Of a stretch of 64,000 nt of DNA, positions 1-64,000 are shown in pieces. The notes under the pieces are model-generated. The model saw only the letters and a list, made by a program, of their open reading frames with translations, was not told the origin of the DNA and made no database searches. Location of the stretch: positions 105,329 to 169,328 of IMG/VR virus record IMGVR_UViG_3300031857_000018. One strand, given 5' to 3'. The position numbers were made by a program, and so were the translations under genes. Numbering within the stretch: position 1 is the first letter of the stretch; the number at the start of each line of letters is the position of its first letter. Source of the DNA: a virus.

Positions 1-126
1 CGCAGCATCTAGTGCCTCATCATCAACCTGGAATGTATCATATCCGGTTAATAGTTTCGTGTACTGTGCTACTGCATACTCTGCCATTGCTTCAACGGCT
101 CCTGGAATAAATTGTGTCTTTTTCAT
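1..126 (-). CDS. small early hypothetical protein (runs off the window edge)
   Basis: ATG at 126 behind an AATAAGAGAT leader and a class-I promoter; open to base 1 (MKKTQFIPGAVEAMAEY...). Confidence 0.6.
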   Translation of the reverse strand, partial: MKKTQFIPGAVEAMAEYAVAQYTKLLTGYDTFQVDDEALDAA

Positions 127-146
127 ATCTCTTATTTTAATACTTA

Positions 147-175
147 AAGATAAGCAAAATAATGTTCGGTGTCAA
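147..175 (-). promoter_or_regulatory. class-I (early) promoter TTGACA-N17-TATCTT(TA)
   Basis: Minus strand TTGACA, exact 17-nt spacer, TATCTT; the same layout recurs before most early genes. Confidence 0.75.
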
Positions 176-187
176 CCTTTTTGCAAA

Positions 188-376
188 CTATTTTTCAGGA
201 ATCTCATCTGAGTCATACATCTCGAATTCTCCCGGACCACCTTCTTCGACAAATGATTCCTGGAACCCGTGCCCGTTTTGCACCAATGCCAATGCTTCCT
301 CTTCGGTCTCAGCAAAGATCTCATAATACTGGATTACCGTTGTTTTGATGCGCTCTTCGAATCTAAATACTTTCAT
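188..376 (-). CDS. small acidic hypothetical protein (EIFAETEEEA motif)
   Basis: ORF track 188..424; the ATG at 376 (MKVFRFEE) is the more likely start. Confidence 0.65.
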   Translation of the reverse strand: MKVFRFEERIKTTVIQYYEIFAETEEEALALVQNGHGFQESFVEEGGPGEFEMYDSDEIPEK

Positions 377-451
377 TGGTTTATTTTTTAAAGTCCTGAT
401 TATAAATGTTGCTGATGCTAACAATCAGCGCTAAAACTAAAACTATTCCTA

Positions 452-616
452 CTACCTCCATGACTCGTCGTTTGGTGGCCAAAATGATATTTGCCACCAC
501 CCACCTGCGATTCGAGTAAGCGGTCCTGCTGTGTACCCACCCGATGGGTATTTGTTCATTTCGCGGGTAAGATCCCGGAACAACTCGGCTCTGTCATTTG
601 ATTGTAATACTATCAT
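452..616 (-). CDS. small hypothetical protein (54 aa, MIVLQSNDRAELF...)
   Basis: Read by hand; ATG behind an AATAAGAGAC leader; fills the gap between neighbouring genes. Confidence 0.55.
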   Translation of the reverse strand: MIVLQSNDRAELFRDLTREMNKYPSGGYTAGPLTRIAGGWWQISFWPPNDESWR

Positions 617-628
617 TGTCTCTTATTT

Positions 629-877
629 TTAGTTTATTACCTCAGCCCAACTGCGTGTGAATCCACCCTCAATCTCATTGTATGACTTGTTTAAAGCCGT
701 TACCAATGCTGTGATGCTTTTCGGCTTCCGATTGATTTTATGATTCCAACTGTTGCCACATTCCAGGGTGTATCCAAACACATTGCCTACTAGGTACTCA
801 ACAGTACCCTCATAAATCGTTTCCCGGGATCCTGACATCCCTGACTTCGTAATCTTAACTTTAAATGATTTTGCCAT
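629..877 (-). CDS. early hypothetical protein
   Basis: ORF with AAAGAGAGAAAT leader and its own promoter. Confidence 0.75.
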   Translation of the reverse strand: MAKSFKVKITKSGMSGSRETIYEGTVEYLVGNVFGYTLECGNSWNHKINRKPKSITALVTALNKSYNEIEGGFTRSWAEVIN

Positions 878-937
878 ATTTCTCTCTTTTTAATTTTATT
901 AAAGATAAGCATTTTTAGATTAGGATCCTAATCTTTT

Positions 938-1147
938 TTAAACTTTTTTTACAATTCCTGCTGCTAAAAGTGCCTGGATAAGCTCCTCATTCGGCACAAA
1001 GCCATTCGGCATAAATTGATCCAGGTAAGTGTCGGTTACTGGTGCCTCCGCATCCAATTCCTCATTAAACTCGGCTTCCAGGATCCCTTCCAGGAACTGC
1101 GCTAGCTCTGCGGCTAGGGTAATGTCAATCTTAAATTCTCTTTCCAT
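938..1147 (-). CDS. early acidic hypothetical protein
   Basis: ORF with its own class-I promoter and AGAGAGAA leader. Confidence 0.75.
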   Translation of the reverse strand: MEREFKIDITLAAELAQFLEGILEAEFNEELDAEAPVTDTYLDQFMPNGFVPNEELIQALLAAGIVKKV

Positions 1148-1168
1148 TTCTCTCTTTTAATTTATATA

Positions 1169-1197
1169 AAGATAAGCAAAATAACCATGCGTGTCAA
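1169..1197 (-). promoter_or_regulatory. class-I promoter TTGACA-N17-TATCTT
   Basis: Minus strand ttgaca-cgcatggttattttgct-tatctt. Confidence 0.75.
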
Positions 1198-1201
1198 CCG
1201 T

Positions 1202-1411
1202 TTAGGCAACTTTTTTCAAAAAATATTTCAACTCATATTGAGCTGAGATCGGATCCTCATCATATGCTCCTCCGGCCCACTCGGCTACAAATGCACGAAA
1301 CCCATTGGAATTCTTTGTGTTGATGTCAGATGCTTTAGCTGCTGCTAATTCTTCCGCGGAAAAAGTAACCCATGTACTCAATTCCAAAAACATGTCATTC
1401 AATGTTGTCAT
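1202..1411 (-). CDS. early hypothetical protein
   Basis: ORF with its own promoter and GAGAGA leader. Confidence 0.75.
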   Translation of the reverse strand: MTTLNDMFLELSTWVTFSAEELAAAKASDINTKNSNGFRAFVAEWAGGAYDEDPISAQYELKYFLKKVA

Positions 1412-1462
1412 ATATCTCTCTTTTTAATGATACTTAAATATAAGAATAATTCTGATAGGATC

Positions 1463-1657
1463 CTAATTTTTAGGCAACTTTTTTAATAAAGTTCTTCGCT
1501 TTGCTTTTAGCTTGCGGATCTCTAAACGGCGCAGGTATGGTCCGTGGTTATAGGTGCTTCCTGCCCAAGCCATCGTCCAAACCGTGTTGTCGCGCTGAAG
1601 GCATTCAATGTGATGATCGATGCGGTCTATTGCATCCTGGATCTCTTTTGGTGTCAT
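1463..1657 (-). CDS. early basic hypothetical protein
   Basis: ORF with its own promoter and AATAAGAGAT leader. Confidence 0.7.
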   Translation of the reverse strand: MTPKEIQDAIDRIDHHIECLQRDNTVWTMAWAGSTYNHGPYLRRLEIRKLKAKRRTLLKKLPKN

Positions 1658-1738
1658 ATCTCTTATTTTTTATAATACTTAAAGATAAGCAAAATAACCA
1701 TGCGAGTCAAGCATTTTGCAAGAAAAGTTTAAACTTTT

Positions 1739-2044
1739 TTAATAATCATTTTCCAACAAAAATGCCTTGACGGATCCGGATTTATTTGCAATTAAATTTT
1801 CCATTTCTGCAACACTGCCGCGGAAATAAAATATTCTCGACTTCAAGCCCGGCACTCGGATTTCAATGCGCTGATATAATTTCTTCCACCACCCGCGTCT
1901 CAGCATATCCGCATATTTTTTATTTGGATCCTTTGATGTGTTTCGGTCATACCCAAAAACTTCGCGCTGGATCCTGGTCTCGGATGCTAACACGGTTAGG
2001 TCCAAAAAATCAACAATCTGGTTCACTGAATTTCTTTTTGTCAT
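1739..2044 (-). CDS. early hypothetical protein
   Basis: ORF with its own promoter and leader. Confidence 0.75.
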   Translation of the reverse strand: MTKRNSVNQIVDFLDLTVLASETRIQREVFGYDRNTSKDPNKKYADMLRRGWWKKLYQRIEIRVPGLKSRIFYFRGSVAEMENLIANKSGSVKAFLLENDY

Positions 2045-2122
2045 ATATCTCTCTTTTTAATTTTATTAAAGATAAGCAAAATAATATTAGGATCCTAATC
2101 TTTTAGCAAAAAAGTTTGCTGG

Positions 2123-2521
2123 CTAATTAAAGCCAACAAACCCTTTCTCTAACACAATATCTAATTCCTCTGCAATCTCTTTGAGGCGGTAATAAGCAGC
2201 CTCCTCAATCTCATCCTCAACCGTTTCTGCCACTTGGCCAATTGAATAGCCAAATCCAAATCCATAACAGGTAACAGCTTTCTGGATGCGGATCATTTCC
2301 TCAGATGCAGCGTTCTCCCAATCCATTACTAAAAAGTCTGCTTCATAAAAGTCATCCTCATCCGTTTCTTGTGAGCGCTCACATTCATCAAATGCTGTGG
2401 CCCACAATGTGTGCACTTTAGCCTTTACTACCTCAGCCACCTCATCATTGTGGTCATACATTTCGCGGCTCCATGGTTTTGTGATTTGGATCCCGTACTC
2501 TACTTTTGCTGCTTTTTTCAT
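2123..2521 (-). CDS. early acidic hypothetical protein
   Basis: 132-aa ORF; promoter at 2545-2573. Confidence 0.8.
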   Translation of the reverse strand: MKKAAKVEYGIQITKPWSREMYDHNDEVAEVVKAKVHTLWATAFDECERSQETDEDDFYEADFLVMDWENAASEEMIRIQKAVTCYGFGFGYSIGQVAETVEDEIEEAAYYRLKEIAEELDIVLEKGFVGFN

Positions 2522-2544
2522 ATTCTCCCTTTTTAATTTATATA

Positions 2545-2573
2545 AAGATAAGGTTTATTTCCGTGCGTGTCAA
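2545..2573 (-). promoter_or_regulatory. class-I promoter TTGACA-N17-TATCTT
   Basis: Exact 17-nt spacing. Confidence 0.75.
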
Positions 2574-2601
2574 CCTTTTTGGTAACTTTGTTTGAACTTT
2601 T

Positions 2602-2844
2602 TTAATCCTCATCCTCATATTCGCCAAACTCAAATTCACATTCATCAATTACTTCTTCGAAGCACTGTGCTAGCCGATCGGCTTCAGCATCACTTAATTC
2701 TGCCTCATCCAAAAAACGATCAAACACTCCTATTAATCCTTCGCTTTCAATAAAGGAATCCATTAATTCTAATGCCGAGTCTCCAGCTACATCTGTAAAG
2801 TTGTAAATTCTCCCGTACAAGTCTTGCAATTCTTCTCTTTTCAT
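2602..2844 (-). CDS. highly acidic small early protein (possible DNA mimic)
   Basis: 80 aa, very D/E-rich; own promoter. Confidence 0.75.
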   Translation of the reverse strand: MKREELQDLYGRIYNFTDVAGDSALELMDSFIESEGLIGVFDRFLDEAELSDAEADRLAQCFEEVIDECEFEFGEYEDED

Positions 2845-2918
2845 ATTTCTCTCTTTTTTTTAATTTTAATAAAGATAAGGAAAAGATCAACGCGAGTCAA
2901 CCTTTTCCCAAAGTTTTT

Positions 2919-3047
2919 TTACATATTTTTTAAATGCTTCAAAAACAATTTTTTAACTTCGGCGTCTGACATTGCGCTAAGCGTGTCAAAACTAATTCCG
3001 CATACATAGTGCAACATGTGCTCGTGCTTTTCTCTTGGTGTTTGCAT
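2919..3047 (-). CDS. small hypothetical protein (42 aa, MQTPREKHEHML...)
   Basis: Read by hand; AATAAGAGAT leader; promoter at 3072-3100. Confidence 0.55.
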   Translation of the reverse strand: MQTPREKHEHMLHYVCGISFDTLSAMSDAEVKKLFLKHLKNM

Positions 3048-3071
3048 ATCTCTTATTTTTTAATTTATATA

Positions 3072-3100
3072 AAGATAAGAATAAAAACCATGCGTGTCAA
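3072..3100 (-). promoter_or_regulatory. class-I promoter TTGACA-N17-TATCTT
   Basis: Exact 17-nt spacing. Confidence 0.75.
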
Positions 3101-3145
3101 CCTTTTTGCAAGAAAAGTTTAAAAAAAGTTTCTGAGGAATATTAT

Positions 3146-3189
3146 AAAGAAAAAGGATCCCAGGAATAAGAGAGAGAAACCCGGGATCC
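3146..3189 (-). terminator. intrinsic terminator with a 15-nt pyrimidine-rich loop
   Basis: GGAUCCCGGG/CCUGGGAUCC stem (one G-U pair) followed by UUUUUCUUU on the minus strand. Confidence 0.75.
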
Positions 3190-3513
3190 ATTCTAACACA
3201 GAGACTAGCTCTGCCTTACCTAATGCGGCCGATCCGCCGGGAGTGTCTTTCGAGCACTAGGATCCCGGACCCTGTCAGCCTTTGAGAGATATGTTGTTGG
3301 CACGTCTGATTTGTATTGCTACATCACAACCAGATTAAGATGCTACTTGATCACGTGCCTAAGTTGATTCTAAATAAAGAGCCGGAGGTGTTAGCTTAGT
3401 GCTGTCCCTGAGGAGTGCGAAGCTTGTGGTTACCGGCTCTTAATATTATGTCGTGATCCTTGCGGTCGCCTCTCTTACGGCATTTGGTTGGATCAACCTT
3501 CCTTCTTATTTAC
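3146..3513 (-). ncRNA. putative multi-domain structured ncRNA (~370 nt)
   Basis: No ORF >=60 aa; GC-richer than the flanks; promoter at 3520-3548 and terminator; stems AAGAGCCGG/CCGGCUCUU and GGCACGU/ACGUGCC; GAAA/GCAA loops on the minus strand. Confidence 0.7.
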
Positions 3514-3519
3514 TTTTAT

Positions 3520-3548
3520 ATTATATGAAATCTAAATCTAGATTCCAA
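3520..3548 (-). promoter_or_regulatory. promoter TTGGAA-N17-TATAAT driving the ncRNA
   Basis: Exact 17-nt spacing; same class as other TTGGAW promoters in the window. Confidence 0.65.
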
Positions 3549-3601
3549 CCTCGATCTAAATATTATTCTAAAAATCAATCTAAATATACATGTATATCGG
3601 T

Positions 3602-4451
3602 CTAAAAATAGACTAGGTGGTTACTCTGTATAAGTACAGAACCGAACTAAAACCCGTCTAAAAGCACTTTTCTTCTAAAAATAGGACTAAAAATAGAACC
3701 GGATTCGATCTAAAAATAACCTAGAATTGGACTAAAAATAGCGGGGAGGAGCTGGATCCTTCTAAAAATAAGAGGTATTGGTCTAAAAATAGAACCGGTT
3801 CCTTCTAAAAATAAACGCCCCTAATACGCGTGATCGAACATATACACACTATATGCACGGATCCTTCTAAAAATAAGGTACTCCGTATAGCTAGTGATCT
3901 GAACGATCGATCTAAAAATAGCGGGGAGGAGAAGCGGATATCGATCTAAAAATAGCCTATTCGTCCTCAGTCTCTTGCACATCAACTTCCATGTCCCCAT
4001 GGGACTGTTCTAATTCCAATTCGCCCGAGCTAAGCTGTTCCCAGGCTATATCCTCAGCCGCTTCTTCCGACTCTGCCTCAATCTCAGTCTCTGCATACGC
4101 ATATGAAACGCTCGACACTCTAATTATATACTTTGCCATATTCTAATTATATACTCTAAATATAAGAATAATAATTCATATATCCTAGCATTTTGTTCTA
4201 AAAATAACACGATATTGGTCTAAAAATAAACCGGAAAAGGTTGGATATTCGAATAACCTTTTTACGCACTTCTAACGAGGTCTGCGTCGTTACTGGTAAC
4301 TGTATATGCCTGGTGCCGCGATATAGAGCCTATGCCCCCCGTACTTGTTGTATTGGGAGGGAGATATATATAACCATCTTCCTTTCTGGATACTAGACAC
4401 CATTTCGTCTAAAAATAAACGGGTGCGTCTGCGTATTTTAATCTAAAAATA
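3602..4451. repeat. array of 15 direct CTAAAAATA repeats, roughly helically phased
   Basis: Copies start at 3602, 3675, 3687, 3710, 3732, 3762, 3783, 3805, 3867, 3912, 3946, 4198, 4220, 4409, 4443. Confidence 0.9.
3957..4139 (-). CDS. small acidic protein (EIEAESEEAA motif) inside the repeat array
   Basis: 60-aa ORF with its own promoter; motif resembles 188..376. Confidence 0.7.
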   Translation of the reverse strand: MAKYIIRVSSVSYAYAETEIEAESEEAAEDIAWEQLSSGELELEQSHGDMEVDVQETEDE

Positions 4452-4517
4452 ACAAGGGGATGCTGAGGAAGCTGTAGTGCTAGACACTGGGCTCACACTC
4501 TGACAGGCTACTACTAA

Positions 4518-4760
4518 TTACTGCATATAGCTTGTGATCACTTCTCCTACCATGTATGCTGCTACTCCTATCATGCCTATCACGCATATAGCTATATAGC
4601 CTAAGAATCCTGCTAACATGTACAGTTCCCAGCTAGTTGGTTCACGTCGCGTGTCTGGATCTATTAAGGGCATCATTACTCTGCCTACCAGGTACGTGAT
4701 GCTTAATATTAAAGCTATCGTTGTTATTCCTAGTATTGTCTTCATTATTATCATTTGCAT
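4518..4760 (-). CDS. small two-TM membrane protein
   Basis: Two hydrophobic segments. Confidence 0.6.
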   Translation of the reverse strand: MQMIIMKTILGITTIALILSITYLVGRVMMPLIDPDTRREPTSWELYMLAGFLGYIAICVIGMIGVAAYMVGEVITSYMQ

Positions 4761-4828
4761 TATTTTTCGTTAGAAGCTTATCCGTAACCGTACTGCTTTA
4801 CTAATTAGTTTGACAACCGGTTATCATT

Positions 4829-5917
4829 TTATTCATAGTTCCTGATTGCCGTTACCTTCGGGAAGCGTGGCTTTCCATCCGGTGTGATTTGAAAATACTT
4901 AACCGTTGCTTGCTGACCAACCAACGTGTCTCGCTCTGCCCACAATTCTTTGAGATACTCCCAACCGCCATTAACCGATGCTGTGAAGCGATCTCCGATG
5001 GCTGTTTCAAATACTAAGGCACCTACCATTCCTGACAGGTTGCCGTTGCCTTCTTCATATCCGACAATAGTATACTCTTCGTCTGTGAATGATTTGTGTT
5101 TCATCAGTGACTTGGATCTTTTGTTTTCATAAGGTGCATCTAACCGTACCATTTGTCCTTCATATCCTGCAGACATATACTCATTGTATAATTCCATTAA
5201 CTCAGTTTCAGATTCAACAAAGTCTGTAAACACAACCACACAACACGCCGGCAATGACATTTTATTCAATGCTCCGTTCCTAACGGAAAATGGTGTATGG
5301 TGTGATGGTAGATCATATACATGATATTGGATAACCGCGGCGCTGTCAATAAGATCCTGAGCCGTTGGTTTTGTCTTTTTAACTAGGGACACAATGGCAT
5401 TAAAATCATTTGCATACTTATCCGCATACAACTCTCCGTCTAGGATCAACTCCGGATCGGCTTCAAACAATGGCTTTAGGCCTTCGAAGATGTGTGGTGC
5501 TGAAATGATAGGTTTACCTGCTCTGGTCCACATACCATCGGCACGAACAATGCAACGAATGCCATCCAGCTTAGGTTGTGAATACACAGGGTATTGTACT
5601 TTGTCTGCGAAGTCTTCCCATTTGTGGGCAAGCATTGGCTTGAACATTGTGCCGCTATCTACTGCTGCAGCATCGGCAAAGTAGCCACGCTCGGTGCGCT
5701 TCTTCCATTCTGCTTTGGCTTCTGTTAAGGCTTGTTCCTCCGGTGAGGACTCATTCACTTTGCCAATGTTCTTGGCTTGGCAGAAGGTCCATTCGGTTGT
5801 GGTGATTGCTCCGTCAACATATCCGGAGTGAGTGCGGTAAGCATCGCCCATTACTTCGATGGTGTGCTCGAGTAATTTACCTGTGGTTGCTCTTTTGTAC
5901 AAGGTCTGTAATTTCAT
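4829..5917 (-). CDS. ATP-dependent DNA ligase
   Basis: KPMLA, QPKLDGIR adenylation motif, LDGELY, EGQMVR, C-terminal PRFP. Confidence 0.95.
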   Translation of the reverse strand: MKLQTLYKRATTGKLLEHTIEVMGDAYRTHSGYVDGAITTTEWTFCQAKNIGKVNESSPEEQALTEAKAEWKKRTERGYFADAAAVDSGTMFKPMLAHKWEDFADKVQYPVYSQPKLDGIRCIVRADGMWTRAGKPIISAPHIFEGLKPLFEADPELILDGELYADKYANDFNAIVSLVKKTKPTAQDLIDSAAVIQYHVYDLPSHHTPFSVRNGALNKMSLPACCVVVFTDFVESETELMELYNEYMSAGYEGQMVRLDAPYENKRSKSLMKHKSFTDEEYTIVGYEEGNGNLSGMVGALVFETAIGDRFTASVNGGWEYLKELWAERDTLVGQQATVKYFQITPDGKPRFPKVTAIRNYE

Positions 5918-5980
5918 GTCTCTTATTTTTATACTTTAAATATAAGAATTATTTTTCATATATCCTAGTATTATTCTAAT

Positions 5981-6634
5981 TTAAATCCACATAGCATGTT
6001 CTGTATATAACCGTAGTTGATGTTGATTAATGTATGGAGCTAATACGTGTTGCGATGTCGGCGTAAGCCTAAAAGTCCATGTTCTCCATACACGTTCATA
6101 ATGAAAATGAATATCAACAGGAATGTGGGTTCGTTGTGGTTTATATTCTAATTCAACCGGATAGTATGTATCAGGTGTTGCATTACTAGGAAACAAAGTA
6201 AACCATCGATACGTGCACGGAACTCCTGCAGTAATACCCATCAAACCTTTTGATATCTTCAAGCAAATTAATCGTTTCTGATCGAACGATTCCATTGGTA
6301 TATCAATATTCCTATCCGCAATATTTAATCGACCATGTTTTTCAAACTGCGTAACATCTAATACCATTGAATCTCGCGCCGGCTTGGATACACTTAAAAA
6401 ATGTGAAATGATTCGATGGTTTGGTAATATGTCATCGAATAAAATCTGTTGCACCTTAGGGTACGTCGACGTTTGCATCGATTGTTCAACCTTTGAATAC
6501 AGATCCGGATAGAATGCAGAAATAAACCGTTCAGCACCCTCGAACACAACTGGTTCTAACATCTCAATTTCTTTATGCTTTGCATCAAATGTCGCCGGAT
6601 CATATACCGGTACTCTGAATTTCATTGAACTCAT
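5981..6634 (-). CDS. hypothetical protein
   Basis: 217-aa ORF, tightly packed with neighbours. Confidence 0.7.
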   Translation of the reverse strand: MSSMKFRVPVYDPATFDAKHKEIEMLEPVVFEGAERFISAFYPDLYSKVEQSMQTSTYPKVQQILFDDILPNHRIISHFLSVSKPARDSMVLDVTQFEKHGRLNIADRNIDIPMESFDQKRLICLKISKGLMGITAGVPCTYRWFTLFPSNATPDTYYPVELEYKPQRTHIPVDIHFHYERVWRTWTFRLTPTSQHVLAPYINQHQLRLYTEHAMWI

Positions 6635-6829
6635 CTATTTGCTATTAAACCATTTTTTATAAACCTTGTTGTCTTTAATTGCAGGTGGTCGGTGACGGAG
6701 GTTAGGATCCGCCTTCATTATGCGATTGTATGCATCTTGCATATTCAGCGCCGCTTTGTTCTGATATGGCACATGTTCTTGCCGCTCATTATCAAAATTC
6801 TTATTTGGCTGAATTGCACTCATACTCAA
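6635..6829 (-). CDS. hypothetical protein
   Basis: ORF abutting its neighbours. Confidence 0.55.
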   Translation of the reverse strand: MSMSAIQPNKNFDNERQEHVPYQNKAALNMQDAYNRIMKADPNLRHRPPAIKDNKVYKKWFNSK

Positions 6830-7280
6830 CTCCTAATGCATCGATCAATGCTTTAATTGCTTCAAATTCAGTGAAGTGCAGTGATATCATTTTGCTATCT
6901 GAAATTGCAATATCCCATCCTTCGCCGTTAGTCCATTCAGTAACCTCGACATAGTCATGTTTCTTGTGCCATGCATCATGCAGATTCACAAAGGCTGATG
7001 CTCGTTTACTTAGTTCAATTTTCTTGCTATCGATCCATTCTTCGGCAGCTTCTAATCCTTCTTCTACCTTACGTTGTTTCTCAATATGCGCTCGGATATC
7101 ACCAATAGTATGAATACCTTGTGCTGAGTTATCAGTTGGATACACTTCAGTAGCATCGGGTAATAGTTCTGCTATCAAATCCGTAAACCACATTTCGGCT
7201 CCCAATACACCGCCTCCTACTCTGCGCGCGATGTCGCGGGACTCGCCATCTTTTAGTAATACTGCAAATGTTGTGCTCAT
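6801..7280 (-). CDS. hypothetical protein
   Basis: ORF; likely start MSTTFAV at 7280. Confidence 0.7.
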   Translation of the reverse strand: MSTTFAVLLKDGESRDIARRVGGGVLGAEMWFTDLIAELLPDATEVYPTDNSAQGIHTIGDIRAHIEKQRKVEEGLEAAEEWIDSKKIELSKRASAFVNLHDAWHKKHDYVEVTEWTNGEGWDIAISDSKMISLHFTEFEAIKALIDALGVEYECNSAK

Positions 7281-7284
7281 AGTC

Positions 7285-7521
7285 TTATTTTTTATCTTCA
7301 AATATATCATCGACGCCTAACAGGTTGTTGTAGGTTTCTCTCCAATTGGTAATTACTGGTTGCAACACAAAAAAAGAAACGGCACCTGCAGGAGCCCAAA
7401 CCCACCACAAATGCAATGGAGCTACTACTACGATGATAGTTGCTAATAGTCCGGTTGCTAATGTCATCACCGTAAACAAAGTTACTAGGAATCTTTTAAA
7501 CATTGTCTTCATTGTTTTCAT
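7285..7521 (-). CDS. small two-TM membrane protein
   Basis: Hydrophobic segments; start codon uncertain. Confidence 0.6.
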   Translation of the reverse strand: MKTMKTMFKRFLVTLFTVMTLATGLLATIIVVVAPLHLWWVWAPAGAVSFFVLQPVITNWRETYNNLLGVDDIFEDKK

Positions 7522-7768
7522 TTTCTTGTTGTTTTTGTTGTTCATATTCATAACGACTAACGATCAATTCTCTTTGCATTCTGCCTCGATTGCTTTCTCT
7601 GGCTTGCACCTGCTGATAGGCTTCTTCTAATTCTTCAGTGGTCATGTATGCAATCTCTCTTTGAGTTGGTGTCATGAAATCACGTGGATCAATAGACTGC
7701 TGTAATTGTTTTAACAATGCATCAAACTGCTCTTGTTCTGACATTTCTGTGTTTTGTTCTTCAGACAT
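7496..7768 (-). CDS. Q/E-rich hypothetical protein
   Basis: 90-aa ORF with an upstream promoter-like element. Confidence 0.65.
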   Translation of the reverse strand: MSEEQNTEMSEQEQFDALLKQLQQSIDPRDFMTPTQREIAYMTTEELEEAYQQVQARESNRGRMQRELIVSRYEYEQQKQQENENNEDNV

Positions 7769-7798
7769 ATTTTTATTTTATTATATGAAATTATTAGT

Positions 7799-8320
7799 TT
7801 ATTTCCAATTGATTCGGTGTGCATATACACGATTAGCATATCCGTTAACACACGGTCTTCCTGTGTTATAACAGCCAAACACTGTCTTCCAATCTCCGTA
7901 TTTGTTATACAACTTGCGAAGCACTTTCATTGATGTCATAACATTGTATTCAATATCATTGCGTAATCTTTCACGCGAAACATTGTCATGATTATTGCTA
8001 CGAGCAGTTGGTAACATGATTTGCATAGGTCCTAAGGCTCCTGCTGATGATCCTTGTGCGTGATTATAGTTCCAATGAAAAGGACCATTGTAGCCTGTTT
8101 CTGCTGCAGCAATGCCATATGCATAACGCTTTGGAATGTTAAACGAATCTGCATATCGTTCAATATGAAAATACATTTGCATACACGGAGGATCCTGTGT
8201 GGTAACTGCTTTATATTCTCGAATTGTTTCTGTTTGAATTGGTACCGACTCGGTGTTATCAAATGAAACGATAGCAGCCGCACCTCCGGCTACTATCATT
8301 AGAATCTTAAATCTAATCAT
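7799..8320 (-). CDS. lytic transglycosylase (SLT domain) with N-terminal anchor
   Basis: Catalytic AET, GALGPMQIMLPTA, YNTG motifs. Confidence 0.9.
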   Translation of the reverse strand: MIRFKILMIVAGGAAAIVSFDNTESVPIQTETIREYKAVTTQDPPCMQMYFHIERYADSFNIPKRYAYGIAAAETGYNGPFHWNYNHAQGSSAGALGPMQIMLPTARSNNHDNVSRERLRNDIEYNVMTSMKVLRKLYNKYGDWKTVFGCYNTGRPCVNGYANRVYAHRINWK

Positions 8321-8636
8321 TTGACTTAGCATTTTGATAAATACGATTCGTATACATACGGAAGATGGTCATACCAATCTCATCCGAGTATACAACATAC
8401 TTACCAGTTTTTCTTTCAATCAGCATAAGCTCATTTGCTTCATTAACTGCAATTGAAATTTCATCCGGTGCAAATGCTTTTGCATATGGATTCGATACAA
8501 GTTCTTTCTTTGGAGGAAAGTTTTGCGTGTATCGCCCAATGGAAAATCCTAGAGCCAATGCGCCAACAATTGTTGCATAACTTAATACTCGTTTCGCAAC
8601 TGTTACGAACTGTTCTTTACTTACTGGCATTTTCAT
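8313..8636 (-). CDS. single-TM protein adjacent to the SLT gene
   Basis: N-terminal TM helix; overlaps the SLT start. Confidence 0.7.
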   Translation of the reverse strand: MKMPVSKEQFVTVAKRVLSYATIVGALALGFSIGRYTQNFPPKKELVSNPYAKAFAPDEISIAVNEANELMLIERKTGKYVVYSDEIGMTIFRMYTNRIYQNAKSND

Positions 8637-8653
8637 ATATATTTGTTTTTGGA

Positions 8654-8932
8654 TTACTTGTTTGTGTTGCAACTAGCTGCAAACTGTTCAATTGTCTTAA
8701 CTCCACAGGCACATGTGCGAGTGATGCTATCAAATTGACAATGCGGGCGTGCTTTGAGTTTGTTCTGAATCCATACATGTTGCTCAGATTCAATTGGAGA
8801 AACTCGGCTGTCTGGATACGTTGTACGAGCTATTCTCAACCTTCTAGGTTCTTCTCGTTTGGGTTTACATAACATTCCTAAGTGTCGAAGCATCAATAGG
8901 AAACTTGTGGTAAGATTTCTTTTTCGTGTCAT
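8654..8932 (-). CDS. hypothetical protein with a possible Zn-binding C-terminus
   Basis: HC...CxC...C; own promoter. Confidence 0.6.
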   Translation of the reverse strand: MTRKRNLTTSFLLMLRHLGMLCKPKREEPRRLRIARTTYPDSRVSPIESEQHVWIQNKLKARPHCQFDSITRTCACGVKTIEQFAASCNTNK

Positions 8933-8998
8933 AACTCTTTCTCTTTTTTATAATATAAGAAATATTTAGCAATTATCCAACCGATATCGGTAGAGTTT

Positions 8999-9160
8999 TT
9001 AATCTAAATAGATGTCATGAAACACAATGCAATATGCATTTAGTGTAGCTGCTTGATCAAACAACATGGTTCTCTTAAACGGATCTGTAGCTACTTTATA
9101 TTGTGCTACAATAATATTAGCGTACGCTTGTGCTAACTTTCTAATAACTCTCTTTTTCAT
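8999..9160 (-). CDS. small hypothetical protein (53 aa, MKKRVIRKLA...)
   Basis: Read by hand; upstream promoter-like element. Confidence 0.55.
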   Translation of the reverse strand: MKKRVIRKLAQAYANIIVAQYKVATDPFKRTMLFDQAATLNAYCIVFHDIYLD

Positions 9161-9220
9161 AATTCTTTTTCTATAATATAAGAAATAAAAAGAAAAGACC
9201 CAACCTGCCCAGGCGATTAA

Positions 9221-9559
9221 TTAATCTTTAAGTAAATCTTTCTTTGTGTTCTTTTTCACTTCAAAATACGTATCAATTAGTTTGTCAATACGTTTGTCAG
9301 TGTATGCTTTGCTTTCGCGATGCATTTCATCCATCACACGATGCATACTTTCATCATTGCGATTAATTTGGTTTCTCAGAGTTTGTTCCACCATGTTGAT
9401 GTCTCTGAAGATTTCGCGTTCGGTATCTTCCTGGCGCTTTTTTAATGGTAGCAATTCTTTTGCTAACGCTGTTACCTTAAGCACACCTATAACGATTGCA
9501 ACTACAATTGCAAACACAATCATCGTAAGTATACCTATAGCAAATGATCCTATACTCAT
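9221..9559 (-). CDS. membrane-anchored coiled-coil protein
   Basis: N-terminal TM plus heptad region; start MSIGSF after AAGGAGA. Confidence 0.7.
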   Translation of the reverse strand: MSIGSFAIGILTMIVFAIVVAIVIGVLKVTALAKELLPLKKRQEDTEREIFRDINMVEQTLRNQINRNDESMHRVMDEMHRESKAYTDKRIDKLIDTYFEVKKNTKKDLLKD

Positions 9560-9601
9560 AATAGTTCTCCTTGGTTGATGCCCGGGCAGGTGGATCATTA
9601 A

Positions 9602-10003
9602 TTATTTTGTAATTTTAAATAATTCGTAGTTGCTGTTCTTAGTTTCAAATTTGATATAATCTTCACGTTGCTCAACAATTCGAGTTACGCCTGTTGTCTG
9701 CCAAGTAAAGAACTGATTGAACGGAGACATTAGCAACGATCTACCTTCTGCAGGTTCGTCGTGTCTTGCTTTGTAGTAACCGGTTTCATTCCATTCGAGC
9801 CATGTAATCCTTGCACTGGTACACGTTAAACCATCACGTTCTCGTACTAGCTTCCAATTCTTTTCGCCATCGACTACTCCTTGATCTACGGCAGCTTTAA
9901 TCAAGTCATCTTCAACCACAACCGGTATCTTTATTTGATTTAATTTACTCTTCGGCTGTGGCATATCGCCATCCGACAGTTGTGGGTCGTTCCAATCTTT
10001 CAT
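9602..10003 (-). CDS. hypothetical protein
   Basis: 133-aa ORF in an operon. Confidence 0.7.
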   Translation of the reverse strand: MKDWNDPQLSDGDMPQPKSKLNQIKIPVVVEDDLIKAAVDQGVVDGEKNWKLVRERDGLTCTSARITWLEWNETGYYKARHDEPAEGRSLLMSPFNQFFTWQTTGVTRIVEQREDYIKFETKNSNYELFKITK

Positions 10004-10004
10004 A

Positions 10005-10229
10005 TTAATCTAATTTTAATCCAGCTTCTGATTTTAATTCATGCAATGTTTCTCGGATCTTTTCCACTGCTTCATAAGCCTCACCGGTTAGTTTATCATT
10101 GTATTTTAACTCGCTTCGTAAGTGTTGGTCCAAGTCCCACACTATCATTTTCCATTTCCATCCATTGATGGCTGACTCCATTTCTTCACGATCTTCGTCG
10201 AAGTCAAATTCTAAAGTTACCTTTGCCAT
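10005..10229 (-). CDS. hypothetical protein
   Basis: 74-aa ORF in an operon. Confidence 0.7.
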   Translation of the reverse strand: MAKVTLEFDFDEDREEMESAINGWKWKMIVWDLDQHLRSELKYNDKLTGEAYEAVEKIRETLHELKSEAGLKLD

Positions 10230-10942
10230 ATTATTTCATTTGTTATGTTATCCCATTCAAAGTGCCATGGTTCCTGTGCATAATTGTATCGTTCATTCAA
10301 CACTGCTGCATTGAAGTAGTGAGTGTGACCATCGAAGTAGTGTCCGTATCCTGAATGAATATGCCCACATACATGTATCTTGGGACGTATAGTTTCAATA
10401 CGCTTTGCCAATAACTCACAACCTAAATGCTGACCTCTTCGGCCTTCTACATCATCCAAGAAACCCCAAGCAGGCCCATGTGTCACTAGTATATCAATGT
10501 TGTCAGGAATATCATTCCACTTTTGTTCCAACTCCCAACCATCGCGTGGCAAGTTGAATGCCCAATCATAAAACCAAGGTTGCCATGGCGAACCATATAT
10601 GCGAACATTTTCTTCTGGCATATCGCCATTTGCACCATCATTGTATACTCCTAACCAATCATCTTCTAGGTACTCGATAGTCTTGTAACCTGTTAGTATG
10701 CCTTTTGCCTCTTCAGGCGCATCTTGCATCCATCGGTCATGATTGCCGGCAATGAACACTTTGGTGTCATAGCTGTTAAGTTGATCCAACCACTTGAAGA
10801 ACATCATCGCTTCAGTTGGACTATATCCTGATGTCATGAAGTCTCCGGCATGGATCAGAATATCGCCACCTGGAAGATCTTTACTTAACAAGTCATGCTT
10901 TGCGTGGGTATCTGATATTAATGTTATTTTATATTTTGCCAT
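10217..10942 (-). CDS. calcineurin-like metallophosphoesterase (MPPED-like)
   Basis: SDTH, HAGD, AGNHD, THGP, GHIH motifs. Confidence 0.92.
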   Translation of the reverse strand: MAKYKITLISDTHAKHDLLSKDLPGGDILIHAGDFMTSGYSPTEAMMFFKWLDQLNSYDTKVFIAGNHDRWMQDAPEEAKGILTGYKTIEYLEDDWLGVYNDGANGDMPEENVRIYGSPWQPWFYDWAFNLPRDGWELEQKWNDIPDNIDILVTHGPAWGFLDDVEGRRGQHLGCELLAKRIETIRPKIHVCGHIHSGYGHYFDGHTHYFNAAVLNERYNYAQEPWHFEWDNITNEIIWQR

Positions 10943-10946
10943 ATTC

Positions 10947-11465
10947 TTATCGTGTTATACCTAGGTCTTTAAGACTCTTTGGCGTGTAATTAACTTGTTC
11001 ACAGGATACACAAATATATCGTCGGTCTACTCGGTTGAAAATAGTTCGACCAAATAGTTTAACTGGTACCTCAACCACCTTTTCGTGTATGTGACCGTGT
11101 ATGTTGTATTTAATACGATAATCCATTTCCATTGGGTGAACTGGGCAGTGTGTCAGGAAGATGCCTTTATACTGCACCATACCGGCAAGGTAGTCAACAT
11201 GCTCTAACATTTTACGGGAGTGGTTGGGCTTGTCGTGGTTTCCTCCCACTACTATCTTGCGACCGTTAAGACGATCCAATATATCATAGTTCGCCTTTTC
11301 CATTGTTACATCCCCTAAAATATAGGTAATATCGCGTTTGTGTACCGTTTTGTTCCATTGCTGCGCGATAAACTCGTCTTGTTCGCCTGCTGAGGCGAAT
11401 CCTCGATGCTTTGCCATGTTCTCATGACCAAAGTGCAAGTCTGCTATGAATCGTACTGTACTCAT
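10947..11465 (-). CDS. calcineurin-like phosphoesterase
   Basis: DLHFGH, LGD, GNHD, HGHIH motifs. Confidence 0.9.
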   Translation of the reverse strand: MSTVRFIADLHFGHENMAKHRGFASAGEQDEFIAQQWNKTVHKRDITYILGDVTMEKANYDILDRLNGRKIVVGGNHDKPNHSRKMLEHVDYLAGMVQYKGIFLTHCPVHPMEMDYRIKYNIHGHIHEKVVEVPVKLFGRTIFNRVDRRYICVSCEQVNYTPKSLKDLGITR

Positions 11466-11510
11466 TTTCTTTTTCTTTAATATAAGAATAAAAAATGAAA
11501 CATCCTAATA

Positions 11511-13493
11511 TTATCTGAACAATGTTACATGCCCGTGCAACATGGACTTTCCATCTGTGTCAGGATCGCCATACGTAACCATGTAGAAATAAACTCCATC
11601 TTGGCACATCCTGCCTTGATATGTTCCATCCCATCCTGCATTTGCATCATACGACTGCCAAATGAGTTGTCCCCAACGATTATAGATAGTGAGCTCGAAC
11701 TCATACGGATCGAAGCCAGAAGTAAAAACGGGTTGCCACATGTTGTTATATTCATCGCCATCCGGTGTAAACGTGTTAGGAATGAATATCAAAGTCTCTG
11801 GACATTGTGATACAGTTACCGATGCAGTCTGAGTATTAGATATGCACCCATTTGCATAATATGTTACAGATACCGTATTCACGCCTTCCATGCTCCACGT
11901 TATGGTTTCATTCAATGTGTTTTGCTGGATTGTGTCACCCATCCATATCCATTCATAGTAACCACCAGGCGGCGTGCTTTGTGCACTCCAAGTTATGTTT
12001 GTTATATCTAACTCACATAATTCATAGAATGCATTATATGGCGTTATAGAATCTAATACTGGTGTCGGATACACTGTAATTTGTATGACCGTATCAAACA
12101 CACAACCGCTTTGCTGATATTCATATGTTATCGAGTTGGTGCCAACTGCTATGCTAGGATCAAACTGTACTCCGGTTACTCCGATTCCTGTGAATTGTCC
12201 TCCTATAGGTACTGCTGATAAATTAACAACATCATCATACTCACACAAAGGCGCCTGTGGTTGTATGACAGGATCGATATTAAATATGAATAAATCAACT
12301 GCTTCAGTTAAACCGACGCACCCATTAAGCTCCGGCGTTACTTGCACTGCTCCTGGAATGAATCCTGGTGGTAATGCACTCCAATCCACCGTAATGCTAT
12401 CTGTACCTTGTCCTGATGTGATAACACCAACCGCATCCCAAACAAATATAACTCCTGGTTGTGATGTTGTAACATAACTAGCTAGGTTTGATTGCCAACA
12501 AATTGTGTCTGATGACTGTATTGGAGTGACAACGGGAATTGCAGTTCCAGGTAACACAAACACAGTGTCTGGTCCAGGTCCGACTGCGCCATTACATGTA
12601 GACCAACCTGCATTGCAAATTGGATAAACAAATCGACAAGTATACTGTGCTCCAGCGGCTGGTGGTGTTACTGTGATTGAAGCTCCAGTTCCTATAGGTG
12701 CTGCTACTCCTACTTGGTACCAAGTTAATGTAGGTGTAACCGTAGGTCCGTCAGGAGTCCAACGCCACGAATCATTGGTTGCGGTCCACGCAGTTGAGTT
12801 TCGTCCTGGCACGGCTACTGCTGCAGTACCTGTTGCATTGTGTATGGCTTCAACGGCAGTACCACCCGACCATTGCAGACAGGCAGGCTTGTTTTGTATA
12901 TGGTTTTCAATCACATTGGTTGATTCGTATATTACTATGTGAAATGTTCCAAAGTTATTTGTGCATGAAAACATTGGTACTCCGATCCAACTCACTGTAA
13001 GTTTTCTACAAGGTGCAACTCCTGATACTTGATATCTTATTTGTCCACCTAGGCCAGGATGCCAATCCTGCCACGGTCCCATGATACAATTTCTAGGGAC
13101 TAATGCATTTACCGTTGGTACTGTTTGGGATGTAAACGTAGTAGGTTGTGCTGGGCTAAATGATATCCATCCATTGGATCCTACGTAGAACTGAGTATAG
13201 GTTTGACCATAGAAACAAAACGTGAATCCTATATTAAAAGGACCTTGCTGTGAATCATCAGTCATTACCAAATTAGTTCCTGTGTTAGTTTGTGCTGCAT
13301 ATGGAATGCTAGTAACTGCGTATGCTGTGGTTTGTTTTGGATTTGTCCCTGCTGCACATTGTGATAAATCTGCGGTCAATGTTGTTGATGCAACGCCACA
13401 CGGTAATGTCTGATCAGGACCTAATGCCGGACAATACTGAGAATTAACTGTGCTAGCAGCTAGCAGTATTAAAAATGTAAATAAGTGTTTCAT
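11511..13493 (-). CDS. secreted protein with a T9SS type-B (gliding-motility-associated/CHU_C) C-terminal domain
   Basis: Signal peptide MKHLFTFLILLAA; C-terminal IPNTFTPDGD..N, IYNRWG, WDG..G, GVYFY, GHVTLFR. Confidence 0.88.
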   Translation of the reverse strand: MKHLFTFLILLAASTVNSQYCPALGPDQTLPCGVASTTLTADLSQCAAGTNPKQTTAYAVTSIPYAAQTNTGTNLVMTDDSQQGPFNIGFTFCFYGQTYTQFYVGSNGWISFSPAQPTTFTSQTVPTVNALVPRNCIMGPWQDWHPGLGGQIRYQVSGVAPCRKLTVSWIGVPMFSCTNNFGTFHIVIYESTNVIENHIQNKPACLQWSGGTAVEAIHNATGTAAVAVPGRNSTAWTATNDSWRWTPDGPTVTPTLTWYQVGVAAPIGTGASITVTPPAAGAQYTCRFVYPICNAGWSTCNGAVGPGPDTVFVLPGTAIPVVTPIQSSDTICWQSNLASYVTTSQPGVIFVWDAVGVITSGQGTDSITVDWSALPPGFIPGAVQVTPELNGCVGLTEAVDLFIFNIDPVIQPQAPLCEYDDVVNLSAVPIGGQFTGIGVTGVQFDPSIAVGTNSITYEYQQSGCVFDTVIQITVYPTPVLDSITPYNAFYELCELDITNITWSAQSTPPGGYYEWIWMGDTIQQNTLNETITWSMEGVNTVSVTYYANGCISNTQTASVTVSQCPETLIFIPNTFTPDGDEYNNMWQPVFTSGFDPYEFELTIYNRWGQLIWQSYDANAGWDGTYQGRMCQDGVYFYMVTYGDPDTDGKSMLHGHVTLFR

Positions 13494-13521
13494 GGTAACC
13501 TTTTAAATAAATATGTAAAGT

Positions 13522-13555
13522 AAAAAAGCCCCGGAGTATTACACTGCGAGGCTTT
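13522..13555 (-). terminator. intrinsic terminator
   Basis: AAAGCCUCG...CGGGGCUUUUUU hairpin plus U-tract. Confidence 0.7.
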
Positions 13556-13562
13556 AAATGTG

Positions 13563-13873
13563 TCAAGTTATCTGAGTGATAAGGAGTATAGACAATGTCA
13601 ACGACTACGTCACTGTCAAAGACCTTCCTTGCAGCAAAGGCAAAGTCAAAAACTAAGTCTCGGTTTGTTAGCCAATTATCTTCTCGAGTAACCTGTCTAA
13701 CGGTTGAGTTCTATCTCAGTTTTAAGTTTGCAAGGAAGCGGTAGTTTCTGAAGCGTAATCAACGCGAATTAATGTAGTTTATACAATATCTTGCTATATC
13801 TATATGAAAACCCTACCACCCTGATACAAAAAGAAAGGGCTTTGGCTTGTGCTTCCGCCCTAACTTACCTTGA
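13563..13873 (-). ncRNA. putative rod-like structured RNA starting at the stop codon of 13874..14794
   Basis: Nested long-range stems with G-U wobbles on the minus strand; period-6 repeats in the 3' arm; followed by a terminator. Confidence 0.72.
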
Positions 13874-14794
13874 TTATTTTGATTCTTTTGCGATGAACAT
13901 ATCAATTACTGGCTGGAATCTTTCCGGCACTGATATACGCCATGATGCGATATCATTGATTTGTTTTTCCAATTGTTCTTGGAACTCAAATTTAGCTTTC
14001 TTTTCAGCCGCATACCATTGTTCTTTAAGAGTTTCAAACTCTGCCCAAACTGTATTGTTATGTGCCGTAGCCGTAGCCATTTCATCTGCATTCGCTCGGG
14101 CGATACGAGCATTCTCAGCCGTAACTAGGTTTTTAACCTTGGCTTTGAAATAATTAACTCGCTGTTCGAATTCACGGTGCATTGCTGCCAATTCTTCATG
14201 AATTTGAGCCAATGATGCCGGAGTGTGATGACAATGAACTTCTACTGGAGTCTTTTCTCCTTCTTTTACAGTAATCCATTCTAGAGATTTCATGTTAGGC
14301 AATTCTATGCGTAACGCGTCTAATTCTCCACCTCGGTGAATAAATTGACCTATATGACTTGCATACGCCTCAGCTTCTAGGTATTCATTGTATTCAGCAA
14401 CTGAAAGTTGATCCCATCCCCAAGACTCATCAACTTGATCAATTTGATTATTATATTTTAATTCCGCGCGCTCTGGGAATGCAACTTGGTTTGTATAATC
14501 AAACTCCATGTTGCGTGTTACTTTAAGCATGGCATCCTTTGCACGGATATTCTCCATAAGGAATGCCTGAGTTGCGCTTAAGCGAGCTTTCTCTTGAAGC
14601 AATGCAACGATATCGGTTGGAATCGGATTAGCTGGTTGCTGAGTATACGTCTTGCCGTTAACAGTCACCGTCTTAGATGCATTGTTAATAATAGACAACC
14701 GATCCTTGATGTCACGCACTCTTTGGTTGCAAAGGTTGCTTACTGATTGAGCTTGTGATAGAGATAATCCGGTTGTTGCTAATGAATGTTTCAT
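13874..14794 (-). CDS. coiled-coil hypothetical protein (RNA-linked)
   Basis: 306 aa, helical and heptad-rich; own promoter upstream. Confidence 0.85.
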   Translation of the reverse strand: MKHSLATTGLSLSQAQSVSNLCNQRVRDIKDRLSIINNASKTVTVNGKTYTQQPANPIPTDIVALLQEKARLSATQAFLMENIRAKDAMLKVTRNMEFDYTNQVAFPERAELKYNNQIDQVDESWGWDQLSVAEYNEYLEAEAYASHIGQFIHRGGELDALRIELPNMKSLEWITVKEGEKTPVEVHCHHTPASLAQIHEELAAMHREFEQRVNYFKAKVKNLVTAENARIARANADEMATATAHNNTVWAEFETLKEQWYAAEKKAKFEFQEQLEKQINDIASWRISVPERFQPVIDMFIAKESK

Positions 14795-14873
14795 GTTTTC
14801 CTTGTTTAATTGTTTAACTTAATTAATAATAAGATACTTAATTCTAATTTCCAAATGTTTTTTAAACTTTTTG

Positions 14874-14947
14874 CACGCCTGGATGGATTCGAACCACCAA
14901 CACTCGGATTTGGAATCCGATGCTCTACCAATTGGAGCTACAGACGC
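14874..14947 (-). tRNA. tRNA-Trp(CCA)
   Basis: Cloverleaf; TCGGA-TTCCAAA-TCCGA anticodon arm; GGTTCGAATCC T-arm. Confidence 0.95.
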
Positions 14948-14953
14948 ATTTTG

Positions 14954-15091
14954 TAGTCAGGACAGGATTCGAACCTGTGTCTTTTGTTTCGGCCATGCGA
15001 GCTCATCTGCATGCTTAGGCTTTTTGTCTTCTCGGCTCCGGAACCTTACGACTGTAGCGTCACCTGATTGGCTACCAATTGCCACCTGACT
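14954..15091 (-). ncRNA. tRNA-like RNA (acceptor stem and T-arm with an expanded interior, 138 nt)
   Basis: AGUCAGG/CCUGACU acceptor stem; ACAGG-UUCGAAU-CCUGU T-arm; no canonical anticodon arm. Confidence 0.7.
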
Positions 15092-15102
15092 AACCGTTAA
15101 AA

Positions 15103-15309
15103 TTAATACTCTCGGCCCTCGAACAACTTAATCAATCGGTAATGCCATTCTGCAGGAAAATCTGCGAGTCTGGAACTACTCTTTGCTTGTTGATGTGCCT
15201 CTTTTCTTGTCGTCGCCTCTACTATACGGTAGGGCGCTTGGTATCCATTTCTGTGACACCATTCCACTCTCCAAAGTGGATACTGTGCTTGCGCTTTCAT
15301 AATGATCAA
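15103..15309 (-). CDS. small hypothetical protein within the tRNA cluster
   Basis: ORF with a VEATTRKEA motif. Confidence 0.55.
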   Translation of the reverse strand: MIIMKAQAQYPLWRVEWCHRNGYQAPYRIVEATTRKEAHQQAKSSSRLADFPAEWHYRLIKLFEGREY

Positions 15310-15362
15310 TGATCATTGTCAGCCATAAGAATTGAGCATGTTACCCTTGTTTATTAATTTAG

Positions 15363-15445
15363 TACTCGGAGCGGGACTTGAACCCGCACGACCAATTGGC
15401 CAACAGATTTTAAGTCTGTCGTGTCTACCATTCCACCACCCAAGC
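15363..15445 (-). tRNA. tRNA-Leu(TAA)
   Basis: ACAGA-CTTAAAA-TCTGT anticodon arm; long variable arm. Confidence 0.93.
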
Positions 15446-15517
15446 AAGTGCCTGTCTTTCCAGGCTGTACAACAAGGATATTCTTTGCGCATTAAGGACT
15501 CTCTTGTGCTTCCTTTG

Positions 15518-15591
15518 TACTCCTAGCAGGACTCGAACCTGCAACGCCTAGATCCTAAATCTAGTGTGTCTACCAATTCCACCATAGAAGC
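15518..15591 (-). tRNA. tRNA-Leu(TAG) with a short variable loop
   Basis: CTAGA-TTTAGGA-TCTAG anticodon arm; Leu-type D-loop; 74 nt. Confidence 0.9.
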
Positions 15592-15765
15592 TTGAGCGTA
15601 GTGGGACTGCAGATCCCTGAGGCTCCTACGCAAGTTGTTCCTCTTTATGCCGGCGCCGCTCCCTGCACGGGACTTGTACTTTGTCCTATTAAGCGTTTAT
15701 GCAAAAGACACATCCTGGTACGCCGACCTGGGTAACCCAAATCCAATGCGTGATGTGTACTTTAG

Positions 15766-15837
15766 TAGTCCCACGGAGAATCGAACTCCGATTTCTAGGA
15801 TGAAAACCTAACGTCCTAACCGTTAGACGATGGGACC
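15766..15837 (-). tRNA. tRNA-Glu(TTC)
   Basis: TAGG-TTTTCAT-CCTA anticodon arm; GGTCCCA/TGGGACT acceptor stem. Confidence 0.93.
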
Positions 15838-15882
15838 ATAAATAAGAATGGCGTTTAAACCTTGCGTACCAGCTACCATTCT

Positions 15883-16041
15883 TTATTCTTTACTTCCTGA
15901 GTGTATCAAAAAGTCTCGATACTCGTCATTCTCCAATTCACATAACCGATCCAAGCAAGCATCATACGAGCCGGTTTTCAATATGCGGCCGGTGTAATCA
16001 ACCAATAGCCAAACATCAGGACCAAATTTGATAATTTCCAT
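15883..16041 (-). CDS. small hypothetical protein (52 aa, MEIIKFGPDVW...)
   Basis: Read by hand; AAAGAG leader and upstream promoter. Confidence 0.55.
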   Translation of the reverse strand: MEIIKFGPDVWLLVDYTGRILKTGSYDACLDRLCELENDEYRDFLIHSGSKE

Positions 16042-16087
16042 CTCTTTATTTTTATAATATAAATATAAGAAATAAAAACCAAAAGTC

Positions 16088-16489
16088 CTAATCTTTCTGC
16101 AACATTTTTTCTACTCGATTGCGAGCCTTCTCACCTAATGGTATTGGATGACCTTCTTCATCGATATGCACGAACTTGATGTGTGTGCGAAGCACTATAA
16201 CCTGATTGCCCGTGTATACATTGTGTGCTCTGGCTTCCATGTACAGGTTGATGGATGAGTTACCTATTGCTTGTGGCTGACCATATATCTTAAGTAGTTG
16301 GCCTTCCCGGGCTGGCTTCTCAAAATTGCATTTGTCAATGCTAACCGTAACCATACGGGGTGTATCACAAAGTTGCATTGAGTAGCCGGCTGCAGCTGCA
16401 TCGATCCAAGCCAACAGCTTTCCTCCGAACAGGTTGCCATGAAACCCTAGGTCGGATTTCTTGATTGGGTGTGTGTTTAGTAATTCCAT
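16088..16489 (-). CDS. acyl-CoA thioesterase (hotdog fold, YciA-like)
   Basis: DLGFHGNLFGGKLLAWID, MVTVSID motifs. Confidence 0.9.
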   Translation of the reverse strand: MELLNTHPIKKSDLGFHGNLFGGKLLAWIDAAAAGYSMQLCDTPRMVTVSIDKCNFEKPAREGQLLKIYGQPQAIGNSSINLYMEARAHNVYTGNQVIVLRTHIKFVHIDEEGHPIPLGEKARNRVEKMLQKD

Positions 16490-16818
16490 TATTCCACTGT
16501 TTTCTCTACGTATGTGCAAGTCTCACCTGCATCAAATCCTTTTTCTAATAGCAAGGGCAGGGAAGCTGGCTTGCACCAAGCATACACCAAGTACCCTTTG
16601 AATCTTTGCTGCACATACTCCCAACGGGCGTCCCACAGCATTCGAAAGATTCCTTTGCGACGATGGTCTTCATGTACCCAAGCATCTAGGAACTTGATGC
16701 GTTGTGTTTCTTCTCGTTCCATGTAGATGTGTCCTACAATGTCTCCGTTTACCATGGCGATCCAGGTTTCAAGTCGTTGAGCATTGCTTTTAAGATGTAC
16801 TATTTTAATGTCTTCCAT
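16489..16818 (-). CDS. GNAT-family acetyltransferase
   Basis: VHEDHRRKGI acetyl-CoA-binding motif; KGF. Confidence 0.8.
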   Translation of the reverse strand: MEDIKIVHLKSNAQRLETWIAMVNGDIVGHIYMEREETQRIKFLDAWVHEDHRRKGIFRMLWDARWEYVQQRFKGYLVYAWCKPASLPLLLEKGFDAGETCTYVEKTVE

Positions 16819-16821
16819 AAG

Positions 16822-17646
16822 TTAATGTATTCGTTTTAATATGTCACTTAATCGGCTATACATTTCTACTGCTATCGGTACTGACATCAGTGCAATAAGA
16901 AAATTGTTTACATACGAGTATACTGTAATCACACTACCAATTGTAACATGTTGGGTTGTAAGTACCAACACTATGATCGACGCAAACAAAAATATGTTTT
17001 TAATCATCATGATGAGAAACCAATTCTTTCCTTGCAGAGTTGATTGGAATATCTCTAGTTGGCGCCGGCGATTAAAAAACAGCACTGAGGCATCATATCC
17101 AGCTTGTATAGCGTCTCCTTTGCGTTCATAATGTGTGTTCCTCAGTTTGATTGCCTGCTTTATTTTGCTGTATAGTAAGGTTACAGCAGCAAGTATCATC
17201 ACGAATGCAATACTAACCAACACACCAACCTGCCAATTTTCTGAGTAAATAAACCCGATGGATCCTACGATTGTAACAATGGTTGCGATATAGTAATGCA
17301 CATATCCTTCCAATACATTAACAATATCATGGGCCATATCTGTTCTAGCAATTTTGGTTGATGCATCATGATGCGGTTGCCGCAGAAATCGAAACACGAT
17401 GCTGTTGTATATTCGAGTGTACACTTTGGTATCATACACCATTCGTTTATAATTAAAAAATGCAGATAAGAAATATGAGGTTCCTAACAGCACCAACCAA
17501 TGCCATGTGCCACTCATCAGGCCGTCAATGCTTTTACCAAGCAGAAATGGTGTTGCTAGATTAGACAGCTCGGTGACGAGCATGAACAAGTAAATGAATG
17601 ATAGCTGGCGTCGATGCTGTTTGAATATCTCATAAATTTTATTCAT
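16822..17646 (-). CDS. ABC-transporter six-TM domain protein without an ATPase domain
   Basis: PFLLGKSIDGL; ~6 TM helices. Confidence 0.75.
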   Translation of the reverse strand: MNKIYEIFKQHRRQLSFIYLFMLVTELSNLATPFLLGKSIDGLMSGTWHWLVLLGTSYFLSAFFNYKRMVYDTKVYTRIYNSIVFRFLRQPHHDASTKIARTDMAHDIVNVLEGYVHYYIATIVTIVGSIGFIYSENWQVGVLVSIAFVMILAAVTLLYSKIKQAIKLRNTHYERKGDAIQAGYDASVLFFNRRRQLEIFQSTLQGKNWFLIMMIKNIFLFASIIVLVLTTQHVTIGSVITVYSYVNNFLIALMSVPIAVEMYSRLSDILKRIH

Positions 17647-18142
17647 AGTTTAATTGATTAACGTCACTTTGATCGTCGGGTATGCCGGTGAGTGAATATC
17701 TATCTTTATTTAGATCCGCAGCTAGTTTAGTCTTAATAAACTGCTCCTCGCCTACCGGATCATATATGTTCCCTTGCGAATCTCGTACCCAGTAATGCGG
17801 AATAAACTTCCATTGATCAGCATATTCGCTAGTCTCAATCCACTGTTTTCTATCGTTAGCATCATTCCAATTCCCACCATCCGAAATAAACTCGCGTTTC
17901 ATTTCTTCAGTGAAGTCAGCTTTATCGTATACGACTGAATCCGCCTTAAAATATCCTTCTACGCGATTCAATTCTTGCGCCCCATGTTTTGTCAAAAACT
18001 GCATAAAACTCAACGCAGCAGGACCACAATTATCTCTTTTGCAGAAGTACTTCAGTTCCTTAGGACTTACGGTTTGTTTCCACTGAGCAATAAGACTCTC
18101 TGGCGATGCTGTCTCTTTCAATAAATCTTTTAATCGTATCAT
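17639..18142 (-). CDS. putative virion/internal head protein with a possible Cys-His-Asp papain-like fold
   Basis: N-terminal MIRLKDLLKE; NCG...HYW...YDP; class-II promoter at 18147-18155. Confidence 0.65.
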   Translation of the reverse strand: MIRLKDLLKETASPESLIAQWKQTVSPKELKYFCKRDNCGPAALSFMQFLTKHGAQELNRVEGYFKADSVVYDKADFTEEMKREFISDGGNWNDANDRKQWIETSEYADQWKFIPHYWVRDSQGNIYDPVGEEQFIKTKLAADLNKDRYSLTGIPDDQSDVNQLNYE

Positions 18143-18157
18143 ACGTATAAATATCGA

Positions 18158-18465
18158 TTAATTTGATAACGGTGCTTTAATTGTTGGGTGTGATTGTTAC
18201 TTTATACTTCATTGTTTTGTCATTCATATCCATAATACCAAATACAACAGAATCCGTATCATCAGGATTAATTAATGTAGGTGTTACGAGATAACCTTGC
18301 AGAATTTCTAAGTCTCTACGTATTTGTTTTACTAAATCAATAGGGATTTTAGTTTCAATTTCTGATTTTTCAAATGTTTCTGGATTGTAATAATCCGCTT
18401 TGTAATTTTCCATGATTTTTATTTTTTTAATTTGATAACGGTGCTTTAATGTGTGGGTGTGATTG
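18158..18465. repeat. 39-bp direct repeat of the thyA 3' end flanking a small gene
   Basis: 18158-18196 vs 18427-18465, 36/39 identical. Confidence 0.85.
18177..18413 (-). CDS. hypothetical protein
   Basis: 78-aa ORF. Confidence 0.65.
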   Translation of the reverse strand: MENYKADYYNPETFEKSEIETKIPIDLVKQIRRDLEILQGYLVTPTLINPDDTDSVVFGIMDMNDKTMKYKVTITPNN

Positions 18466-19569
18466 GTAGTTGCCTAGTTGAAGATCCTCCTCCAACAGAC
18501 ACTTGCAGAAGTTATCGTTGCTGAAACCTTCTACCACTGCTACGGCATCTATAGGTCCTACTCCACATTCTCCAGATTCAGTTGGCCACCACTCTGTGTT
18601 AATGTTTAAGGTTGGTAATGGATATGGTTCTCTTGTTAGTTGTTCCTTTGCTTGTTCAATATGATTAGAATACAAATGCGTATCACCCAAGTTACCAATC
18701 AATTCATCTGGAACCATGTTCACTGCCTTTGCAATGATTTCAAGTAGTAAACCATAAGAAGCAATATTGAATGGTAAACCTAAGAATGTATCTACTGAAC
18801 GTTGGTTCCACATTAAAGAGATTGCTCTGGTTGGTATGTTATTTCTATCCCAAGATTCAACCGTCATAGGTGATACAAACTCAGAATCATACTTAGCTAA
18901 TTTTCTTCTTTCTTCCAAACTCAACTCTCTTGTATAAACTTGAAATCCATAATGACAAGGTGGAAGTGTCATTTGGTCTAATTCACCTACATTCCAAGCT
19001 GAAACCATTAGGCGTCTTGAGTCTGGGTTTGTTTTAAGTTGGTATATGAGCACTCCTATTTGATCGTGCCATAAAGATCCTTTAGCTAAAGGGTGAACAT
19101 CAGGAATACTCAACCATCCTTGCCACTTTCTCCATTGTTTACCGTACACGGGACCTAAATCACCATATAGTTCTGAAAACTTATCGTTATTTTTAACCCA
19201 GTTAATAAATTCTTCTTTTGAAAAAGGTCTATTTTGGGTTTCATCGTTTTCATAAATAACACCATGAAGTTTATCCTTTTCATATTTTTTTAAGTACGCT
19301 TTATACGCATCACCATCCCATATATGACAATCATTATCAACAAGGTATTTGATGTTCGTATCACCACGCAAGAACCACATTAGCTCTGTTGCTATAAGTC
19401 TGAATGGCATCTTTTTAGTTGTGAGCAAAGGAAACCCTTCTGACATCTTATGACGTATCTGCCTACCGAATACAGATAGTGTTCCTGTACCTGTTCGGTC
19501 TTGTTTAGTTACTCCATTCTCTAAGATATCTTGGAGCAATGCTGTGTATTGTTTATCTAGCGTATTCAA
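18427..19569 (-). CDS. thyA: thymidylate synthase
   Basis: DRTGTGT, GFPLLTTKK, LGPVYGKQWR, LPPCH, QRSVDTFLGLPFN motifs. Confidence 0.97.
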   Translation of the reverse strand: MNTLDKQYTALLQDILENGVTKQDRTGTGTLSVFGRQIRHKMSEGFPLLTTKKMPFRLIATELMWFLRGDTNIKYLVDNDCHIWDGDAYKAYLKKYEKDKLHGVIYENDETQNRPFSKEEFINWVKNNDKFSELYGDLGPVYGKQWRKWQGWLSIPDVHPLAKGSLWHDQIGVLIYQLKTNPDSRRLMVSAWNVGELDQMTLPPCHYGFQVYTRELSLEERRKLAKYDSEFVSPMTVESWDRNNIPTRAISLMWNQRSVDTFLGLPFNIASYGLLLEIIAKAVNMVPDELIGNLGDTHLYSNHIEQAKEQLTREPYPLPTLNINTEWWPTESGECGVGPIDAVAVVEGFSNDNFCKCLLEEDLQLGNYQSHPHIKAPLSN

Positions 19570-19913
19570 AAGTATAAGTCTTGTAATCGTTTAATTTCTG
19601 CAATTATATCTTTTAGTCGGTTGATCTCTGCAATCACATCGTCACCTAACTCAATCTTTGACATCATTGAGATATCAACAAGCTGTGTTTCCAACAAGTG
19701 AATTAGTTGTTCTTCTGCAGATGCCGTAATCAGCTCTACTGGCTCCAATTGTCCCTCATTGAAAATATGCAATAGACCATAGTCATCCATTTCTCCAACT
19801 ACTCGAATGTCGCCACCCAATGTTTCAAACACACCTACGATTGTGCAAGGAAAATCATATCCTTTTGGTTTGTAGGCTTTGTCCCCTACCTGGAATTTTG
19901 TTTGTTTATTCAT
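19566..19913 (-). CDS. hypothetical protein
   Basis: ORF overlapping the thyA start. Confidence 0.7.
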   Translation of the reverse strand: MNKQTKFQVGDKAYKPKGYDFPCTIVGVFETLGGDIRVVGEMDDYGLLHIFNEGQLEPVELITASAEEQLIHLLETQLVDISMMSKIELGDDVIAEINRLKDIIAEIKRLQDLYF

Positions 19914-20178
19914 AACCTTCTACTAGTTTCATTATGTTTCGTGCTAACTCTCCTGCGGTGCGAGTGCCATCCAGGCTCCATTCAATAATCATATGCTCAA
20001 CCTCAGCTGAGGTATCATACAAGCCATCAGCCTCAGCATCTGACACTAAGTCCTGTAATGCAACTTCCTGCCGTTGCTTTTTTGTCATTGTTGGTATCTC
20101 AACAGTAACATACTGTGGTGTCAATTGATCCGGTCCGATCCCAACGCACACTTCGATTGTTTTATTTCGTTTCGCCAT
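19906..20178 (-). CDS. hypothetical protein
   Basis: ORF in an operon. Confidence 0.65.
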   Translation of the reverse strand: MAKRNKTIEVCVGIGPDQLTPQYVTVEIPTMTKKQRQEVALQDLVSDAEADGLYDTSAEVEHMIIEWSLDGTRTAGELARNIMKLVEGYE

Positions 20179-20274
20179 ATTTTTTTCTTAGGAATTCTGC
20201 GTATGCTACTCGTCGCTTAGGTTTAATGAAAACCCAACCATAAGTCATTTCAAACCATTTAATGAATCTATATT

Positions 20275-20550
20275 TCATACTCGATGTGCTTCTAACAAGT
20301 TAATTAATGCTTGTGTTTTTGCAAAATCATAAAAACGAATAGCTGGGTCTGTTTCGAAAAATTCGGCAAACCATTCACCATCTACAGTTTCATCTGATGC
20401 ATTTGTTATGAGTTCGAATCCTCGAGCAATTGTATACGTATAATAATAAAATTCATCTTCCGTCCATGTATTGCCAAGATCGTCTTCACATTCTACACCT
20501 TCTTCGTGTTGTCGCTCAAAACCTAGTAATTGTATTTCTTTTTCTGTCAT
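20275..20550 (-). CDS. hypothetical protein
   Basis: 91-aa ORF. Confidence 0.7.
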   Translation of the reverse strand: MTEKEIQLLGFERQHEEGVECEDDLGNTWTEDEFYYYTYTIARGFELITNASDETVDGEWFAEFFETDPAIRFYDFAKTQALINLLEAHRV

Positions 20551-20566
20551 AACTTATAATATAAAT

Positions 20567-20799
20567 TTATTCTATAATTTCAAAGTCTATATCGGGTATT
20601 GTTTCACAAAACATGAAATGAGTCTGTGTTCTCAGAGCATGGTCTGCCCCGACTGCTAACATGTACTGTTGCACTATTTCCATGTTAGGTGGTTCATCTA
20701 ATTTAGCAGCAAAACAGCTTACTGGCTTCTGCGTTATAATAATGTAAGCTACATCATTGTGCTTGTATACCTTCTGCATATTAACCTCATTAAAAGTGC

Positions 20800-20812
<13 letters not shown>
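20567..20812 (-). CDS. hypothetical protein
   Basis: 81-aa ORF. Confidence 0.65.
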
Positions 20813-22694
<1,882 letters not shown>

Positions 22695-22729
22695 TTATTT
22701 CCTTTTATAACTTTATTTAATATAAATAT

Positions 22730-24820
22730 TTACTGAGCCATTTCCAAGAATTTTTTGTTAATTGTTTTGGAAACCTCGGTCATATTTTCTGGACGAATGA
22801 ATTGAGCATCCTGACCATACATAGTTTTGAAACATCGCACATCAGTTTCATATGACCCGTGTGAGATGAAGTAACTAATAACATTGATACCTATCTCGCG
22901 CATTCCATCCACGCAACGCTTTGTGAACTGCACAGGATCAAACCAATAATCTGCTCCGCTAATTGCGGTAGGTGCTCCATCTGAGTAGTTAATGAAAATC
23001 AATTCATCGCCTTTAGCATCCGCTTTAATGTCATTCTCAATACTTTTGAATGCTACACCTTCCGGAGTACAACCAAATGTGCTAAGATATTTGAACATGT
23101 TTCGGATCTTGCTAATCTTGTCGTGAGCTGAGTCATATGCATACACAGTCACACAACGCTCACTGCTTCCTGCAATATTGGATGTTCCTCGCAAAGATAT
23201 TTGCACTCGGATTCCTGTGGTCATTGCTGCAGCTTGTGCGATTGCTACTGCTGAGGTAATTGCTTGTTCCAACTTGTCGCCAGACATCGATCCGGATGCA
23301 TCAATTGAAATATGAATAAAATAGTTCTTGTAACGGTCAGTTACGATGCGGTGGAACACATTAGCATTGTTATATCCTAATTGTGATACCAATCGACGGT
23401 CAATCTTACCAGCTGTCAATCTAGTAGTTTTAAGTGTGCGGTCTGCACTACGTAGTTGCAATTTGTTTCCTAACTGCTTGCCTAAAACAATACCTCGATT
23501 AACTGCTTCATTCATACGGACCATGTCTCGTACACCATACCCATTATCAGTGAGTTGTCGTTTTCCGTTAATAACATCAGCCGCATTGCTAGAAAACAAC
23601 TGAGGCAAACTGCATACAATAGATTGAGTTAGCTTCTTAATAACAACCGTTGTCACCGGACAGCCATCGCCTGCTTTGTTAGTATACACATCGCGGGTTT
23701 CGGTTCCTGACTCGCGAAGAGCATTAACAACTGCTGCATCACTTTTGCTAAGACGTCCTTGTTTCTTTTGCTCGCCGGACAAGAATTCTCGTTGAGCTTG
23801 GATAGCCTTTGCCAGTTTATCCAACTCTTTCATTGACATCTTAGGATGCGTTTCTTCTGATTGGTCGTCATCAGATCCATCGCCACCATCGCCAGGTTCT
23901 CCTTCGCCTTCGCTGTCAGACGGTTCGCCTTCTGAATCTGCATCTCCTGGTATTCCTGCTTGTGGAGTTCCTCCTGCTTGTGGTGTCGGCTGAGTTGTCC
24001 CGGGATTTGGTACTGATGGCAATGTGCCTACTGCGGATCTTACTATGCGGAACATATCAATAGCCAACATCAAAGCATCCTCGGTAGTCTTTAAGCGATC
24101 AATGTTGCGAAGATCTACTAGGTTCCATATATCTCGCAAAGCCTTAAGCGAATCTAATTGTCGGTTTGGATTAGTGAAGTTGATGATGTGGAACATGTAC
24201 GTGTCCCAATCTTCATCGGTCTTCTCGTTTCCAATCAACGCTTTGTCAATAATTTTGTCGTTGAAGTATTTGTCATACATTGCTTCATAATACATACGGT
24301 ATCCCGGAGCATTAGTATAGATTTTATAATCGATGCGACGGTCTTCAACCCAATTCAATAAGTCTTTGATTACTGCAAAGTCGCGGTTGGTCATTGTCAT
24401 TTCTGGATCCAAGCCTTGCATCTGAACAATCTTTCCCATCCTAGTACCAGATAATGAATGAGAACCTTTAAACATGGTAAAGTCAGTGTATGCAATATGG
24501 GAACCTTCATGCAATGCTAATCCTACAGCTGGGTCAAAGTTCTTGTCCTCCAACTTGGTACCAATCACAACTTTCTCGCCATCGGTGTAACTTTGGTCGT
24601 TGCTTTGGAATACTACTGGGATCTGCTTGCCTGTAACGATATTAACAAAGTTACCGATAGCTCGTTGAGCTGCAGCCAATTTGGTAAAGTCGGTGCTTTT
24701 GCCTCGGCCAAAGTCGGTATCAAAATCTTCGTTTAACCAAAAGCTTGATGCTGCGCGTTGGTATCCGCGGAAGCCAGTGCCGGCTTGAATTGCATTGGGA
24801 AATTTAATGTCTCTTTTCAT
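22730..24820 (-). CDS. vWA-domain protein with an N-terminal HExxH region (CobT-like partner)
   Basis: LHEGSH, VEDRRID, acidic linker, DASGSMS MIDAS motif, SDG. Confidence 0.85.
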   Translation of the reverse strand: MKRDIKFPNAIQAGTGFRGYQRAASSFWLNEDFDTDFGRGKSTDFTKLAAAQRAIGNFVNIVTGKQIPVVFQSNDQSYTDGEKVVIGTKLEDKNFDPAVGLALHEGSHIAYTDFTMFKGSHSLSGTRMGKIVQMQGLDPEMTMTNRDFAVIKDLLNWVEDRRIDYKIYTNAPGYRMYYEAMYDKYFNDKIIDKALIGNEKTDEDWDTYMFHIINFTNPNRQLDSLKALRDIWNLVDLRNIDRLKTTEDALMLAIDMFRIVRSAVGTLPSVPNPGTTQPTPQAGGTPQAGIPGDADSEGEPSDSEGEGEPGDGGDGSDDDQSEETHPKMSMKELDKLAKAIQAQREFLSGEQKKQGRLSKSDAAVVNALRESGTETRDVYTNKAGDGCPVTTVVIKKLTQSIVCSLPQLFSSNAADVINGKRQLTDNGYGVRDMVRMNEAVNRGIVLGKQLGNKLQLRSADRTLKTTRLTAGKIDRRLVSQLGYNNANVFHRIVTDRYKNYFIHISIDASGSMSGDKLEQAITSAVAIAQAAAMTTGIRVQISLRGTSNIAGSSERCVTVYAYDSAHDKISKIRNMFKYLSTFGCTPEGVAFKSIENDIKADAKGDELIFINYSDGAPTAISGADYWFDPVQFTKRCVDGMREIGINVISYFISHGSYETDVRCFKTMYGQDAQFIRPENMTEVSKTINKKFLEMAQ

Positions 24821-24883
24821 ATCAACTCTTTTTATATATTATAAATATAAGAAATTATTTGGTATTATCCAACCAAAAAGATT

Positions 24884-24948
24884 AAAAAAATGGAGCTGTT
24901 TACACACTAACCGTTATGCCTATCAGGTTAAACGGGTCACTCCATTTT
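24884..24948 (-). terminator. structured terminator/3'UTR hairpin downstream of the AAA gene
   Basis: AAAAUGGAG/CUCCAUUUU outer stem followed by a U-tract. Confidence 0.6.
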
Positions 24949-24968
24949 CTTGAGCTATGAAAAAGATC

Positions 24969-26120
24969 TTAGAATGGGATATTGTTTAAGTTATCTGTAT
25001 CGGCTCCTACATTGAAAATGTCTTTCTCTGCAGTTGCCATATGTTTCTGAATAATTTGTTTCACAAAGGTTCTTTCAGAATCTGCACCTCCTGATGCATC
25101 AAAGAAAGGAAGGATTGCTACCTCAGCAGCTTCAATCAAAGTGAATCCATCTGCTAACAAGTCGCAAATACGAACCGTCATACGAGTGGATACCATGGTG
25201 CTGAGTTTACCGTCTTCAGATCTCCATTCTTTGCGAGTAGAGTCTGCAATGTCAGCCACTGCATGAATAAGCTCTGGTGTCACCTTGTTACCAAACTTAT
25301 AAGTCAATAGTGCTGCTTCACGCTCCATGGAAAGGATATCAACCTCAATGATTTCGAAACGATCCATCAAGGCACGGTCAAGCACGCGTGTCGATGTATA
25401 CTCGGTACCAATGTTTGCCGTAGCAATAAATGATACACCCTCAGCAACCTTAATAGTCGGAGCATCAACATCTTCGTCTAGGCGAAGGTAACGCTGACCC
25501 TCATCCAACACTGTCATAAGGATGTTCCATGCCTCAGGATGCGCACGAGACAACTCGTCAAGCAAGATTACAGCATTCTCAGTTTGGATAGCCTTCACAA
25601 ACGCTGACTCGTCAAATGTGGTCTCGCCAGCTTTGAAATGCGTGTTACCAATCAGAGTAGCACGCGGATCCTGTGTAGCTCCTAAGTTAAAATAAAAGAA
25701 TGCTCGGCCGGTTGCTTGTGGCAAAGCCTTTGCTGCTTGTGTCTTACCACAACCTGCAGGTCCTACCATCATGATGTTCTTGCCACGAACTGCTGAACGA
25801 ACCAAGTACTTCCATTTGATGTCAGACATTTCTAGGTCAGCCGGCTTGATGTTCTTAGCATTGTTAATGAATGCCATCACCGGATCCATCTCTGTAGCTT
25901 CTGCTACTTGTGGGGTGCGTGGCTCTGCAGGAATATCTGCCATTGGCACTCGCTTACCGCGACACGTGTCAAAATTATACTTTAGCCCTTCCATGTTGGT
26001 TGCAGCCAAATTGATCATGTCCGCGCGGAACAAGTGCGTAATGTTTGCGCCGGTGTTTACCTCAATTACACGTACGCCTTTTGCATCGATTTCAACGATA
26101 CCATAAGTTTCTTTTTTCAT
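24969..26120 (-). CDS. MoxR/CobS-like AAA+ ATPase
   Basis: GPAGCGKT Walker A; ILLDELSRA Walker B; ATAN; DRALMDRF. Confidence 0.92.
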   Translation of the reverse strand: MKKETYGIVEIDAKGVRVIEVNTGANITHLFRADMINLAATNMEGLKYNFDTCRGKRVPMADIPAEPRTPQVAEATEMDPVMAFINNAKNIKPADLEMSDIKWKYLVRSAVRGKNIMMVGPAGCGKTQAAKALPQATGRAFFYFNLGATQDPRATLIGNTHFKAGETTFDESAFVKAIQTENAVILLDELSRAHPEAWNILMTVLDEGQRYLRLDEDVDAPTIKVAEGVSFIATANIGTEYTSTRVLDRALMDRFEIIEVDILSMEREAALLTYKFGNKVTPELIHAVADIADSTRKEWRSEDGKLSTMVSTRMTVRICDLLADGFTLIEAAEVAILPFFDASGGADSERTFVKQIIQKHMATAEKDIFNVGADTDNLNNIPF

Positions 26121-26176
26121 AACTCTTTTGATTTTTATATATTATAAATATAAGAAATCTTTTGATAGAAACCAAC

Positions 26177-27256
26177 CTATTTGTAAACTTTTTTCATAGT
26201 TCCGTCATTATATACTTCGAAATATATTCCGTGCATGGTGTTAAGACTGCCCGCGGATACTTCTTGACCCATCATGTTAATTAGTTTAACAACATATTTG
26301 TCAGCTGTGTTATCAACTAGTATTGGTCCGTATATTTTAAATTTTCCGTCTTTGTCTACTTGAACTAAACGATAATAATTCATGGTTGGCTCAAAGTCGT
26401 TGTCAATAAATGTATATGATGAAACCATAGTACTGTTTCCTACTGCTGGTTCCAGACCGATAACTGATTTTTCTGTAAACTCACTGGTCGTTGTTCGTTC
26501 AATCCAATAGTAATCTGAATTATGTTCTGAGGCTGTTTTCCATGCCAATAAGTTTCCAGATTGCGTTGGTAGTCCTTCGAAGGACATCATTTCTACCGGT
26601 AGCGGATCAATTTGAATTAGTTCAATATTATCTAACCACCATTCTTCCCCGGCTGAATTAACTCGACAATAAAAATCTACAGCAACTGATGTTAAGTTTG
26701 ATGCTAACATCAATGTGTATGTTGCTGGAGTTGCGGTTGATGCTCCTGCTGCTGCTTGGTAAACATCGCCGGTTGGTGCTGCTGAATTTGTAAATGTTCC
26801 GTTTGCTGTATGTATAACTACACCGGTGTTGGTATAAGGCCATGTTGCATTTGAATTGCCTGTAATTCTCATTTCATTTACATATGTGCCACCGTTTGCT
26901 GATACTTGCACACTTAAATAATCAGCAGCATCTAAACCGCGTGTTGCAGAAGCTGATGAGTATGTATAGGATGCTACTCGGAATCTAAGTTCATACATTT
27001 TGGTTGGATCCAAAGTTACAGTTGGTAGTGAATACCAATCTTGTTCTATTCCAGATGAACCATTACCTACGCCAAGAATTGCTGCAGATGTGGATGGAGA
27101 TACAGATGCATTAGTAAACCAACCTGATGTTGCACCAAACAACCAACCTGCTGACAGATAAGTTGTTGAAGAAGTTTCCATGTTATCGAATTCAATAACG
27201 GTTTGTGTTCTAGCAAATCCTGCTAAAAATACAAATGCTAATAATAGTTTATTCAT
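26177..27256 (-). CDS. secreted protein with an LPVE-type Ig domain and a T9SS type-A-like C-terminus
   Basis: Signal peptide MNKLLLAFVFLAG; PLPVEMMSF..W.TASE.N..Y.IER..YYRL.QVD.DG; NMMGQEV...YNDGTMKKVYK. Confidence 0.8.
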   Translation of the reverse strand: MNKLLLAFVFLAGFARTQTVIEFDNMETSSTTYLSAGWLFGATSGWFTNASVSPSTSAAILGVGNGSSGIEQDWYSLPTVTLDPTKMYELRFRVASYTYSSASATRGLDAADYLSVQVSANGGTYVNEMRITGNSNATWPYTNTGVVIHTANGTFTNSAAPTGDVYQAAAGASTATPATYTLMLASNLTSVAVDFYCRVNSAGEEWWLDNIELIQIDPLPVEMMSFEGLPTQSGNLLAWKTASEHNSDYYWIERTTTSEFTEKSVIGLEPAVGNSTMVSSYTFIDNDFEPTMNYYRLVQVDKDGKFKIYGPILVDNTADKYVVKLINMMGQEVSAGSLNTMHGIYFEVYNDGTMKKVYK

Positions 27257-27375
27257 GTGATTTGTTTTTGTGTTTTGTTTTACGGGTATATGTTTTTTTA
27301 GATTGTTCCGTTCTAGAAACAAATCGTCCATCAAAGAAGCCTTGTTGTTTTTGTGATTCTCGGGAAGCACCTAAA

Positions 27376-27552
27376 TTAATTTTTAGTATCTGGTTGTTCA
27401 TAACGTGACATTGTTTGTTCGAATGCTACTTCGTAGGCTCGAGCTAAATCAAATCGATGGTCATATTTTAGTTTGTCTACTAGTTCAAATACTTGTTCGT
27501 GCACACCTTGTTTGTATGCCTTCATCATTATCTCTTCAATTCGATCTGCCAT
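27376..27552 (-). CDS. small hypothetical protein (58 aa, MADRIEEIMM...)
   Basis: Read by hand; fills an intergenic gap. Confidence 0.55.
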   Translation of the reverse strand: MADRIEEIMMKAYKQGVHEQVFELVDKLKYDHRFDLARAYEVAFEQTMSRYEQPDTKN

Positions 27553-27586
27553 TACTACACTCCAAATATAATAAATAAAACTTTAA

Positions 27587-28054
27587 TTACCAAGCTCGGC
27601 AAGACCAATATCTTGCTTTTGTGCGAGGGCCTGGATTTTCACAATTATGTCTAGCTCTGAATGATTTTCTACGAGCTGGATTAGATTTCTTTATGCGCAT
27701 TGTTTTTTGACCAGCACGTTTTGCTGAGGTACCTCCGTGACCAAAGTTAACTTTAACTACATTGCCTTCTGCATTGCGTACATACACTTTGAACTTCTTG
27801 ACATCGCCACGCATTGGTTTGCCCAATTTAACTTTGCGTCCTTGGTACTCAGCTTCATTAAGACCAGGTTCAATCAGATTAATATGTTCTGATTCATTAA
27901 CACTGCGTTCAATGTATTCTACAAGACATTGAGCACAATATCCTTCTGCTTCTTTAATTGGAACACAGTTCGGAACTTTGCGTCCTCCTTTTTTCTTCAT
28001 TCCAATCATTTCATATCCGGACCAGCATGGTGCAGATTCATCAATATAATTCAT
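27587..28054 (-). CDS. basic virion-associated protein of a type common in T4-like phages
   Basis: CWxGY..G.KKK.GRKVPNCVP and RRKSFRARHNC...ARYWSC motifs; LNE sites. Confidence 0.75.
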   Translation of the reverse strand: MNYIDESAPCWSGYEMIGMKKKGGRKVPNCVPIKEAEGYCAQCLVEYIERSVNESEHINLIEPGLNEAEYQGRKVKLGKPMRGDVKKFKVYVRNAEGNVVKVNFGHGGTSAKRAGQKTMRIKKSNPARRKSFRARHNCENPGPRTKARYWSCRAW

Positions 28055-28801
28055 TTACAACTCCTGTCGTATTGCTAATTTAGGTAAATATGATTTCCAA
28101 GTTGCCAACACCTTTTGCATTTCTGCATCAGTGATAGCACCACTTTCCACAAAGCCTTGCAAGAATGTTGTTACTGCTTCGCGGAATGGTGTACGAGTCT
28201 TTTTTGCTTTAAGATATAGTCCATGTATCATTGCCGGAATTTCTTTTGGCAACATGAAGTATTTGAATGGTGGCACTTGTCCAGCCTCAATCTTCTTTCG
28301 CAGTGGCATATCCGATGCAATGTATTTGCCATCAATAGTATTCCATCCTGATTGAGTGATATGTTCGATTTCATGTCGTAGCACATCTCGCAATTGCATT
28401 GCAACCTCACTTAAAACCTTAGGATACTCTGCAGGATCAATTTCGAATCGTACTTCAATTAATGGTGGTTCATCAGAATCTCGTTTAGTGCTATTATAAG
28501 CATCGCCTCCATAATTAAAATTATTTAGGCCATCGATCCATTGCACTTTAAGTGAAAGATAAAACTCTAATGGAATAGTTTCGTTTGAAACCTCTTCAAA
28601 ATATATCTCTTCAAGCTCATCACTAGTAATCTGTGGTGCAGTGGCTGCATCTGTAAAATATATCTTCTTGCCAGCAAACTCACCATTAGGATCCTTAGTT
28701 GATGCAAAACTATCTTTAACAACTGATAACAATGTACGCGATAAACTAGTAACTAACGCGTCATAGCGTCCTTCTGTAATAAGTGTTTTCATTGATATCA
28801 T
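28055..28801 (-). CDS. putative virion protein with an HExxH motif
   Basis: N-terminal MISMKTLITE; LRHEIEHITQ; class-II promoter at 28806-28814. Confidence 0.7.
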   Translation of the reverse strand: MISMKTLITEGRYDALVTSLSRTLLSVVKDSFASTKDPNGEFAGKKIYFTDAATAPQITSDELEEIYFEEVSNETIPLEFYLSLKVQWIDGLNNFNYGGDAYNSTKRDSDEPPLIEVRFEIDPAEYPKVLSEVAMQLRDVLRHEIEHITQSGWNTIDGKYIASDMPLRKKIEAGQVPPFKYFMLPKEIPAMIHGLYLKAKKTRTPFREAVTTFLQGFVESGAITDAEMQKVLATWKSYLPKLAIRQEL

Positions 28802-28812
28802 ATTAATAAATA

Positions 28813-29370
28813 TCAGCCTAATAAATTATAGTTCCAGAATGTTTCTTTGTCTTTGTTGAATGGATTACCGGTTTGTTGATAGTAACAGTTCAAGCAAAGC
28901 ATCTGCAAATTTTCTATGCGATGATTGGTTTCATCCCCATCCATATGATCTAATAACAACGGCACTGTGTCGTCTGTTACCCTGCGTTCAGCATATCCAC
29001 AACATGCACATTGCTCCGGCATAATGTTCAAGGCGAAGAGTCTGTTGCGAAGTTTCCAACCCGGATAATTTGGATAATGTCCTTCTAGTATTTTATCAAT
29101 TGAATATATACCTGCTGTGGCTCGTTGTGAGTCTTTGGTAATGCCTAAGCCGGCTTGGTTGGTATGCAGATCATAAAGTGTCTTACCTGTTTCCCGATCC
29201 ACATACATTTTTGCATATTTCTTCCAGGTAGTGAAAGACACTTTGAGAAAGCGTGCCGCTTCTGCATTTGATTTGGTGTTGGACATAGCATAACGAATAT
29301 CTGACTCTGGCAGGTTAAAAGATTCCCTGCCTCGTCCATATACATATTTATACTGCTTGTCCATAATCAA
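28813..29370 (-). CDS. HNH-family nuclease-like protein with an N-terminal HTH
   Basis: CxxCG...LDHMDGD..N..IENLQMLCLNC. Confidence 0.8.
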   Translation of the reverse strand: MIMDKQYKYVYGRGRESFNLPESDIRYAMSNTKSNAEAARFLKVSFTTWKKYAKMYVDRETGKTLYDLHTNQAGLGITKDSQRATAGIYSIDKILEGHYPNYPGWKLRNRLFALNIMPEQCACCGYAERRVTDDTVPLLLDHMDGDETNHRIENLQMLCLNCYYQQTGNPFNKDKETFWNYNLLG

Positions 29371-29753
29371 TAAACACCCTTTTTACGAAGCTCTAATACC
29401 GCGGTTTTAGGCAGTGTCTTGCGTTCCCACATTTCACGCATCTCAGGCTTTAAGTTTCTGGTAAAGTCGAGGAACGTGGCCGGATATACCCCACTACGAC
29501 GCTTTACTTCATCATACCAAGTAGAATAGGTTGAATACAATTCATCAAAGCGTTCTGCATCTGACATTGTATCTTGATGTTCGAGTTGATCCTTAAGTGG
29601 CCACAAATCAATTGGCACATTTGGATCTTTGCGACGTGCTGGTAGGCGTGGTTGATTCTTTTCTCGATTTATATTTCGTGTGATGAATTTATCCATCATA
29701 TTAATACTACGATCTTTCGGGGACATCCCGGAGTGTGCAGATTTTTTACCCAT
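29367..29753 (-). CDS. hypothetical protein
   Basis: 128-aa ORF. Confidence 0.75.
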   Translation of the reverse strand: MGKKSAHSGMSPKDRSINMMDKFITRNINREKNQPRLPARRKDPNVPIDLWPLKDQLEHQDTMSDAERFDELYSTYSTWYDEVKRRSGVYPATFLDFTRNLKPEMREMWERKTLPKTAVLELRKKGVY

Positions 29754-29757
29754 AACC

Positions 29758-29934
29758 TTATTTCATTTTTTCTGTTAATACAACTATTCGTCTCCAAACA
29801 TCTTCTGCTTGGTATATATACTTTTTGAACTCAACTACATTTTGTATAGTTCGTGCCTGATCTGCTTTGCGCAGGATTCGATGATATCGGGCGTGTAAAA
29901 ACCCAATGCGAATTTTTCTTATCCAATTAATCAT
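29758..29934 (-). CDS. small hypothetical protein (58 aa, MINWIRKIR...)
   Basis: Read by hand; ATGA overlap with the clpS stop. Confidence 0.55.
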   Translation of the reverse strand: MINWIRKIRIGFLHARYHRILRKADQARTIQNVVEFKKYIYQAEDVWRRIVVLTEKMK

Positions 29935-30194
29935 TTTGATTGTTTTATAACTGTTACGTTTAACCCTTGATCTCGCAAGTCATCACATATATCAAGACAT
30001 AAATCATATGCATCTACAAATACCGAACATTGCTTGTTGTTATGTGTAATTGTAGCACACTGAACTGCTTGATAATAATTGTGGCCGCAGATTTCAATTA
30101 GGCAATCGACTACATGCTCGACTGTATTTACGGCATCATCCATCAATACTACTTGATACTGGCCCCGTCTCTTTGTTAATTTTTTCTGTGACAT
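29931..30194 (-). CDS. clpS: ClpS-like N-degron adaptor
   Basis: YQVVLMDDAVNTVEHVVDCL..IC.H...QA.QCA...H pattern of Bacteroidota-type ClpS. Confidence 0.75.
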   Translation of the reverse strand: MSQKKLTKRRGQYQVVLMDDAVNTVEHVVDCLIEICGHNYYQAVQCATITHNNKQCSVFVDAYDLCLDICDDLRDQGLNVTVIKQSK

Positions 30195-30369
30195 CTCTGA
30201 TGATTGCTGCTTGTTCCCAAAACTCATTTTCTTTTGCATAATTTAAAGAATCGTTTAAAAATCTTAGTTTCCGATCCATGTTCCATTGGCCTGGCCATTC
30301 CCACTTGTTTGTGGACATGACGTTAATAGATTTAATGAATACTGTGTCTATAAAATTCTTTGTTTCCAT
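30136..30369 (-). CDS. small protein with a UvrB/C (UVR) coiled-coil motif
   Basis: L..A..NE.WEQAAIIRD. Confidence 0.6.
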   Translation of the reverse strand: METKNFIDTVFIKSINVMSTNKWEWPGQWNMDRKLRFLNDSLNYAKENEFWEQAAIIRDVTEKINKETGPVSSSIDG

Positions 30370-30420
30370 ACTATATTATATGAAATTATTTTGTGGTATC
30401 CAAATTGATAACTAATCAGA

Positions 30421-30747
30421 TTATTTGCTGTTCCGAATGATCAACTCACCTAAAACTTCTAATCGACCTACTTCTCGTTGAAACTCGATTTGAGTCATGG
30501 AAGTAGATATTTTCTTGTAGGTAGCATCATATTCTTTTTTTGCGGCTTCTAAATCAAATTTACCTTCTGCAGCCCGTTTGTAGTATGGCAGTTTTACTTT
30601 GAAATGGTGCCATGTTAGTAGAGCTAACCCGCCTTTCTTTTTTGCATTGTCAGAAATCTTTTCTGCACCAGACTCGCGGGTGTCAGCAAATGATTCAAAA
30701 GTATCTGGTTTGTCTTTTGCTTCAAAAAGTAAATTACGTAGTTTCAT
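30421..30747 (-). CDS. putative internal head protein
   Basis: N-terminal MKLRNLLFE; class-II promoter immediately upstream. Confidence 0.65.
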   Translation of the reverse strand: MKLRNLLFEAKDKPDTFESFADTRESGAEKISDNAKKKGGLALLTWHHFKVKLPYYKRAAEGKFDLEAAKKEYDATYKKISTSMTQIEFQREVGRLEVLGELIIRNSK

Positions 30748-30759
30748 ATTAATAAATAT

Positions 30760-31398
30760 TTACTTGTTTGGTTTCTCCGGTTTGAATTCAGTTATATATG
30801 AATAATCTGTTTCATATCCAGATTTACCTTCAACTGAATAAACTGTCATATCAATTTTATATCCTGGATTTTTGTCAATTCGTTTATACGTCCAAGCAGT
30901 ATCGATCCATATGATGCGGTTGTTAGGATATATAAAGTAGTTGCCATTATCCATTTTGAATACATGTCCACATTTGTGTTCTGGAGTTTCAGAGAAGTTT
31001 GTGTCTAACACGTTTCGATTTTCATGTGACCAATCCAGAGTGAATAAATATACACCCTGGCGTTTTACACCTGTTATGGAAATTAAATCTGCTCGTAACC
31101 CGGATAATCGCTCTCGTACTTGCACATCAATGTATGATGAAAAACAGTCCCAATAAACATGTTCTGTTAGTGGTAATCGTTCTGCATCTTTTCGCCATGC
31201 AAATGCATTAATGGGCCTTCTAGTCCAATTGACTCCATTTTCTAAGAATGCCTCAAATAATGGAGTTCTTTTTTGAATAGATGCAACACTGTGCACATCT
31301 GCGGCTGTGAATTCACCATGACCTTTTTCATGGTTAAATAAAAACTCATTTCGTATATAACATGTTAGAGTTGGAACATTTGCGTTTAAATACGCCAT
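30760..31398 (-). CDS. hypothetical phage protein (MAYLNANVP...)
   Basis: 212-aa ORF. Confidence 0.8.
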   Translation of the reverse strand: MAYLNANVPTLTCYIRNEFLFNHEKGHGEFTAADVHSVASIQKRTPLFEAFLENGVNWTRRPINAFAWRKDAERLPLTEHVYWDCFSSYIDVQVRERLSGLRADLISITGVKRQGVYLFTLDWSHENRNVLDTNFSETPEHKCGHVFKMDNGNYFIYPNNRIIWIDTAWTYKRIDKNPGYKIDMTVYSVEGKSGYETDYSYITEFKPEKPNK

Positions 31399-31403
31399 AT
31401 AAC

Positions 31404-31883
31404 TTATTTTTTATGTTTAAAATATTGAACTTCCCGTTCATGTTCCTCCGCGGCTGATTTAGAATCAAATGTTCCTAAGTTTTTACCTGCGTGGCTGTAT
31501 AAGCGATATCCGGATTTTACTTTGCGAATAATCTCACGAATAAAGTTTTTCATTTCAGCTTGATTGTTAAGCGTAACTGGTACGAATTGTGGTTGCTGTG
31601 AATTGTATGCATCATCATTGCTATGTTGCATTCCCTTAGGACTTGTTTGCAACGAATTCATGATGAATCCACCAACTTCTTCTACATCGTCTTTGGATGT
31701 TGCAATATGATCTACTGCCCACCCATGTCCATTAGAAAGAATTCGATCTACCTGAGCCGGATCCATTTGCAACAATGCATCTACCGATTTTTTGATAGTC
31801 TTTAAGTTTTCAAAAAACATGTAATTGCTAGTGTTGGTATAATCCATTTCAGAGTTACAACCACATTCGTTCAGTCGTTTCAT
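31404..31883 (-). CDS. putative virion protein
   Basis: Likely start MKRLNE; C-terminal GYRLYS..GKNLGTF...A..HEREVQYFKH. Confidence 0.7.
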   Translation of the reverse strand: MKRLNECGCNSEMDYTNTSNYMFFENLKTIKKSVDALLQMDPAQVDRILSNGHGWAVDHIATSKDDVEEVGGFIMNSLQTSPKGMQHSNDDAYNSQQPQFVPVTLNNQAEMKNFIREIIRKVKSGYRLYSHAGKNLGTFDSKSAAEEHEREVQYFKHKK

Positions 31884-31884
31884 G

Positions 31885-32055
31885 TTATGCCTTTTTAGCA
31901 ACGATAGACCAAATTGCACCCGTAAGTGTCATTGCTCCACCAACAATCTCAGTTACTACAGTTTCGTCAACTAAACCTTTCATCACGAAGATACCTCCGA
32001 CAAAAGTTAATGCGTGACGAACAATTCCTAGAATTTGTTCTTTTGTAAGTTTCAT
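31885..32055 (-). CDS. small two-TM holin-like protein (56 aa)
   Basis: Read by hand: MKLTKEQILGIVRHALTFVGG...GAIWSIVAKKA. Confidence 0.65.
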   Translation of the reverse strand: MKLTKEQILGIVRHALTFVGGIFVMKGLVDETVVTEIVGGAMTLTGAIWSIVAKKA

Positions 32056-32079
32056 ATTGTTCCTTTATTATAAATATCA

Positions 32080-32679
32080 TTATGATTTCTTTAGCTGCAA
32101 TACAACGTTAATACCATATACTGCAGACGTAGTTGCACTTTCTCGAAGTTGAATATTAATTAAATCACCGAGTAATACATCTATTGCCGAATTGCTTACA
32201 GCTTTATCGACAAATGAGGTAAGATCTAAACCAGCAGCAACTTGACCTACAACAGTACCATTTTTTGCTATACTAACTTTGACATCTGCAGCGCCTTGAG
32301 TCGTAGTATATGATGTAGCGCTACCCGACACAATAACACCAGTAAATGGTGCAAATATTCCTATTCGGTTAGCAGTTGGATATGGCGCTGTTGGAACGCC
32401 TCCTATATAGTTAATGCTACCAGAAGTAGTATTTGTTTTCATTGAATGAAAAAATGTAAGAGTCATATACTCTGCAGCCCCAGCTGCATTCACTGCATAT
32501 GATGCAGTTGTTGCAAATGATGCTGTGCCTAACAATGTCCCGGTAAATGATCCTGTAAATGATCCGCTAGCTATAACGGTATCAGTGCTACCTCCACTTA
32601 ATGCATCAATCGATCTAGTTACATGTGCTGCTTGTATAGTACCACCGTCGGTAATACCTGTTTTATTTATTATCGCCAT
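32080..32679 (-). CDS. structural/tail-fibre-like protein
   Basis: SGSFTGSFTG..GTASFATTASYA repeats; beta-rich C-terminus. Confidence 0.7.
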   Translation of the reverse strand: MAIINKTGITDGGTIQAAHVTRSIDALSGGSTDTVIASGSFTGSFTGTLLGTASFATTASYAVNAAGAAEYMTLTFFHSMKTNTTSGSINYIGGVPTAPYPTANRIGIFAPFTGVIVSGSATSYTTTQGAADVKVSIAKNGTVVGQVAAGLDLTSFVDKAVSNSAIDVLLGDLINIQLRESATTSAVYGINVVLQLKKS

Positions 32680-32869
32680 TGTCTATGTTCCTTTTTTTAT
32701 ATATCGGCCAATTTTTTGTTTGTTCGTTTAACCAGGCCTGTCGATCATCACACCCACAATCTTCATCTAGTATCTGTGCAATTCGTTTTGCTAGCTGATC
32801 TAATCCTGTTGCAACAGTTATTTTTTTAATATCGTCGCCTAAGCCTTTACTTTGCATCAATTCCTCCAT
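32663..32869 (-). CDS. small phage protein
   Basis: SKGLGD...DCGCDDRQ..LN. Confidence 0.7.
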   Translation of the reverse strand: MEELMQSKGLGDDIKKITVATGLDQLAKRIAQILDEDCGCDDRQAWLNEQTKNWPIYKKRNIDNGDNK

Positions 32870-34205
32870 TGTTCATTGAGTTTCTAAGTTGCATGATCAT
32901 TGTTTGATACTGAGCCGTTTGTGGTATTTCAAACACAGTTCGTCCTGGAAACTGATAATCATGTTCTGGATGCATCATTAGCATATGACCCGTTTCATCA
33001 ATTCCTAACACAGGATGTGCTACTTCACGCATTGTGATCGCCCCGGTTGGAGTTGGTATCATGGTGCAGAAGCCTGGATGTTTCCATTGTCCTTCTGGAT
33101 CAATTACTCCGCCTGTTTTTCGTATAACATTGGCCCAACCTTTAAGGTCTAATGGTCGTTTGCGCGTAACATGCAAAACCAATGATTCTGTTATTTCTTT
33201 TTCATCGTCTGATTTTAGGAAGGCAGATGGCATAATATGTTTATCCATTTTGAGTGCCTTTGCTAGTATTGCTACTAAACTACCACCTGGCATAATTGCT
33301 ACTGTAGTTAGTCCTAACAGTTTCACCACATCTTTCATTTGGTTACGAACCCATGCCCATTCTTCCGAAGTTAGTTTCTCACCGTTAATATGACGAAGCA
33401 GCATCACCATGGCTTGTTTGGTTTCATCTTTCTCAGTACGCATTGCCGAAATAAAGTGTTTTACTTTATCCTTTGCTTTGTTAACTGTGTCAGCCATATT
33501 GATTTCATTTAAAGAACTTTCTAACGCAAGTTGACCCATTGTAATCTTTTTTTCAAGGTTCTTTAAACGTTCGATATATCCTTTATTACGTAGATGTTTG
33601 AATGCCATGTTTTCCACCGAATACTCGCCTTCTGCTTCTAAACCAGTTTGGCGAAGATGCTGGAGTCGTTGTGTGATGTTTTTAATTTTTTGTTCTATGT
33701 GTGGATCCGTCTCTTTGAGTGAATCAATATCGTATTCGTATGGTTCTGCTTTTTGTTGAATGGCTCCATCATCTACAGTAACAGTGTCGGAGGCTGGTTT
33801 GCGTATCCATTTATCACGTAGCACGGAATATATTCCTACTGATGAATGCAAGTCCTCATTTGAATCTTGGGCATACAACTCAATGTTCATGCCTTTATAT
33901 GTTAAAGGGTGTGTAGTGTTCCATATGCTTTTCTTTGCATGCATATAATTTTTAACTATGTGTAGATTGTCTCCAATTTCTAAATAGTTAATAACAACAT
34001 GCAAATCAATATCACTATGTTCCGTCCAATTGTAATTAGCACTACTACCGATGATTATAACATCATGGATATCACAACGTACTTCTAAGAAATTGTAAAA
34101 TGCTTTTGCAATTTTCATGAACCCAACACGAAGCTTGGGATGAAGTTTGTCTCCATCCCAAAGCTTTGGATTAAGTGTGCTATGTGTTTGATATTCGGTT
34201 ATCAT
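32847..34205 (-). CDS. multidomain nucleotidyltransferase-like protein
   Basis: GSSANYNW...SDIDLH pol-beta NTase motif, followed by additional C-terminal domains. Confidence 0.8.
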   Translation of the reverse strand: MITEYQTHSTLNPKLWDGDKLHPKLRVGFMKIAKAFYNFLEVRCDIHDVIIIGSSANYNWTEHSDIDLHVVINYLEIGDNLHIVKNYMHAKKSIWNTTHPLTYKGMNIELYAQDSNEDLHSSVGIYSVLRDKWIRKPASDTVTVDDGAIQQKAEPYEYDIDSLKETDPHIEQKIKNITQRLQHLRQTGLEAEGEYSVENMAFKHLRNKGYIERLKNLEKKITMGQLALESSLNEINMADTVNKAKDKVKHFISAMRTEKDETKQAMVMLLRHINGEKLTSEEWAWVRNQMKDVVKLLGLTTVAIMPGGSLVAILAKALKMDKHIMPSAFLKSDDEKEITESLVLHVTRKRPLDLKGWANVIRKTGGVIDPEGQWKHPGFCTMIPTPTGAITMREVAHPVLGIDETGHMLMMHPEHDYQFPGRTVFEIPQTAQYQTMIMQLRNSMNNGGIDAK

Positions 34206-34207
34206 TG

Positions 34208-36721
34208 TTATTTCGTATTAGTAGCAGTCGGTGTAGCAAACTTAACTTTTTCAACATTACCTTTTTCATCTCGTGTTACAAAATCATAATCGCCTGGATC
34301 AGATTTATATACTGGTAATGTTTTTGATGCTATTTTATCCGTTCCTTCTACGGCGCCTTTTATTACTGGTTTAACATATGAGTTATACATGTTTCGTACC
34401 GCATTAAATGATCCAAATGCCCATGCTAATAATGATACAATGAATCCTTGTCGCTGGTCTCGGTTTTCGGTATACACGCCAGTTTTTTCTAGTAAATCTT
34501 GAAATTCATTGTAAATTACATCTAATGCTTTTGGTCTAGCAAACAATCGTTTTATAACATACAACATCATCTCAATTGCTTTAAAGAGCCAACTCAGCCA
34601 CGCACCGCCATTCGTACTTAGCCATTTCATTGGTGATTCAAACAGTGGATCTAAAATCCCGGAAGATCTCCAATCATACTTGAATGTTCCAAGTACGCGG
34701 CCGGCATCATATGTACGGTGAATTGCGTTTGGTAACAGTGCACAGAATCTAGCCCAAAACGTTTTTGTATATTCGACAAAAATTAAATTACCTGTATTAA
34801 TTGTTTCTTTAATAAATTGGTTGGTCCAAAGTCGTTGTGCTTCTTTACCTACTACGCTACCGCCTACTGTTTTTGTAGCCATGAACAATGGAACGATTAT
34901 TTTCTTGTAAATTTCATCACCTTTACCAGAGTTGATAGTTTTTGCAATTGCACCCCAAATCTCAGCATCGATATTTTTAGTAGTAGTATTCAATAAATCT
35001 GCAGGTAGTCCCAATGTTCGAAGCATGTTTATATTTACAGCACCGCCTGGTAATCTAAATGCTGCCGTTTTAATCCATGTTGTTATAGAATCTCTGTTTT
35101 TATTTAAAATATTAAACAATATCGTTCTACCGCCAGGCGTATTTAACACTGATGCTAAGAATACATCCGGACGTTTTCTACATAAAACCGTAAATGAGTT
35201 TACCATGTTCGAGGCTACCGAATCCCATACTTTTTTTGGAAGCATTGCAACAACATTTCCCCATACTTTTCCTAACATGGTTGGGGCAGTGTTTTTGAAG
35301 AATTTAGATGTAGCAAGTAAAATTTCTTTTTTATTTTTTTTGCTATATGTTTTAACCGCAGTAGCTAAAAATACTTCATCCGCACCTTCTTCTGCAATTT
35401 TTAATAATCGTTCTGATTTAGCTGCGTTAATAAGAGCCCAGTTTTGGAATGCATCGCCATACCGTAATACCAACTGTTCTCCAATTCTCGATAACGCAGC
35501 ATTTGTTGCCCGAAAACCTTTTACAAAATTTAATAATAATTGTTTTAAGTTTTTTATTTTAGCTAGTTTGCTAAACTTTTTAATAAATTCTTTTACATTT
35601 TTACGTTGGCGTGCATTTGTTCTCCACATTTCTAGGAATGCTTCTTCTGATTTCATTGCTGCTTGTATCGCTTCTGGTCCAACTTTACCACCAAATTTTA
35701 CCGCTGCTATAAGTCGTTTACTACCTAACTTAATGATACTACCAGCAAATGGAATAACCGCAATCATTGATAAGCATCCTTCTAATTTGCGGCCGCGAAT
35801 GAAATAAGCAATTCCATTAAGTAAATCAATTATATCACCATATCCTGGAATTAATCCTGCCCAATCCAATATAGACTGTATGGTATCTTTTACTTGTTCT
35901 AATGGTTTATCGGATATATCTTCAAATCCACGTGCTGAACGCTTATATAAATTTGGATCTTTAAGTCCATGTCCTGCTATTAAAAAGAATCTTTTAATCC
36001 ACCCGGATTCCTTATACACATCAAATTCACCAGATTTTACATCATCGGTTAAGTTAAATATTAAATTTTTACCTTTTTTATAAATGTATCCGAATACTTG
36101 TCCGCCTGGATTACTTATTTGAATTTTATTTCCAGTTAGCTTCCATTTGAATTTAGTACTAGTACTTAAATCTGGTCGCATATAAACATATCCGTCAGAT
36201 TGGAAATGAAACAATGTTCCTGATTTTAAATCTGCGGCATACACCGGGACTTGCCAGTTATACGAGTTTACCGCAGCATTCGTTAAACGTCCTGCATTGT
36301 TTGGAGATAATTTATCTGTACGGAATACTTGGGTTTTAAACAATTGCTCTGCTGGGGCTAAATTCTCTGGCCATGGTTTTAACTTTTTACTCGCAATTAT
36401 CTTATCCATTTCTTTTTCGTTTTTCGTTAAGAATGAATTAGGCCCCATTTGTGTAGGGAATACTCGTAAATTTGGATCTGGCTTTAACGGATCAAATGTT
36501 GTTTTTTGTGTTACAAGTTTTGTTAGTGAATCTTCTTCCCGGGCAGTTAATAATTGTTCACTTAAAACTGCATCTTTTTGAAAAGCTTCGCGGAGCACTG
36601 CTTCTATAGTTAACTCATTCTGAAGAGCTGATGTATTAGTGTCTGTCGGTGTAGGTTTGATATCACGAAGTATCGCTTCTCGCAATACAACATCTAACGT
36701 AATGTTTGTAGATTGATTCAT
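34208..36721 (-). CDS. large putative virion protein with a pre-toxin TG-like segment
   Basis: LDWAGLIPGYGDIIDLLNG..Y...G...G.LS...IPFAG; repeated LREA sites near the N-terminus. Confidence 0.75.
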   Translation of the reverse strand: MNQSTNITLDVVLREAILRDIKPTPTDTNTSALQNELTIEAVLREAFQKDAVLSEQLLTAREEDSLTKLVTQKTTFDPLKPDPNLRVFPTQMGPNSFLTKNEKEMDKIIASKKLKPWPENLAPAEQLFKTQVFRTDKLSPNNAGRLTNAAVNSYNWQVPVYAADLKSGTLFHFQSDGYVYMRPDLSTSTKFKWKLTGNKIQISNPGGQVFGYIYKKGKNLIFNLTDDVKSGEFDVYKESGWIKRFFLIAGHGLKDPNLYKRSARGFEDISDKPLEQVKDTIQSILDWAGLIPGYGDIIDLLNGIAYFIRGRKLEGCLSMIAVIPFAGSIIKLGSKRLIAAVKFGGKVGPEAIQAAMKSEEAFLEMWRTNARQRKNVKEFIKKFSKLAKIKNLKQLLLNFVKGFRATNAALSRIGEQLVLRYGDAFQNWALINAAKSERLLKIAEEGADEVFLATAVKTYSKKNKKEILLATSKFFKNTAPTMLGKVWGNVVAMLPKKVWDSVASNMVNSFTVLCRKRPDVFLASVLNTPGGRTILFNILNKNRDSITTWIKTAAFRLPGGAVNINMLRTLGLPADLLNTTTKNIDAEIWGAIAKTINSGKGDEIYKKIIVPLFMATKTVGGSVVGKEAQRLWTNQFIKETINTGNLIFVEYTKTFWARFCALLPNAIHRTYDAGRVLGTFKYDWRSSGILDPLFESPMKWLSTNGGAWLSWLFKAIEMMLYVIKRLFARPKALDVIYNEFQDLLEKTGVYTENRDQRQGFIVSLLAWAFGSFNAVRNMYNSYVKPVIKGAVEGTDKIASKTLPVYKSDPGDYDFVTRDEKGNVEKVKFATPTATNTK

Positions 36722-36751
36722 ATTATAATTTCCTATTTATTATAAATATCA

Positions 36752-37099
36752 TCATTTCCAAAAGAGCTGTATTAAAATCAATGCAAATGCTAATCCGAGA
36801 GACACTGCTGTTTTTAAATTGATGGCTTCATCCCGGAATACCCAGGTCATGATGGCAAACATAGTAATACCAGTAACAAATGAAACAAATCGACCCGGCC
36901 AAAATGCACCGTCAAACCCGGTAACTGCAAATCGTGTTGCTTCCATAAACAACCAAGTGATTGGAACACCCATTAGCATAAGTGCCCATCGGTATGTTTT
37001 AGCCCATGGCCATATTAATGGTCCATTTGTTTGTATCCAAACGAAGCTTTGTCCTACTAAAAAAATTAATATGGAAAATATAATGTATTTATAGTTCAT
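36752..37099 (-). CDS. small four-TM (SMR/DMT-like) membrane protein
   Basis: Four hydrophobic helices; start MNYKYII. Confidence 0.65.
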   Translation of the reverse strand: MNYKYIIFSILIFLVGQSFVWIQTNGPLIWPWAKTYRWALMLMGVPITWLFMEATRFAVTGFDGAFWPGRFVSFVTGITMFAIMTWVFRDEAINLKTAVSLGLAFALILIQLFWK

Positions 37100-37137
37100 A
37101 TCATATAATATGAAATTTACTACAGAATTCAAAGTAA

Positions 37138-37710
37138 TTATTTATTAGAGTCAGATGCGTATTTAACACCCATGATAGTGCCGATGATACTAAAAGCATT
37201 TGTTAGCAATATACCAAACATATTACTCCACGTGCTACCAATGATCTGAGTATCTTTATTAACAAACAATGCAACCATATATATAACGGTAGTTGTGACA
37301 CCTACTCCGATTATGATAATAAGTGATATACGAACAATTAGATTGATTAACTCGAACTGAGTTCGTTTTTGTATCATGTCTAAACTGTCCATGGCGGCAT
37401 CGCGGGCTGTTTCAGCATCACATTTGGATTGTTCTGCATCCGTTGCTGCTTGTTGAAGTTCTATCATCAACTGTTGATTTTGTTCGTTTGATTCAACTAG
37501 TTGTTTGTTTTGATCTTGTATTTGTTTGGTTATTTCTAATCGTTTTCGTCGATTTTCTTTATCGCGGGTTGTGCATGTTTTTATATATGCATCAAACTCA
37601 ATATCATCGGTTGAATCAATTAACTTTAGAATGTTGCCTTCTAGAGCTATATTTTTACGGGCATATAACTCAATTAATTTTTGTTTAGTATTATCATCTA
37701 ATACTATCAT
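37138..37710 (-). CDS. coiled-coil protein with two C-terminal TM helices
   Basis: Heptad region plus two TMs; ATGA-coupled to the receiver gene. Confidence 0.8.
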   Translation of the reverse strand: MIVLDDNTKQKLIELYARKNIALEGNILKLIDSTDDIEFDAYIKTCTTRDKENRRKRLEITKQIQDQNKQLVESNEQNQQLMIELQQAATDAEQSKCDAETARDAAMDSLDMIQKRTQFELINLIVRISLIIIIGVGVTTTVIYMVALFVNKDTQIIGSTWSNMFGILLTNAFSIIGTIMGVKYASDSNK

Positions 37711-38144
37711 CGATACACTTTAAATGGGGCAGTGCGTGCTTTATACCCGTCATAGTCTGCGCGGAATTGTTCTAAACGAGGTTCGATATCATCTGACTTA
37801 ATTATCCAAAACTGTGCGCCGGCTTGAATTGCCTTTGCTTGTTCTTCTGGTTCATTTGATGATGAGATGATTCCAATAACCACGTTATTACCATACTCAA
37901 AATTAATTTTTCTGATAAGTTCGATACCATCAAACGAACTACCAATAATATTCAAGTCAACAAATACACATTCGGGTTTATCGTTAGCATCGCCACTTTG
38001 AAACCATTTTTGAAACAGTTTTGCTGCTTCGTCGGAACTATTTAATGAGTTTAAAGACAAACTTATATCGAGCAATGAACATGCATCTTCAAATACTAAG
38101 TGGAATAAATCTTCATCATCTACCAATAAAATTGAATCAATCAT
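37707..38144 (-). CDS. single-domain response regulator (receiver only)
   Basis: LLVDDE, VFVDLNI phospho-Asp, ISSS, IIKS. Confidence 0.9.
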   Translation of the reverse strand: MIDSILLVDDEDLFHLVFEDACSLLDISLSLNSLNSSDEAAKLFQKWFQSGDANDKPECVFVDLNIIGSSFDGIELIRKINFEYGNNVVIGIISSSNEPEEQAKAIQAGAQFWIIKSDDIEPRLEQFRADYDGYKARTAPFKVYR

Positions 38145-39750
38145 TTTTGCTTTCCTTTATTTTTATTTTCATTTTTGTGCCTGTTTCATTTTTTTCACAG
38201 GTAATATTAAATCCATGTTCTTCTAAAATAGCAACACAAATATTTAAACCCAAACCAGTTCCAGCTTCAGTTTGGCCTTCTTTCCGAGTATATGGTTTTG
38301 ATAAATGATCAAAATCTTTTTGTGTAATACCTCTACCATTATCTTGAACGTAAATGGTATCATCATCGGAATATATTTTAACAAACTTAGTGTCAGAATC
38401 ATTATACTTTAAACCGTTTCTAATCAAGTTATCCAATGCTGTACAGAACAATGCTTCGTTTACTTCGATGGTTGGTAACTGGTCGATAATAACTTGACTA
38501 CTGTATGCAGTTGATGACAAGTAATCGGATAATATCATTTTCAAATCACATTCAGCTTTATTTAGTACAACATCTTTTTTTACGAGATTGGTAAATTCAT
38601 ATACACCTTTATACACTTTTTGTGAATGTTTCAATCCTTCTTTAATCATGCGGATTGGGGCTTCAATTTTTAATGAACTAATATCATCAGAACTTAATCT
38701 TCTTTCTAACGAACTAAGTCCCCTAGGCATATACGTATTAATACCTGAATGCATATCGTGTCTTAATATCTTAGCTGCGTGTTCTAGATACGTATTTTTC
38801 TTTTCAATCTCTTTCTTTTGTTCATATGAATCGGTAATATTAGTAGCAATTTTCAATATGCGATATATCTTGCCGTCCATTCCGATAATTGGATTATAAG
38901 TTGATTGTAAATACACTAAAGAGCCATCTTTTTTAACTCTTGTAATTTCACCGGTAAATAATATACCGTCATTTAGTTTTTTCCAAAAAAGAGCATATTC
39001 TTCACTGTTAAAATGTGTGTCGTCTATAAATATTCTGTGGTGTTTTCCGACTAGTTCATCAGCTGAATCATATCCCATGGTTGTTAAAAACAAGTCATTA
39101 GCAAAAATAATGTTACCTTCTAAATCAAATTCAATAACTGCGTTAGATTTATTTATGGCATTCATTCTATTACGAATTTCTACTTCTTTTTTCTTAAGCT
39201 CCGTAACGTCTTGTCGTATTGATGAAAACCCTTCTAAATTGCCATGTTTATCAAATCGGGCTCTAATGTATGTGTCGACATAATATAGGTCACCTGTTTT
39301 TGTTTTGTTGGTGACAATTGCATTCCATATCTCACCTTTCATCACTGTTTCATACATCTTACCCCAGTACCCATCGGGTTGTAGACCAGAGTTTACGATG
39401 ATATGATCTTTACCGATAACCTCATCTAAAGACCATCCTGATACTTCTTCAAATTTTTTATTAACGTATGTTATTTTACCAGTTTTATCAGCAATTGAAA
39501 TAATTGCAGCTGTGTCAATAAACTCATCAGTATCTTTTATTTTTTTTAATAAAGTACTTGTTATATCAGCTGCGTGTGATTTCATTAAAAAATAAAATAG
39601 TGGTAAGAACACTAAAAAACACACAATTTCAATTCCGCGTGTAATGTAACTAGAATCTAATACTGAAAAGAATACTAAACCTTTTGTTATAGCAAAAACT
39701 ACTAATGTTACTATGGTAATACCTTTAAGTATTTTATGTAAACTAATCAT
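38137..39750 (-). CDS. membrane PAS-PAS sensor histidine kinase
   Basis: Two TMs; two PAS/PAC domains; ILRHDM H-box; NLIRNGLKY; DNGRGI; GTGLGL. Confidence 0.93.
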   Translation of the reverse strand: MISLHKILKGITIVTLVVFAITKGLVFFSVLDSSYITRGIEIVCFLVFLPLFYFLMKSHAADITSTLLKKIKDTDEFIDTAAIISIADKTGKITYVNKKFEEVSGWSLDEVIGKDHIIVNSGLQPDGYWGKMYETVMKGEIWNAIVTNKTKTGDLYYVDTYIRARFDKHGNLEGFSSIRQDVTELKKKEVEIRNRMNAINKSNAVIEFDLEGNIIFANDLFLTTMGYDSADELVGKHHRIFIDDTHFNSEEYALFWKKLNDGILFTGEITRVKKDGSLVYLQSTYNPIIGMDGKIYRILKIATNITDSYEQKKEIEKKNTYLEHAAKILRHDMHSGINTYMPRGLSSLERRLSSDDISSLKIEAPIRMIKEGLKHSQKVYKGVYEFTNLVKKDVVLNKAECDLKMILSDYLSSTAYSSQVIIDQLPTIEVNEALFCTALDNLIRNGLKYNDSDTKFVKIYSDDDTIYVQDNGRGITQKDFDHLSKPYTRKEGQTEAGTGLGLNICVAILEEHGFNITCEKNETGTKMKIKIKESKND

Positions 39751-40167
39751 TTATCGTATACCTTTATGCTTATCTAATGCATCTAGAATTTGATTAAGAA
39801 CTGGTGCTTTTATAAACCCTGCCATCGATGCATTTTTAAGTGTACTGATAATTTGTAATATAATGAATGGAATTAAAATTGTTTCACTTAACCAAGAAGT
39901 TCCTGGATATCCTTTTTCTACAGACAGCAACACCGTTAAAATTATAATCCATGTTGCGGCTGTTCGAAGTACTTTGATTGCTTTACATGTTTGAAAACCT
40001 TCTCGCTTTATTCCAGCAATTACACCAAAAAACCCATCGACAAACACTACTGCAATTAATGCTAGATATTGCTCGTAATAGTCGATAGATAGATTAAAAA
40101 AATACGAACATATAAATGATATCATGGTCGTTGTGGATAATATTATTGCTAGAGCGGTTGTTTTCAT
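39751..40167 (-). CDS. holin-like multi-TM protein
   Basis: Several TMs; DGFFGVIAG and STLKNA motifs; adjacent to the endolysin genes. Confidence 0.7.
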   Translation of the reverse strand: MKTTALAIILSTTTMISFICSYFFNLSIDYYEQYLALIAVVFVDGFFGVIAGIKREGFQTCKAIKVLRTAATWIIILTVLLSVEKGYPGTSWLSETILIPFIILQIISTLKNASMAGFIKAPVLNQILDALDKHKGIR

Positions 40168-40958
40168 TTTATATCTGAAGATTCAATTAAAGTATATGAA
40201 AATTTATTACCATTTGCTGTTTTAGCTTTGCGACAAATTGACATAAACTCTTCAAAATCAGCAGAACGTTTAAATACCTGGCAGCCTTCCGACCAATTTT
40301 CTACATATGTTGAATCAGCGCCGGCTTTATGAATGTTGATTCCAAATACACCTTCTTGAATTGATTTTTCATCATATACCATATCTTTGTTTGGATCGCG
40401 GAACACTTTAACTGGTTTGTTTTGTCCTAATGCTTCATACTTCCCGGCATGCAAACGCATTATGTGTGAATCGATATATTGTCCTTCTACTAAACGAGCA
40501 ACACCAGCTTTGTTTCCATACTGCATTACGCCTTTTGTTCCTGGATCGGTTGTTGCTGACCAACAATGGAATTTTTCTTCTCCGTTTACGGTGTAAGATA
40601 CTGTAATGTGATCATCGAATAGATTGGTTACTTTCTGTCCAGTTGCTGAATTACGAACTCCGATTATATTTAAAACATAATCGTTGCCATCAAACCATTT
40701 ATATCCTTTTGCTTTTACTGCTGACTCAATTTGGTCTTTTGTGTATTTTGAAACCGATGCTGGTTTTGCTTCTACAACGATTCCCATCTTAGCTAATGTT
40801 GCTGGGCCGACTACTCCATCTGCAGTTAATCCATTTTTAGTTTGCCACGCTTTAACTGCTTCTTCTGTTTTAGGTCCAAAATTTCCTACTGGATCTACAC
40901 CTAATACTACTTGAATTTTTTTAACCGTCTCGTTGTTATCACCTTTTTTTAGTATCAT
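40164..40958 (-). CDS. peptidoglycan-binding-domain cell-wall enzyme
   Basis: PGBD (G.FGPKTEEAVKAWQ..NGL.ADGVVGPAT); GINIH...WSEGCQV (L,D-transpeptidase-like H/C). Confidence 0.82.
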   Translation of the reverse strand: MILKKGDNNETVKKIQVVLGVDPVGNFGPKTEEAVKAWQTKNGLTADGVVGPATLAKMGIVVEAKPASVSKYTKDQIESAVKAKGYKWFDGNDYVLNIIGVRNSATGQKVTNLFDDHITVSYTVNGEEKFHCWSATTDPGTKGVMQYGNKAGVARLVEGQYIDSHIMRLHAGKYEALGQNKPVKVFRDPNKDMVYDEKSIQEGVFGINIHKAGADSTYVENWSEGCQVFKRSADFEEFMSICRKAKTANGNKFSYTLIESSDIK

Positions 40959-40985
40959 AAAACTATCCTTATTCGTAATTGTTGT

Positions 40986-41447
40986 TTAATCTTTCTTAAA
41001 ATATAAATTTGCTTCTGCTTCGCGGCGACGAACTAGACCCCTTAACACGCGGCCTCCTGCCTTTGTCCATTTCATGAACTCAGCTCGGATAGTTTCGTCT
41101 GACGGATCAGCATTAACTTTTTTTAATAATGTTGATGATTTTAGGTTTGCTGGACCTAGATTGTAGGCAAATGATACTAATGCATCGAATTGATTCTGAT
41201 TGATGTCATCTCGACAATATGAATCTACATACTGCTCAAAACTTGCTAACATGCTTTTCAATAAGTCTGTGCCATGGACTTCCGTGATTGGAGTATCGGA
41301 CATTGTTACTTTTTTACCACCTGGATAAAAAGTTGCGCCGTAACCAATAGTAGGAATTCCTGCAGGGCACTTATAAGGTGCTGCGCGGAACCCTTCCATT
41401 GTTTTGATTATTTCAATTCCGGCCGTTCCTGTTTTTGTAATTTTCAT
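40986..41447 (-). CDS. phage lysozyme (GH24 endolysin)
   Basis: EGFR..PY.CPAGIPTIGYG, QFDALVSFAYNLG, GLVRRREAE. Confidence 0.95.
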   Translation of the reverse strand: MKITKTGTAGIEIIKTMEGFRAAPYKCPAGIPTIGYGATFYPGGKKVTMSDTPITEVHGTDLLKSMLASFEQYVDSYCRDDINQNQFDALVSFAYNLGPANLKSSTLLKKVNADPSDETIRAEFMKWTKAGGRVLRGLVRRREAEANLYFKKD

Positions 41448-41465
41448 GACTGTTTAAACCTTTAT

Positions 41466-41684
41466 TTATTTTTTCATTAAAAACTTTTCAGCTACATTAC
41501 CAGCAATACAGATAATTACAATAGTTTTAACTGCGTCTACTAGGTCTGTAGATGGTTTAATTGATTCATGTGAATATGAATTTAACACCATGGTAACAGA
41601 AATAAATAGGAATCCTAAAAATGCAATAACTCGTTTCATTGAGGTGTCTCCACCGGTAAACATTTCTTTGATAAAATTTTTCAT
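41466..41684 (-). CDS. small two-TM holin-like protein
   Basis: SMKRVIAFLGF; two TMs; first gene of the lysis unit. Confidence 0.65.
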   Translation of the reverse strand: MKNFIKEMFTGGDTSMKRVIAFLGFLFISVTMVLNSYSHESIKPSTDLVDAVKTIVIICIAGNVAEKFLMKK

Positions 41685-41709
41685 GTAGCTACTTTCTTAT
41701 ACTTCAAGT

Positions 41710-41718
41710 ATAAATATC
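41710..41718 (-). promoter_or_regulatory. class-II (late-type) promoter motif GATATTTAT
   Basis: Same motif at 18147, 28806, 32070, 36742, 57603; variants at 13507, 22722, 30752. Confidence 0.6.
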
Positions 41719-41742
41719 AGTAACTAGAATTTAATTGCAGTA

Positions 41743-42597
41743 TTATTCTTCAGAAACTGCTCGACCTATTTGTCTAGTCCAATCTAGGTCTGTGCGCACT
41801 ATAACATTTTTAGTCATTGCGGCTACTAACATTGTTCTGTCGACACCTAGTTGGTTTGCAAGATATGCTAACGCAGCTATGTCTTTAGGAAAACAATGCC
41901 CCCCAAAACCAAAATCGCCATCATGGCCAGGAACTGACCAATGTGAATTGCCCAATCGATCATCATAACGGGCATATTCGATTACTTTATCATAATCAAT
42001 GTTTAAACCTTGGCAGATCTGATACATTTCGTTTGCAAATGAAATTTTTGTGGCTAAGAATGTATTAGTTACATACTTGATCATTTCAGCAATGGTACTG
42101 CTTGTTTTAATGATTGGCACTTTAGGAAATGCCTTTTCAAAATATCGTTTAACAATTGTAGTAGCAGAGTTAGGTCCTCCGAGTATGATTCGATTTTGAT
42201 TTTTATAATCATCAACTGCGTTAGACTCTGTTAAGAACTCTGGATTAAACACAATATCCAATTCAGTGTATAATTTATTTAATCGATCTGTTGTTCCTGG
42301 TGGAATAGTAGACTTAACAACTACAATATAATTTTTCTTATTGTATGCAATTACGTTGTTTTGAATTTCTGTTAGTGCAACATTTAAAATTTTTAAATCA
42401 CATTCACCAGATTTCATCATCGGAGTAGGAACACATACAAATGCAATATCAGTGTTTAAAACTACATCTTCGATGCCGTTAACATTGCGAAATTTGTTTC
42501 CATCTTTATCATATGCTTTAATATCAAATACATGTTGCATTCCTAATCGCACAGCATTTCCTACAAACCCCTGGCCAATAATTCCTAATGTATTCAT
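41743..42597 (-). CDS. UDP-glucose/GDP-mannose dehydrogenase family protein (short form)
   Basis: GQGFVG, CVPTP, KSTIPPGT, NPEFL, GFGGHCFPKD. Confidence 0.92.
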   Translation of the reverse strand: MNTLGIIGQGFVGNAVRLGMQHVFDIKAYDKDGNKFRNVNGIEDVVLNTDIAFVCVPTPMMKSGECDLKILNVALTEIQNNVIAYNKKNYIVVVKSTIPPGTTDRLNKLYTELDIVFNPEFLTESNAVDDYKNQNRIILGGPNSATTIVKRYFEKAFPKVPIIKTSSTIAEMIKYVTNTFLATKISFANEMYQICQGLNIDYDKVIEYARYDDRLGNSHWSVPGHDGDFGFGGHCFPKDIAALAYLANQLGVDRTMLVAAMTKNVIVRTDLDWTRQIGRAVSEE

Positions 42598-42598
42598 A

Positions 42599-43456
42599 TT
42601 ACAATCCGTTAATATATTGCTTTAATTTATCTGTCGGTGTCCAATTTAATAATTCTAACGCTACATCTCGTTCACGTAATGTTATACGATAGTTTCCTTT
42701 TTGATCTGGTAAATATGTTGTTGTGCAATTGAACTTCTCTATAAACATGGCTGCTACTTCATTCATTGAATAATTTACTCCAGTACCCAATTCCCACGCA
42801 TCCTCGATATAATGTTCAGTTTCCATGATTCGAATCAATCCATCAACAATGTGGTCTACATGTGTGAAATCTCTGCGCTGTTCGCCATCACCAATAATAG
42901 TAATTGGTTGTCCGTCTCGTACTTGTTTTCTCCAAATTCCAATCACAGCTGCATAGTCGCCATCCACAATTTCATTTGGTCCATACACATTGTAAAATCT
43001 TGCAATCTGCACTTTAAGTCCATAACACTCTTCATACATCTTACAAATTTCTTCTCCTAAGAACTTGCTTAAAGCATATGGTGAAATCCTAGGATTATGC
43101 CAACGGGATGATGATCCTGCATACACAACCTTTGCATCCGTATGTCTAGCATATTCTAAAACTTTGAAAGTTCCTGTTGTGTTTGCGTCATATGTTTCTA
43201 ATGGTAGTTTAAATGATATTTGAATACGTGCAACTGCAGCAATATGGAATATAACATCAAATTTATCAACTGCTGGATTAAATATATTATCAATGTTATT
43301 AACATCATCTATAATGTATTTAACATTCTCTATTTTATTGTCCAATGTGCCGCAAGATAAATTGTCAATACATGTTACGCCATGTCCTAATGCAACCAAT
43401 TGTTTACATAAGTTTGAGCCAATAAAGCCTAGCCCACCTGTTACTAAAATTTTCAT
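42599..43456 (-). CDS. NAD-dependent epimerase/dehydratase
   Basis: TGGLGFIGS, YALSK, RFYNVYGP, RDFTHV. Confidence 0.93.
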   Translation of the reverse strand: MKILVTGGLGFIGSNLCKQLVALGHGVTCIDNLSCGTLDNKIENVKYIIDDVNNIDNIFNPAVDKFDVIFHIAAVARIQISFKLPLETYDANTTGTFKVLEYARHTDAKVVYAGSSSRWHNPRISPYALSKFLGEEICKMYEECYGLKVQIARFYNVYGPNEIVDGDYAAVIGIWRKQVRDGQPITIIGDGEQRRDFTHVDHIVDGLIRIMETEHYIEDAWELGTGVNYSMNEVAAMFIEKFNCTTTYLPDQKGNYRITLRERDVALELLNWTPTDKLKQYINGL

Positions 43457-43466
43457 ATTCTAATTT

Positions 43467-44231
43467 CTATTTGTTTGTTATAAATTTTTTGTTTGTTAAT
43501 GGATCGTGTCCTATGTATCCACCCCATTTGTATCGGGCATATTCATGGCCGGCTTGTTCTGCCAAGTTACGTTTCTCTCCATTTGCAGAAACTGCCGCAA
43601 AGTGATAAAAATGACAGTTCCATGTTCTTAGCATACGTAGTCCTGATAGTTGACATTTTAAAAAAAAGTCCCAATCGGCTACCATACCCATTTCATAATT
43701 TTCATCCCATCCGCCAACTCGAAGATAATCAAGCTTTGACATAAAGATAGGAAGTGTGGATCCACATTCCTCAGTTTTATCCCCAGATGCATAATGATAA
43801 TCAAACAACCAAAATGCTTCAAGATCGAATGATGCAATGTCAGTTCCTAAATTTTCTATAATAAACTGAGGAAACATACTAGGAAACGGTTCTACTTGAT
43901 TAGGTGTTATTACAGCACCTTCTTGCCATTCTTCTTCCAATGTAGAATCCCAAAATCTTGGAAACACGTTATCGTCATTAACAATAAGTATTTTATCATA
44001 TCGCGAATTGTATACACCTAGATTAGTTCCCCGACATTGACCTGCATTTTGTTCTAAGTTCAATATATCAATTGAATCTTTCCAACGGTCTAAGACCTCT
44101 TTATTCAAGTCATAGTACCCGTCTACAACAACGATAATCTGATTTTTATTGCATTGTCCTTCAATTGCAGAACGCAAACAAAGATCCAATGCGTCTGGAC
44201 TTTTATATGTAGGAATTATTACTGATATCAT
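43467..44231 (-). CDS. glycosyltransferase family 2
   Basis: ISVIIPTY, VNDD, GGWDE, DWD. Confidence 0.88.
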   Translation of the reverse strand: MISVIIPTYKSPDALDLCLRSAIEGQCNKNQIIVVVDGYYDLNKEVLDRWKDSIDILNLEQNAGQCRGTNLGVYNSRYDKILIVNDDNVFPRFWDSTLEEEWQEGAVITPNQVEPFPSMFPQFIIENLGTDIASFDLEAFWLFDYHYASGDKTEECGSTLPIFMSKLDYLRVGGWDENYEMGMVADWDFFLKCQLSGLRMLRTWNCHFYHFAAVSANGEKRNLAEQAGHEYARYKWGGYIGHDPLTNKKFITNK

Positions 44232-44923
44232 AGTGTTGACCAATCTGTTAATGGTGATAACCAAGCTGTTTCACCATGGGTAGCATAACCAGGAATCGGT
44301 GTTATTAACAATTGGTTTTGTTTTCTCAATTCTAAAAACATATGAAAATCATTAGGATGTGTACCGGCTGTGTGTGTTCTCAGAATTGTTTCTGTAAATT
44401 TCAATGTTGATACTTTGCTAGCAAATGTCATCGTAGTTGAATTAGTAATTTTCCAATGGCATGAATCCGTTAAGTAAATACGGGTATCTTCAGCACCGCC
44501 TTCACAGTATGGATTTCCGCCGCGGCTTGGATCTAAGTACTTGTCTGGATGATCGTATAGTGCAACGAATGATGCACCTAAGTCAAATCCTTGTTTCAAT
44601 ACATCTGGAGAACCTTGCTTATGTAAATAATCATTTTCTACAAAATACACAATTTCATCATCTGCATAGGTTAATGCTTTATCTAACGCTAAATTGAATG
44701 TGCCGGCACCATTACCAACCGATACCTGAATGATATTTGCTGGGTCAATGTATCGTTTAATCATTGCTAACGTAGCATCACTACAATTGTCCGCAATAAT
44801 TAGAATGTCATAAATATGATTAAAAAATACATTGCAGAAATTTTTTAAACATGATTCATTGTTGATGTAGTCTGGCTTTACTTTATTGTAACCAGCATCT
44901 GATATTCTATATATTATTTTCAT
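44228..44923 (-). CDS. GT-A fold glycosyltransferase
   Basis: IADNC, YFVENDYLH. Confidence 0.75.
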   Translation of the reverse strand: MKIIYRISDAGYNKVKPDYINNESCLKNFCNVFFNHIYDILIIADNCSDATLAMIKRYIDPANIIQVSVGNGAGTFNLALDKALTYADDEIVYFVENDYLHKQGSPDVLKQGFDLGASFVALYDHPDKYLDPSRGGNPYCEGGAEDTRIYLTDSCHWKITNSTTMTFASKVSTLKFTETILRTHTAGTHPNDFHMFLELRKQNQLLITPIPGYATHGETAWLSPLTDWSTL

Positions 44924-45876
44924 TTTAAAAATACGTTGTTAAACTGTTTCATTACCAACTCTGGTGAATACATTGAATATGCATTCCAATTTTCATGTTT
45001 ATTTATAATATCCGGAAAATTTGTTAAAATTCCAATTAATTCGTCATAGTTGTTATAGATTATTGATTTATCTCCTAGCATTTCAATATGTGCTAAATCA
45101 TTGAATCCGGAATCACACCACGATGTTGTTATAATTGGTTTATTTTTTACAGAAAATTCAGCTACAGTTAAACCAAATGATTCTCCTCCATTTCTTGCGT
45201 GTATACACGCATCACATGTATTAATAAATCCAATCTTTGTAGTCATATCAGATGTGCCACTTATAAAAAATACATTTGACTCATCGCAAAATTGATTAGA
45301 ATTCATAAACAAAAAATACATATTTTTGTTAGCTCGTGCAACATTTATAACAGCTTCGCGAGCAAATGGAATATTAAATGAATCCGGGCCGCCATAATAT
45401 CCAAATACTAGTGCATCTGTTGGTATATTAAAAAATTGACGATAGTTTTCCATATGGTCGTATTTTAAAATATCAACAATATGCGGGACAAATGGCAATG
45501 TACCGCCTGACATTTGTGTTGATAACCATTTAGATACATATGCATATACATCTCCGTGTGGATCATGTAACTGAAAAACGGAATGTACTAAATTTTTAGC
45601 ATTCGGTACTAGTTTGCCATCATTCATACCAGCTTTTATATAATAAACGGCATCAATTTGATTTTGATCGATATAAGATATAACATCATCAAATTTGTCA
45701 TATAAAAATACATTAAACTGTTTTTGAAATTTATCCAATGCAGCTAAATCTGAGTTTCGATTTGATATAATTACTGAATCATTGTTTAATAATTCTTGAT
45801 TATAATATGCATAATCAAATAAGGCAATTTCAGTTCCTCGAAGGCCTAGTTGTTCACTATGAAATGCAATTTTCAT
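44920..45876 (-). CDS. GT-B fold (GT4-like) glycosyltransferase
   Basis: RGTE; GESFGLTVAEF (ExFGL...E). Confidence 0.82.
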   Translation of the reverse strand: MKIAFHSEQLGLRGTEIALFDYAYYNQELLNNDSVIISNRNSDLAALDKFQKQFNVFLYDKFDDVISYIDQNQIDAVYYIKAGMNDGKLVPNAKNLVHSVFQLHDPHGDVYAYVSKWLSTQMSGGTLPFVPHIVDILKYDHMENYRQFFNIPTDALVFGYYGGPDSFNIPFAREAVINVARANKNMYFLFMNSNQFCDESNVFFISGTSDMTTKIGFINTCDACIHARNGGESFGLTVAEFSVKNKPIITTSWCDSGFNDLAHIEMLGDKSIIYNNYDELIGILTNFPDIINKHENWNAYSMYSPELVMKQFNNVFLK

Positions 45877-46562
45877 ATATTTAAAAAGTTGTTTAATTTG
45901 TTAATGTTCATTGTAATATCACCAGGTACCCGATCAGGCTTATACGATGGTTTAACTCGATCATTGGTTTTTATTGCTAAGTCGTATATAGTTTTAGAAT
46001 CTGTACCAACATTGTAGACTCCAGTTGCTTGTTGATGAATCAGTTTAACAATTAAATTGCTAATAACATCTACAGAATCACAATTTGTATGTATATCTAC
46101 CCAAGCAGTATCATACGGAAATGGATTAGGTTTATGTGATAATCGACAAATTAAATAGTTGTTACTTCGTAATTGAACTAATGCATCGCCAACTAATTTT
46201 GTGTAACCATACCAAGTTGGTATGTGAACTGGGACATCGGTTTCTGATGCTACTGGTACAGAGCCGGCATAGATATAATCGGTAGAAATATGAATTAATT
46301 TTTTGTTAGTCGAATTGCATACATCAATTAAATCGTTGAGAGCTTGAAGATTAACGTCCCACGCTGTTTGCATATCTACGCCGTATGTATCAGTATATGC
46401 AATACAGTTAACTACAGTATCGTATGAATCATTTAGTAAATGTGACCATTCTGATAACTGAGTAATATCAATATTGTTATGTGTTCTGGAAATATAGTCC
46501 CAATTGGTTTGCCGAATTAATTCTTGTCCCAATAAGCCTTGTCCGAGTACAACTACGTTCAA
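45873..46562 (-). CDS. RmlD-like sugar-nucleotide reductase
   Basis: GQGLLG, NCIAYT, HISTDYIY, YGYTK. Confidence 0.85.
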   Translation of the reverse strand: MNVVVLGQGLLGQELIRQTNWDYISRTHNNIDITQLSEWSHLLNDSYDTVVNCIAYTDTYGVDMQTAWDVNLQALNDLIDVCNSTNKKLIHISTDYIYAGSVPVASETDVPVHIPTWYGYTKLVGDALVQLRSNNYLICRLSHKPNPFPYDTAWVDIHTNCDSVDVISNLIVKLIHQQATGVYNVGTDSKTIYDLAIKTNDRVKPSYKPDRVPGDITMNINKLNNFLNI

Positions 46563-47848
46563 AATTTAAAATCCTTTATAACTTGTTCTATATACATAAA
46601 TACCTCATCCGTATAATGTGGTGCTGCTCCAATAAAGAACACTGAATCTAAAACTTTGTTAGCTTCTGGATATTTAGATGAATCATCTAAAAAACTATAA
46701 CCTGGATGTAGTAATATGTTCCCGGCAAAATAGTTTCTTGTTTGTATTTTATTCTTTTCTAGATGTTCTACTAGTTTATGTTTCAGCCCCGGTGTTTCGC
46801 ATATGAATGGAGTTCCAAACCAACATGGTTCTGCTGATTCTAAGGTTACCGGAGTTCGTAAATTTGGTATATGCTTTAAAAATATATCACTAATTACAGT
46901 TTTTGATCTTTTTCGTTTTGATTCAATATCATCTAGTTTTTTCAACTGTTCGATGCCGATGGCTCCTTGTAAATCTAATGGCTTAAGATTATACCCCATT
47001 TCTGAAAATACATACTTATGATCAATTACGCCATCGTAATTATCTAACCACTTATCAAAACGATTACCGCATGTGCCACACGCTAATAGATTTGCTGATC
47101 CTATACAATAGCAGTCGCGACCCCACCAACTAATTGACACAAATAACTTTTTTAATTCATCATCATTTGTACAAATCATTCCGCCTTCTCCGGTGGATAT
47201 ATGATGTGCTGGGTAGAATGAATTTGAAAATGCAACGTAATATTCATTTAAATATTTGCCATTCCATTTAGATCCTAAACTATCACAATTATCCCCAACA
47301 AGTTTCAAATTGTATTTTTCACATAGTTCTAGTAATCTATCAATGTTCGGTGGATTACCTAGTACTGGAGAAACAAAGATTGCTTTTGTTTTTGGAGTAA
47401 TTTTTTGTTCAAGTAAATCCAAATCAAAATTCAAGGTGTCCCATTCAATATCAACAAAAATTGGTTTTAATCGATGTTGATAAATTACTGATATTGTAGT
47501 TGCAAACCCAACAGGCGACACTATAATTTCATCATCATCAGCCCAATTAAATCTACGCTTCAATGCAGCAATCAAAACCAAATTGGCTGAACTACCTGAG
47601 TTTACCATGTGTGAATGTTTAACATTGAACTTTTTACTAAACTCGAGTTCAAACTTATAAACTCGTTCTCCGGTAGTAATCCATTTACCATTCAAAAATG
47701 AATGAATTGCAGCTTCGGTTTCTTTTTCATCCCAATATGGTCCTGAGTAATATATTGGAGTAGTGCCCGGTATAAAATTTTTATTATTGTAAATATATGG
47801 AGCTACGTGATTGCCAATTAATGTTTGTATGTCGCTTTTTTGTATCAT
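46559..47848 (-). CDS. DegT/DnrJ-family PLP enzyme, RfbH/DdhC-like 3-dehydratase
   Basis: VNSGSSANL; SFYPAHHISTGEGG (His in place of the Schiff-base Lys); WGRDCYC..CG cluster motif. Confidence 0.9.
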   Translation of the reverse strand: MIQKSDIQTLIGNHVAPYIYNNKNFIPGTTPIYYSGPYWDEKETEAAIHSFLNGKWITTGERVYKFELEFSKKFNVKHSHMVNSGSSANLVLIAALKRRFNWADDDEIIVSPVGFATTISVIYQHRLKPIFVDIEWDTLNFDLDLLEQKITPKTKAIFVSPVLGNPPNIDRLLELCEKYNLKLVGDNCDSLGSKWNGKYLNEYYVAFSNSFYPAHHISTGEGGMICTNDDELKKLFVSISWWGRDCYCIGSANLLACGTCGNRFDKWLDNYDGVIDHKYVFSEMGYNLKPLDLQGAIGIEQLKKLDDIESKRKRSKTVISDIFLKHIPNLRTPVTLESAEPCWFGTPFICETPGLKHKLVEHLEKNKIQTRNYFAGNILLHPGYSFLDDSSKYPEANKVLDSVFFIGAAPHYTDEVFMYIEQVIKDFKF

Positions 47849-48558
47849 TGTTGTGTATAATTTTTAAATTCAGTAACTGATGGAAATTCTGTTAACTTGC
47901 CAAAATGTTGTTCTAACAATGGATCAAATTCAAACGGCGGTGTGCCATTAAATGGTGTTGTATACTGATAGTTTCCCCATTTATGTTTAACGTATTCTGC
48001 ATTATGTTGACCAACCTTTAAGCTAGGAGAATTTGGATCAGTAGATGTGGAATTTCCGTTAAACATACTAGGAACATTTAGATTTATGTTTTGTACATTA
48101 TGCAATTTACAGCGATGGTCATAATCGTTATCTTCACACCCAGCCCATAGTATATTTTCATCAAATCTACCAACCGTATTAAATATGTCTCGATGCATGC
48201 AATATAGTGCATATCCAAATCCGTTATTGTATGTGGTAGCTAATGATGTGGCAGTTGAATTATCCCACAATGCATCCAGAATTTCCAAACTGAATCTGGA
48301 ATCTTCTTCACTAACAATAACTTTTTCTAGTCCCATATGGTTGAATGCGATATCACATATAAAATTCCATCCTCCTGCGCAGCCAATATTGGTTGTGGTT
48401 GTATAGACATCAAAATTATCAGTTATATACGAATTTAGTTGCTGTCGCCCGTTATCGATAAAGTAAAATTGATATTCATCAGAATAATTGGCTAAATTGA
48501 ACCATTCAGTAAAATAATCATTTGCATTATATCCTAATACAAAAACATGTTTTTTCAT
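47845..48558 (-). CDS. GT2-like glycosyltransferase
   Basis: IDNG, NIGCAGGWN, VGRFDE...EDND. Confidence 0.8.
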   Translation of the reverse strand: MKKHVFVLGYNANDYFTEWFNLANYSDEYQFYFIDNGRQQLNSYITDNFDVYTTTTNIGCAGGWNFICDIAFNHMGLEKVIVSEEDSRFSLEILDALWDNSTATSLATTYNNGFGYALYCMHRDIFNTVGRFDENILWAGCEDNDYDHRCKLHNVQNINLNVPSMFNGNSTSTDPNSPSLKVGQHNAEYVKHKWGNYQYTTPFNGTPPFEFDPLLEQHFGKLTEFPSVTEFKNYTQQ

Positions 48559-49439
48559 AATAAACTTTCTATAATTTGTTCTATAACTTCACTATCTGTA
48601 TAATAAGGATTCATCATCAAATGTCCAACCGTTTCAAAATATTTATCTGGTCCTAGTTGTGGAGACTCTATCTTTTTTAATACTCCGTTAGGTCCGTATA
48701 ATTGATATATGAAATCTCCAGTTAAAATAGTGCGACACCCTACCCCGGCAGCTAAATTTGCTAACCCGCCTTCAGTTCCTATAAATGCATCGCAATGCTT
48801 TAAAACAGACGCTTCAAACAAAATTGACTTTGTATCAGTATCTGCTACATGTATAGTTTGTTGTTGATTTGCTGAATCAAACCCAATTGGATACAATGTA
48901 AAATGTTCCTGTAAGCCATCAATTATATATTGAATATCGCGATGACTACCACCGTAACCTAAATTAGGAACATCGACTCCGGCTTCATACTGTTCCGGTG
49001 TAAATAAATAGGTTTTTGGTTGCCAATTGGACATTACTCCTATAACCGGCTTACCTGTTTCTTGTCGAATATCGTTTATATATTTTTCTGCTACAACATC
49101 GTATTCTGGTGTAGTGTATATTTGATATGATTTTGAAACAACATCAAACCCTGCTTGTTGTTGATATTCTTCACATGGCGTAATTTCATAATGTAACTCA
49201 CTTAATTCAATAACACGATCATATCCAGATAATTCCAAAACCGGTCTAGGTCCAGGAATACTAGAAACAAATACTTGGTTGATAAATGGATTATTAGCAA
49301 CAAGCTGTTGCATTTGTGGAAATCCAATTAAATAATCAACTTGTGTATATTGTGTTGATAATGTTTCTGCTAATGATGTAGCAAACATAATGTCACCAAA
49401 GAAACCATATGTAACTACTAAACATTTAGTATTTTGCAT
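48555..49439 (-). CDS. GT9-like (heptosyltransferase-type) glycosyltransferase
   Basis: GDIMFAT; DAFIGTEGGLANLAAGVG. Confidence 0.78.
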   Translation of the reverse strand: MQNTKCLVVTYGFFGDIMFATSLAETLSTQYTQVDYLIGFPQMQQLVANNPFINQVFVSSIPGPRPVLELSGYDRVIELSELHYEITPCEEYQQQAGFDVVSKSYQIYTTPEYDVVAEKYINDIRQETGKPVIGVMSNWQPKTYLFTPEQYEAGVDVPNLGYGGSHRDIQYIIDGLQEHFTLYPIGFDSANQQQTIHVADTDTKSILFEASVLKHCDAFIGTEGGLANLAAGVGCRTILTGDFIYQLYGPNGVLKKIESPQLGPDKYFETVGHLMMNPYYTDSEVIEQIIESLL

Positions 49440-49797
49440 AACTTTTTTCTTCTATAAATGTAGACCCATATTTCAAGTTGATTTGTTTTTTAATATCAGC
49501 TCTGAGGTCGTTTGTAATGTATACTTGTCGAGCATATTCCACAAACATGTCATCAAACTGTTTTCTGGATTCCATTTCTCGTAAAACATCTTCAATATCC
49601 CACAGTTTAACATTTATTGCAACTAACTGCTCATAATCAGACATTGCAATATTCAAATCCGCAAAAACTATTTCATGCAAATACAAGTATTCGCGATTAA
49701 CATTTTCCAACTTGGCAGAATCGGTTATCTTTTGTCGTTTAATGTCTAAGATTGAAAGCTTATCAACAATCTCCCCTACTGATACTTCTATATTCAT
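49426..49797 (-). CDS. DUF6165-like protein
   Basis: VSVGEIVDKLSIL...N.KLWDIED...ND.R..IK..IN...EEKSY. Confidence 0.75.
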   Translation of the reverse strand: MNIEVSVGEIVDKLSILDIKRQKITDSAKLENVNREYLYLHEIVFADLNIAMSDYEQLVAINVKLWDIEDVLREMESRKQFDDMFVEYARQVYITNDLRADIKKQINLKYGSTFIEEKSYAKY

Positions 49798-50543
49798 TGT
49801 TCAACACGATAATTAGTACTTTTAATCCAACGCACATTGGGCAGGCCTGCGACGAATTCTTCAATATCTGCTTTCACATTACGATACCCTAAATGTCGAT
49901 ATTCATATGCCCGAGCAAATAATTGTCGACCTTCAACAAAGTCTTTTTGATGTTCCACGGTCTTTTTTGACATATCTCCGTTGTCAGCATGATATAGGCA
50001 TAAGAATGTACCTGTTTCATTTCTTACAGGTGTGTATCCAGCCCATTTAAAACGTTCTCTGAGATCTTCATCTTCATTTCCCCATCCTTTGTATAATGGA
50101 TTCAATCCGTTAATTGCATCCCATTGTTCTTTGCGGATTACAACTACGCCACCATAAAAGTTTTCATCGATACCATCTTCCCATTTACGATACCCACCTG
50201 GAATATCATAATAGTCTCGTTTGGTTAGATCTGGATTCACAAAAATTCCTTTGCGAGCTGGCAATACTGGTTGGTCTGCAATTGCATAACTAACATCGTC
50301 AGTTGGACAATAATCAACTTGATGCAACACAATGATGTTACCGGTTGCAACTTGTGCTGCTACATTCTGTGTGTTTGCTAAATTGAAATTGTCTGTATCG
50401 TTTTGTTCAGACACAATAATTTCAAAATCCATTCCTTCAAAATGTTTAAATAGTGCCGGAATCAATGTTTCTAAATGTTCTTTACGGTCACGATAAGGAA
50501 TAATAATTGAATACTTATCGTTTGAAATTTGCGATTCTGTCAT
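49794..50543 (-). CDS. GT7-like galactosyltransferase
   Basis: IIIPYRDR, FYGGV, GWGNEDED. Confidence 0.85.
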   Translation of the reverse strand: MTESQISNDKYSIIIPYRDRKEHLETLIPALFKHFEGMDFEIIVSEQNDTDNFNLANTQNVAAQVATGNIIVLHQVDYCPTDDVSYAIADQPVLPARKGIFVNPDLTKRDYYDIPGGYRKWEDGIDENFYGGVVVIRKEQWDAINGLNPLYKGWGNEDEDLRERFKWAGYTPVRNETGTFLCLYHADNGDMSKKTVEHQKDFVEGRQLFARAYEYRHLGYRNVKADIEEFVAGLPNVRWIKSTNYRVEQ

Positions 50544-51288
50544 ATTGATGTACTACTTTATATTGTGAAACTGTGTTTAAATCAAATGCAACTAACCCTG
50601 CGTTAATTACATGTAAATGCACTGCAAACTTATCTTCTAATGTGGTAAATTTGGTTTGCTCTTTGTATTTGGTTTGTATGAGGTAATTAAATGATGTTTG
50701 ATCTGCTACTTTAAGTTTACCGGCAGATAACAAATAAATATCCATACACATTTCTTGAACTAATGCCAAAGGACCTCCCCATACACCGACATTATGTACT
50801 TGTTTATCTGACAATACATCTATTCCAATCAAGCCTAAGTTCACATATACATGTTCTTTGTTCCATGCTTCTTGGTTGTAAGTAATAATTTCGCTCGTTG
50901 CTGTGATCTTATCTGGATCTAGTCCGTCAAATGGATTTGAGTTAAAATATACATCTCGTACATCCGTAATAATAACGTGTGCATGATCTGCTGTTTTTAG
51001 ATAGGACCATATATGGAAGAAACGAACATTGTGAATCAGATTATATGATGATTCAACTGTCATTGTTCCGGTATTGGTGGTAAATTCTGGCAATTCTCTG
51101 CCCCAGCAGTCAAATGTAGGATTCATGATCGATACATTGTTTTCTTTGAGATATTCTACCAATGTGTCTGTTGCATTATAAATAAGCAACATTCTTTCTA
51201 CATTCTCAAAATTAGATGTCTCAACCCAACCCTGCACATCTGCGACTGTATAATTGCCTGAGATAGCTCCTATTAATAAATTTTTCAT
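50515..51288 (-). CDS. putative glycosyltransferase
   Basis: TDVRDVYFNSNPF, DQ..FN, HQYDR. Confidence 0.7.
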   Translation of the reverse strand: MKNLLIGAISGNYTVADVQGWVETSNFENVERMLLIYNATDTLVEYLKENNVSIMNPTFDCWGRELPEFTTNTGTMTVESSYNLIHNVRFFHIWSYLKTADHAHVIITDVRDVYFNSNPFDGLDPDKITATSEIITYNQEAWNKEHVYVNLGLIGIDVLSDKQVHNVGVWGGPLALVQEMCMDIYLLSAGKLKVADQTSFNYLIQTKYKEQTKFTTLEDKFAVHLHVINAGLVAFDLNTVSQYKVVHQYDRIANFKR

Positions 51289-52241
51289 AAGTTTAATAAC
51301 TTTAATATATTATAAGTAATTTTTGGATAGGATATATTATTTTCGTACCAGTTTTTTGCATTATTTTTTACAAATTCTAGCAATTCTTTGTTTCCAATAA
51401 CTTCATGATATCTTGCTGCAATTCTTTTAGACAATTCATCCGGGTTTGCATATCGATATTCGGCATCGTATTCTGCATCTACTGCTACGTAATGAAAATC
51501 TGGTATCAATGGGTCAGATGTCTCAACAATAAGTGTAGGCCGCATTAAAGGTATGCCTATTCCAAACATTTCGATATCACGAAAACACAAATCGCCACAT
51601 AGTGCACCACCTCCACCGCCGATTGATAATGCTAATTCAAACTGAAATGATTCTTGTAAATAATGTTCAAACGGAATCGGGCCGGCGCCAAAGTATAATT
51701 CGGATTCATTTAAATGATTTGGTAGAAGTTCCAATGATTTTCTAACTCCTAGATATCGGGTGTCGACGCCTGAATTATACAAACTACCGCGCCAATATAA
51801 TCTAGAATCTAGTTTAATGCTTTGACGGTGTGTTTGTATCATATCATAGTTTGTGCCTAGTTGCCACACAGTATCTGGGTATGGTCCGGCTACTATATTT
51901 TTACGAATTACTGGATCTGTACATATGGTATCCCAAAACGCTGAATTATATTGTCCAATCACAGCGCCAACAAATCCAGGCTTTGATGATAATTCTACAG
52001 TTAATGATGGATGATCTCCAAAGTCGAATGTTTTAAACGTATCATCATATTCAAATATGAGTATGGATCCTTGGTTAATTGCAACGCCGGCATACACCGT
52101 GTTTCCATCACCAACGTGCTCATTCCATTCAACATCATATCCGCGAGTATGTAATTCATTAACAATTCCAATTGTATTGTTATGATCAAAACGGTGTTCT
52201 GCAATTCCTTTATGAAAACTGTGTAATTTTATTTTTGTCAT
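51285..52241 (-). CDS. putative glycosyltransferase-like protein
   Basis: LYWRG; LSIGG...CFRDIE; island context. Confidence 0.6.
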   Translation of the reverse strand: MTKIKLHSFHKGIAEHRFDHNNTIGIVNELHTRGYDVEWNEHVGDGNTVYAGVAINQGSILIFEYDDTFKTFDFGDHPSLTVELSSKPGFVGAVIGQYNSAFWDTICTDPVIRKNIVAGPYPDTVWQLGTNYDMIQTHRQSIKLDSRLYWRGSLYNSGVDTRYLGVRKSLELLPNHLNESELYFGAGPIPFEHYLQESFQFELALSIGGGGGALCGDLCFRDIEMFGIGIPLMRPTLIVETSDPLIPDFHYVAVDAEYDAEYRYANPDELSKRIAARYHEVIGNKELLEFVKNNAKNWYENNISYPKITYNILKLLNL

Positions 52242-52795
52242 GATCGTATAAATCTAATATCTTCCTGTAAATTATTTATCTCAGATAACACTTCATACGT
52301 TGTAAATCCAGCTTTATACATCACATCAAAATACATTTCTCGATCTGGCGCGCCAATATTATATACAACACCTGGTTTAGGTACTTCTAATATTATTTCT
52401 GATGCACGACGTATTAAGTTTTGTCCGCCGTTAATTATATCAACTTCAGATCCTTGCACATCTAGTTTAATAATGTCAAATGTTTCAGTTGGGAATAATA
52501 AATCTAATGTCGTAGTCGTTAAATTTAAAATTTGAATATTTGATTCATTAAAATGTTCTGTATTTTCTAAGTAATATGATGCACCTGTTGTAGTAGGAGA
52601 ATCCGTAGTTATATAAAATTCTACTTGTTTAACAATATCACTTAAACATACTATATGATATGGTACATTTAATAATTTAAGTGTTGGCTCGTTATTTGGA
52701 TTAGCTTCGATTAGTACAAACTTTGCGCCTGGATATTGTAGTTGCGTTTGTTTGTACCACCACCCATCATTTGCTCCGATATCTAGTATATTCAT
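52238..52795 (-). CDS. FkbM-family methyltransferase
   Basis: LDIGANDG, IEAN, IKLDVQGSE. Confidence 0.9.
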   Translation of the reverse strand: MNILDIGANDGWWYKQTQLQYPGAKFVLIEANPNNEPTLKLLNVPYHIVCLSDIVKQVEFYITTDSPTTTGASYYLENTEHFNESNIQILNLTTTTLDLLFPTETFDIIKLDVQGSEVDIINGGQNLIRRASEIILEVPKPGVVYNIGAPDREMYFDVMYKAGFTTYEVLSEINNLQEDIRFIRS

Positions 52796-52798
52796 AAA

Positions 52799-53395
52799 TT
52801 AACTAATTTTTTTATAAACTTTTTTATCAGGTCCGGTTAGATGCAATGAATATTTTTTAGTTTTCAATATAATAGGTTCTACTTCGGTATCGTGATCATA
52901 ATGATTATGATTATCAAAAACTATTTGACCATTAACATTAATTTTATCTTTAAAATAATTGAATGCATCTAAAACTGCTTGAGTATGATGTGGGCCGTCG
53001 ATAAACACTAACGAAAATTTTGATTCAATTCGTTTATCATTTTCATATATCGGGACGCCATCTGCAAATCTATTAAAAAATTCAGTATCTTCTAAATTAT
53101 AAAATATAAAGTTATAATCATGTTCATATGCCCATTGGAATAAACTTGACATAGTTTGTGTTTTCATATGATTGGTGTAATCACTTTTATGTATCCCAGC
53201 AATATCATGATAATCGATGTTACCATATGGATCTATAGAAATATGTGGTTTGTTTGTACCAATATTACCTTCCATGATTAATACGCTACTACCGCCTCGT
53301 CTCGTTCCTATTTCAATTGTAGCACCAGAAACATCTTTAGTTTCTATTATTGCTTGTTTTAATTCTTCGTAATGTGCTCCGTCTAGTTCAATCAT
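52799..53395 (-). CDS. class I SAM-dependent methyltransferase
   Basis: EIGTRRGGS, SIDPY, FIDGPH. Confidence 0.85.
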   Translation of the reverse strand: MIELDGAHYEELKQAIIETKDVSGATIEIGTRRGGSSVLIMEGNIGTNKPHISIDPYGNIDYHDIAGIHKSDYTNHMKTQTMSSLFQWAYEHDYNFIFYNLEDTEFFNRFADGVPIYENDKRIESKFSLVFIDGPHHTQAVLDAFNYFKDKINVNGQIVFDNHNHYDHDTEVEPIILKTKKYSLHLTGPDKKVYKKIS

Positions 53396-53401
53396 AATAA
53401 A

Positions 53402-54196
53402 TTAATTTCTGTGTTTTGGGTGTATTAAATGTTGATATTGATCAATATTATTGATTATGTAATTTGGTAATGGAATTTCATTAACCGGGAGTATATATCC
53501 GCCTCCTCGATTAAAGATATCAGCACCGGTGTTTAAACATGAATCAATATGCGTATCAGTTTTAAATTGTGGTTGATTAAATTCATAATGTGAGTATGAT
53601 TCTAGTTTTTTAACTATACGTTCTTTTCCGCCCATCCAACTCCAATGCCAACCTCCGTTAGGTACAAGTGTTCCAACAATTTTTTTACGGATGTTTTCTT
53701 GTGGCGAACCACCTATATCTAATAGTGTCTGAAAGTTAAAAACTTTGAATTGAGTCCATGTTTTTTCAAATGATACACAATTAATCCAGTAGTTGCAAAA
53801 AATCATTTCCAAAGCGTATATATCACCTGTTTTTACATACGGTATTAATGCTTTAACTGTTTCAGTGTATGGAATTTCATCTGAGTCGCCATATAGCAAT
53901 ATATCTTCTGGTTGAACTCCAATTTCAGTTAAAATATCAATGTATTTACCTGTAACTAGTTCTTCAATTTTATCGGCTTTTAATTCAAATGCATTTTCCG
54001 GATAATCGGTAAATGTTCTATGAAATATCTTATCTCCTTTAAACGGGAAAGCTGGAAATTCTGGTCTAGGATCCATTTGATATGTATGTGATGCTTCGAG
54101 AAAAATAAAACCATCTACTACACTATCTAATTCATTCATAATGATATCCGTTAGTTCGGACTCATCTGTATATGTACTTACTTTATAAACTTTCAT
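53402..54196 (-). CDS. GT17-like GlcNAc transferase
   Basis: DSDEIP; GGWHWSWMGG...KLESYSH. Confidence 0.8.
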   Translation of the reverse strand: MKVYKVSTYTDESELTDIIMNELDSVVDGFIFLEASHTYQMDPRPEFPAFPFKGDKIFHRTFTDYPENAFELKADKIEELVTGKYIDILTEIGVQPEDILLYGDSDEIPYTETVKALIPYVKTGDIYALEMIFCNYWINCVSFEKTWTQFKVFNFQTLLDIGGSPQENIRKKIVGTLVPNGGWHWSWMGGKERIVKKLESYSHYEFNQPQFKTDTHIDSCLNTGADIFNRGGGYILPVNEIPLPNYIINNIDQYQHLIHPKHRN

Positions 54197-54833
54197 AATA
54201 CTCGTTTTGTTTTACTTGCCGATCAATTGTTTTAGGATGATACAAAGAAAATGCCTCTGTGTCAGCTGGTAGCATTGAATATGACGTAAACCCATCTAAA
54301 CGTTCATGCACTTTGTTAATCCATTTAATCTCAGATTTATTCTTCCAGATGCGCCATTGATAGTCTGGCCAATTAACCCAGCCGGCTGCATTAACATTCC
54401 ATCCCCATTGTTTTATATGATCCGGAGTAAGTCCTTCTACAGTATTAATTCTAGGTACTAAATATACATCATTATCAGGATTCATTTCTAAAAGAGCTGG
54501 TAAATGTTTAATAAACAACTCATTTGGAATTTCATCAGCATCTATCTGAAAAATATAATCTCCTGTACAATGTTGGGTAAGATGATTCTTAAATGCTCCA
54601 AAATCATTATTCAATGGATAAAATGCAACTCGAATATTACCTTGTGTATTATGCTTCATAAGATAAACATGTACTTGACTTTTATCTTCGGGATGATTTT
54701 TCATATCATCCACAGTCAAATCCATTTGAACTACGATCTCGTCTTGCGGTCTTTTGTGTTGCAAAAGAAATGTAATGAGCCGTTGGATTTCAATGAACTC
54801 ATTACATACTGTTATTGCATATGAAATTTTCAT
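54183..54833 (-). CDS. glycosyltransferase family 2
   Basis: ISYAITVCNE, FQIDADE, WPDYQWR, VHE. Confidence 0.88.
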   Translation of the reverse strand: MKISYAITVCNEFIEIQRLITFLLQHKRPQDEIVVQMDLTVDDMKNHPEDKSQVHVYLMKHNTQGNIRVAFYPLNNDFGAFKNHLTQHCTGDYIFQIDADEIPNELFIKHLPALLEMNPDNDVYLVPRINTVEGLTPDHIKQWGWNVNAAGWVNWPDYQWRIWKNKSEIKWINKVHERLDGFTSYSMLPADTEAFSLYHPKTIDRQVKQNEYYESL

Positions 54834-56089
54834 ATCTTTTGAAGTTTAGGCAGTTCAATTTTACTGAGAGTTGGCAGTTTCAATTCTACTGGTTTTGGAA
54901 TCTTGTTAATGCCTTCATCTGCAATTGCCAATACCTTTTCATATATCTCTGCTACTGCTGTTTTAGTAAATGTTGAATTTACATAATAACGCTGACGCTT
55001 AGCTAAATCCATCCATTTTTTATAATTCTTTTGTATATCCTGCATCATTTTAGCTGCATATCCATAATCAGGCGTAAACCACTTTGCCTCCCCAATTAAG
55101 AAATCATTTTGTGCTGATGGGTGAATTGGTGTGAGACCTCCTGGTACTGTGCAAATAAAATCTTTCTTTAAGAAATCTACTTGGCCAGAATAGTGTGGTG
55201 CCATAATGGGTTTACCTGTTGTTGAGAATTCTAACAATGGTCGACCAAATCCTTCTGCCTTGGTAAATGATACCATTGCTTTTACTTTTGGATGATTGTA
55301 CATGCTATTCATTTCATCATCAGTTAACTCGCCATGGATTAGATATACAGACGGCAGTTTTGCAGTACCAAACATGTCTCGAATTTGTGAAATTTTTGTT
55401 TCAATTTCCATTCGATCTAGTATGCTATACGTGGCACCGCTAGTTTTCAATATTAATGCAGGTGCATTCTTTGTGTTTTTATATGTATTGAAAAAACAAT
55501 GTAATAATCCACTTAAATTTTTACGATCTTCACCAATAACACCCTGCAACCAATGTCCTACTGCTAAGAATGCAAATGATTCTGTAATTACATCTAATGC
55601 TGTGAATGTGTCGGTTACTGTTTTATTGTTATACACCGTTTCATCAAAATACTCTGGAATTACTTCGATTCTAGTAGTGATTGTTTTGTTTTTTGACTTT
55701 GCTGTTTGTTCAAATACTTTTTTAGTAAATTCTGAAGGAACAATTACAAGTTGCATTGCGTTTAGATTATCAATCCATGATTCTGGACATACATCTCCTT
55801 CAGTGCCAGCGGTTACCCCAATATTGTATTTACCAACAGCTTGTAATTCATTTGGCACTGAAATTTGAATCCACACATCTGGTTGCTCTGTTAATGGCAA
55901 TGGAACAATTCTAAGTTGGAAATCTGTCGAAATTGGGTATGTCATTGGAGTATGCCCCCATGGTAATGAAACCAATTTAACGTCCCATTCAGTTCCTCGT
56001 TGTTCAATAATATTTGTTATGATTTCACGTGCGTGATGTCCATAACCTGATTGTGTCGCTACTGGCGACGCTATAACTACTTTTCTCAT
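54830..56089 (-). CDS. GT4-family glycosyltransferase
   Basis: SGYG, RKN, EGFGRPLLE. Confidence 0.88.
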   Translation of the reverse strand: MRKVVIASPVATQSGYGHHAREIITNIIEQRGTEWDVKLVSLPWGHTPMTYPISTDFQLRIVPLPLTEQPDVWIQISVPNELQAVGKYNIGVTAGTEGDVCPESWIDNLNAMQLVIVPSEFTKKVFEQTAKSKNKTITTRIEVIPEYFDETVYNNKTVTDTFTALDVITESFAFLAVGHWLQGVIGEDRKNLSGLLHCFFNTYKNTKNAPALILKTSGATYSILDRMEIETKISQIRDMFGTAKLPSVYLIHGELTDDEMNSMYNHPKVKAMVSFTKAEGFGRPLLEFSTTGKPIMAPHYSGQVDFLKKDFICTVPGGLTPIHPSAQNDFLIGEAKWFTPDYGYAAKMMQDIQKNYKKWMDLAKRQRYYVNSTFTKTAVAEIYEKVLAIADEGINKIPKPVELKLPTLSKIELPKLQKI

Positions 56090-57579
56090 TATGCTACTAT
56101 TCCTGTTCGTTCGTATTTAGGAGCTTCTACTTTTGTTACGGTGTACATTGGTCTTGATTCCTGATGCATGGTGAATAAATCACGGAACATTGAAATCATC
56201 TTGTTACCCATTTGTTCTGCAGTTAAGCCGTTATCCATTGCCCATTGTCTACCTGCTAAACCTCGTGTACCTCTTTCTAATTCAGACATATCATACCAAT
56301 AACGAATTGCGTCTGCTACATCTTCAAATTGTACTCGATCATCAAAGATATATGGCGTTTGTGGAGATCCTTGCAGTGATCTGTTGCTTGGAAATACTGG
56401 TTTTACCCAAGATCCATGTTTTTTGTATTTACCGGTATGATTTGTTGCAAATTCGCCATCAAACCGAATCCATTCACCATTTTCATCTTCGAATCCACAT
56501 TGATCCTGAAGACCACCAGTAACATTGTTAATGATTGGTGTTCCTGATAAGATTGCCTCAGTTGAGCTAAGTCCCCAACCTTCATTAGAACCAATATTCA
56601 CTACAACATCTGCTACATTATATACTGCATTGAGATCTTGTGCTGACATTTTTTGTTCGGAGAAGATAATCTTACAATCTGGAGCTAATGTTGATGCCAC
56701 TGCACGAAGATCGGTTCCATTTTCATCAACAGCTTGGGTATGCATAACTAATGCTACACGAGTTTTTTGATCTGTGGGTAACTGATCTACAAAGTGTTTG
56801 AATGCGAGGATAACATCGCCTGGTTGTTTTCTTCTGATATTCCGGTTGTTCCAAAACACCACAAAATCAACTTTATTTTCTTCTTTGATTTTTGTGTGCA
56901 TTGAATCATATAATGGATCTAATTTATGCATTGGACAGAACGTGTTATGATTAAGTCCATGCGGCACAAATCCGGTAAGTACATGGTTCCATTTTTTATC
57001 TGCTGGTAATGAATCACTTTCATCATAATTAATCACCCCAAATCCGTTTTGTTTTAGCACTTCTCTATGGATATTGTCTGATTGCTTGCTGATGCCCATA
57101 ATCATATCACAACTACCGTAAAAAGGCGCGTTCCACATCGGATATGGTAGGTCGTCCCAAATAGAGTAATATGTAATTGGAATACGGAATGTGGTTTTAA
57201 TTTCATGCTCTAATGCATACAACCAGGTCCAATAACGTGGATCTGTAAAGTGAAGAATTGCATCTGGTTGTTCTTGATTTAGAATTGCAAATAAAATGTT
57301 GCGATCTCCATAACCGTTCCAGGCAATTAATTTGACTGATGCATCTTCTATTCCAGTTTCACGTGCCACCTCTGCAGACAGATCAAATGCGTTGCCAGCA
57401 TCTGGGTGATTCAGTGCAGCGCCTAATTGAATCCAATCAAACTCTTTAACTGTGTTAAAAATAATTTCTTTGCTGACCGTACCGATTCCTGATGGTAAAC
57501 GAAAATCATCTGCCAATAACAGAATTTTCTTTTTTGCGGGCTTGTTAGGGTCGATTTTTTGTAACTTTGGTAACTCCAT
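56089..57579 (-). CDS. GT4-family glycosyltransferase
   Basis: NRNIRRK, EGWGLSSTEA, GG..DQ. Confidence 0.88.
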   Translation of the reverse strand: MELPKLQKIDPNKPAKKKILLLADDFRLPSGIGTVSKEIIFNTVKEFDWIQLGAALNHPDAGNAFDLSAEVARETGIEDASVKLIAWNGYGDRNILFAILNQEQPDAILHFTDPRYWTWLYALEHEIKTTFRIPITYYSIWDDLPYPMWNAPFYGSCDMIMGISKQSDNIHREVLKQNGFGVINYDESDSLPADKKWNHVLTGFVPHGLNHNTFCPMHKLDPLYDSMHTKIKEENKVDFVVFWNNRNIRRKQPGDVILAFKHFVDQLPTDQKTRVALVMHTQAVDENGTDLRAVASTLAPDCKIIFSEQKMSAQDLNAVYNVADVVVNIGSNEGWGLSSTEAILSGTPIINNVTGGLQDQCGFEDENGEWIRFDGEFATNHTGKYKKHGSWVKPVFPSNRSLQGSPQTPYIFDDRVQFEDVADAIRYWYDMSELERGTRGLAGRQWAMDNGLTAEQMGNKMISMFRDLFTMHQESRPMYTVTKVEAPKYERTGIVA

Positions 57580-57609
57580 TTATTATTCCTTATAACTTTA
57601 TTATAAATA

Positions 57610-58014
57610 TCAACCTAGTATAACTACTGGCTTTTTTAACTTGTTAATATTGGTATATGCTGTTTTTAACACAGGATCCAATGCATCTTCATTTGTTAGT
57701 ATCATCATGTAATCACATTGTTCTGCAATCAGCTTCATACGATGATGCAATTGGCTGAAATGATATGCTTTACCGTAATATGATTCTGGCATTGCCGAGT
57801 ATAGATTGTATCCAGAGAACGATGGGTTGTATTCTTTATAATGAATTCCAAATTCCAATGTATACTTTCGTACCATACTATTTGCACCTTCATTGCCGCC
57901 GGCGCCAATGATTATCAATTCATCACCAAACCGTTGTTTCAATTCTTGCAGAGTTTGCTGAATCTTTCTGCGATTCTGCCATGCTGTATTTCCTATAACT
58001 GCTACTTTTGTCAT
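57610..58014 (-). CDS. SLOG-superfamily protein
   Basis: KVAVIG...GAG..GA; Rossmann-like pattern. Confidence 0.55.
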   Translation of the reverse strand: MTKVAVIGNTAWQNRRKIQQTLQELKQRFGDELIIIGAGGNEGANSMVRKYTLEFGIHYKEYNPSFSGYNLYSAMPESYYGKAYHFSQLHHRMKLIAEQCDYMMILTNEDALDPVLKTAYTNINKLKKPVVILG

Positions 58015-58229
58015 TTTACTTTTTCATGTAGAAATTTAACACCTTTGGGCATATGACCGTACACTGTTCGGAGCATGGATTCTAATAGTTGTCGATTTGC
58101 TTTGCAATTAGGATCTGAGATGTTTGTTAGCAAAGTGTACTCACATTTCTGTGTCCCATAACTATGTGACTTATGCTTTTGCAATTCAAACTGATATACG
58201 TATGTATGCTTATGTTCGTAACGGATCAT
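58011..58229 (-). CDS. hypothetical protein
   Basis: 72-aa ORF. Confidence 0.6.
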   Translation of the reverse strand: MIRYEHKHTYVYQFELQKHKSHSYGTQKCEYTLLTNISDPNCKANRQLLESMLRTVYGHMPKGVKFLHEKVK

Positions 58230-58247
58230 ATCTTATAATAGATAATA

Positions 58248-59204
58248 TTATTCTCGAATCCTACCTTCTCGGGGACAATTTACTGAATCAGTTTTGAATG
58301 GACAATATTTGCAATTTTTATCACCTTTGCCAGATATTGCCATATAATCTCGGTCTGCATTCTTATTGCCTTCTGCATCAAAACAAGCGTCAACAAATGC
58401 ATCGATTTGCTTTTGAACTTTGCGTTGTGTTACTGTACCAGCTGCGGGTTTAAATTGTTGCACTCGCTTTTGTGGAAACATAGATTCTTCAATCATCTTG
58501 CGTTTCACTATGAAAAACTCAACATCGATATTTTCTTTAGGTGTACCGAATTGTGCTGAAAAATAATTTTTATATGCAATTAGTTGGGCAGCTTTAATGC
58601 TGTCTGCCTTTTGATATTTATTCCAACCAGCACGACTTGTTTTAATGTCTAGGATGCTGATAGTATTGGTAGGAACATGGCGCAATACCACATCAATGAA
58701 TCCATACCAATATACAGAAGGATTCTTTTCTGATGCTTGAGTACATAACTCAATTTCAATGCCTACTAATTCCCAATCCTTTGTGGAAAAGTATTGTTTG
58801 CGTCGTTTTTTGAACCAATCTAGGATAGCAACGCCATCTTCAAGATATTCTGCTAATTGCAATGGATTTGAAAAATGTTCTCCGTTACTGTCTGCTACAT
58901 TACGTGCATATTCTTCTCGGAGCTTGTTTGTAAGGATATCTCGCAAATTTAACTCGTCTGCCTTCTTTACTGTCTCTGTATACAACACAGTCAAATAGTA
59001 CTGCAATGTTTCGTGAAATGCTGTACCAAAACATGTATCTATGCTGGATTGGAAAGGTGCTAGACCATCAATATATGCTAGCTTCCATTGTCGTGGACAT
59101 TTTTCATACATTGACCATTGAGAATAAGATATCTTGCGAGGAACCGAATCAGCATCTCGCAATGATAACTTATAAATTGGATTGATATAGTTTCCTTGCT
59201 TCAT
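58248..59204 (-). CDS. PD-(D/E)XK (RecB/Cas4-like) exonuclease
   Basis: SYSQ..Y..CP, FGTAFH, GFID, DIKT, QL..Y, C-terminal CxxCP. Confidence 0.9.
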   Translation of the reverse strand: MKQGNYINPIYKLSLRDADSVPRKISYSQWSMYEKCPRQWKLAYIDGLAPFQSSIDTCFGTAFHETLQYYLTVLYTETVKKADELNLRDILTNKLREEYARNVADSNGEHFSNPLQLAEYLEDGVAILDWFKKRRKQYFSTKDWELVGIEIELCTQASEKNPSVYWYGFIDVVLRHVPTNTISILDIKTSRAGWNKYQKADSIKAAQLIAYKNYFSAQFGTPKENIDVEFFIVKRKMIEESMFPQKRVQQFKPAAGTVTQRKVQKQIDAFVDACFDAEGNKNADRDYMAISGKGDKNCKYCPFKTDSVNCPREGRIRE

Positions 59205-59249
59205 ACTCTAATATAAGAAGAATTATGTTAGAAACCAACCAAACAGTAA

Positions 59250-59279
59250 AAAAGTGCCAACATTACTGCTGACACTTTT
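59250..59279 (-). terminator. intrinsic terminator of the inserted cassette
   Basis: AAAAGUGUCAG/UUGGCACUUUU hairpin plus U-tract. Confidence 0.65.
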
Positions 59280-59296
59280 ATTATTAATGTTATTCA

Positions 59297-59854
59297 TTAA
59301 ATGTTTTTTGCCATAACAAATTCATCAACTGACTGATCACAATAAGCATCTACAATTCCGTTATATTTTAAGTTACGCCAATCTTGTTTTGCTAAGCGCT
59401 TAGGTGTTTCTTTTATAAAGGTTATAACTTCGTGTGGAACTGGATTTGTTTTGCAAAATTTTAACACTTCATCATAAATTTCCTGTAACGTATCTAGATC
59501 GTTAGTTTCTACCGCGATGTCCCAATCACTGTCTGACTCAAATGTATCAAAGATAAATCCTTTAATGCTTTTTCGATATGAATCAACCCATTCTTTTCTA
59601 TCTGCATACATGTCATCGAGCCAAGTACATGCATCTGGATTATTTATATACATATAATACTTATACGTATCATCCGACTCGGTTCTTGCAGGCGTCGTTT
59701 TTGGTGTTTTGGGTTGATTTACAATATCCGATGATGCAATTAACATCTTCGCAAAATTTAAAATTACATCATCTTGCGAATCAATAACTGATTCTGGATA
59801 CCCTAATGCTGCTAATTGATACCGCAGCGCTAATAAAATGCTTTGTTCTTTCAT
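59297..59854 (-). CDS. hypothetical protein in a self-contained early cassette
   Basis: Own promoter (59883-59911) and terminator. Confidence 0.75.
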   Translation of the reverse strand: MKEQSILLALRYQLAALGYPESVIDSQDDVILNFAKMLIASSDIVNQPKTPKTTPARTESDDTYKYYMYINNPDACTWLDDMYADRKEWVDSYRKSIKGFIFDTFESDSDWDIAVETNDLDTLQEIYDEVLKFCKTNPVPHEVITFIKETPKRLAKQDWRNLKYNGIVDAYCDQSVDEFVMAKNI

Positions 59855-59882
59855 CTCTTTTTATTTATTGGTTAATATGCTA

Positions 59883-59911
59883 AATATAAGAAAAAAAAGA
59901 ACATGTGTCAA
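59883..59911 (-). promoter_or_regulatory. class-I promoter TTGACA-N17-TATATT
   Basis: Exact 17-nt spacing; upstream sequence nearly identical to 3094-3123. Confidence 0.75.
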
Positions 59912-59934
59912 CCTTTTTCCAAGAAAAGTTTAAA

Positions 59935-60150
59935 TTATTTGCTAAGTTCCAAATATTGAGCAGATTTTTCTTTGAGATATATATCGATTAGATCTTTTGT
60001 TTTTTCGAGGTCTTGTTCAAAGCTTCCTTTATGACGACATCGCACAATGCGTTTAATTATATCAAATTCATAACTATTTAGACCCCAATCGTCAGCAAAT
60101 TTATATAGGCTATCTTTGCCTTTGTAATATGACTGCGTGTTTACACTCAT
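59935..60150 (-). CDS. DUF3310-like (T7 gp1.7-like) protein
   Basis: YY.G...IK...R...KG...DL.K pattern. Confidence 0.6.
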   Translation of the reverse strand: MSVNTQSYYKGKDSLYKFADDWGLNSYEFDIIKRIVRCRHKGSFEQDLEKTKDLIDIYLKEKSAQYLELSK

Positions 60151-60596
60151 TTTTTAACTCCTTTTATCATTGTTTTAATCTCGGCTTCAGTATAGCCGTA
60201 TAATGCTAACAGTCGGGTGCAACTATCCTGATTAAGTAGATCTGCGTAGTCAGTTGCCTCAGTTTTACTGACTTGATAATGTTCTGCAAGTTGTGCGATT
60301 AGTTTGTCTGAAAACTTGTCGTCTTTCTTGCCTTTAACATATTTGGCAAACGATTTGTTTGCTGGCAACAGGGAATGATATAACCTATAGGTTTCGCGTG
60401 GTTTTAACAGGCCGATTGTGTATGTTTGTAACTCATTGATAATTTCTACTAGATCCTGTCGCATCGAAAGCCATCTGTTCACGATATATGGTGAAAATTT
60501 GGACTGATCCGTTTCTGAATATTTAGACCATTCTTTCTTTTTGCTTGTTACGCCGTCAACGAAATCAAAAATTGTTGCACCCTTTTTTTCTGTCAT
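60147..60596 (-). CDS. clamp loader small subunit (T4 gp62-like)
   Basis: FSPYIVNRWLS, F.KYVK, YQVS..EA..Y motifs; genomic context. Confidence 0.75.
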   Translation of the reverse strand: MTEKKGATIFDFVDGVTSKKKEWSKYSETDQSKFSPYIVNRWLSMRQDLVEIINELQTYTIGLLKPRETYRLYHSLLPANKSFAKYVKGKKDDKFSDKLIAQLAEHYQVSKTEATDYADLLNQDSCTRLLALYGYTEAEIKTMIKGVKK

Positions 60597-60805
60597 AGTT
60601 TGTATTTTTGTTTGTATTTCTGTTCAAATAAATCACCAATACCTATTTCCAATATAACTGCATTATCTGGAATTCCGGGTATTTTTCGTTCTAACACATC
60701 ATCGATACTTTTGTTGCGCAATGTTTTCATTTTTGTTTTTGCATTGCTTCGATTGGATGTTTTAAACACGATTGTTACATCAGATTTATAATATGGTGCT
60801 GACAT
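60593..60805 (-). CDS. hypothetical protein
   Basis: 70-aa ORF in an operon. Confidence 0.65.
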   Translation of the reverse strand: MSAPYYKSDVTIVFKTSNRSNAKTKMKTLRNKSIDDVLERKIPGIPDNAVILEIGIGDLFEQKYKQKYKL

Positions 60806-61023
60806 TATTTTTTTAGTTTGATTGGTTGAAATTCTTCAGGTATTGATCCACAATCGTCACAACGAAAGACCGGGACAGGTACCATTGTGTCTTTATCGCC
60901 ACCCGTTAAGAATTTTGATACTTTGTTGATTGCCATTACCTGACGAAAATACAATCCGTCACATTCTTTGCATTGTATCGGTTGCATATCATTTGGACCG
61001 ATATTCACATTCATTTTACTCAT
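60805..61023 (-). CDS. small zinc-ribbon protein
   Basis: CxxC...CxxCG. Confidence 0.75.
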   Translation of the reverse strand: MSKMNVNIGPNDMQPIQCKECDGLYFRQVMAINKVSKFLTGGDKDTMVPVPVFRCDDCGSIPEEFQPIKLKK

Positions 61024-61946
61024 ATTTCTCCTAATAGATTTACAAACATTGCCATTATGTTGATTTCTTTGTCTACTACACTTGCATCTTTGTATTGAGC
61101 CTCAGCAATAATCAAAATGCATGGACCAATATGCCCTGTGGCAAAATCATCTAATGCATCAAACAAGAAAGTGTATAATGGCGTAAAGTCTCGCACTTTG
61201 CTATCTGCAATAATTTGCCGAATCTTTGCAAATGCTGATTTTTTGTCTTTTGAATCCTGCAGTACTGCTAGAATTTCAGTCATATAATTTGCTTGAATTG
61301 CACTTGCTCGATCTAATTGCAATGCACCGCCAACTACTGATGCTTGTGCAGCGTTAATTGCTCTGCGGATATCCGGATATGATGAATTGATTATTGCTGC
61401 TACATCCTTAATATCGTAACTTACCTCATTTTGCTCTAATACTTGCACTAAACGCTTTGCTACATCTGTTTTACTAGGAGGTGTGATTGCAAATGTCTGA
61501 CATCGTGATTGAATTGGATCAATAATCTTTTCAACATAATTACATGTTAAAATAAAGCGTGTTGTTTTACTGTATGTCTCCATTAGATTGCGAAGAGCTG
61601 CCTGTGCATTTGGCGTCAAGTAATCTGCCTCATCCAAAATGATAATTTTCCATCTGCGAAATCCGACTGTTGATGCATATCGCTTAATTTTGTCGCGAAC
61701 TGCATCTACTGAGTTTTCATCTGATGCATTTATATACATAACATCGGCATCCACACTTCCGGCGATAATTTTTGCCAAAGTGGTCTTCCCGGTGCCAGCT
61801 GTGCCATAGAATAACAAGTGAGGAACATCGCCATTAGCAATAAAAACTTTAACTTTTTCAATGATATGCTCATTTCCAATATATCCTTCCAATGTGTCTG
61901 GGCGAAATGATTCAACCCATAATGTGTTTTCTGTGTTTCCGTACAT
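61020..61946 (-). CDS. clamp loader AAA+ subunit (RFC small subunit/T4 gp44-like)
   Basis: WVE.FRP, GTAGTGKTT, NASD, LDEAD, SRC. Confidence 0.95.
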   Translation of the reverse strand: MYGNTENTLWVESFRPDTLEGYIGNEHIIEKVKVFIANGDVPHLLFYGTAGTGKTTLAKIIAGSVDADVMYINASDENSVDAVRDKIKRYASTVGFRRWKIIILDEADYLTPNAQAALRNLMETYSKTTRFILTCNYVEKIIDPIQSRCQTFAITPPSKTDVAKRLVQVLEQNEVSYDIKDVAAIINSSYPDIRRAINAAQASVVGGALQLDRASAIQANYMTEILAVLQDSKDKKSAFAKIRQIIADSKVRDFTPLYTFLFDALDDFATGHIGPCILIIAEAQYKDASVVDKEINIMAMFVNLLGEI

Positions 61947-61947
61947 A

Positions 61948-62373
61948 TTATAAACCTGTTGATCCGAATCCTTTATCTCCTCGTTTAGTTCCTGTTAATG
62001 AATCAACCGGCAACCATTCAATTCGCTCTACTTTGCAAAGCACCAATTGTGCAATGCGATCTCCCTTTTTAAATTCAACTGATCTAGGTCCATGATTAAT
62101 CATGATGACACAAATTTCACCGCGGTAATCTGAATCTATAGTTCCTGGAGAATTTAATACTGTAATTCCGTGTTTAATTGCTAAGCCACTTCTAGGTCTT
62201 ACTTGAATTTCATACCCTTGTGGAATTTCTACAAATAATCCGGTTGGGACTAGATGCCGACCTCCACAGTCAATTGCAAAATCTTCAGCGCAACATACAT
62301 CTAGGCCAGCAGCTCCCGAAGTTTCATACCCCGGAAGCATATTTGCTGATTTATTTTTTACTGGTACTATCAT
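61948..62373 (-). CDS. dut: dUTPase (trimeric)
   Basis: AGLD, RPRSG, GTIDSDYRGE, RIAQL, RG..GFGSTG. Confidence 0.96.
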   Translation of the reverse strand: MIVPVKNKSANMLPGYETSGAAGLDVCCAEDFAIDCGGRHLVPTGLFVEIPQGYEIQVRPRSGLAIKHGITVLNSPGTIDSDYRGEICVIMINHGPRSVEFKKGDRIAQLVLCKVERIEWLPVDSLTGTKRGDKGFGSTGL

Positions 62374-62375
62374 AA

Positions 62376-63086
62376 TTAATTCTGTAATTGTACTAGCCAA
62401 TAAGATGATTGAAAGTCAGTTCCTGCAAAATCAATTCTTGCAAGCCCGTCTGGAGACACATGAAGCTGACCAGCATCTCCGCGATTTGCAGTCAATACTT
62501 CTTTCAATTTATCTGCTGAGAAACAAATTGGATCCATATCATCTACGGGAGTATTGCCTATTTCAAATGAAATATTGTCTGCATTAATTGTGGTATAGTT
62601 AATTACAAAGATAATCTTGCCACCTTTAACTTGCACTGCAAAGTTTTTTGCATCGGGTAAGGCATTCTTTGCTTTGATGAACTTGGTGATGAACTCATCA
62701 TTAACATCAATTGATACCATGTACTCAGGCTCTGCATTAATAGTTGGTACTGCAGGAATAACCGTTGTGTCAGCCAACATGAATGTTAATTTTGTGGATC
62801 CTTCGGAAATTTTCATTGCATAATTCTTTCCTCCAGCTTCTTGCACATTGATTTCAATGTTTTCGCCTACTGCTCCTAACATCTTTGTCAATGCACCGGT
62901 ATGATTGATACCTAACGACCCTTTCATGAACGGAGTCGTCTTCCATTGAATTTTACCTACCACTGTCTGATCTTGGTCGATTAAGTCGCACCCAACACCA
63001 TCAGCATTTTCTTTTAGAATAACCGCTTCACAGTTTCCTGCTAAGTAATAACGATTAATAAATGATTGTAACTTGCTTTTTTCCAT
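62376..63086 (-). CDS. DNA sliding clamp (gp45/PCNA-like)
   Basis: 236-aa acidic two-domain alpha/beta pattern; next to the clamp loader. Confidence 0.7.
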   Translation of the reverse strand: MEKSKLQSFINRYYLAGNCEAVILKENADGVGCDLIDQDQTVVGKIQWKTTPFMKGSLGINHTGALTKMLGAVGENIEINVQEAGGKNYAMKISEGSTKLTFMLADTTVIPAVPTINAEPEYMVSIDVNDEFITKFIKAKNALPDAKNFAVQVKGGKIIFVINYTTINADNISFEIGNTPVDDMDPICFSADKLKEVLTANRGDAGQLHVSPDGLARIDFAGTDFQSSYWLVQLQN

Positions 63087-63095
63087 TTTTACCTT

Positions 63096-64000
63096 TTAAA
63101 ATTTAAAGAATTCTGCGAATTTATTTGCATCGGTCGTTGATATTGAATCTCCGCCGAATTTTTTATATGTTTTTTTGTATTTTGAGTATACGTGCATTGC
63201 ATTGTCTGGATCTGAGAACATATCGTGCAATGATAACACTACATTGAATAAATCAGTCGGAATAGCCGTTTCTAACAATTCAACATGGCTGTCAACCATT
63301 TTATCAATATCATTTGCAATGTCTACATACAGGTGCGTGTTGTGCACAACCATACGAGGCATACCTTCCTGTGAATAACGATCTAAACCGTCTGCTGTCT
63401 GGCCTCCTAGGTATTCATATGTAAAATCTTTGCATGCTGGGCAATCTAGGCTACAAGGCACATGTTTTGTCTTGTCAATCTCTACAGACTCCTTGCCTTT
63501 CTTGATATGTGTCTTTCTGCGATACTCGGCATTCTTTGGAAAATACAATTCCGTGAATGTTTGTGTTTTGTAGTTGCCTGAATGCAGATATGTTCCATAT
63601 ACTGGATATTGACCTGGAGAAGATGAATCCGTAGATAATTGCACTCGGCCTTTAGTCAAATCATTAAGCAATTTCTGCAAGGTTGACAAGATGAAGAAAT
63701 CCGATATTTTTGAAATACCCAACAAGTGAATGTATTGCACATGGGGTTTTTCAAATTCTCGTTCCTGCAACATTAGTGCAATCACATACATGAAATCTAC
63801 TAGTCGCTTTGGACCTCCAATACACCAACCGTTAAAGTCAAAATCTTTGAACTTGTGGTACCAAGTGTTGTATTCTTCATTGTATGTTCCTTGGATTACA
63901 TTCAGAAATTTAGTTTTACCTGACTGATGCTTTTCAAACCATTTAAAGTTGTCAAAGGAAATATCCATCGAATCCTGAAAACGATTTTCAAATGTCACTC
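63096..64000 (-). CDS. TGT/DpdA-like guanine transglycosylase (start lies beyond the window)
   Basis: NVIQG, GWCIGG, IHLLG, DSSS, Cys-rich Zn site (PCSLDCPAC) and HN motif. Confidence 0.72.
   Translation of the reverse strand, partial: VTFENRFQDSMDISFDNFKWFEKHQSGKTKFLNVIQGTYNEEYNTWYHKFKDFDFNGWCIGGPKRLVDFMYVIALMLQEREFEKPHVQYIHLLGISKISDFFILSTLQKLLNDLTKGRVQLSTDSSSPGQYPVYGTYLHSGNYKTQTFTELYFPKNAEYRRKTHIKKGKESVEIDKTKHVPCSLDCPACKDFTYEYLGGQTADGLDRYSQEGMPRMVVHNTHLYVDIANDIDKMVDSHVELLETAIPTDLFNVVLSLHDMFSDPDNAMHVYSKYKKTYKKFGGDSISTTDANKFAEFFKF

Follow-up and report, generated by a model that had tools for sequence, protein, structure and literature searches.

The minus strand of the window, by which we mean the whole 64-kb stretch of DNA analysed here, contains the gene of a new, phage-specific family of conserved, structured non-coding RNAs. 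Two CU-rich segments of the RNA are complementary to the start regions of early genes of the phage and, judged from sequence, the chance that this new RNA is also a class-wide antisense repressor of those genes is about even. If so, the virus would time its programme in a new way, by pairing an RNA with the leader of some 20 genes; proteins such as RegB and RegA of phage T4 are known to shut off early phage genes as a class. Whatever its mechanism, the RNA represents a new structured family with a well-supported fold, inserts at three sites, one or two seed hairpins and dual-function relatives, and it is fit for an Rfam entry.

The window is the final part of a 169-kb IMG/VR phage record, and nearly all of its genes lie on the minus strand. 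The phage encodes a protein with a CHU_C type IX secretion domain, and its early promoters are of the TTG-N20-TAnnTTTA type; together these features indicated a host in the Bacteroidota, a phylum in which translation does without Shine-Dalgarno pairing (PMC7797042). Ribosomal protein bS21 is encoded in the genome to which the window belongs and in both nearly complete relatives. The phage fits the group of freshwater bS21 phages described in PMC9723584, a paper in which no non-coding RNA is mentioned. The setting is one of abundant, uncultured freshwater Bacteroidota phages, several of them encoding bS21, whose hosts start translation without Shine-Dalgarno pairing, and the RNA makes the function of the AG-rich leader of the early genes testable.

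All sequence features named in the original prediction were present on the minus strand, with coordinates shifted by 1-2 nt. The promoter (3520..3548, minus strand) consists of TTGGAA at 3548-3543, a 17-nt spacer and TATAAT at 3525-3520, as had been proposed, and was the best sigma-70-type match in the interval 2800-4600 (10 of 12 positions). The start is predicted near G3513. The pattern TTGG-N19-TATWAT was kept in all 14 loci checked. Promoters of the same class also preceded a few non-early genes (window positions 7790, 30385 and 37115); the genes behind TTGGAW-N17-TATAAT promoters had no PHROG function from which to assign a temporal class. The predicted non-coding RNA of approximately 370 nt (3144..3513, minus strand), supported by homologues and covariation, had a minimum free energy of -115.5 kcal/mol, and the whole RNA folded better than shuffled sequences (z = -4.1). 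The RNA strand carried no long ORF between 3513 and 3192, in agreement with the earlier reading. The sole conserved AUG opens an ORF of 2-17 codons, the length of which varies among relatives (two codons in the window). A purine-rich 5' segment, UAAGAAGGAAGG (3497..3508, minus strand), was conserved, and at the homologous position in some relatives it is the leader of a small-peptide ORF. In six lineages (L094, L095, L098, L099, L108 and L111) the homologous unit starts at its 5' end with a hydrophobic ORF of 27-29 aa, preceded by a AAUAAGAAG-type leader. The 5' end was also considered as an extended Shine-Dalgarno sequence for the Flavobacterium 16S tail, a candidate that was rejected, as the pairing reached only -9.8 kcal/mol and was equalled at 188 sites in the genome.

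At the 3' end, the terminal hairpin of the window RNA has a 10-11 bp GC-rich stem and a 15-nt loop and is followed by UUUUUCUUU. On sequence, the U-rich tract after the hairpin (3144..3154, minus strand) is a probable site of intrinsic termination. The terminator consensus scanner accepts loops of 3-8 nt, so the hairpin with its 15-nt loop fell outside the rule and was left uncalled. In the window and in most members a U-run follows the hairpin, as would suit the proposed terminator. This did not apply throughout the family: no U-run follows the hairpin in L100, and a separate terminator hairpin lies downstream of the CU-loop hairpin in L058, L097, L108, L111 and L114. With its own conserved promoter, a hairpin and U-run in most members and no conserved ORF in the window lineage, the locus is predicted to be an independent transcription unit. 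Contigs of two RNA libraries spanned it and overran both predicted RNA ends (to 3129, 3588 and 3970), which makes DNA carry-over or read-through possible. In RNA run X16, pieces covered 3129-3588 and were absent from 3614-6000; this unevenness was rejected as evidence of expression, since the run had been chosen with the window stretch and contigs cannot rank depth.

Homologues were reached via the adjacent 80-aa early protein, two conserved sequence patterns and the early sigma-factor gene. More than 20 homologous lineages were found, every one of them in contigs of related freshwater phages, with RNAs of 300-390 nt. Of 50 loci with ligase relatives taken from IMG/VR and metagenomes, none had the RNA, not even where the ligase was 92-98% identical, which we attribute to the mosaic nature of the region. 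A blastn comparison with GenBank phages gave no match, and neither did two exact patterns drawn from the window alone. A pattern scan of 185,579 prokaryote genomes with the two most conserved blocks returned 0 hits and hence no sign of a host homologue. The earlier reading had called for a search with Rfam and ribozyme covariance models. The 4227 models of Rfam 15, which include RNAIII, C4, GOLLD, ROOL, tmRNA, RNase P, 6S and ribozymes, were applied at their gathering thresholds, and in the whole window four tRNAs alone passed. In a permissive scan of 3000-4100 the top hit lay on the wrong strand and scored 25.5 bits, where 60 were required; seven relatives gave nothing at E <= 0.5, and ARAGORN detected no tmRNA. 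The window RNA and the seven relatives thus matched no known family, and the RNA has no description in Rfam 15 or the literature searched.

The fold was established from a structural alignment of 10 members, comprising 49 pairs in eight helices, in which 95% of the cells were paired. Sixteen of the 49 pairs had changed on both sides, compared with 6.1 +/- 1.7 in shuffled alignments (none of 500 reached the observed value) and 2-6 when the partners were slid. A natural variant of approximately 89% identity, recovered from sequencing runs, showed AU to GC double changes in the inner helix 3333-3326 / 3314-3306, and its G-U pairs were compatible with the minus strand only. The conserved blocks followed the order of the 5' purine-rich segment, hairpin P1, the A/C-loop hairpin, the GNRA-capped junction, the UUAGGUAAGGCA block and the CU-loop hairpin, with variable hairpins inserted at three sites. 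The modular build that had been proposed was therefore upheld by the conserved blocks, the inserts and the covariation. Nothing pointed to the suggested processing of the modules into several sRNAs.

Hairpin P1 (3454..3495, minus strand) is formed by 3495-3490 and 3459-3454, with the inner helix P1a (3482-3480 / 3469-3467), and two of its pairs were doubly compensated in L065/L066. The second hairpin, P2/P2a (3377..3441, minus strand), has a variable tip and an A/C-rich internal loop, UAACCACA (3432-3425) opposite UAACACCU (3393-3386), the strands of which were identical in all 10 aligned members. Compensatory changes were found at five pairs of P2/P2a, and the 9-bp stem noticed at the outset (3441-3433 / 3385-3377), which is P2, was present and covarying. 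The 7-bp stem (3359-3353 / 3305-3299) was likewise real, together with the inner helix described above; it belongs to an inserted hairpin (3299..3359, minus strand) limited to the window and L052, and is replaced or absent elsewhere. The branched module with a GAAA loop was confirmed at 3278-3229. This junction domain (3229..3278, minus strand) comprises P3 (3278-3275 / 3232-3229), P4 (3270-3263 / 3242-3236) and P5 (3257-3252 / 3247-3243), and was the block most widely kept in distant relatives. Three pairs of P5 showed compensatory changes, and P5 is capped by a GAAA tetraloop inside CGAAAG (3252-3247); in relatives the tetraloop is GAAA, GCAA or a similar GNRA loop. Then come the conserved unpaired block UUAGGUAAGGCA (3212..3223, minus strand) and a hairpin of variable length (approximately 3211-3195). 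At this variable site L071 carried a long insert, and an environmental variant had exchanged 32 nt (3190-3221) for 79 nt. The terminal hairpin P6 (3153..3191, minus strand) has a stem of 3191-3181 / 3163-3153, with five covarying pairs, and a loop at 3179-3165.

The P6 loop is the first of the two candidate targeting segments, or seeds. It reads UUUCUCUCUCUUAUU (3179-3165, minus strand; 15 nt) and includes a conserved core that is predicted to be unpaired. The core, UUCUCUCUUAU, was constant in 26 hairpins carrying 22 distinct stems in 19 lineages. There were one or two copies of the loop per RNA, and in many distant relatives two CU-loop hairpins stood in tandem. Since the core is constant on varied stems and the hairpin is not always a terminator, we infer that selection acts on the loop sequence in its own right rather than through termination. 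The second seed is the linker ACAUAUCUCUCAAA (3281..3294, minus strand), which contains CAUAUCUCUC at 3293-3284 and complements GAGAGAUAUG, i.e., leader plus start codon. It was found in 10 of the 12 close members, CAU always adjoining CUCUC, and its variants CAUAUAUCUCUC and CAUGUCUCUC correspond to other natural leader subtypes. In the window RNA the mean probability of being unpaired was 0.71 for the linker and 0.82 for the loop; in most members both seeds reached approximately 0.7-0.9, compared with approximately 0.43 over the whole RNA, and the linker had values of 0.36-0.38 in L071 and L073. The CU-rich terminator loop and linker on which the original prediction was built thus exist, are conserved, are predicted to be single-stranded and are complementary to the leader and start codon.

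The AG-rich leader (AAGAGAGA or AAUAAGAGA) sits 4-6 nt before the AUG. Leader and AUG are common to about 20 separately promoted early genes, and the leader, largely limited to the early promoter class, was concentrated in a cluster of such small genes between 99.2 and 111.3 kb of the genome. A small number of further genes that share the TTATMTTTA promoter also carried it. All eight starts listed in the original prediction (126, 616, 1657, 3047 and 5917 for one leader type; 877, 1147 and 2844 for the other) bore the stated motifs. Examples on the minus strand include the early gene 2919-3047, with leader AAUAAGAGAU and start codon at 3045..3066, and the DNA ligase gene 4829-5917, with leader AAUAAGAGAC and start codon at 5915..5937. 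The early gene 2602-2844 (leader AAGAGAGAAAU, 2842..2864) was predicted to pair with the loop at -11.5 and with the linker at -10.6 kcal/mol; for the early gene 1739-2044 (leader AAGAGAGAUAU, 2042..2064) the values were -11.1 and -12.6 kcal/mol. Close relatives retained the same leaders as the window phage. Relatives also had AAUAAGAG-type leaders on some genes with the other promoter class.

The complementarity of the RNA to the early leaders exceeded chance. The mean duplex energy of the loop was -9.9 kcal/mol over 22 early start regions and -3.1 kcal/mol over 198 other genes (Mann-Whitney p = 5e-11). Of 500 shuffles that preserved composition, two attained the observed pairing for the loop and none for the linker. 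An unbiased sliding scan compared ten aligned homologues with the early translation-start regions: in eight of them the two top pairing sites were the linker and the loop, and in the other two, L052 and L058, both of which lack the linker, the loop ranked first. The linker was the best pairing site of the window RNA (-11.2 kcal/mol, against -3.7 +/- 2.4 kcal/mol over the whole RNA) and the loop the second. Where both seeds were present, each reached about -11 kcal/mol, approximately 3 SD below the RNA mean. A check of the sense transcripts for a shortage of anti-leader words gave no signal, as C3T4 7-mers are all rare on the sense strand. The low-complexity AG and CU sequence involved inflates apparent matches, which weighs against an antisense reading.

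Under the antisense reading, the RNA would be transcribed from the TTGGAW-N17-TATAAT class of promoters, unlike the early class TTG-N20-TTATCTTTA. A sigma-70-family gene lies within the early cluster, and the protein that it encodes may read the RNA promoter. As the RNA accumulated, its seeds would pair with early mRNAs at about -15 to +3 and block 30S binding, perhaps leaving these mRNAs open to decay, and synthesis of the early class would thereby be shut down together. The conserved core could supply stability or bind a helper protein. It weighs against this mechanism that a single RNA gene must titrate some 20 strongly promoted mRNAs.

The behaviour of the loop in lineages with other leaders brought in the most serious alternative. 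In L102 and L104 the leaders are mostly of the GGGA type and in L110 of the AGAGCC type; the loops there are still CUCUCUU-like, and their pairing with the cognate leaders is weak (-5 to -6.6 kcal/mol). The expectation that loops in relatives would track their leader motifs thus failed where leaders differ. When cognate and non-cognate leader sets were compared across lineages, cognate pairing was no better, and no more than a weak trend linked the 3' end of the loop, UUAUU or UUUAC, to the share of AUAAGAG leaders. The loop is therefore more conserved than its proposed target leaders, and a conserved protein or host partner would account for this equally well. The RNA could accordingly be a protein-binding scaffold or sponge, its CU-rich loops binding a conserved phage or host protein, with the match to the leaders secondary or coincidental. 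A candidate would be a protein with a preference for pyrimidine-rich single strands, such as ribosomal protein bS1. The persistence of the loops through the leader changes of L102, L104 and L110 agrees with such a role, as does the large conserved core, whose GNRA tetraloop and invariant internal loop are typical of RNPs. The presence of one loop motif on one or two hairpins with unrelated stems also recalls CsrB and RsmZ, in which a short motif is displayed in the loops of several hairpins; CsrB has up to about 20 loop copies of a GGA motif, whereas the phage RNA has one or two CU-rich loops and a linker, which are not GGA. We nevertheless consider a sponge unlikely. No conserved RNA-binding gene was linked to the RNA locus and no candidate partner protein was found. 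The linker, in a different sequence context, complements the start codon at the right spacing, which a protein-site model would not predict, and its variants match natural leader subtypes. The very strong specificity of the pairing for the early class also argues for antisense action.

About two thirds of the conserved sequence, comprising the A/C-rich loop, the GNRA junction and the UUAGGUAAGGCA block, would be superfluous to simple antisense pairing, which again weighs against it. A more elaborate possibility, which we regard as doubtful, would give this part a function. The seeds would serve as a guide that brings the core to the start of every early mRNA, and the core would act there itself or bind a nuclease or ribosomal component, so that the host-takeover class would be silenced and destroyed at the early-to-middle switch. 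Transcripts of sister lineages would in addition encode a small membrane peptide.

That peptide is the starting point of another explanation, in which the RNA ancestrally controlled its own 5' membrane-peptide ORF, in the manner of a type I toxin-antitoxin system or a hok-like fold-back, and the window copy has lost the ORF. The hydrophobic ORF is present in six relatives, the same 5' leader is kept in the window RNA, and the loop is able to pair with this leader over 7 bp. On the other side, the window RNA and its close relatives lack the peptide ORF, having the 2-17 variable codons instead, and the seeds are still invariant. Pairing with the own leader reached -4 to -8.8 kcal/mol, weaker than the -10 to -15 kcal/mol for early start regions, and changes in the 5' leader (AUUAAGA, AAUAAGC and AUUAGAAAG) were uncompensated in the loop. 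We therefore consider autoregulation of this kind improbable as the function of the window RNA. A DNA-level element acting with the array of TATTTTTAGA repeats upstream of the gene, in replication initiation (as a primer or R-loop RNA) or in packaging and not in trans, is very improbable: the array always immediately precedes the RNA gene and its repeats overlap the gene's promoter in many members, but the motif is absent from the promoter spacer in L094-L099, transcription heads away from the array and ends at a hairpin and U-run in most close members, selection acts on RNA pairing, G-U pairs included, and the seeds and tetraloop would have no role.

As a candidate antisense repressor, the phage RNA resembles several known regulators without belonging to their families. 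RNAIII of S. aureus is a large multi-hairpin RNA, chromosomal and controlled by quorum sensing, which encodes the 26-aa delta-haemolysin; RsaE and RoxS are related sRNAs with C-rich loops. The resemblance to RNAIII lies in the pyrimidine-rich loops, that of the terminator included, which face purine-rich ribosome-binding sites on a group of mRNAs, and in the dual function, since relatives of the phage RNA encode the 27-29 aa hydrophobic peptide at their 5' end. There was no homology in sequence or structure (no Rfam match), and in contrast to RNAIII, the RNA is phage-encoded, and its proposed targets are the early class of the phage itself. Its seed, CUCUCUU, would face AGAGAG leaders in a host phylum without Shine-Dalgarno pairing, and its GNRA junction and invariant internal loop are absent from RNAIII.

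The c4 RNA of phages P1 and P7, an RNA of approximately 77 nt that is processed from the operon of its single target, icd/ant, and controls immunity, offers a parallel within phages. It is likewise phage-encoded, exposes two short sequences complementary to ribosome-binding-site regions and shuts off translation. The RNA described here, in contrast, is 300-390 nt long and separately promoted, its proposed targets are approximately 20 unlinked transcripts, and it has no Rfam match to c4.

A functional analogy, confined to the class-wide shut-off of early mRNAs, can be drawn with phage T4. RegA is a translational repressor, and RegB and RegA inactivate many early mRNAs via a shared motif in the initiation region. 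The RegB endoribonuclease cuts GGAG in early Shine-Dalgarno sites (PMC3014915). These regulators are proteins and not RNAs, their recognition chemistry is different, and no homology is implied. In overall character, the phage RNA is also similar to GOLLD and ROOL, being phage-borne and several hundred nucleotides long, with tertiary hallmarks (a GNRA tetraloop and invariant internal loops) and a core without an assigned biochemical function. It differs from both in its smaller size, matches neither Rfam model and carries a candidate targeting sequence.

The analysis distinguished two promoter classes. The early class consisted of TTG-N20-TTATMTTTA followed by an AG-rich leader. Its upstream part took one of two forms, either GGTTGACAC or TTAGGATCCTAA; the latter form accounts for part of the local GGATCC excess. 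Promoters of this class were located at window positions 153-3078, 4165, 5945, 16068, 24850, 26153 and 59889. The second class, TTGGAW-N17-TATAAT, often present as TTTCATATAAT, was common to the predicted structured RNA gene (window 3144-3513, minus strand) and a few protein genes (window 7790, 30385 and 37115; genome 3647 and 92357). Some of the genes in this class start merely 5-14 nt past the -10 box, and their mRNAs would therefore be nearly leaderless. A sigma-70-family gene of 246 aa lies within the early cluster of small, separately promoted genes (genome 103649-104389, corresponding to window -1679 to -939), and its counterparts in the relatives contain the region 2 and region 4 Pfam domains. 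Both this gene and a phage bS21 gene, located within the structural region (genome 47408-47545), were kept in the relatives.

Directly upstream of the RNA gene, a same-orientation array comprised 15 or more copies of CTAAAAATA (window 3560-4451), which reads TATTTTTAGA on the RNA strand. An array occupied this position in every relative, and its counterparts were mapped in the related phage contigs L058 (980-1350), L086 (7485-7600), L088 (6665-6760) and L093 (5480-5700). In many relatives, repeat copies extended into the -35 region and spacer of the RNA promoter. The repeats may serve as binding sites for a regulator, or the array may be an element akin to an origin.

Within the RNA, the 15-nt CU loop of the terminal hairpin P6 (window 3179-3165) is a candidate seed against the AG-rich leaders. 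In one clade of relatives (L102, L104 and L106), most of the early leaders had changed from AAGAGAGA to (A/U)UAGGGAAUG or AAAAAGGGA(G/A)AUG; the CU loops of their RNAs were retained, but shortened and partly mutated. Co-evolution of seed and target has a natural test case in this clade. The hairpin following UUAGGUAAGGCA is an insertion hot spot, since an environmental variant from an RNA library carried 79 nt in place of 32 nt at window 3190-3221 and the relative L071 was extended there by a long insert. In the P2 internal loop, the 3' strand (window 3386-3393) is invariant, reads ACACCUCC and is half paired in P2. It matches, letter for letter, the anti-Shine-Dalgarno end of 16S rRNA, for which the oligo ACCUCCUUUCU has been given (PMC7797042); the match may be due to chance.

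In more distant relatives, a homologous promoter and 5' leader were followed by an ORF encoding a hydrophobic, single-transmembrane peptide of 27-29 aa (L094:7049-7132, L095:743-832, L098:2747-2836, L099:7634-7720, L108:8417-8500 and L111:6904-6987), with the structured domain carrying the CU-loop hairpins placed 3' of it. Such units have the look of transcripts with a dual function. At the corresponding position, the ORF of the window copy is only 2 codons long.

Elsewhere in the window, the minus strand carries four clustered tRNA genes, for Trp-CCA, Leu-UAA, Leu-UAG and Glu-UUC (14873-15837). Cargo unusual in phage was also present, namely a protein bearing a type IX secretion signal of the CHU_C kind (11511-13493), a GroEL-type chaperonin (21063-22691), a PAS-domain histidine kinase (38137-39750) and a GT4 glycosyltransferase (56089-57579).

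What the first reader, a model, noticed from the sequence alone, without database searches (positions are those of the whole stretch)
13522..14860. Coiled-coil protein gene with a rod-like ~310-nt RNA starting exactly at its stop codon: candidate new protein-ncRNA system
Seen: the unit runs promoter, 306-aa coiled-coil ORF (13874..14794), 311 nt of non-coding sequence, terminator (13522-13555). The non-coding part folds back end to end on the minus strand. The stems are UCAAGGUA/UAACUUGA (13866-13873 with 13563-13570); UAUCAGGGUGGUAGGG/CCUUAUCACUCAGAUA (13811-13826 with 13569-13584, three G-U pairs, which points to RNA on this strand); UAUAGAUA/UGUCUAUA; ACUAC/GUAGU; CUUCCUUGCA/UGCAAGGAAG (13729-13738 with 13624-13633); AAAACUGAG/CUUAGUUUU; and GUUAG/CUAAC. 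There is also a side hairpin AGGGC/GCCCU. The 3' arm has a hexamer periodicity: UUUGAC-UUUGCC-UUUGCU...UUUGAC-AGUGAC-GUAGUC-GUUGAC-AUUGUC. Inference: the periodic sites could bind successive subunits of an oligomeric or filamentous protein, most plausibly the co-transcribed one. That would make an RNP or an RNA-antitoxin/autoregulatory module. I do not recognise it as a described family.
Basis: partly seen in the sequence, partly recalled or inferred. Interest (0 to 1): 0.85.

Follow-up and report, generated by a model that had tools for sequence, protein, structure and literature searches.

The report
Phage hexamer-track RNA with partner protein
A large uncultured phage carries a gene for an unknown dimer-forming protein that is followed by a conserved, folded 310-base non-coding RNA with eight evenly spaced six-base units; the pair recurs in hundreds of phages, matches no curated family, and is probably an undescribed protein-RNA particle of unknown function.

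Summary
ORF 13874..14794 (-) is followed by about 310 nt of non-coding sequence (13563-13873). This region is a conserved structured RNA: across 63 phage loci, 37 of 41 predicted pairs show compensatory changes, and the covariation score is 0.35 against 0.18 in shuffles (0 of 500 shuffles reach it).

Two stems (UAUAGAUA/UGUCUAUA and ACUAC/GUAGU) are not conserved.

The 6-nt periodicity is real. It is the most persistent feature, with 3+5 units of consensus WYUUUG on the 3' strand that are conserved in sequence but not kept in pairs.

Gene and RNA are tightly linked. All 66 testable RNA loci carry the gene. In 100 of 119 unique pairs the RNA starts within about 20 nt of the stop codon, while the flanking genes fall into about 66 different clusters.

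The RNA has no Rfam match. The protein has no Pfam, PHROG or PADLOC match and no convincing fold match. It is predicted with high confidence (pLDDT 92.7), and a homodimer is supported by the model.

My best reading, at about 50%, is a co-transcribed ribonucleoprotein that uses the hexamer track as a protein-binding platform.

A VIPR-like programmable guide is disfavoured, because the variable positions are not hypervariable.

This scan has found the same kind of module before on other phage genomes.

The parts
14826..14854 (-). Promoter-like site TTGGAA-N17-TATTAT ahead of the protein gene
   Evidence: Consensus scan, 9 of 12 matches. This is a match to a consensus only.
13874..14794 (-). Gene for the 306-aa partner protein (P0001). 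It belongs to an undescribed family and is mostly helical with two beta-hairpins.
   Evidence: ORF. More than 2300 homologues at 90% clustering and 427 clusters at 50% identity. AF2 pLDDT 92.7. No Pfam, PHROG or PADLOC match. No convincing fold match. Homodimer supported by the model, 0.47 against control 0.01.
13563..13873 (-). Whole structured non-coding RNA (about 311 nt), from the P1 5' strand to the P1 3' strand
   Evidence: nhmmer finds it downstream of the gene in 83 hits over 86 loci. RNAalifold gives compensatory change in 37 of 41 pairs. Pair counts against shuffles: 0 of 500 reach the observed values. Single copy in the 169-kb genome.
13869..13873 (-). P1 5' strand (UCAAG), directly after the stop codon. 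It pairs with 13563-13567 (CUUGA).
   Evidence: Inner three pairs 96.7% paired, with UA/AU/GU/GC variation (helix 2).
13831..13866 (-). P2 5' hairpin: stems P2a, P2b and P2c, with the conserved inner segment AAGC-ACAA-GCCGA
   Evidence: Columns 39-41/75-77 and 46-49/69-72 all covary. The mini-stem GC/GC covaries, for example GUC/GAC and GAC/GUC, by direct reading of A3.
13811..13826 (-). P3 5' strand. It pairs with 13569-13584 to form the 16-bp stem that closes the rod.
   Evidence: 16 of 16 pairs change on both sides, 87% of cells are paired, and there are many G-U pairs (helix 6).
13753..13765 (-). P6, a small GC-rich hairpin inside the variable, A/U-rich 5' strand
   Evidence: A hairpin of differing sequence is visible in most rows of A3. 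Alignment is poor here, with 62% paired (helix 10).
13730..13738 (-). P7 5' strand (CUUCCUUGC). It pairs with 13624-13632.
   Evidence: 8 of the 10 counted pairs covary and 88% are paired (helix 11).
13635..13652 (-). Hexamer block 1: UUUUUG-ACUUUG-CCUUUG, on the 3' side of the asymmetric internal loop between P8 and P7
   Evidence: UUG is invariant or nearly so at columns 425-427, 431-433 and 437-439. The opposite strand is only about 5-10 nt long.
13704..13723 (-). P8 5' strand (AAAACUGAG; pairs with 13649-13657) plus the nearly invariant segment AUAGAACUCAA
   Evidence: 91% paired, mostly invariant. The L041 swap CUUAG/CUGAG keeps the pairing. A local alternative GAG/CUC hairpin is equally compatible.
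13693..13701 (-). P9 5' strand (GUUAGACAG). It pairs with 13667-13675 (UUGGCUAAC) and has a conserved A.G mismatch. The variable apical hairpin P10 lies between the strands.
   Evidence: All 7 pairs covary, and pair 325/396 shows GU 20, UG 19, AU 18 (helices 13-14).
13587..13622 (-). Hexamer block 2: UCUUUG-ACAGUG-ACGUAG-UCGUUG-ACAUUG-UCUAUA. It is conserved in sequence but has no conserved pairing partner.
   Evidence: G at columns 458, 464, 470, 476 and 482. Pooled logo WYUUUG. Mean unpaired probability is 0.3-0.7 and no consistent partner column appears.
13522..13555 (-). Terminator-like GC-rich stem followed by U6
   Evidence: Direct reading. Relatives have clean hairpin-plus-U terminators or a tRNA gene at this position. 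The simple scan did not flag it.

Best explanation
This is a two-part module carried by large uncultured phages, probably of Bacteroidota. An early-type promoter drives one transcript that encodes a 306-aa protein of an undescribed family. That protein is mostly helical, is built of two helix / beta-hairpin / long-helix modules, and is predicted to form a symmetric homodimer. As a rule the transcript continues directly after the stop codon into a ~310-nt structured RNA of an undescribed family.

The RNA folds into a rod. It is closed by P1 and P3, carries a 5' side hairpin (P2), and has an inner domain of P7-P8-P9-P10 with several invariant unpaired segments. Its 3' strand displays two blocks (3 + 5) of tandem hexamers, consensus WYUUUG. 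These are conserved as sequence and are not held in conserved base pairs.

I read the track as a platform on which protein binds in register. I read the module as a ribonucleoprotein made of the RNA and the protein encoded just upstream. A conserved exposed basic stripe on the protein (H206, R207, R212, N214, Y215, K217, K219, K221) is the candidate RNA-binding surface.

Shown here: the RNA is real, structured, on this strand and conserved. The hexamer track is conserved. The gene and the RNA are inherited as a unit while their neighbours change.

Inferred: that the protein binds the RNA, that the track is the binding site, and everything about the cellular role. The role is probably an early-infection function in RNA metabolism or host takeover.
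For: RNA reality.
- 37 of 41 RNAalifold pairs have compensatory changes.
- 77.6% of cells are paired against 67.7% in shuffles. Covariation is 0.350 against 0.180, with 0 of 500 shuffles reaching it. Slid controls give 0.08-0.15.
- G-U pairs are frequent on this strand.
- The region is non-coding.

Track.
- Period-6 conservation is seen.
- The track is retained next to a 27%-identical protein homologue (L205), where the rest of the sequence has diverged.
- It is also retained in a 98.6-kb gut phage, PQ006092.1.

Linkage.
- RNA is found downstream of the gene in essentially every locus with enough DNA.
- 66 of 66 RNA loci found through an RNA 15-mer, with upstream DNA available, carry the gene.
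- In 100 of 119 unique pairs the RNA begins within about 20 nt of the stop codon. The nearest downstream and upstream ORFs fall into 66 and 67 clusters.

Protein.
- The model is confident.
- The homodimer scores ipSAE 0.47 against a best control of 0.01. Runs agree in at least 98% of contacts, and partner pLDDT is at least 86. The mark was reached by 20 of 30 proteins solved as pairs of one chain and by 1 of 23 solved as single chains; these counts hold only roughly here because my own alignment was used.
- Conserved basic and aromatic positions lie outside the predicted interface.
Against: No experiment or tool here shows binding.

The protein is slightly acidic to neutral overall (median pI 6.4) and has no recognisable RNA-binding domain.

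A twofold-symmetric dimer is not an obvious reader of eight direct repeats.

In 19 of 119 loci other small ORFs separate the gene and the RNA, so tight translational coupling is not essential.

Co-transcription alone could explain the adjacency if the RNA simply lacks its own promoter.

The hexamer consensus G(U/A)(C/U)UUUG equals the best site of a host-type cold-shock protein (PMC1904285).

Confidence: 0.5

Rival explanations
1. Host-factor sponge or recruiter. The single-stranded WYUUUG array binds host OB-fold single-strand RNA binders (cold-shock-domain proteins or ribosomal protein S1) in a row, one per 6-7 nt. The upstream protein is only a co-transcribed neighbour or an accessory.
For: The unit with the preceding G reads G(U/A)(C/U)UUUG. 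B. subtilis CspB prefers 5'-GTCTTTG/T-3' (PMC1904285).

The motif stays the same although the phage protein diverges to 27% identity.

The phage has no CSD gene of its own, whereas the control genome Bacteroides thetaiotaomicron does.

Pyrimidine-rich hexamers are rare on the mRNA-sense strand of this genome: TCTTTG occurs 32 times against 146 on the other strand.
Against: It does not explain why the RNA stays next to this one gene while all other neighbours change.

The CspB preference was measured on ssDNA for a Firmicute protein. In L205 the predicted fold pairs part of the track. There are no binding data.
Confidence: 0.2
2. Cis-acting 3' element of the protein's own mRNA. It acts as a stabiliser or an autoregulatory operator that the protein binds to control its own level.
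For: The RNA is on the same transcript, begins at the stop codon in most loci, and is followed by a terminator.
Against: About 310 nt with at least eight helices and several invariant unpaired segments is far more than a stabiliser needs.

The RNA keeps its form when other ORFs are inserted between it and the gene.

In some phages a tRNA gene follows within 8-50 nt, which suggests processing into a separate stable RNA.
Confidence: 0.12
3. VIPR-like noncontiguous guide. The conserved part of each repeat is held by protein, and the other positions together read a DNA or RNA target.
For: VIPR systems are phage-encoded protein plus adjacent RNA pairs. Their RNAs have 9-16 short tandem repeats that alternate conserved GGY with variable NN, and they form an RNP (bioRxiv 10.64898/2026.04.26.720920). 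The module here has the same general layout of protein gene, adjacent repeat RNA and phage origin.
Against: The non-UUG positions are constrained: position 2 is a pyrimidine in 93% of units and position 3 is U in 77%.

Among RNAs at least 95% identical in the core, these positions differ at 7.4% against 2.7% for the core. That is faster but far from hypervariable.

The period is 6, not 5. There is one RNA per genome, and the repeats sit inside a 310-nt rod.

The protein shows no RAMP-like match and has no beta-alpha-beta-beta-alpha-beta order of elements.

No complementary sites for the conserved loops exist in the phage genome.
Confidence: 0.07
4. Divergent branch of the DUF7873 plus tRNA-mimic RNA modules that this scan has reported elsewhere. 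Those are Y-RNA-like RNAs on 'a track of six-letter repeats'.
For: Earlier notes describe a protein gene followed by a 270-400-nt RNA with hexamer repeats, often in phage tRNA clusters. Here 73 of 122 unique loci have a same-strand tRNA within 2.5 kb.
Against: P0001 and six distant homologues give no DUF7873 hit even at E<=10. None of about 240 listed homologues carries that Pfam domain. No tRNA or YrlA-like match appears in the RNA at E<=10. The proposed D-loop-like UUGG is base-paired with covariation in P9. No direct comparison of sequences was possible.
Confidence: 0.08
5. A DNA-level element (iterons or a replication origin), or a small protein gene on either strand.
For: There are direct hexamer repeats, and the reverse strand is stop-poor.
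Against: Compensatory changes and G-U pairs are specific to one strand. Indels are 1-2 nt and variability has period 6. Cumulative GC skew runs monotonically through the region.
Confidence: 0.03

Closest known systems
VIPR systems (Vipr protein + vrRNA; bioRxiv 10.64898/2026.04.26.720920)
   Same: Both are phage-encoded. Both have a minimal locus of one protein gene with an adjacent non-coding RNA. In both, the RNA carries a run of very short tandem repeats in which fixed positions recur in strict register. In VIPR the protein and RNA are shown to form an RNP.
   Different: Vipr is a RAMP (RRM core, G-loop, thumb). P0001 is helical with two beta-hairpins and has no such match.

vrRNAs are ~100 nt, with 9-16 YNNGG units (period 5), hypervariable NN and a 3' tail, and often occur in arrays. 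Here there is one ~310-nt rod-shaped RNA with 3+5 WYUUUG units (period 6) on its 3' strand, and the other positions are constrained rather than hypervariable.
GOLLD, ROOL and OLE: large 'ornate' bacterial and phage RNAs of unknown function (bioRxiv 10.1101/2024.12.08.627333; Rfam)
   Same: All are large, highly structured RNAs with many invariant unpaired nucleotides. My own knowledge is that GOLLD and ROOL are phage- or prophage-borne and often lie near tRNA genes. OLE has dedicated partner proteins (also my own knowledge).
   Different: There is no Rfam match to any of them. This RNA is smaller, has a strictly linked upstream protein gene, and has a hexamer track, which those RNAs are not known to have.
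Ro60/Rsr with YrlA-type Y RNAs, and the DUF7873 + tRNA-mimic RNA modules noted earlier in this scan
   Same: A protein gene sits next to a structured RNA of 100-400 nt, in phages often inside tRNA clusters. The scan's notes mention six-letter repeat tracks in the DUF7873 RNAs.
   Different: No tRNA-like or YrlA match appears in this RNA. P0001 has no DUF7873 or other Pfam hit. The presence of Ro60 was not tested.
Protein-sequestering RNAs with repeated short sites (CsrB/RsmZ for CsrA; trp leader for TRAP), from my own knowledge
   Same: Multiple copies of a short motif are displayed in single-stranded register to load several protein subunits.
   Different: The motif is different (WYUUUG against GGA or (G/U)AG). 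The RNA is phage-encoded, is embedded in a long rod, and is tied to a protein of an unknown family.

Membership tests
Any Rfam 15 family (including 6S, tmRNA, RNase P, GOLLD, ROOL, HEARO, OLE, YrlA, tRNA) | Covariance-model match at the gathering score, or at least E<=10 | tested here: not met
   cmscan of the window at the gathering score finds only four tRNAs elsewhere. With permissive filters on 13450-13950 there are seven chance-level hits of 9.5-19.6 bits against cut-offs of 37-65, mostly over the terminator.
VIPR | Vipr protein is a RAMP (RRM core, G-loop, thumb) | tested here: inconclusive
   No Cas5/6/7 or RRM protein appears among the Foldseek or VIA-align matches. The predicted order of elements is H-E-E-H ... 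H-H-E-E-H-H-H, not beta-alpha-beta-beta-alpha-beta.
VIPR | vrRNA has 9-16 tandem 5-nt YNNGG units with hypervariable NN | tested here: not met
   The period is 6, with 3+5 units of WYUUUG. The variable positions change only 2.7 times faster than the core among near-identical RNAs.
VIPR | Phage-encoded, with the RNA in the intergenic DNA flanking the protein gene | tested here: met
   The source is a virus record of 169 kb. The RNA lies directly downstream of the gene in 100 of 119 unique loci.
Type III toxin-antitoxin (ToxIN-like) | Antitoxin RNA of tandem ~36-nt repeats upstream of an endoribonuclease toxin gene | tested here: not met
   The RNA lies downstream and its repeats are 6 nt long inside a folded rod. 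The protein has no PADLOC or Pfam hit.
DUF7873 + tRNA-mimic RNA module (earlier notes of this scan) | Partner protein matches Pfam DUF7873 | tested here: not met
   No such hit at E<=10 for P0001 or for six distant homologues. None of the listed homologues carries the domain. A remote relationship was not tested by profile-profile comparison.
DUF7873 + tRNA-mimic RNA module (earlier notes of this scan) | RNA carries one or two circularly permuted tRNA-like heads | tested here: inconclusive
   No tRNA or YrlA model match at E<=10, and ARAGORN finds nothing in the RNA. A possible T-loop-like UAGAA in the invariant AUAGAA loop was seen by eye only.
Ro60/Rsr-Y RNA | Ro60 (TROVE) gene in the genome | not tested
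   No search for TROVE was run.

The most novel reading that the evidence does not exclude
The hexamer track is read in strict register by a non-RAMP protein, so the module is a second, independently evolved repeat-register RNP alongside VIPR. The particle would recognise a fixed nucleic-acid target, or would array host OB-fold proteins, to take over host RNA metabolism early in infection.
Probability: 0.1. Interest if true: 0.95.

Novelty: categorically new. Interest (0 to 1): 0.8.

Why it matters
Neither component belongs to a curated family, yet the pair is abundant. There are more than 2300 protein clusters at 90% identity and 427 at 50%. They occur in freshwater and gut phage contigs from about 100 kb to over 400 kb.

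The pair is held together across protein divergence down to 27% identity. A ~310-nt RNA with this much conserved structure is in the size class where new ribozymes and RNP machines have been found. A strictly registered six-base track is a rare feature. Its only close analogue, VIPR, proved to be a new mode of RNA-guided recognition.

The module is compact at about 1.3 kb, with one protein and one RNA. It is therefore directly testable by co-expression, pull-down and cryo-EM.

In at least one GenBank phage, PQ006092.1, the RNA region is annotated as a 59-aa hypothetical protein. Recognising the family would therefore also correct annotations.

Tried and rejected
- Rfam at the gathering score and at E<=10 gave nothing.
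- blastn of the locus against 50,697 GenBank phages gave only tRNA hits. tblastn of P0001 against the same set gave no match.
- Pfam, PHROGs, PADLOC, PDB sequence profiles and the ESM atlas features gave no meaningful hit for the protein.
- Fold searches were unspecific. Foldseek against PDB had no match at E<=0.001. BFVD returned only a homologous uncharacterised phage protein. VIA-align over 48,161 chains gave best Z 7.0 for the whole model and 8.5 for residues 121-306, all generic helical hairpins (prefoldin, SerRS arm and SMC coiled coils among many). The atlas gave TM<=0.44, to unnamed viral clusters.
- Relatives of a virus record cannot be drawn.
- The search for related loci failed with the distant alignments A5 and A6 (the latter on genome contigs), and with the single proteins P0245 and P0267.
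- The genome-contig scan found only five mis-binned MAG contigs and gave no host clue.
- Targets complementary to the invariant loops were sought in the phage genome. Only self-matches appeared.
- The supplements of the IMG/VR structured-RNA catalogue (PMC10690425) are not held. I could not check whether fragments of this RNA (that catalogue's maximum is 151 nt) are among its 8495 unnamed candidates.
- A literature search for 'DUF7873' found no paper.
Full report
**Setting.** The window is the last 64 kb of a single 169,328-bp virus record that CheckV rates as complete. Nearly all genes lie on the minus strand. The neighbourhood holds four tRNA genes (14873-15837), thymidylate synthase, two metallophosphoesterases, a thioesterase, a GroEL-type chaperonin, a DNA ligase and a 660-aa protein with a type IX secretion C-terminal domain. 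The secretion domain points to a Bacteroidota host. That is an inference from what is known about the domain, not a tested fact.

**Conservation and structure.**
- The protein has more than 2300 homologous clusters at 90% identity and 427 at 50% identity.
- I fetched loci through the protein. A profile of the intergenic region hits downstream of the gene in essentially every locus with enough DNA: 83 hits over 86 loci and 62 of 68. The exceptions are truncated loci, very divergent loci, or a locus interrupted by a serine-recombinase (IS607-like) insertion.
- In a structure-blind MAFFT alignment of 63 distinct sequences (A3), nucleotide blocks are invariant even though the proteins are only 50-57% identical.
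- RNAalifold predicts 41 pairs, and 37 have compensatory changes.
- For a structure I wrote from the window sequence, 77.6% of cells are paired against 67.7% in shuffles. Covariation is 0.350 against 0.180, with 0 of 500 shuffles as high. Sliding the partners by 1-3 columns drops covariation to 0.08-0.15.
- Frequent G-U and U-G pairs fix the RNA to the gene's strand.
- The region is non-coding. The longest stop-free run is 37-45 aa at the median, gaps are mostly 1-2 nt, and variability has period 6 rather than 3.

**Anatomy in window coordinates.**
- P1: 13869-13873 with 13563-13567.
- P2: a 5' side hairpin at 13831-13866, with a conserved inner segment.
- P3: a 16-bp closing stem, 13811-13826 with 13569-13584.
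- A variable A/U-rich 5' strand that contains a small hairpin, P6.
- P7: 13730-13738 with 13624-13632.
- P8: 13715-13723 with 13649-13657.
- P9: 13693-13701 with 13667-13675. It includes a conserved A.G mismatch.
- P10: a variable apical hairpin.

The pairing around the invariant CUGAGAUAGAACUCAA segment is ambiguous. The long-range P8 and a local GAG/CUC hairpin are both compatible with the data.

**The hexamer track.**
- On the 3' strand, G recurs every six columns in two blocks: three units between P8 and P7, and five units between P7 and P3.
- Pooled over eight units and 63 RNAs, the logo is W(80%) Y(93%) U(77%) U(98%) U(83%) G(92%).
- The strand opposite block 1 is only 5-10 nt long. The strand opposite block 2 varies in sequence and length.
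- Partition-function folding of each RNA gives unpaired probabilities of 0.3-0.7 for the track and no consistent partner column. The track is therefore conserved as sequence, not as helix.
- It is the most durable feature. Next to a 27%-identical protein (L205) the intergenic RNA has otherwise diverged, yet it reads GUCUUUGUCAUUGUCUUUGUCAUUG...GUCAUUGUUCUUGUUCUUGUUAUUG. It folds with z = -5.8 and is still found by my covariance model R1 at E = 1e-4.
- The same layout follows the homologue in the 98.6-kb phage PQ006092.1 (z = -4.5; R1 E = 0.004). There GenBank annotates a 59-aa hypothetical CDS over it.

**Linkage.**
- I searched IMG/VR with an RNA 15-mer alone. This returned 118 stretches, of which 70 carry the RNA. 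Of those, 66 have the gene directly upstream on the same strand. The other four are cut off within about 220 nt of the contig end.
- Among 119 unique gene-RNA pairs, the RNA starts within about 20 nt of the stop codon in 100. In the other 19 it starts 79-748 nt later, for example after three small ORFs in L074.
- The nearest downstream ORFs fall into 66 clusters (101 loci) and the nearest upstream ORFs into 67 clusters (107 loci). The pair is therefore the conserved unit in a fluid neighbourhood.
- A same-strand tRNA lies within 2.5 kb in 73 of 122 unique loci. Often it sits just before the gene, and in five loci it sits 8-50 nt after the RNA.
- The genome holds one copy.

**The protein.**
- AlphaFold2 with 62 homologues gives pLDDT 92.7 and pTM 0.86. 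The model has two helix / beta-hairpin / long-helix modules plus C-terminal helices.
- No library names it.
- Fold searches give only generic helical matches.
- The homodimer test passed. ipSAE was 0.47 against a best control of 0.01, runs agree in at least 98% of contacts, and partner pLDDT is at least 86. The mark was reached by 20 of 30 proteins solved as pairs of one chain and by 1 of 23 proteins solved as single chains. These counts hold only roughly here, because my own alignment was used. This supports a dimer but does not show one.
- The interface uses the most conserved helix (residues 130-151).
- A second conserved set lies outside the interface and is the natural candidate for a nucleic-acid surface: R84, K86, R162, H206, R207, R212, N214, Y215, K217, K219, K221 and R286. 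This is an inference.

**How it most likely works.** Persistent adjacency in one transcription unit, against a background of shuffled neighbours, argues that the two parts function together. The simplest reading is an RNP in which protein loads on the registered track. I put this at about 0.5.

Three rivals are worth stating.
- Host reader. With the preceding G the unit reads G(U/A)(C/U)UUUG, which equals the preferred site of B. subtilis CspB, 5'-GTCTTTG/T-3' (PMC1904285). A cold-shock domain covers 6-7 nt (my own knowledge of the CspB-oligonucleotide structures). The phage has no CSD gene. An array for host OB-fold proteins is therefore a serious alternative, or a second layer on top of the RNP.
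- VIPR-like guide. The layout is analogous, but the defining features are not met. The non-UUG positions are constrained. Among near-identical RNAs they change at 7.4% against 2.7% for the core, which is not hypervariable. The period is 6, there is one RNA per genome, and the protein is not recognisably a RAMP.
- Cis-acting 3' UTR. This role is possible, but it does not need this much conserved structure.

**Relation to earlier notes of this scan.** The same kind of module (coiled-coil or helical protein gene plus a ~300-nt RNA with hexamer repeats) was reported before on at least two other phage genomes. A possibly related DUF7873 + tRNA-mimic RNA module 'on a track of six-letter repeats' was reported many times. 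I could not compare sequences with those. P0001 and its distant homologues show no DUF7873 hit at E<=10, and the RNA has no tRNA-like match. Membership in that family is therefore not supported, and a remote relationship remains open.

**Verdict.** This is a real, widespread gene-plus-RNA module that is absent from the curated libraries and the papers I could search. The structure and the linkage are shown. Binding and function are inferred.

Noticed in passing
window 14954-15091 (-): Directly upstream of tRNA-Trp lies a sequence with a tRNA-like acceptor stem (AGUCAGG/CCUGACU) and a canonical T arm, but with about 65 extra nt in the middle. ARAGORN and Rfam do not call it.
   Followed up: no
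L279 3933-4109 (PQ006092.1 88046-88222): In bajarodcaudo virus 1, a GenBank 'hypothetical protein' of 59 aa (XHH63432.1) lies over the structured RNA that follows the P0001 homologue. It is probably a mis-annotation.
   Followed up: partly
L210 3360-3930: In a 266-kb viral contig a serine-recombinase (IS607-like) gene sits directly downstream of the P0001 homologue, where the RNA normally lies. No RNA was found within the 2.5 kb held.
   Followed up: partly
L074 3414-4153: Three small ORFs (89, 95 and 66 aa) are inserted between the gene and the RNA. The last ORF again ends right at the RNA's first helix.
   Followed up: partly
whole genome G000: There is strong strand asymmetry of pyrimidine-rich words. 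TCTTTG occurs 32 times on the mRNA-sense strand against 146 on the other strand, and GTCTTTG occurs 2 against 17.
   Followed up: no
window 21063-22691 (-), 11511-13493 (-), 4829-5917 (-): The phage encodes a GroEL-type chaperonin, a 660-aa protein with a type IX secretion C-terminal domain, and an ATP-dependent DNA ligase.
   Followed up: no
proteins P0276-P0386: A large subfamily of 298-299-aa homologues sits on contigs of about 96-102 kb. This suggests the module is common in a distinct group of ~100-kb phages, one of them from rodent faeces.
   Followed up: partly

Follow-up and report, generated by a model that had tools for sequence, protein, structure and literature searches.

The window, as we call the whole 64,000-nt stretch of DNA analysed here, comes from a large uncultured phage of Bacteroidota. 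On its minus strand, eight close-packed genes (36752-41684) lie between two copies of a promoter-like motif and encode, in this order, the small protein h72, a GH24 lysozyme, a PG_binding_1/phrog_3000 protein, a Phage_holin_4_1 protein, the histidine kinase HK1, a stand-alone receiver, the coiled-coil membrane protein CC and tm126. The preliminary description had listed the first seven, and ORF calls, Pfam and PHROG bear out all of them, with the same coordinates, strand and domains. The junctions it gave are exact: the PG_binding_1 and holin genes overlap by 4 nt (40164/40167), the holin gene abuts HK1 (39751/39750), HK1 and the receiver overlap by 8 nt (38144/38137), and the receiver and CC by 4 nt (37710/37707). 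These junctions had been said to leave no room for internal promoters or terminators, and a consensus scan of the unit returned no convincing candidate for either. The motif that opens the unit (gaTATTTATA on the coding strand; minus strand, 41709-41718) lies 32 nt upstream of h72, the coding-strand consensus being aTATTTATA(t/a)taaa. Across the 169 kb of the genome, about 30 start codons have a copy 20-35 nt on their 5' side, and the strand bias is strong, with 37 occurrences of ATATTTATA on the coding strand against 3 on the opposite one. The motif is real, but the label "late" that it had been given is plausible without being exclusive: besides portal, tail sheath and adaptor genes, it precedes those for GroEL and CobS/CobT-like proteins. 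The next copy (minus strand, 36741-36748) forms the downstream end of the unit and heads the following gene, which encodes 837 aa; as it comes only at 36748, the unit gains tm126 (36752-37132) as an eighth gene. The stretch from 38 to 40 kb has the lowest GC content of the window, 0.31.

The product of h72 (minus strand, 41466-41684; 72 aa) is holin-like, with two transmembrane (TM) helices, as counted in the representative of its cluster c25 (L020_22, 83 aa), and its position just upstream of the lysozyme is canonical for a holin; it matches no Pfam or PHROG family. In several lineages the opposite strand carries relatives of h72 (80-85% identity), one to four genes downstream of CC. The lysozyme (minus strand, 40986-41447) is a GH24 phage endolysin (PF00959, 8.6e-43; phrog_7 endolysin, 1.9e-51) whose PF00959 match is full-length (146 bits, profile positions 1-125 of 125). 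The next protein (minus strand, 40164-40958) combines PG_binding_1 (PF01471, 8.3e-14) with a C-terminal phrog_3000 domain (1.5e-33), and is probably a second cell-wall enzyme; phrog_33083, annotated "endolysin", spans a phrog_3000-type domain and GH24 in a single protein. The AF2 model of the phrog_3000 domain is poor (pLDDT 54). The product of 39751-40167 (minus strand) falls in the Phage_holin_4_1 family by its score (PF05105, 27.4 bits; cut-off 22.2) and its four TM helices, which makes it a candidate hole-former; Flavobacterium phage immuto has a gene annotated as holin, to which this one is 68% identical at the nucleotide level. At the other end of the unit, the ORF tm126 (minus strand; 126 aa, four TM helices) has no family match in Pfam, PHROG or PADLOC, and relatives with 37-40% identity lie within about six genes of the kinase, receiver and CC genes in some lineages. 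PADLOC defence models matched none of 10 proteins searched, namely the eight of the unit, the downstream 837-aa protein and c4, a secreted protein encoded in the related locus L063.

HK1 (minus strand, 38137-39750; 537 aa) matches PAS_9, PAS_3 and HATPase_c in Pfam. Two N-terminal TM helices precede PAS1 (39181-39543), PAS2 (38806-39180), a probable DHp region with H331 and the HATPase_c domain (PF02518, 5.7e-16). Many relatives encode a paralogous kinase, HK2, which has a periplasmic sensor domain and c4 as its secreted partner. In 23 HK1 and HK2 sequences H331, N441, N445, D470, G472, G474, G499 and G501 are invariant, covering the N, G1 and G2 boxes, and so is RHDMHSGINTY, which holds H331 and D332 in a helical region just ahead of the catalytic domain. 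The Pfam HisKA model gives no match to the DHp region, and the HK1 profile aligns to HK853 only from the second DHp helix onward; HK853, CpxA and EnvZ are the PDB counterparts of the HK1 core. The best PDB matches of PAS1 are MmoS (PAS-A, 1.1e-25), Aer (1.3e-15) and NifL (3.4e-9), and PAS2 gives the same ranking more weakly. Judged by these matches, both domains fall in the FAD-binding clade of PAS domains (MmoS/NifL/Aer type), and, FAD binding being a prediction, the cue of HK1 might be redox. Across the phage group the predicted sensor inputs include flavin-PAS, GAF and periplasmic types.

The receiver (minus strand, 37707-38144; 145 aa), with D63 as phospho-acceptor, scores 35.2 bits against PF00072 (cut-off 30.2). 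The match covers residues 5-117 and, as previously described, there is no output domain. D9, D10, D63, S94 and K116 are invariant in 24 phage lineages, across which mean column identity is 88%, and also in distant relatives. The DHp/H-box regions of HK1 and HK2 are almost identical, whereas elsewhere the two kinases share only 35-41% identity. Natural HATPase_c::receiver fusions also occur, in which the receiver part is 80-83% identical and CC follows with a 4-nt overlap. The kinase-receiver pair is intact, as had been proposed, and the near-identical H-boxes and the natural fusions support the view that HK1 and the receiver are cognate; phosphotransfer between them is strongly suggested. In the genome, which is rated 100% complete, we found a single receiver, a single kinase ATPase domain and no DNA-binding regulator; the relay is therefore self-contained. 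Such pairs had been called unusual in lytic phages, and indeed the receiver and CC are absent from all deposited phage genomes. Nor did we find a paper in the literature describing the trio of kinase, receiver and CC.

CC (minus strand, 37138-37710; 190 aa) consists of an N-domain (residues 1 to about 75), a coiled coil in heptad register and a C-terminal 2-TM hairpin, and has no family match in Pfam, PHROG or PADLOC. Its AF2 model (pLDDT 82) contains a single helix, residues 37-149, that continues into TM1, and TM2 is polar and nearly invariant in the alignment. The linker measures 76, 69 or 41 residues in different CC proteins. The differences, 7 and 35, are exactly one or five heptads, which suggests transmission to the hairpin. 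Canonical holins are small proteins with fast-diverging TM helices and a highly charged C-terminal tail, encoded beside the endolysin. In several lineages the CC gene comes immediately before that of the endolysin. With 190-229 aa, about 120-155 cytoplasmic residues ahead of TM1, a nearly invariant TM2 and a short tail, however, CC looks unlike a canonical holin, and no holin family of Pfam or PHROG matches it.

The N-domain, N-terminal in every one of 199 representative clusters, defines by its sequence a new family that is almost exclusively viral. A minority architecture, seen in five or more clusters, joins it through a coiled coil to HisKA and HATPase_c, and a bare receiver adjoins every such fusion with readable context (clusters P0153, P0162, P0164 and P0203, plus L089). 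Its fusion to a kinase core beside a bare receiver points to a signal-input module, with CC as part of the relay. The surroundings of these kinase-fused variants are not those of lysis genes, and are cellular in at least one case, which argues that the receiver/N-domain pair is a general signalling device and not specific to lysis. The N-domain protein of L096 has a receiver beside it that bears no relation to the one of the phages. Of 42 distinct receiver-CC gene pairs, 41 overlap, by 4 or 1 nt. It had been suggested that the receiver acts on the adjacent membrane protein or on a holin; this constant translational coupling speaks indirectly for CC, and contact between the two is moderately well indicated, whereas we found no support for a holin as the target.

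The conserved unit is the kinase-receiver-CC trio, a constant block with variable flanks. We found it in 78 viral loci and in phage contigs of 39-67% GC; the gene order is kept in all of the roughly 70 related loci with enough flanking sequence and also in phage contigs of 43-67% GC. CC forms at least 8000 clusters at 90% identity in metagenomes, and the family is very abundant in those from lakes. Given that thousands of related phages keep the trio, its bearers probably signal at the membrane by phosphorylation, in the manner of bacteria.

We therefore read the region as a self-contained, phage-borne phosphorelay with a membrane protein as its output and lysis timing as its likeliest use, and we put the chances of this reading at about even. 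Membrane-anchored HK1 would read a cytoplasmic cue, most likely the redox or energy state of the host, through its two flavin-type PAS domains, autophosphorylate on H331 and hand the phosphate to D63 of the receiver. The receiver would in turn contact the small N-domain of CC and thereby act on it, and CC would relay the signal along its rigid coiled coil into the 2-TM hairpin in the inner membrane, advancing or delaying the disruption of the envelope. Lysis timing seems the likeliest use because two holin-like proteins and two cell-wall enzymes are encoded with the relay in a single late-type unit. An effect on lysis is a cautious suggestion on our part, less firm than phosphotransfer or receiver-CC contact and about as firm as the redox cue.

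Synteny with lysis genes in relatives had been proposed as a check, and it holds in part. Within five genes of the trio there is a muralytic gene in 16 of 21 lineages; it belongs to one of four families (GH19, phrog_3000, GH24 and GH108), lies at positions -3 to +3 and on either strand, while the other neighbours turn over. However, no recognised lysis gene lies near the trio in the other five lineages, nor in distant relatives, which include contigs of 43-67% GC and the loci L086-L088 and L098, and the Pfam-type holin does not travel along. GH24 and a Pfam-type holin adjoin the trio only in the window and in its closest relative (L002), and in the genome of L051 the holin_4 gene is about 136 kb away. 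Common descent of the gene order in related phages, and not selection, could explain the linkage to endolysins, and the link of the trio to lysis is only partly supported. The relay and its CC output might be real and serve the membrane in another way, for example by excluding superinfecting phages, by regulating membrane potential or transport in the infected cell, or by remodelling the envelope, the nearby lysis genes merely sharing a "late membrane/envelope" neighbourhood. The constant trio with its variable flanks, the lineages and distant relatives lacking a lysis neighbour and the unlinked holin_4 all fit such a role. So do the periplasmic sensor of HK2 and the secreted c4 in many relatives, which hint at envelope or periplasm sensing, and the Hsp70 and metallophosphoesterase/cREC genes that recur as neighbours. 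Nonetheless, four muralytic families stay close to the trio despite rearrangement, and in the window the trio has holin-like or other membrane proteins on either side of it, all encoded between one promoter-like motif and the next. We consider a role other than lysis rather unlikely, though the strongest of the alternatives.

Alternatively, CC could serve the kinase as an accessory or scaffold, acting upstream of it or at its side, with the N-domain docking the receiver as P2 does in CheA or the hairpin modulating the kinase in the membrane, and the true target of the receiver would be a host protein. Receiver docking would fit the fusions of the N-domain to a kinase core; the higher conservation of the receiver (82-99%, against 52-65% for CC) is what another conserved receiver partner would produce, and 2-TM hairpins with short loops are common to HK1 and CC. 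On the other hand, phage contigs of 41-67% GC must have widely different hosts, and yet their receivers keep 66-77% identity, which favours partners co-inherited within the phages over host-specific ones. Moreover, the kinase of L087 has no TM helix and its CC keeps the hairpin, and the heptad-exact linker suggests transmission to that hairpin. Such a scaffold appears improbable to us. It is very improbable indeed that the phage only recently took up kinase and receiver as a host operon (a "moron") that lies in the lysis block by chance and has no role in the phage programme: the GC minimum of 0.31 at 38-40 kb and orthologous trios with a kinase-fused third gene in chromosomal-looking contexts would suit it, but the 78 viral loci, the thousands of CC clusters, the invariant catalytic residues, the conserved gene coupling and the occurrence of the N-domain in only one genome, the centre genome itself, among 401 sampled from the candidate host phylum bring it close to refutation.

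The moment of lysis determines phage fitness, and to our knowledge the control of lysis timing has so far been traced to holin clocks, antiholins (T4 RI and RIII) and, in a few temperate phages, transcription-factor sensors. If our preferred reading of a relay that times lysis is right, a relay of kinase, receiver and membrane protein encoded by a virus would add a novel means by which phages sense the condition of their host, with redox or energy state and, in relatives with a periplasmic kinase, envelope events as candidate cues, and act on it at the membrane without transcription. The fullest version of this idea is that very abundant large freshwater phages use their own His-Asp phosphorelay to gate the CC hairpin, a novel type of membrane effector, and thus set the moment of lysis, a phosphorylation-based lysis clock or lysis inhibition with no described counterpart in any phage; we hold it tentatively, at somewhat less than even chances. 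Considering the number of CC clusters and their abundance in lakes, the behaviour of this family could have a bearing on how many bacteria die in nature. The N-domain, newly defined here, pairs with bare receivers and passes through a register-preserving coiled coil into a TM hairpin or a kinase core, so it offers a tractable model for signal passing by single-domain receivers.

Several known systems invite comparison. VqmA-Phi of phage VP882 is a quorum-sensing receptor and one-component transcription factor of a temperate phage (reviewed in PMC7790227). It resembles our proposal in that a phage uses its own sensor of a host-related cue for the decision to kill, but here the sensor would be a kinase-receiver-membrane relay; we found no integrase or resolvase in the phage genome. 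In Staphylococcus and Bacillus, the two-component system LytSR is tied to the holin/antiholin-like proteins LrgAB and CidAB, LytS being a multi-TM sensor and LytR a DNA-binding transcription regulator. Both systems are linked genetically (LytSR functionally as well) to small holin-type membrane proteins, whereas here the system is viral and the receiver has no output domain; a LytSR-type system was rejected, as neither HK1 nor the receiver carries LytS or LytTR Pfam domains. In T4 lysis inhibition the antiholins RI and RIII act on holin T upon superinfection, which is sensed in the periplasm, and no kinase or phosphorylation is involved. The proposed likeness is a phage-encoded, signal-dependent control of lysis timing through membrane-protein contacts; there is no sequence relation, and a periplasmic sensor is present here only in relatives with HK2 and c4. 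The FAD-binding redox sensors MmoS, NifL and Aer are the closest solved structures to PAS1 and, more weakly, PAS2; the cofactor is predicted here, and the downstream partners differ. Finally, the CheA-CheY-FliM pathway and the DivJ/PleC-DivK-DivL pathway of Caulobacter share with the proposed relay a histidine kinase and a bare receiver that acts by contact and not on DNA. The present relay departs from them in being phage-encoded, in an N-domain that belongs to no described family, in its usual output, a 2-TM hairpin, and in a contact that is only predicted. DivK binds a kinase-like protein, and a parallel here is the bare receiver that lies beside the variant in which the N-domain is joined to HisKA and HATPase_c.

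The lysis genes and the two-component genes of this phage are packed into a single unit on the minus strand. It opens with h72, a 72-aa holin-like protein (41466-41684) with no family match in Pfam or PHROGs, for which two TM helices are predicted in the representative of its ORF cluster (c25). A GH24 Phage_lysozyme (40986-41447; 8.6e-43) follows, and then the PGBD enzyme (40164-40958), in which PG_binding_1 (8.3e-14) precedes a phrog_3000 domain (1.5e-33). Next come a Phage_holin_4_1 protein with four TM helices (39751-40167; 27.4 bits, cut-off 22.2), which shares 68% DNA identity with the annotated holin of Flavobacterium phage immuto, and the 537-aa sensor kinase HK1 (38137-39750), in which two TM helices at the N-terminus precede two PAS domains and HATPase_c. 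The receiver behind it (145 aa, 37707-38144) has Response_reg as its sole domain, and the 190-aa protein CC (37138-37710) combines a coiled coil with two TM helices at its C-terminal end. The preliminary description was correct on all these open reading frames, their strand and coordinates, and on the way they abut or overlap; the largest gap is 27 nt, and a consensus scan of the unit (41716 to 36748) returned no convincing internal element. Copies of a promoter-like motif bound the region at 41716 and next at 36748, so that the unit comprises eight genes, the last encoding a 126-aa protein with four TM helices (36752-37132, minus strand). The AF2 model of the phrog_3000 domain has a pLDDT of 54, too low for a comparison of folds, and a YkuD-like H...S.GC motif noticed there by eye is a candidate only. 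The kinase gene lies in the 2-kb bin of lowest GC in the window (38001-40000; 0.31 vs 0.35-0.43 elsewhere). A reading of the unit as a defence system was dropped, as PADLOC matched no part of it to known systems.

Kinase, receiver and CC form a trio that is conserved well beyond this phage. Scanning IMG/VR with the kinase yielded 78 distinct loci (57-91% identity, contigs of up to 254 kb), for all of which ORFs were called and clustered. The three genes are adjacent, in the same order and on one strand, at every locus with sufficient flank (about 70), and nearly all surrounding genes change; in 41 of 42 distinct receiver-CC pairs the two genes share 4 or 1 nt. The receiver has a mean column identity of 88%, with D9, D10, D63, S94 and K116 invariant. 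The kinase keeps its N, G1 and G2 boxes as well as H331, which sits inside an invariant RHDMHSGINTY motif, while CC keeps its small N-terminal domain, its coiled coil and a polar second TM helix that is nearly invariant. The genome of our phage encodes a single receiver and a single kinase, both in the trio. Relatives of the receiver also occur on five MAG contigs of 39-67% GC, binned to five different phyla, and the trio is present on four of the five. On the 67% GC contig, from a Gemmatimonadota bin (L088), the receiver is 66% identical to that of the window and a virion structural gene lies two genes upstream. Because of this range in GC and the structural gene beside the trio in L088, the sequences indicate that the module has spread across phages of very different hosts. 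At least 8000 clusters at 90% identity represent CC in the metagenome protein collection, and none of these has a Pfam domain or an informative name. No relative of the receiver or CC is encoded by the phage genomes of the GenBank collection, and searches of open-access papers and preprints turned up no report of a phage kinase-receiver-membrane trio.

The sensory side of the trio is far more variable. For the first PAS domain of HK1 the nearest solved structure is the FAD-binding PAS-A domain of the redox sensor MmoS (1.1e-25), followed by Aer (1.3e-15) and NifL (3.4e-9), and the same proteins are the top three for the second; the candidate cue of the kinase is a redox signal, read by putative flavin-type PAS domains. 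Variants seen in other lineages are extra N-terminal regions on HK1, a GAF domain, three PAS domains or, in L091, no PAS domain. A second kinase, HK2 (about 440 aa), occurs in many relatives; it has a signal-peptide-like start, an extracytoplasmic region of about 200 aa and one TM helix, and its DHp and catalytic domain match those of HK1. Wherever HK2 occurs, the gene ahead of it is c4, which encodes a protein of about 205 aa that has a clear signal peptide and matches no family (loci L023, L043-L050, L055, L061, L063-L065, L073-L076, L086 and L098). Together they are a candidate periplasmic sensing pair that could feed the same receiver as HK1. A NUMOD3 homing endonuclease (240 aa, phrog_314) has settled between HK2 and the receiver in L050, L063, L064 and L079, disrupting neither gene, and a few phages encode HK2 and the receiver as a single polypeptide, with CC still next at a 4-nt overlap. 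Since the sensor inputs vary and these fusions retain CC, the constant core is DHp-CA, then receiver, then CC. The idea that TM helices of the kinase are always paired with the CC hairpin was rejected, given a kinase without TM helices whose CC has the hairpin (L087). Calcineurin-like metallophosphoesterase genes recur beside the trio (L029-L033, L046, L048 and L063 among others), and in several lineages a cREC_REC receiver (PF20274, 1e-18) is found near it, making up a second signalling pair with the phosphoesterase. Our window keeps only the phosphoesterase of that pair, as a homologue at 10232-10936, far from the trio.

At the other end of the core, the AF2 model of CC (pLDDT 82) has a small helical N-domain and an unbroken helix, residues 37-149, that runs via the coiled coil into TM1, which a hairpin connects to TM2. 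The linker between two conserved anchors has three lengths only: 76 residues (150 sequences), 69 (5) and 41 (2, the window and L002). From the longest, the other two differ by exactly one and five heptads, which keeps the helical register intact. In L089 the N-domain and the first coiled-coil segment are joined to HisKA+HATPase_c rather than to the hairpin. A word-based search for longer N-domain proteins found none, whereas an exhaustive profile search against 1.84 billion representative proteins did recover them: the domain is N-terminal in all 199 clusters obtained, and five of the six long matches combine it with HisKA+HATPase_c. A bare receiver adjoins every such kinase fusion with readable context. 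In L091 the kinase core next door shares 60% identity, and the receiver 70%, with its counterpart in the window, and the flanking genes encode YceI, an AraC-type regulator and AP_endonuc_2; L096 is clearly cellular (glutamine synthetase is present) and its receiver is unrelated to the phage receiver. In cells the N-domain is rare: among 401 sampled genomes of the phylum to which the centre genome belongs, that genome alone has it. Proteins joining it to FecCD (P0201) or RNA polymerase Rpb1_5 (P0145) were discounted as probable products of chimeric gene calling, as was a 313-aa GmrSD_N protein (P0275) with a receiver match 92% identical over 49% of its length. In our reading, the N-domain is a signal-input module that would cooperate with the bare receiver and drive whatever the coiled coil joins it to.

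On sequence grounds, a self-contained phage phosphorelay is the mechanism with the most support: a signal would pass from the flavin-type PAS kinase to the bare receiver, on to the N-domain of CC and along the coiled coil to the membrane hairpin. The preliminary description had noted a two-component module inside a lysis operon, an observation confirmed and extended here, and had suggested that phosphorylation perhaps times lysis or lysis inhibition. Timing of lysis is our leading reading for this phage, to which we give slightly less than an even chance. Grouped at 85% CC identity, the loci form 23 lineages, 21 of which extend five genes or more to either side of the trio. In 16 of these 21 a muralytic gene lies no more than five genes away from it. 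Four families are involved, a PG_binding_1+GH19 endolysin (phrog_181, 7.8e-66), phrog_3000, GH24 and GH108, at positions from -3 to +3 and on either strand. CC is directly upstream of the endolysin in several lineages, and in two lineages that have no muralytic neighbour an h72-like 2-TM gene adjoins it. Against a link to lysis, no recognised lysis neighbour was found near the trio in the remaining 5 of 21 lineages or in distant relatives, and gene order near lysis genes can reflect common descent among related phages. GH24 and Phage_holin_4_1 adjoin the trio in the window and L002 only; in the L051 genome the holin is about 136 kb away. Alternatively, the relay could serve another membrane function, or CC could be a scaffold and the target of the receiver a host protein. 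When the receiver and CC(1-80) were submitted to complex prediction, each as an alignment, the outcome (median 0.20 vs a mark of 0.32; runs of 0.44, 0.20 and 0.03) weighed neither way on their binding.

The record to which these genes belong measures 169,328 bp, is rated 100% complete and has the window as its final 64 kb; almost all genes lie on one strand. A temperate lifestyle was dropped, the genome having yielded no integrase or resolvase as a sign of it. By portal protein, the nearest cultured relatives are Microcystis phage Mel-JY01 (52.7%) and Flavobacterium phage immuto (49.7%). Proteins of the phage contigs carry type IX secretion CHU_C and Por_Secre_tail domains and thus point to Bacteroidota hosts. 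In the window, a 660-aa protein (11511-13493, minus strand) is homologous to an ORF cluster (c26) whose representative combines PKD with a type IX secretion CHU_C sorting domain; this one phage protein appears to be routed via the Bacteroidota T9SS, a clue to the host. Directly upstream of the lysis unit, some 17 genes of sugar metabolism lie tightly packed (41743-57579, minus strand), headed by a motif copy at 57609. By eye, two ORFs of this cluster (41743-42597 and 42599-43456) resemble a UDP-sugar dehydrogenase and an epimerase, and immuto has glycosyltransferases at a comparable position. The cluster may serve cell-surface or DNA-sugar modification. A 452-aa protein (32847-34205, minus strand) matches phrog_36119 strongly (4e-47) and, at its N-terminus, a Pol-beta-type nucleotidyltransferase weakly; it is kept beside the trio in L002.

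The motif itself, aTATTTATA(t/a)taaa on the coding strand, proved as real as first proposed: the coding strand has 37 occurrences of ATATTTATA and the opposite strand 3, and about 30 copies in the whole genome lie 20-35 nt upstream of start codons. Those in the window are at 57609, 41716, 36748, 32076, 26150, 24847, 22728, 18153 and 16065. Because it precedes the portal, tail sheath and head-tail adaptor genes as well as GroEL and CobS/CobT-like genes, it is a genuine phage promoter-like element common to structural genes. The phage GroEL (phrog_5725, 2.9e-175) and CobS/CobT-like AAA+ genes lie at 21063-26120 on the minus strand, each headed by a copy. Compared with phage T4, the motif is the reverse complement of the late-promoter word TATAAATA, yet here it stands on the coding strand.
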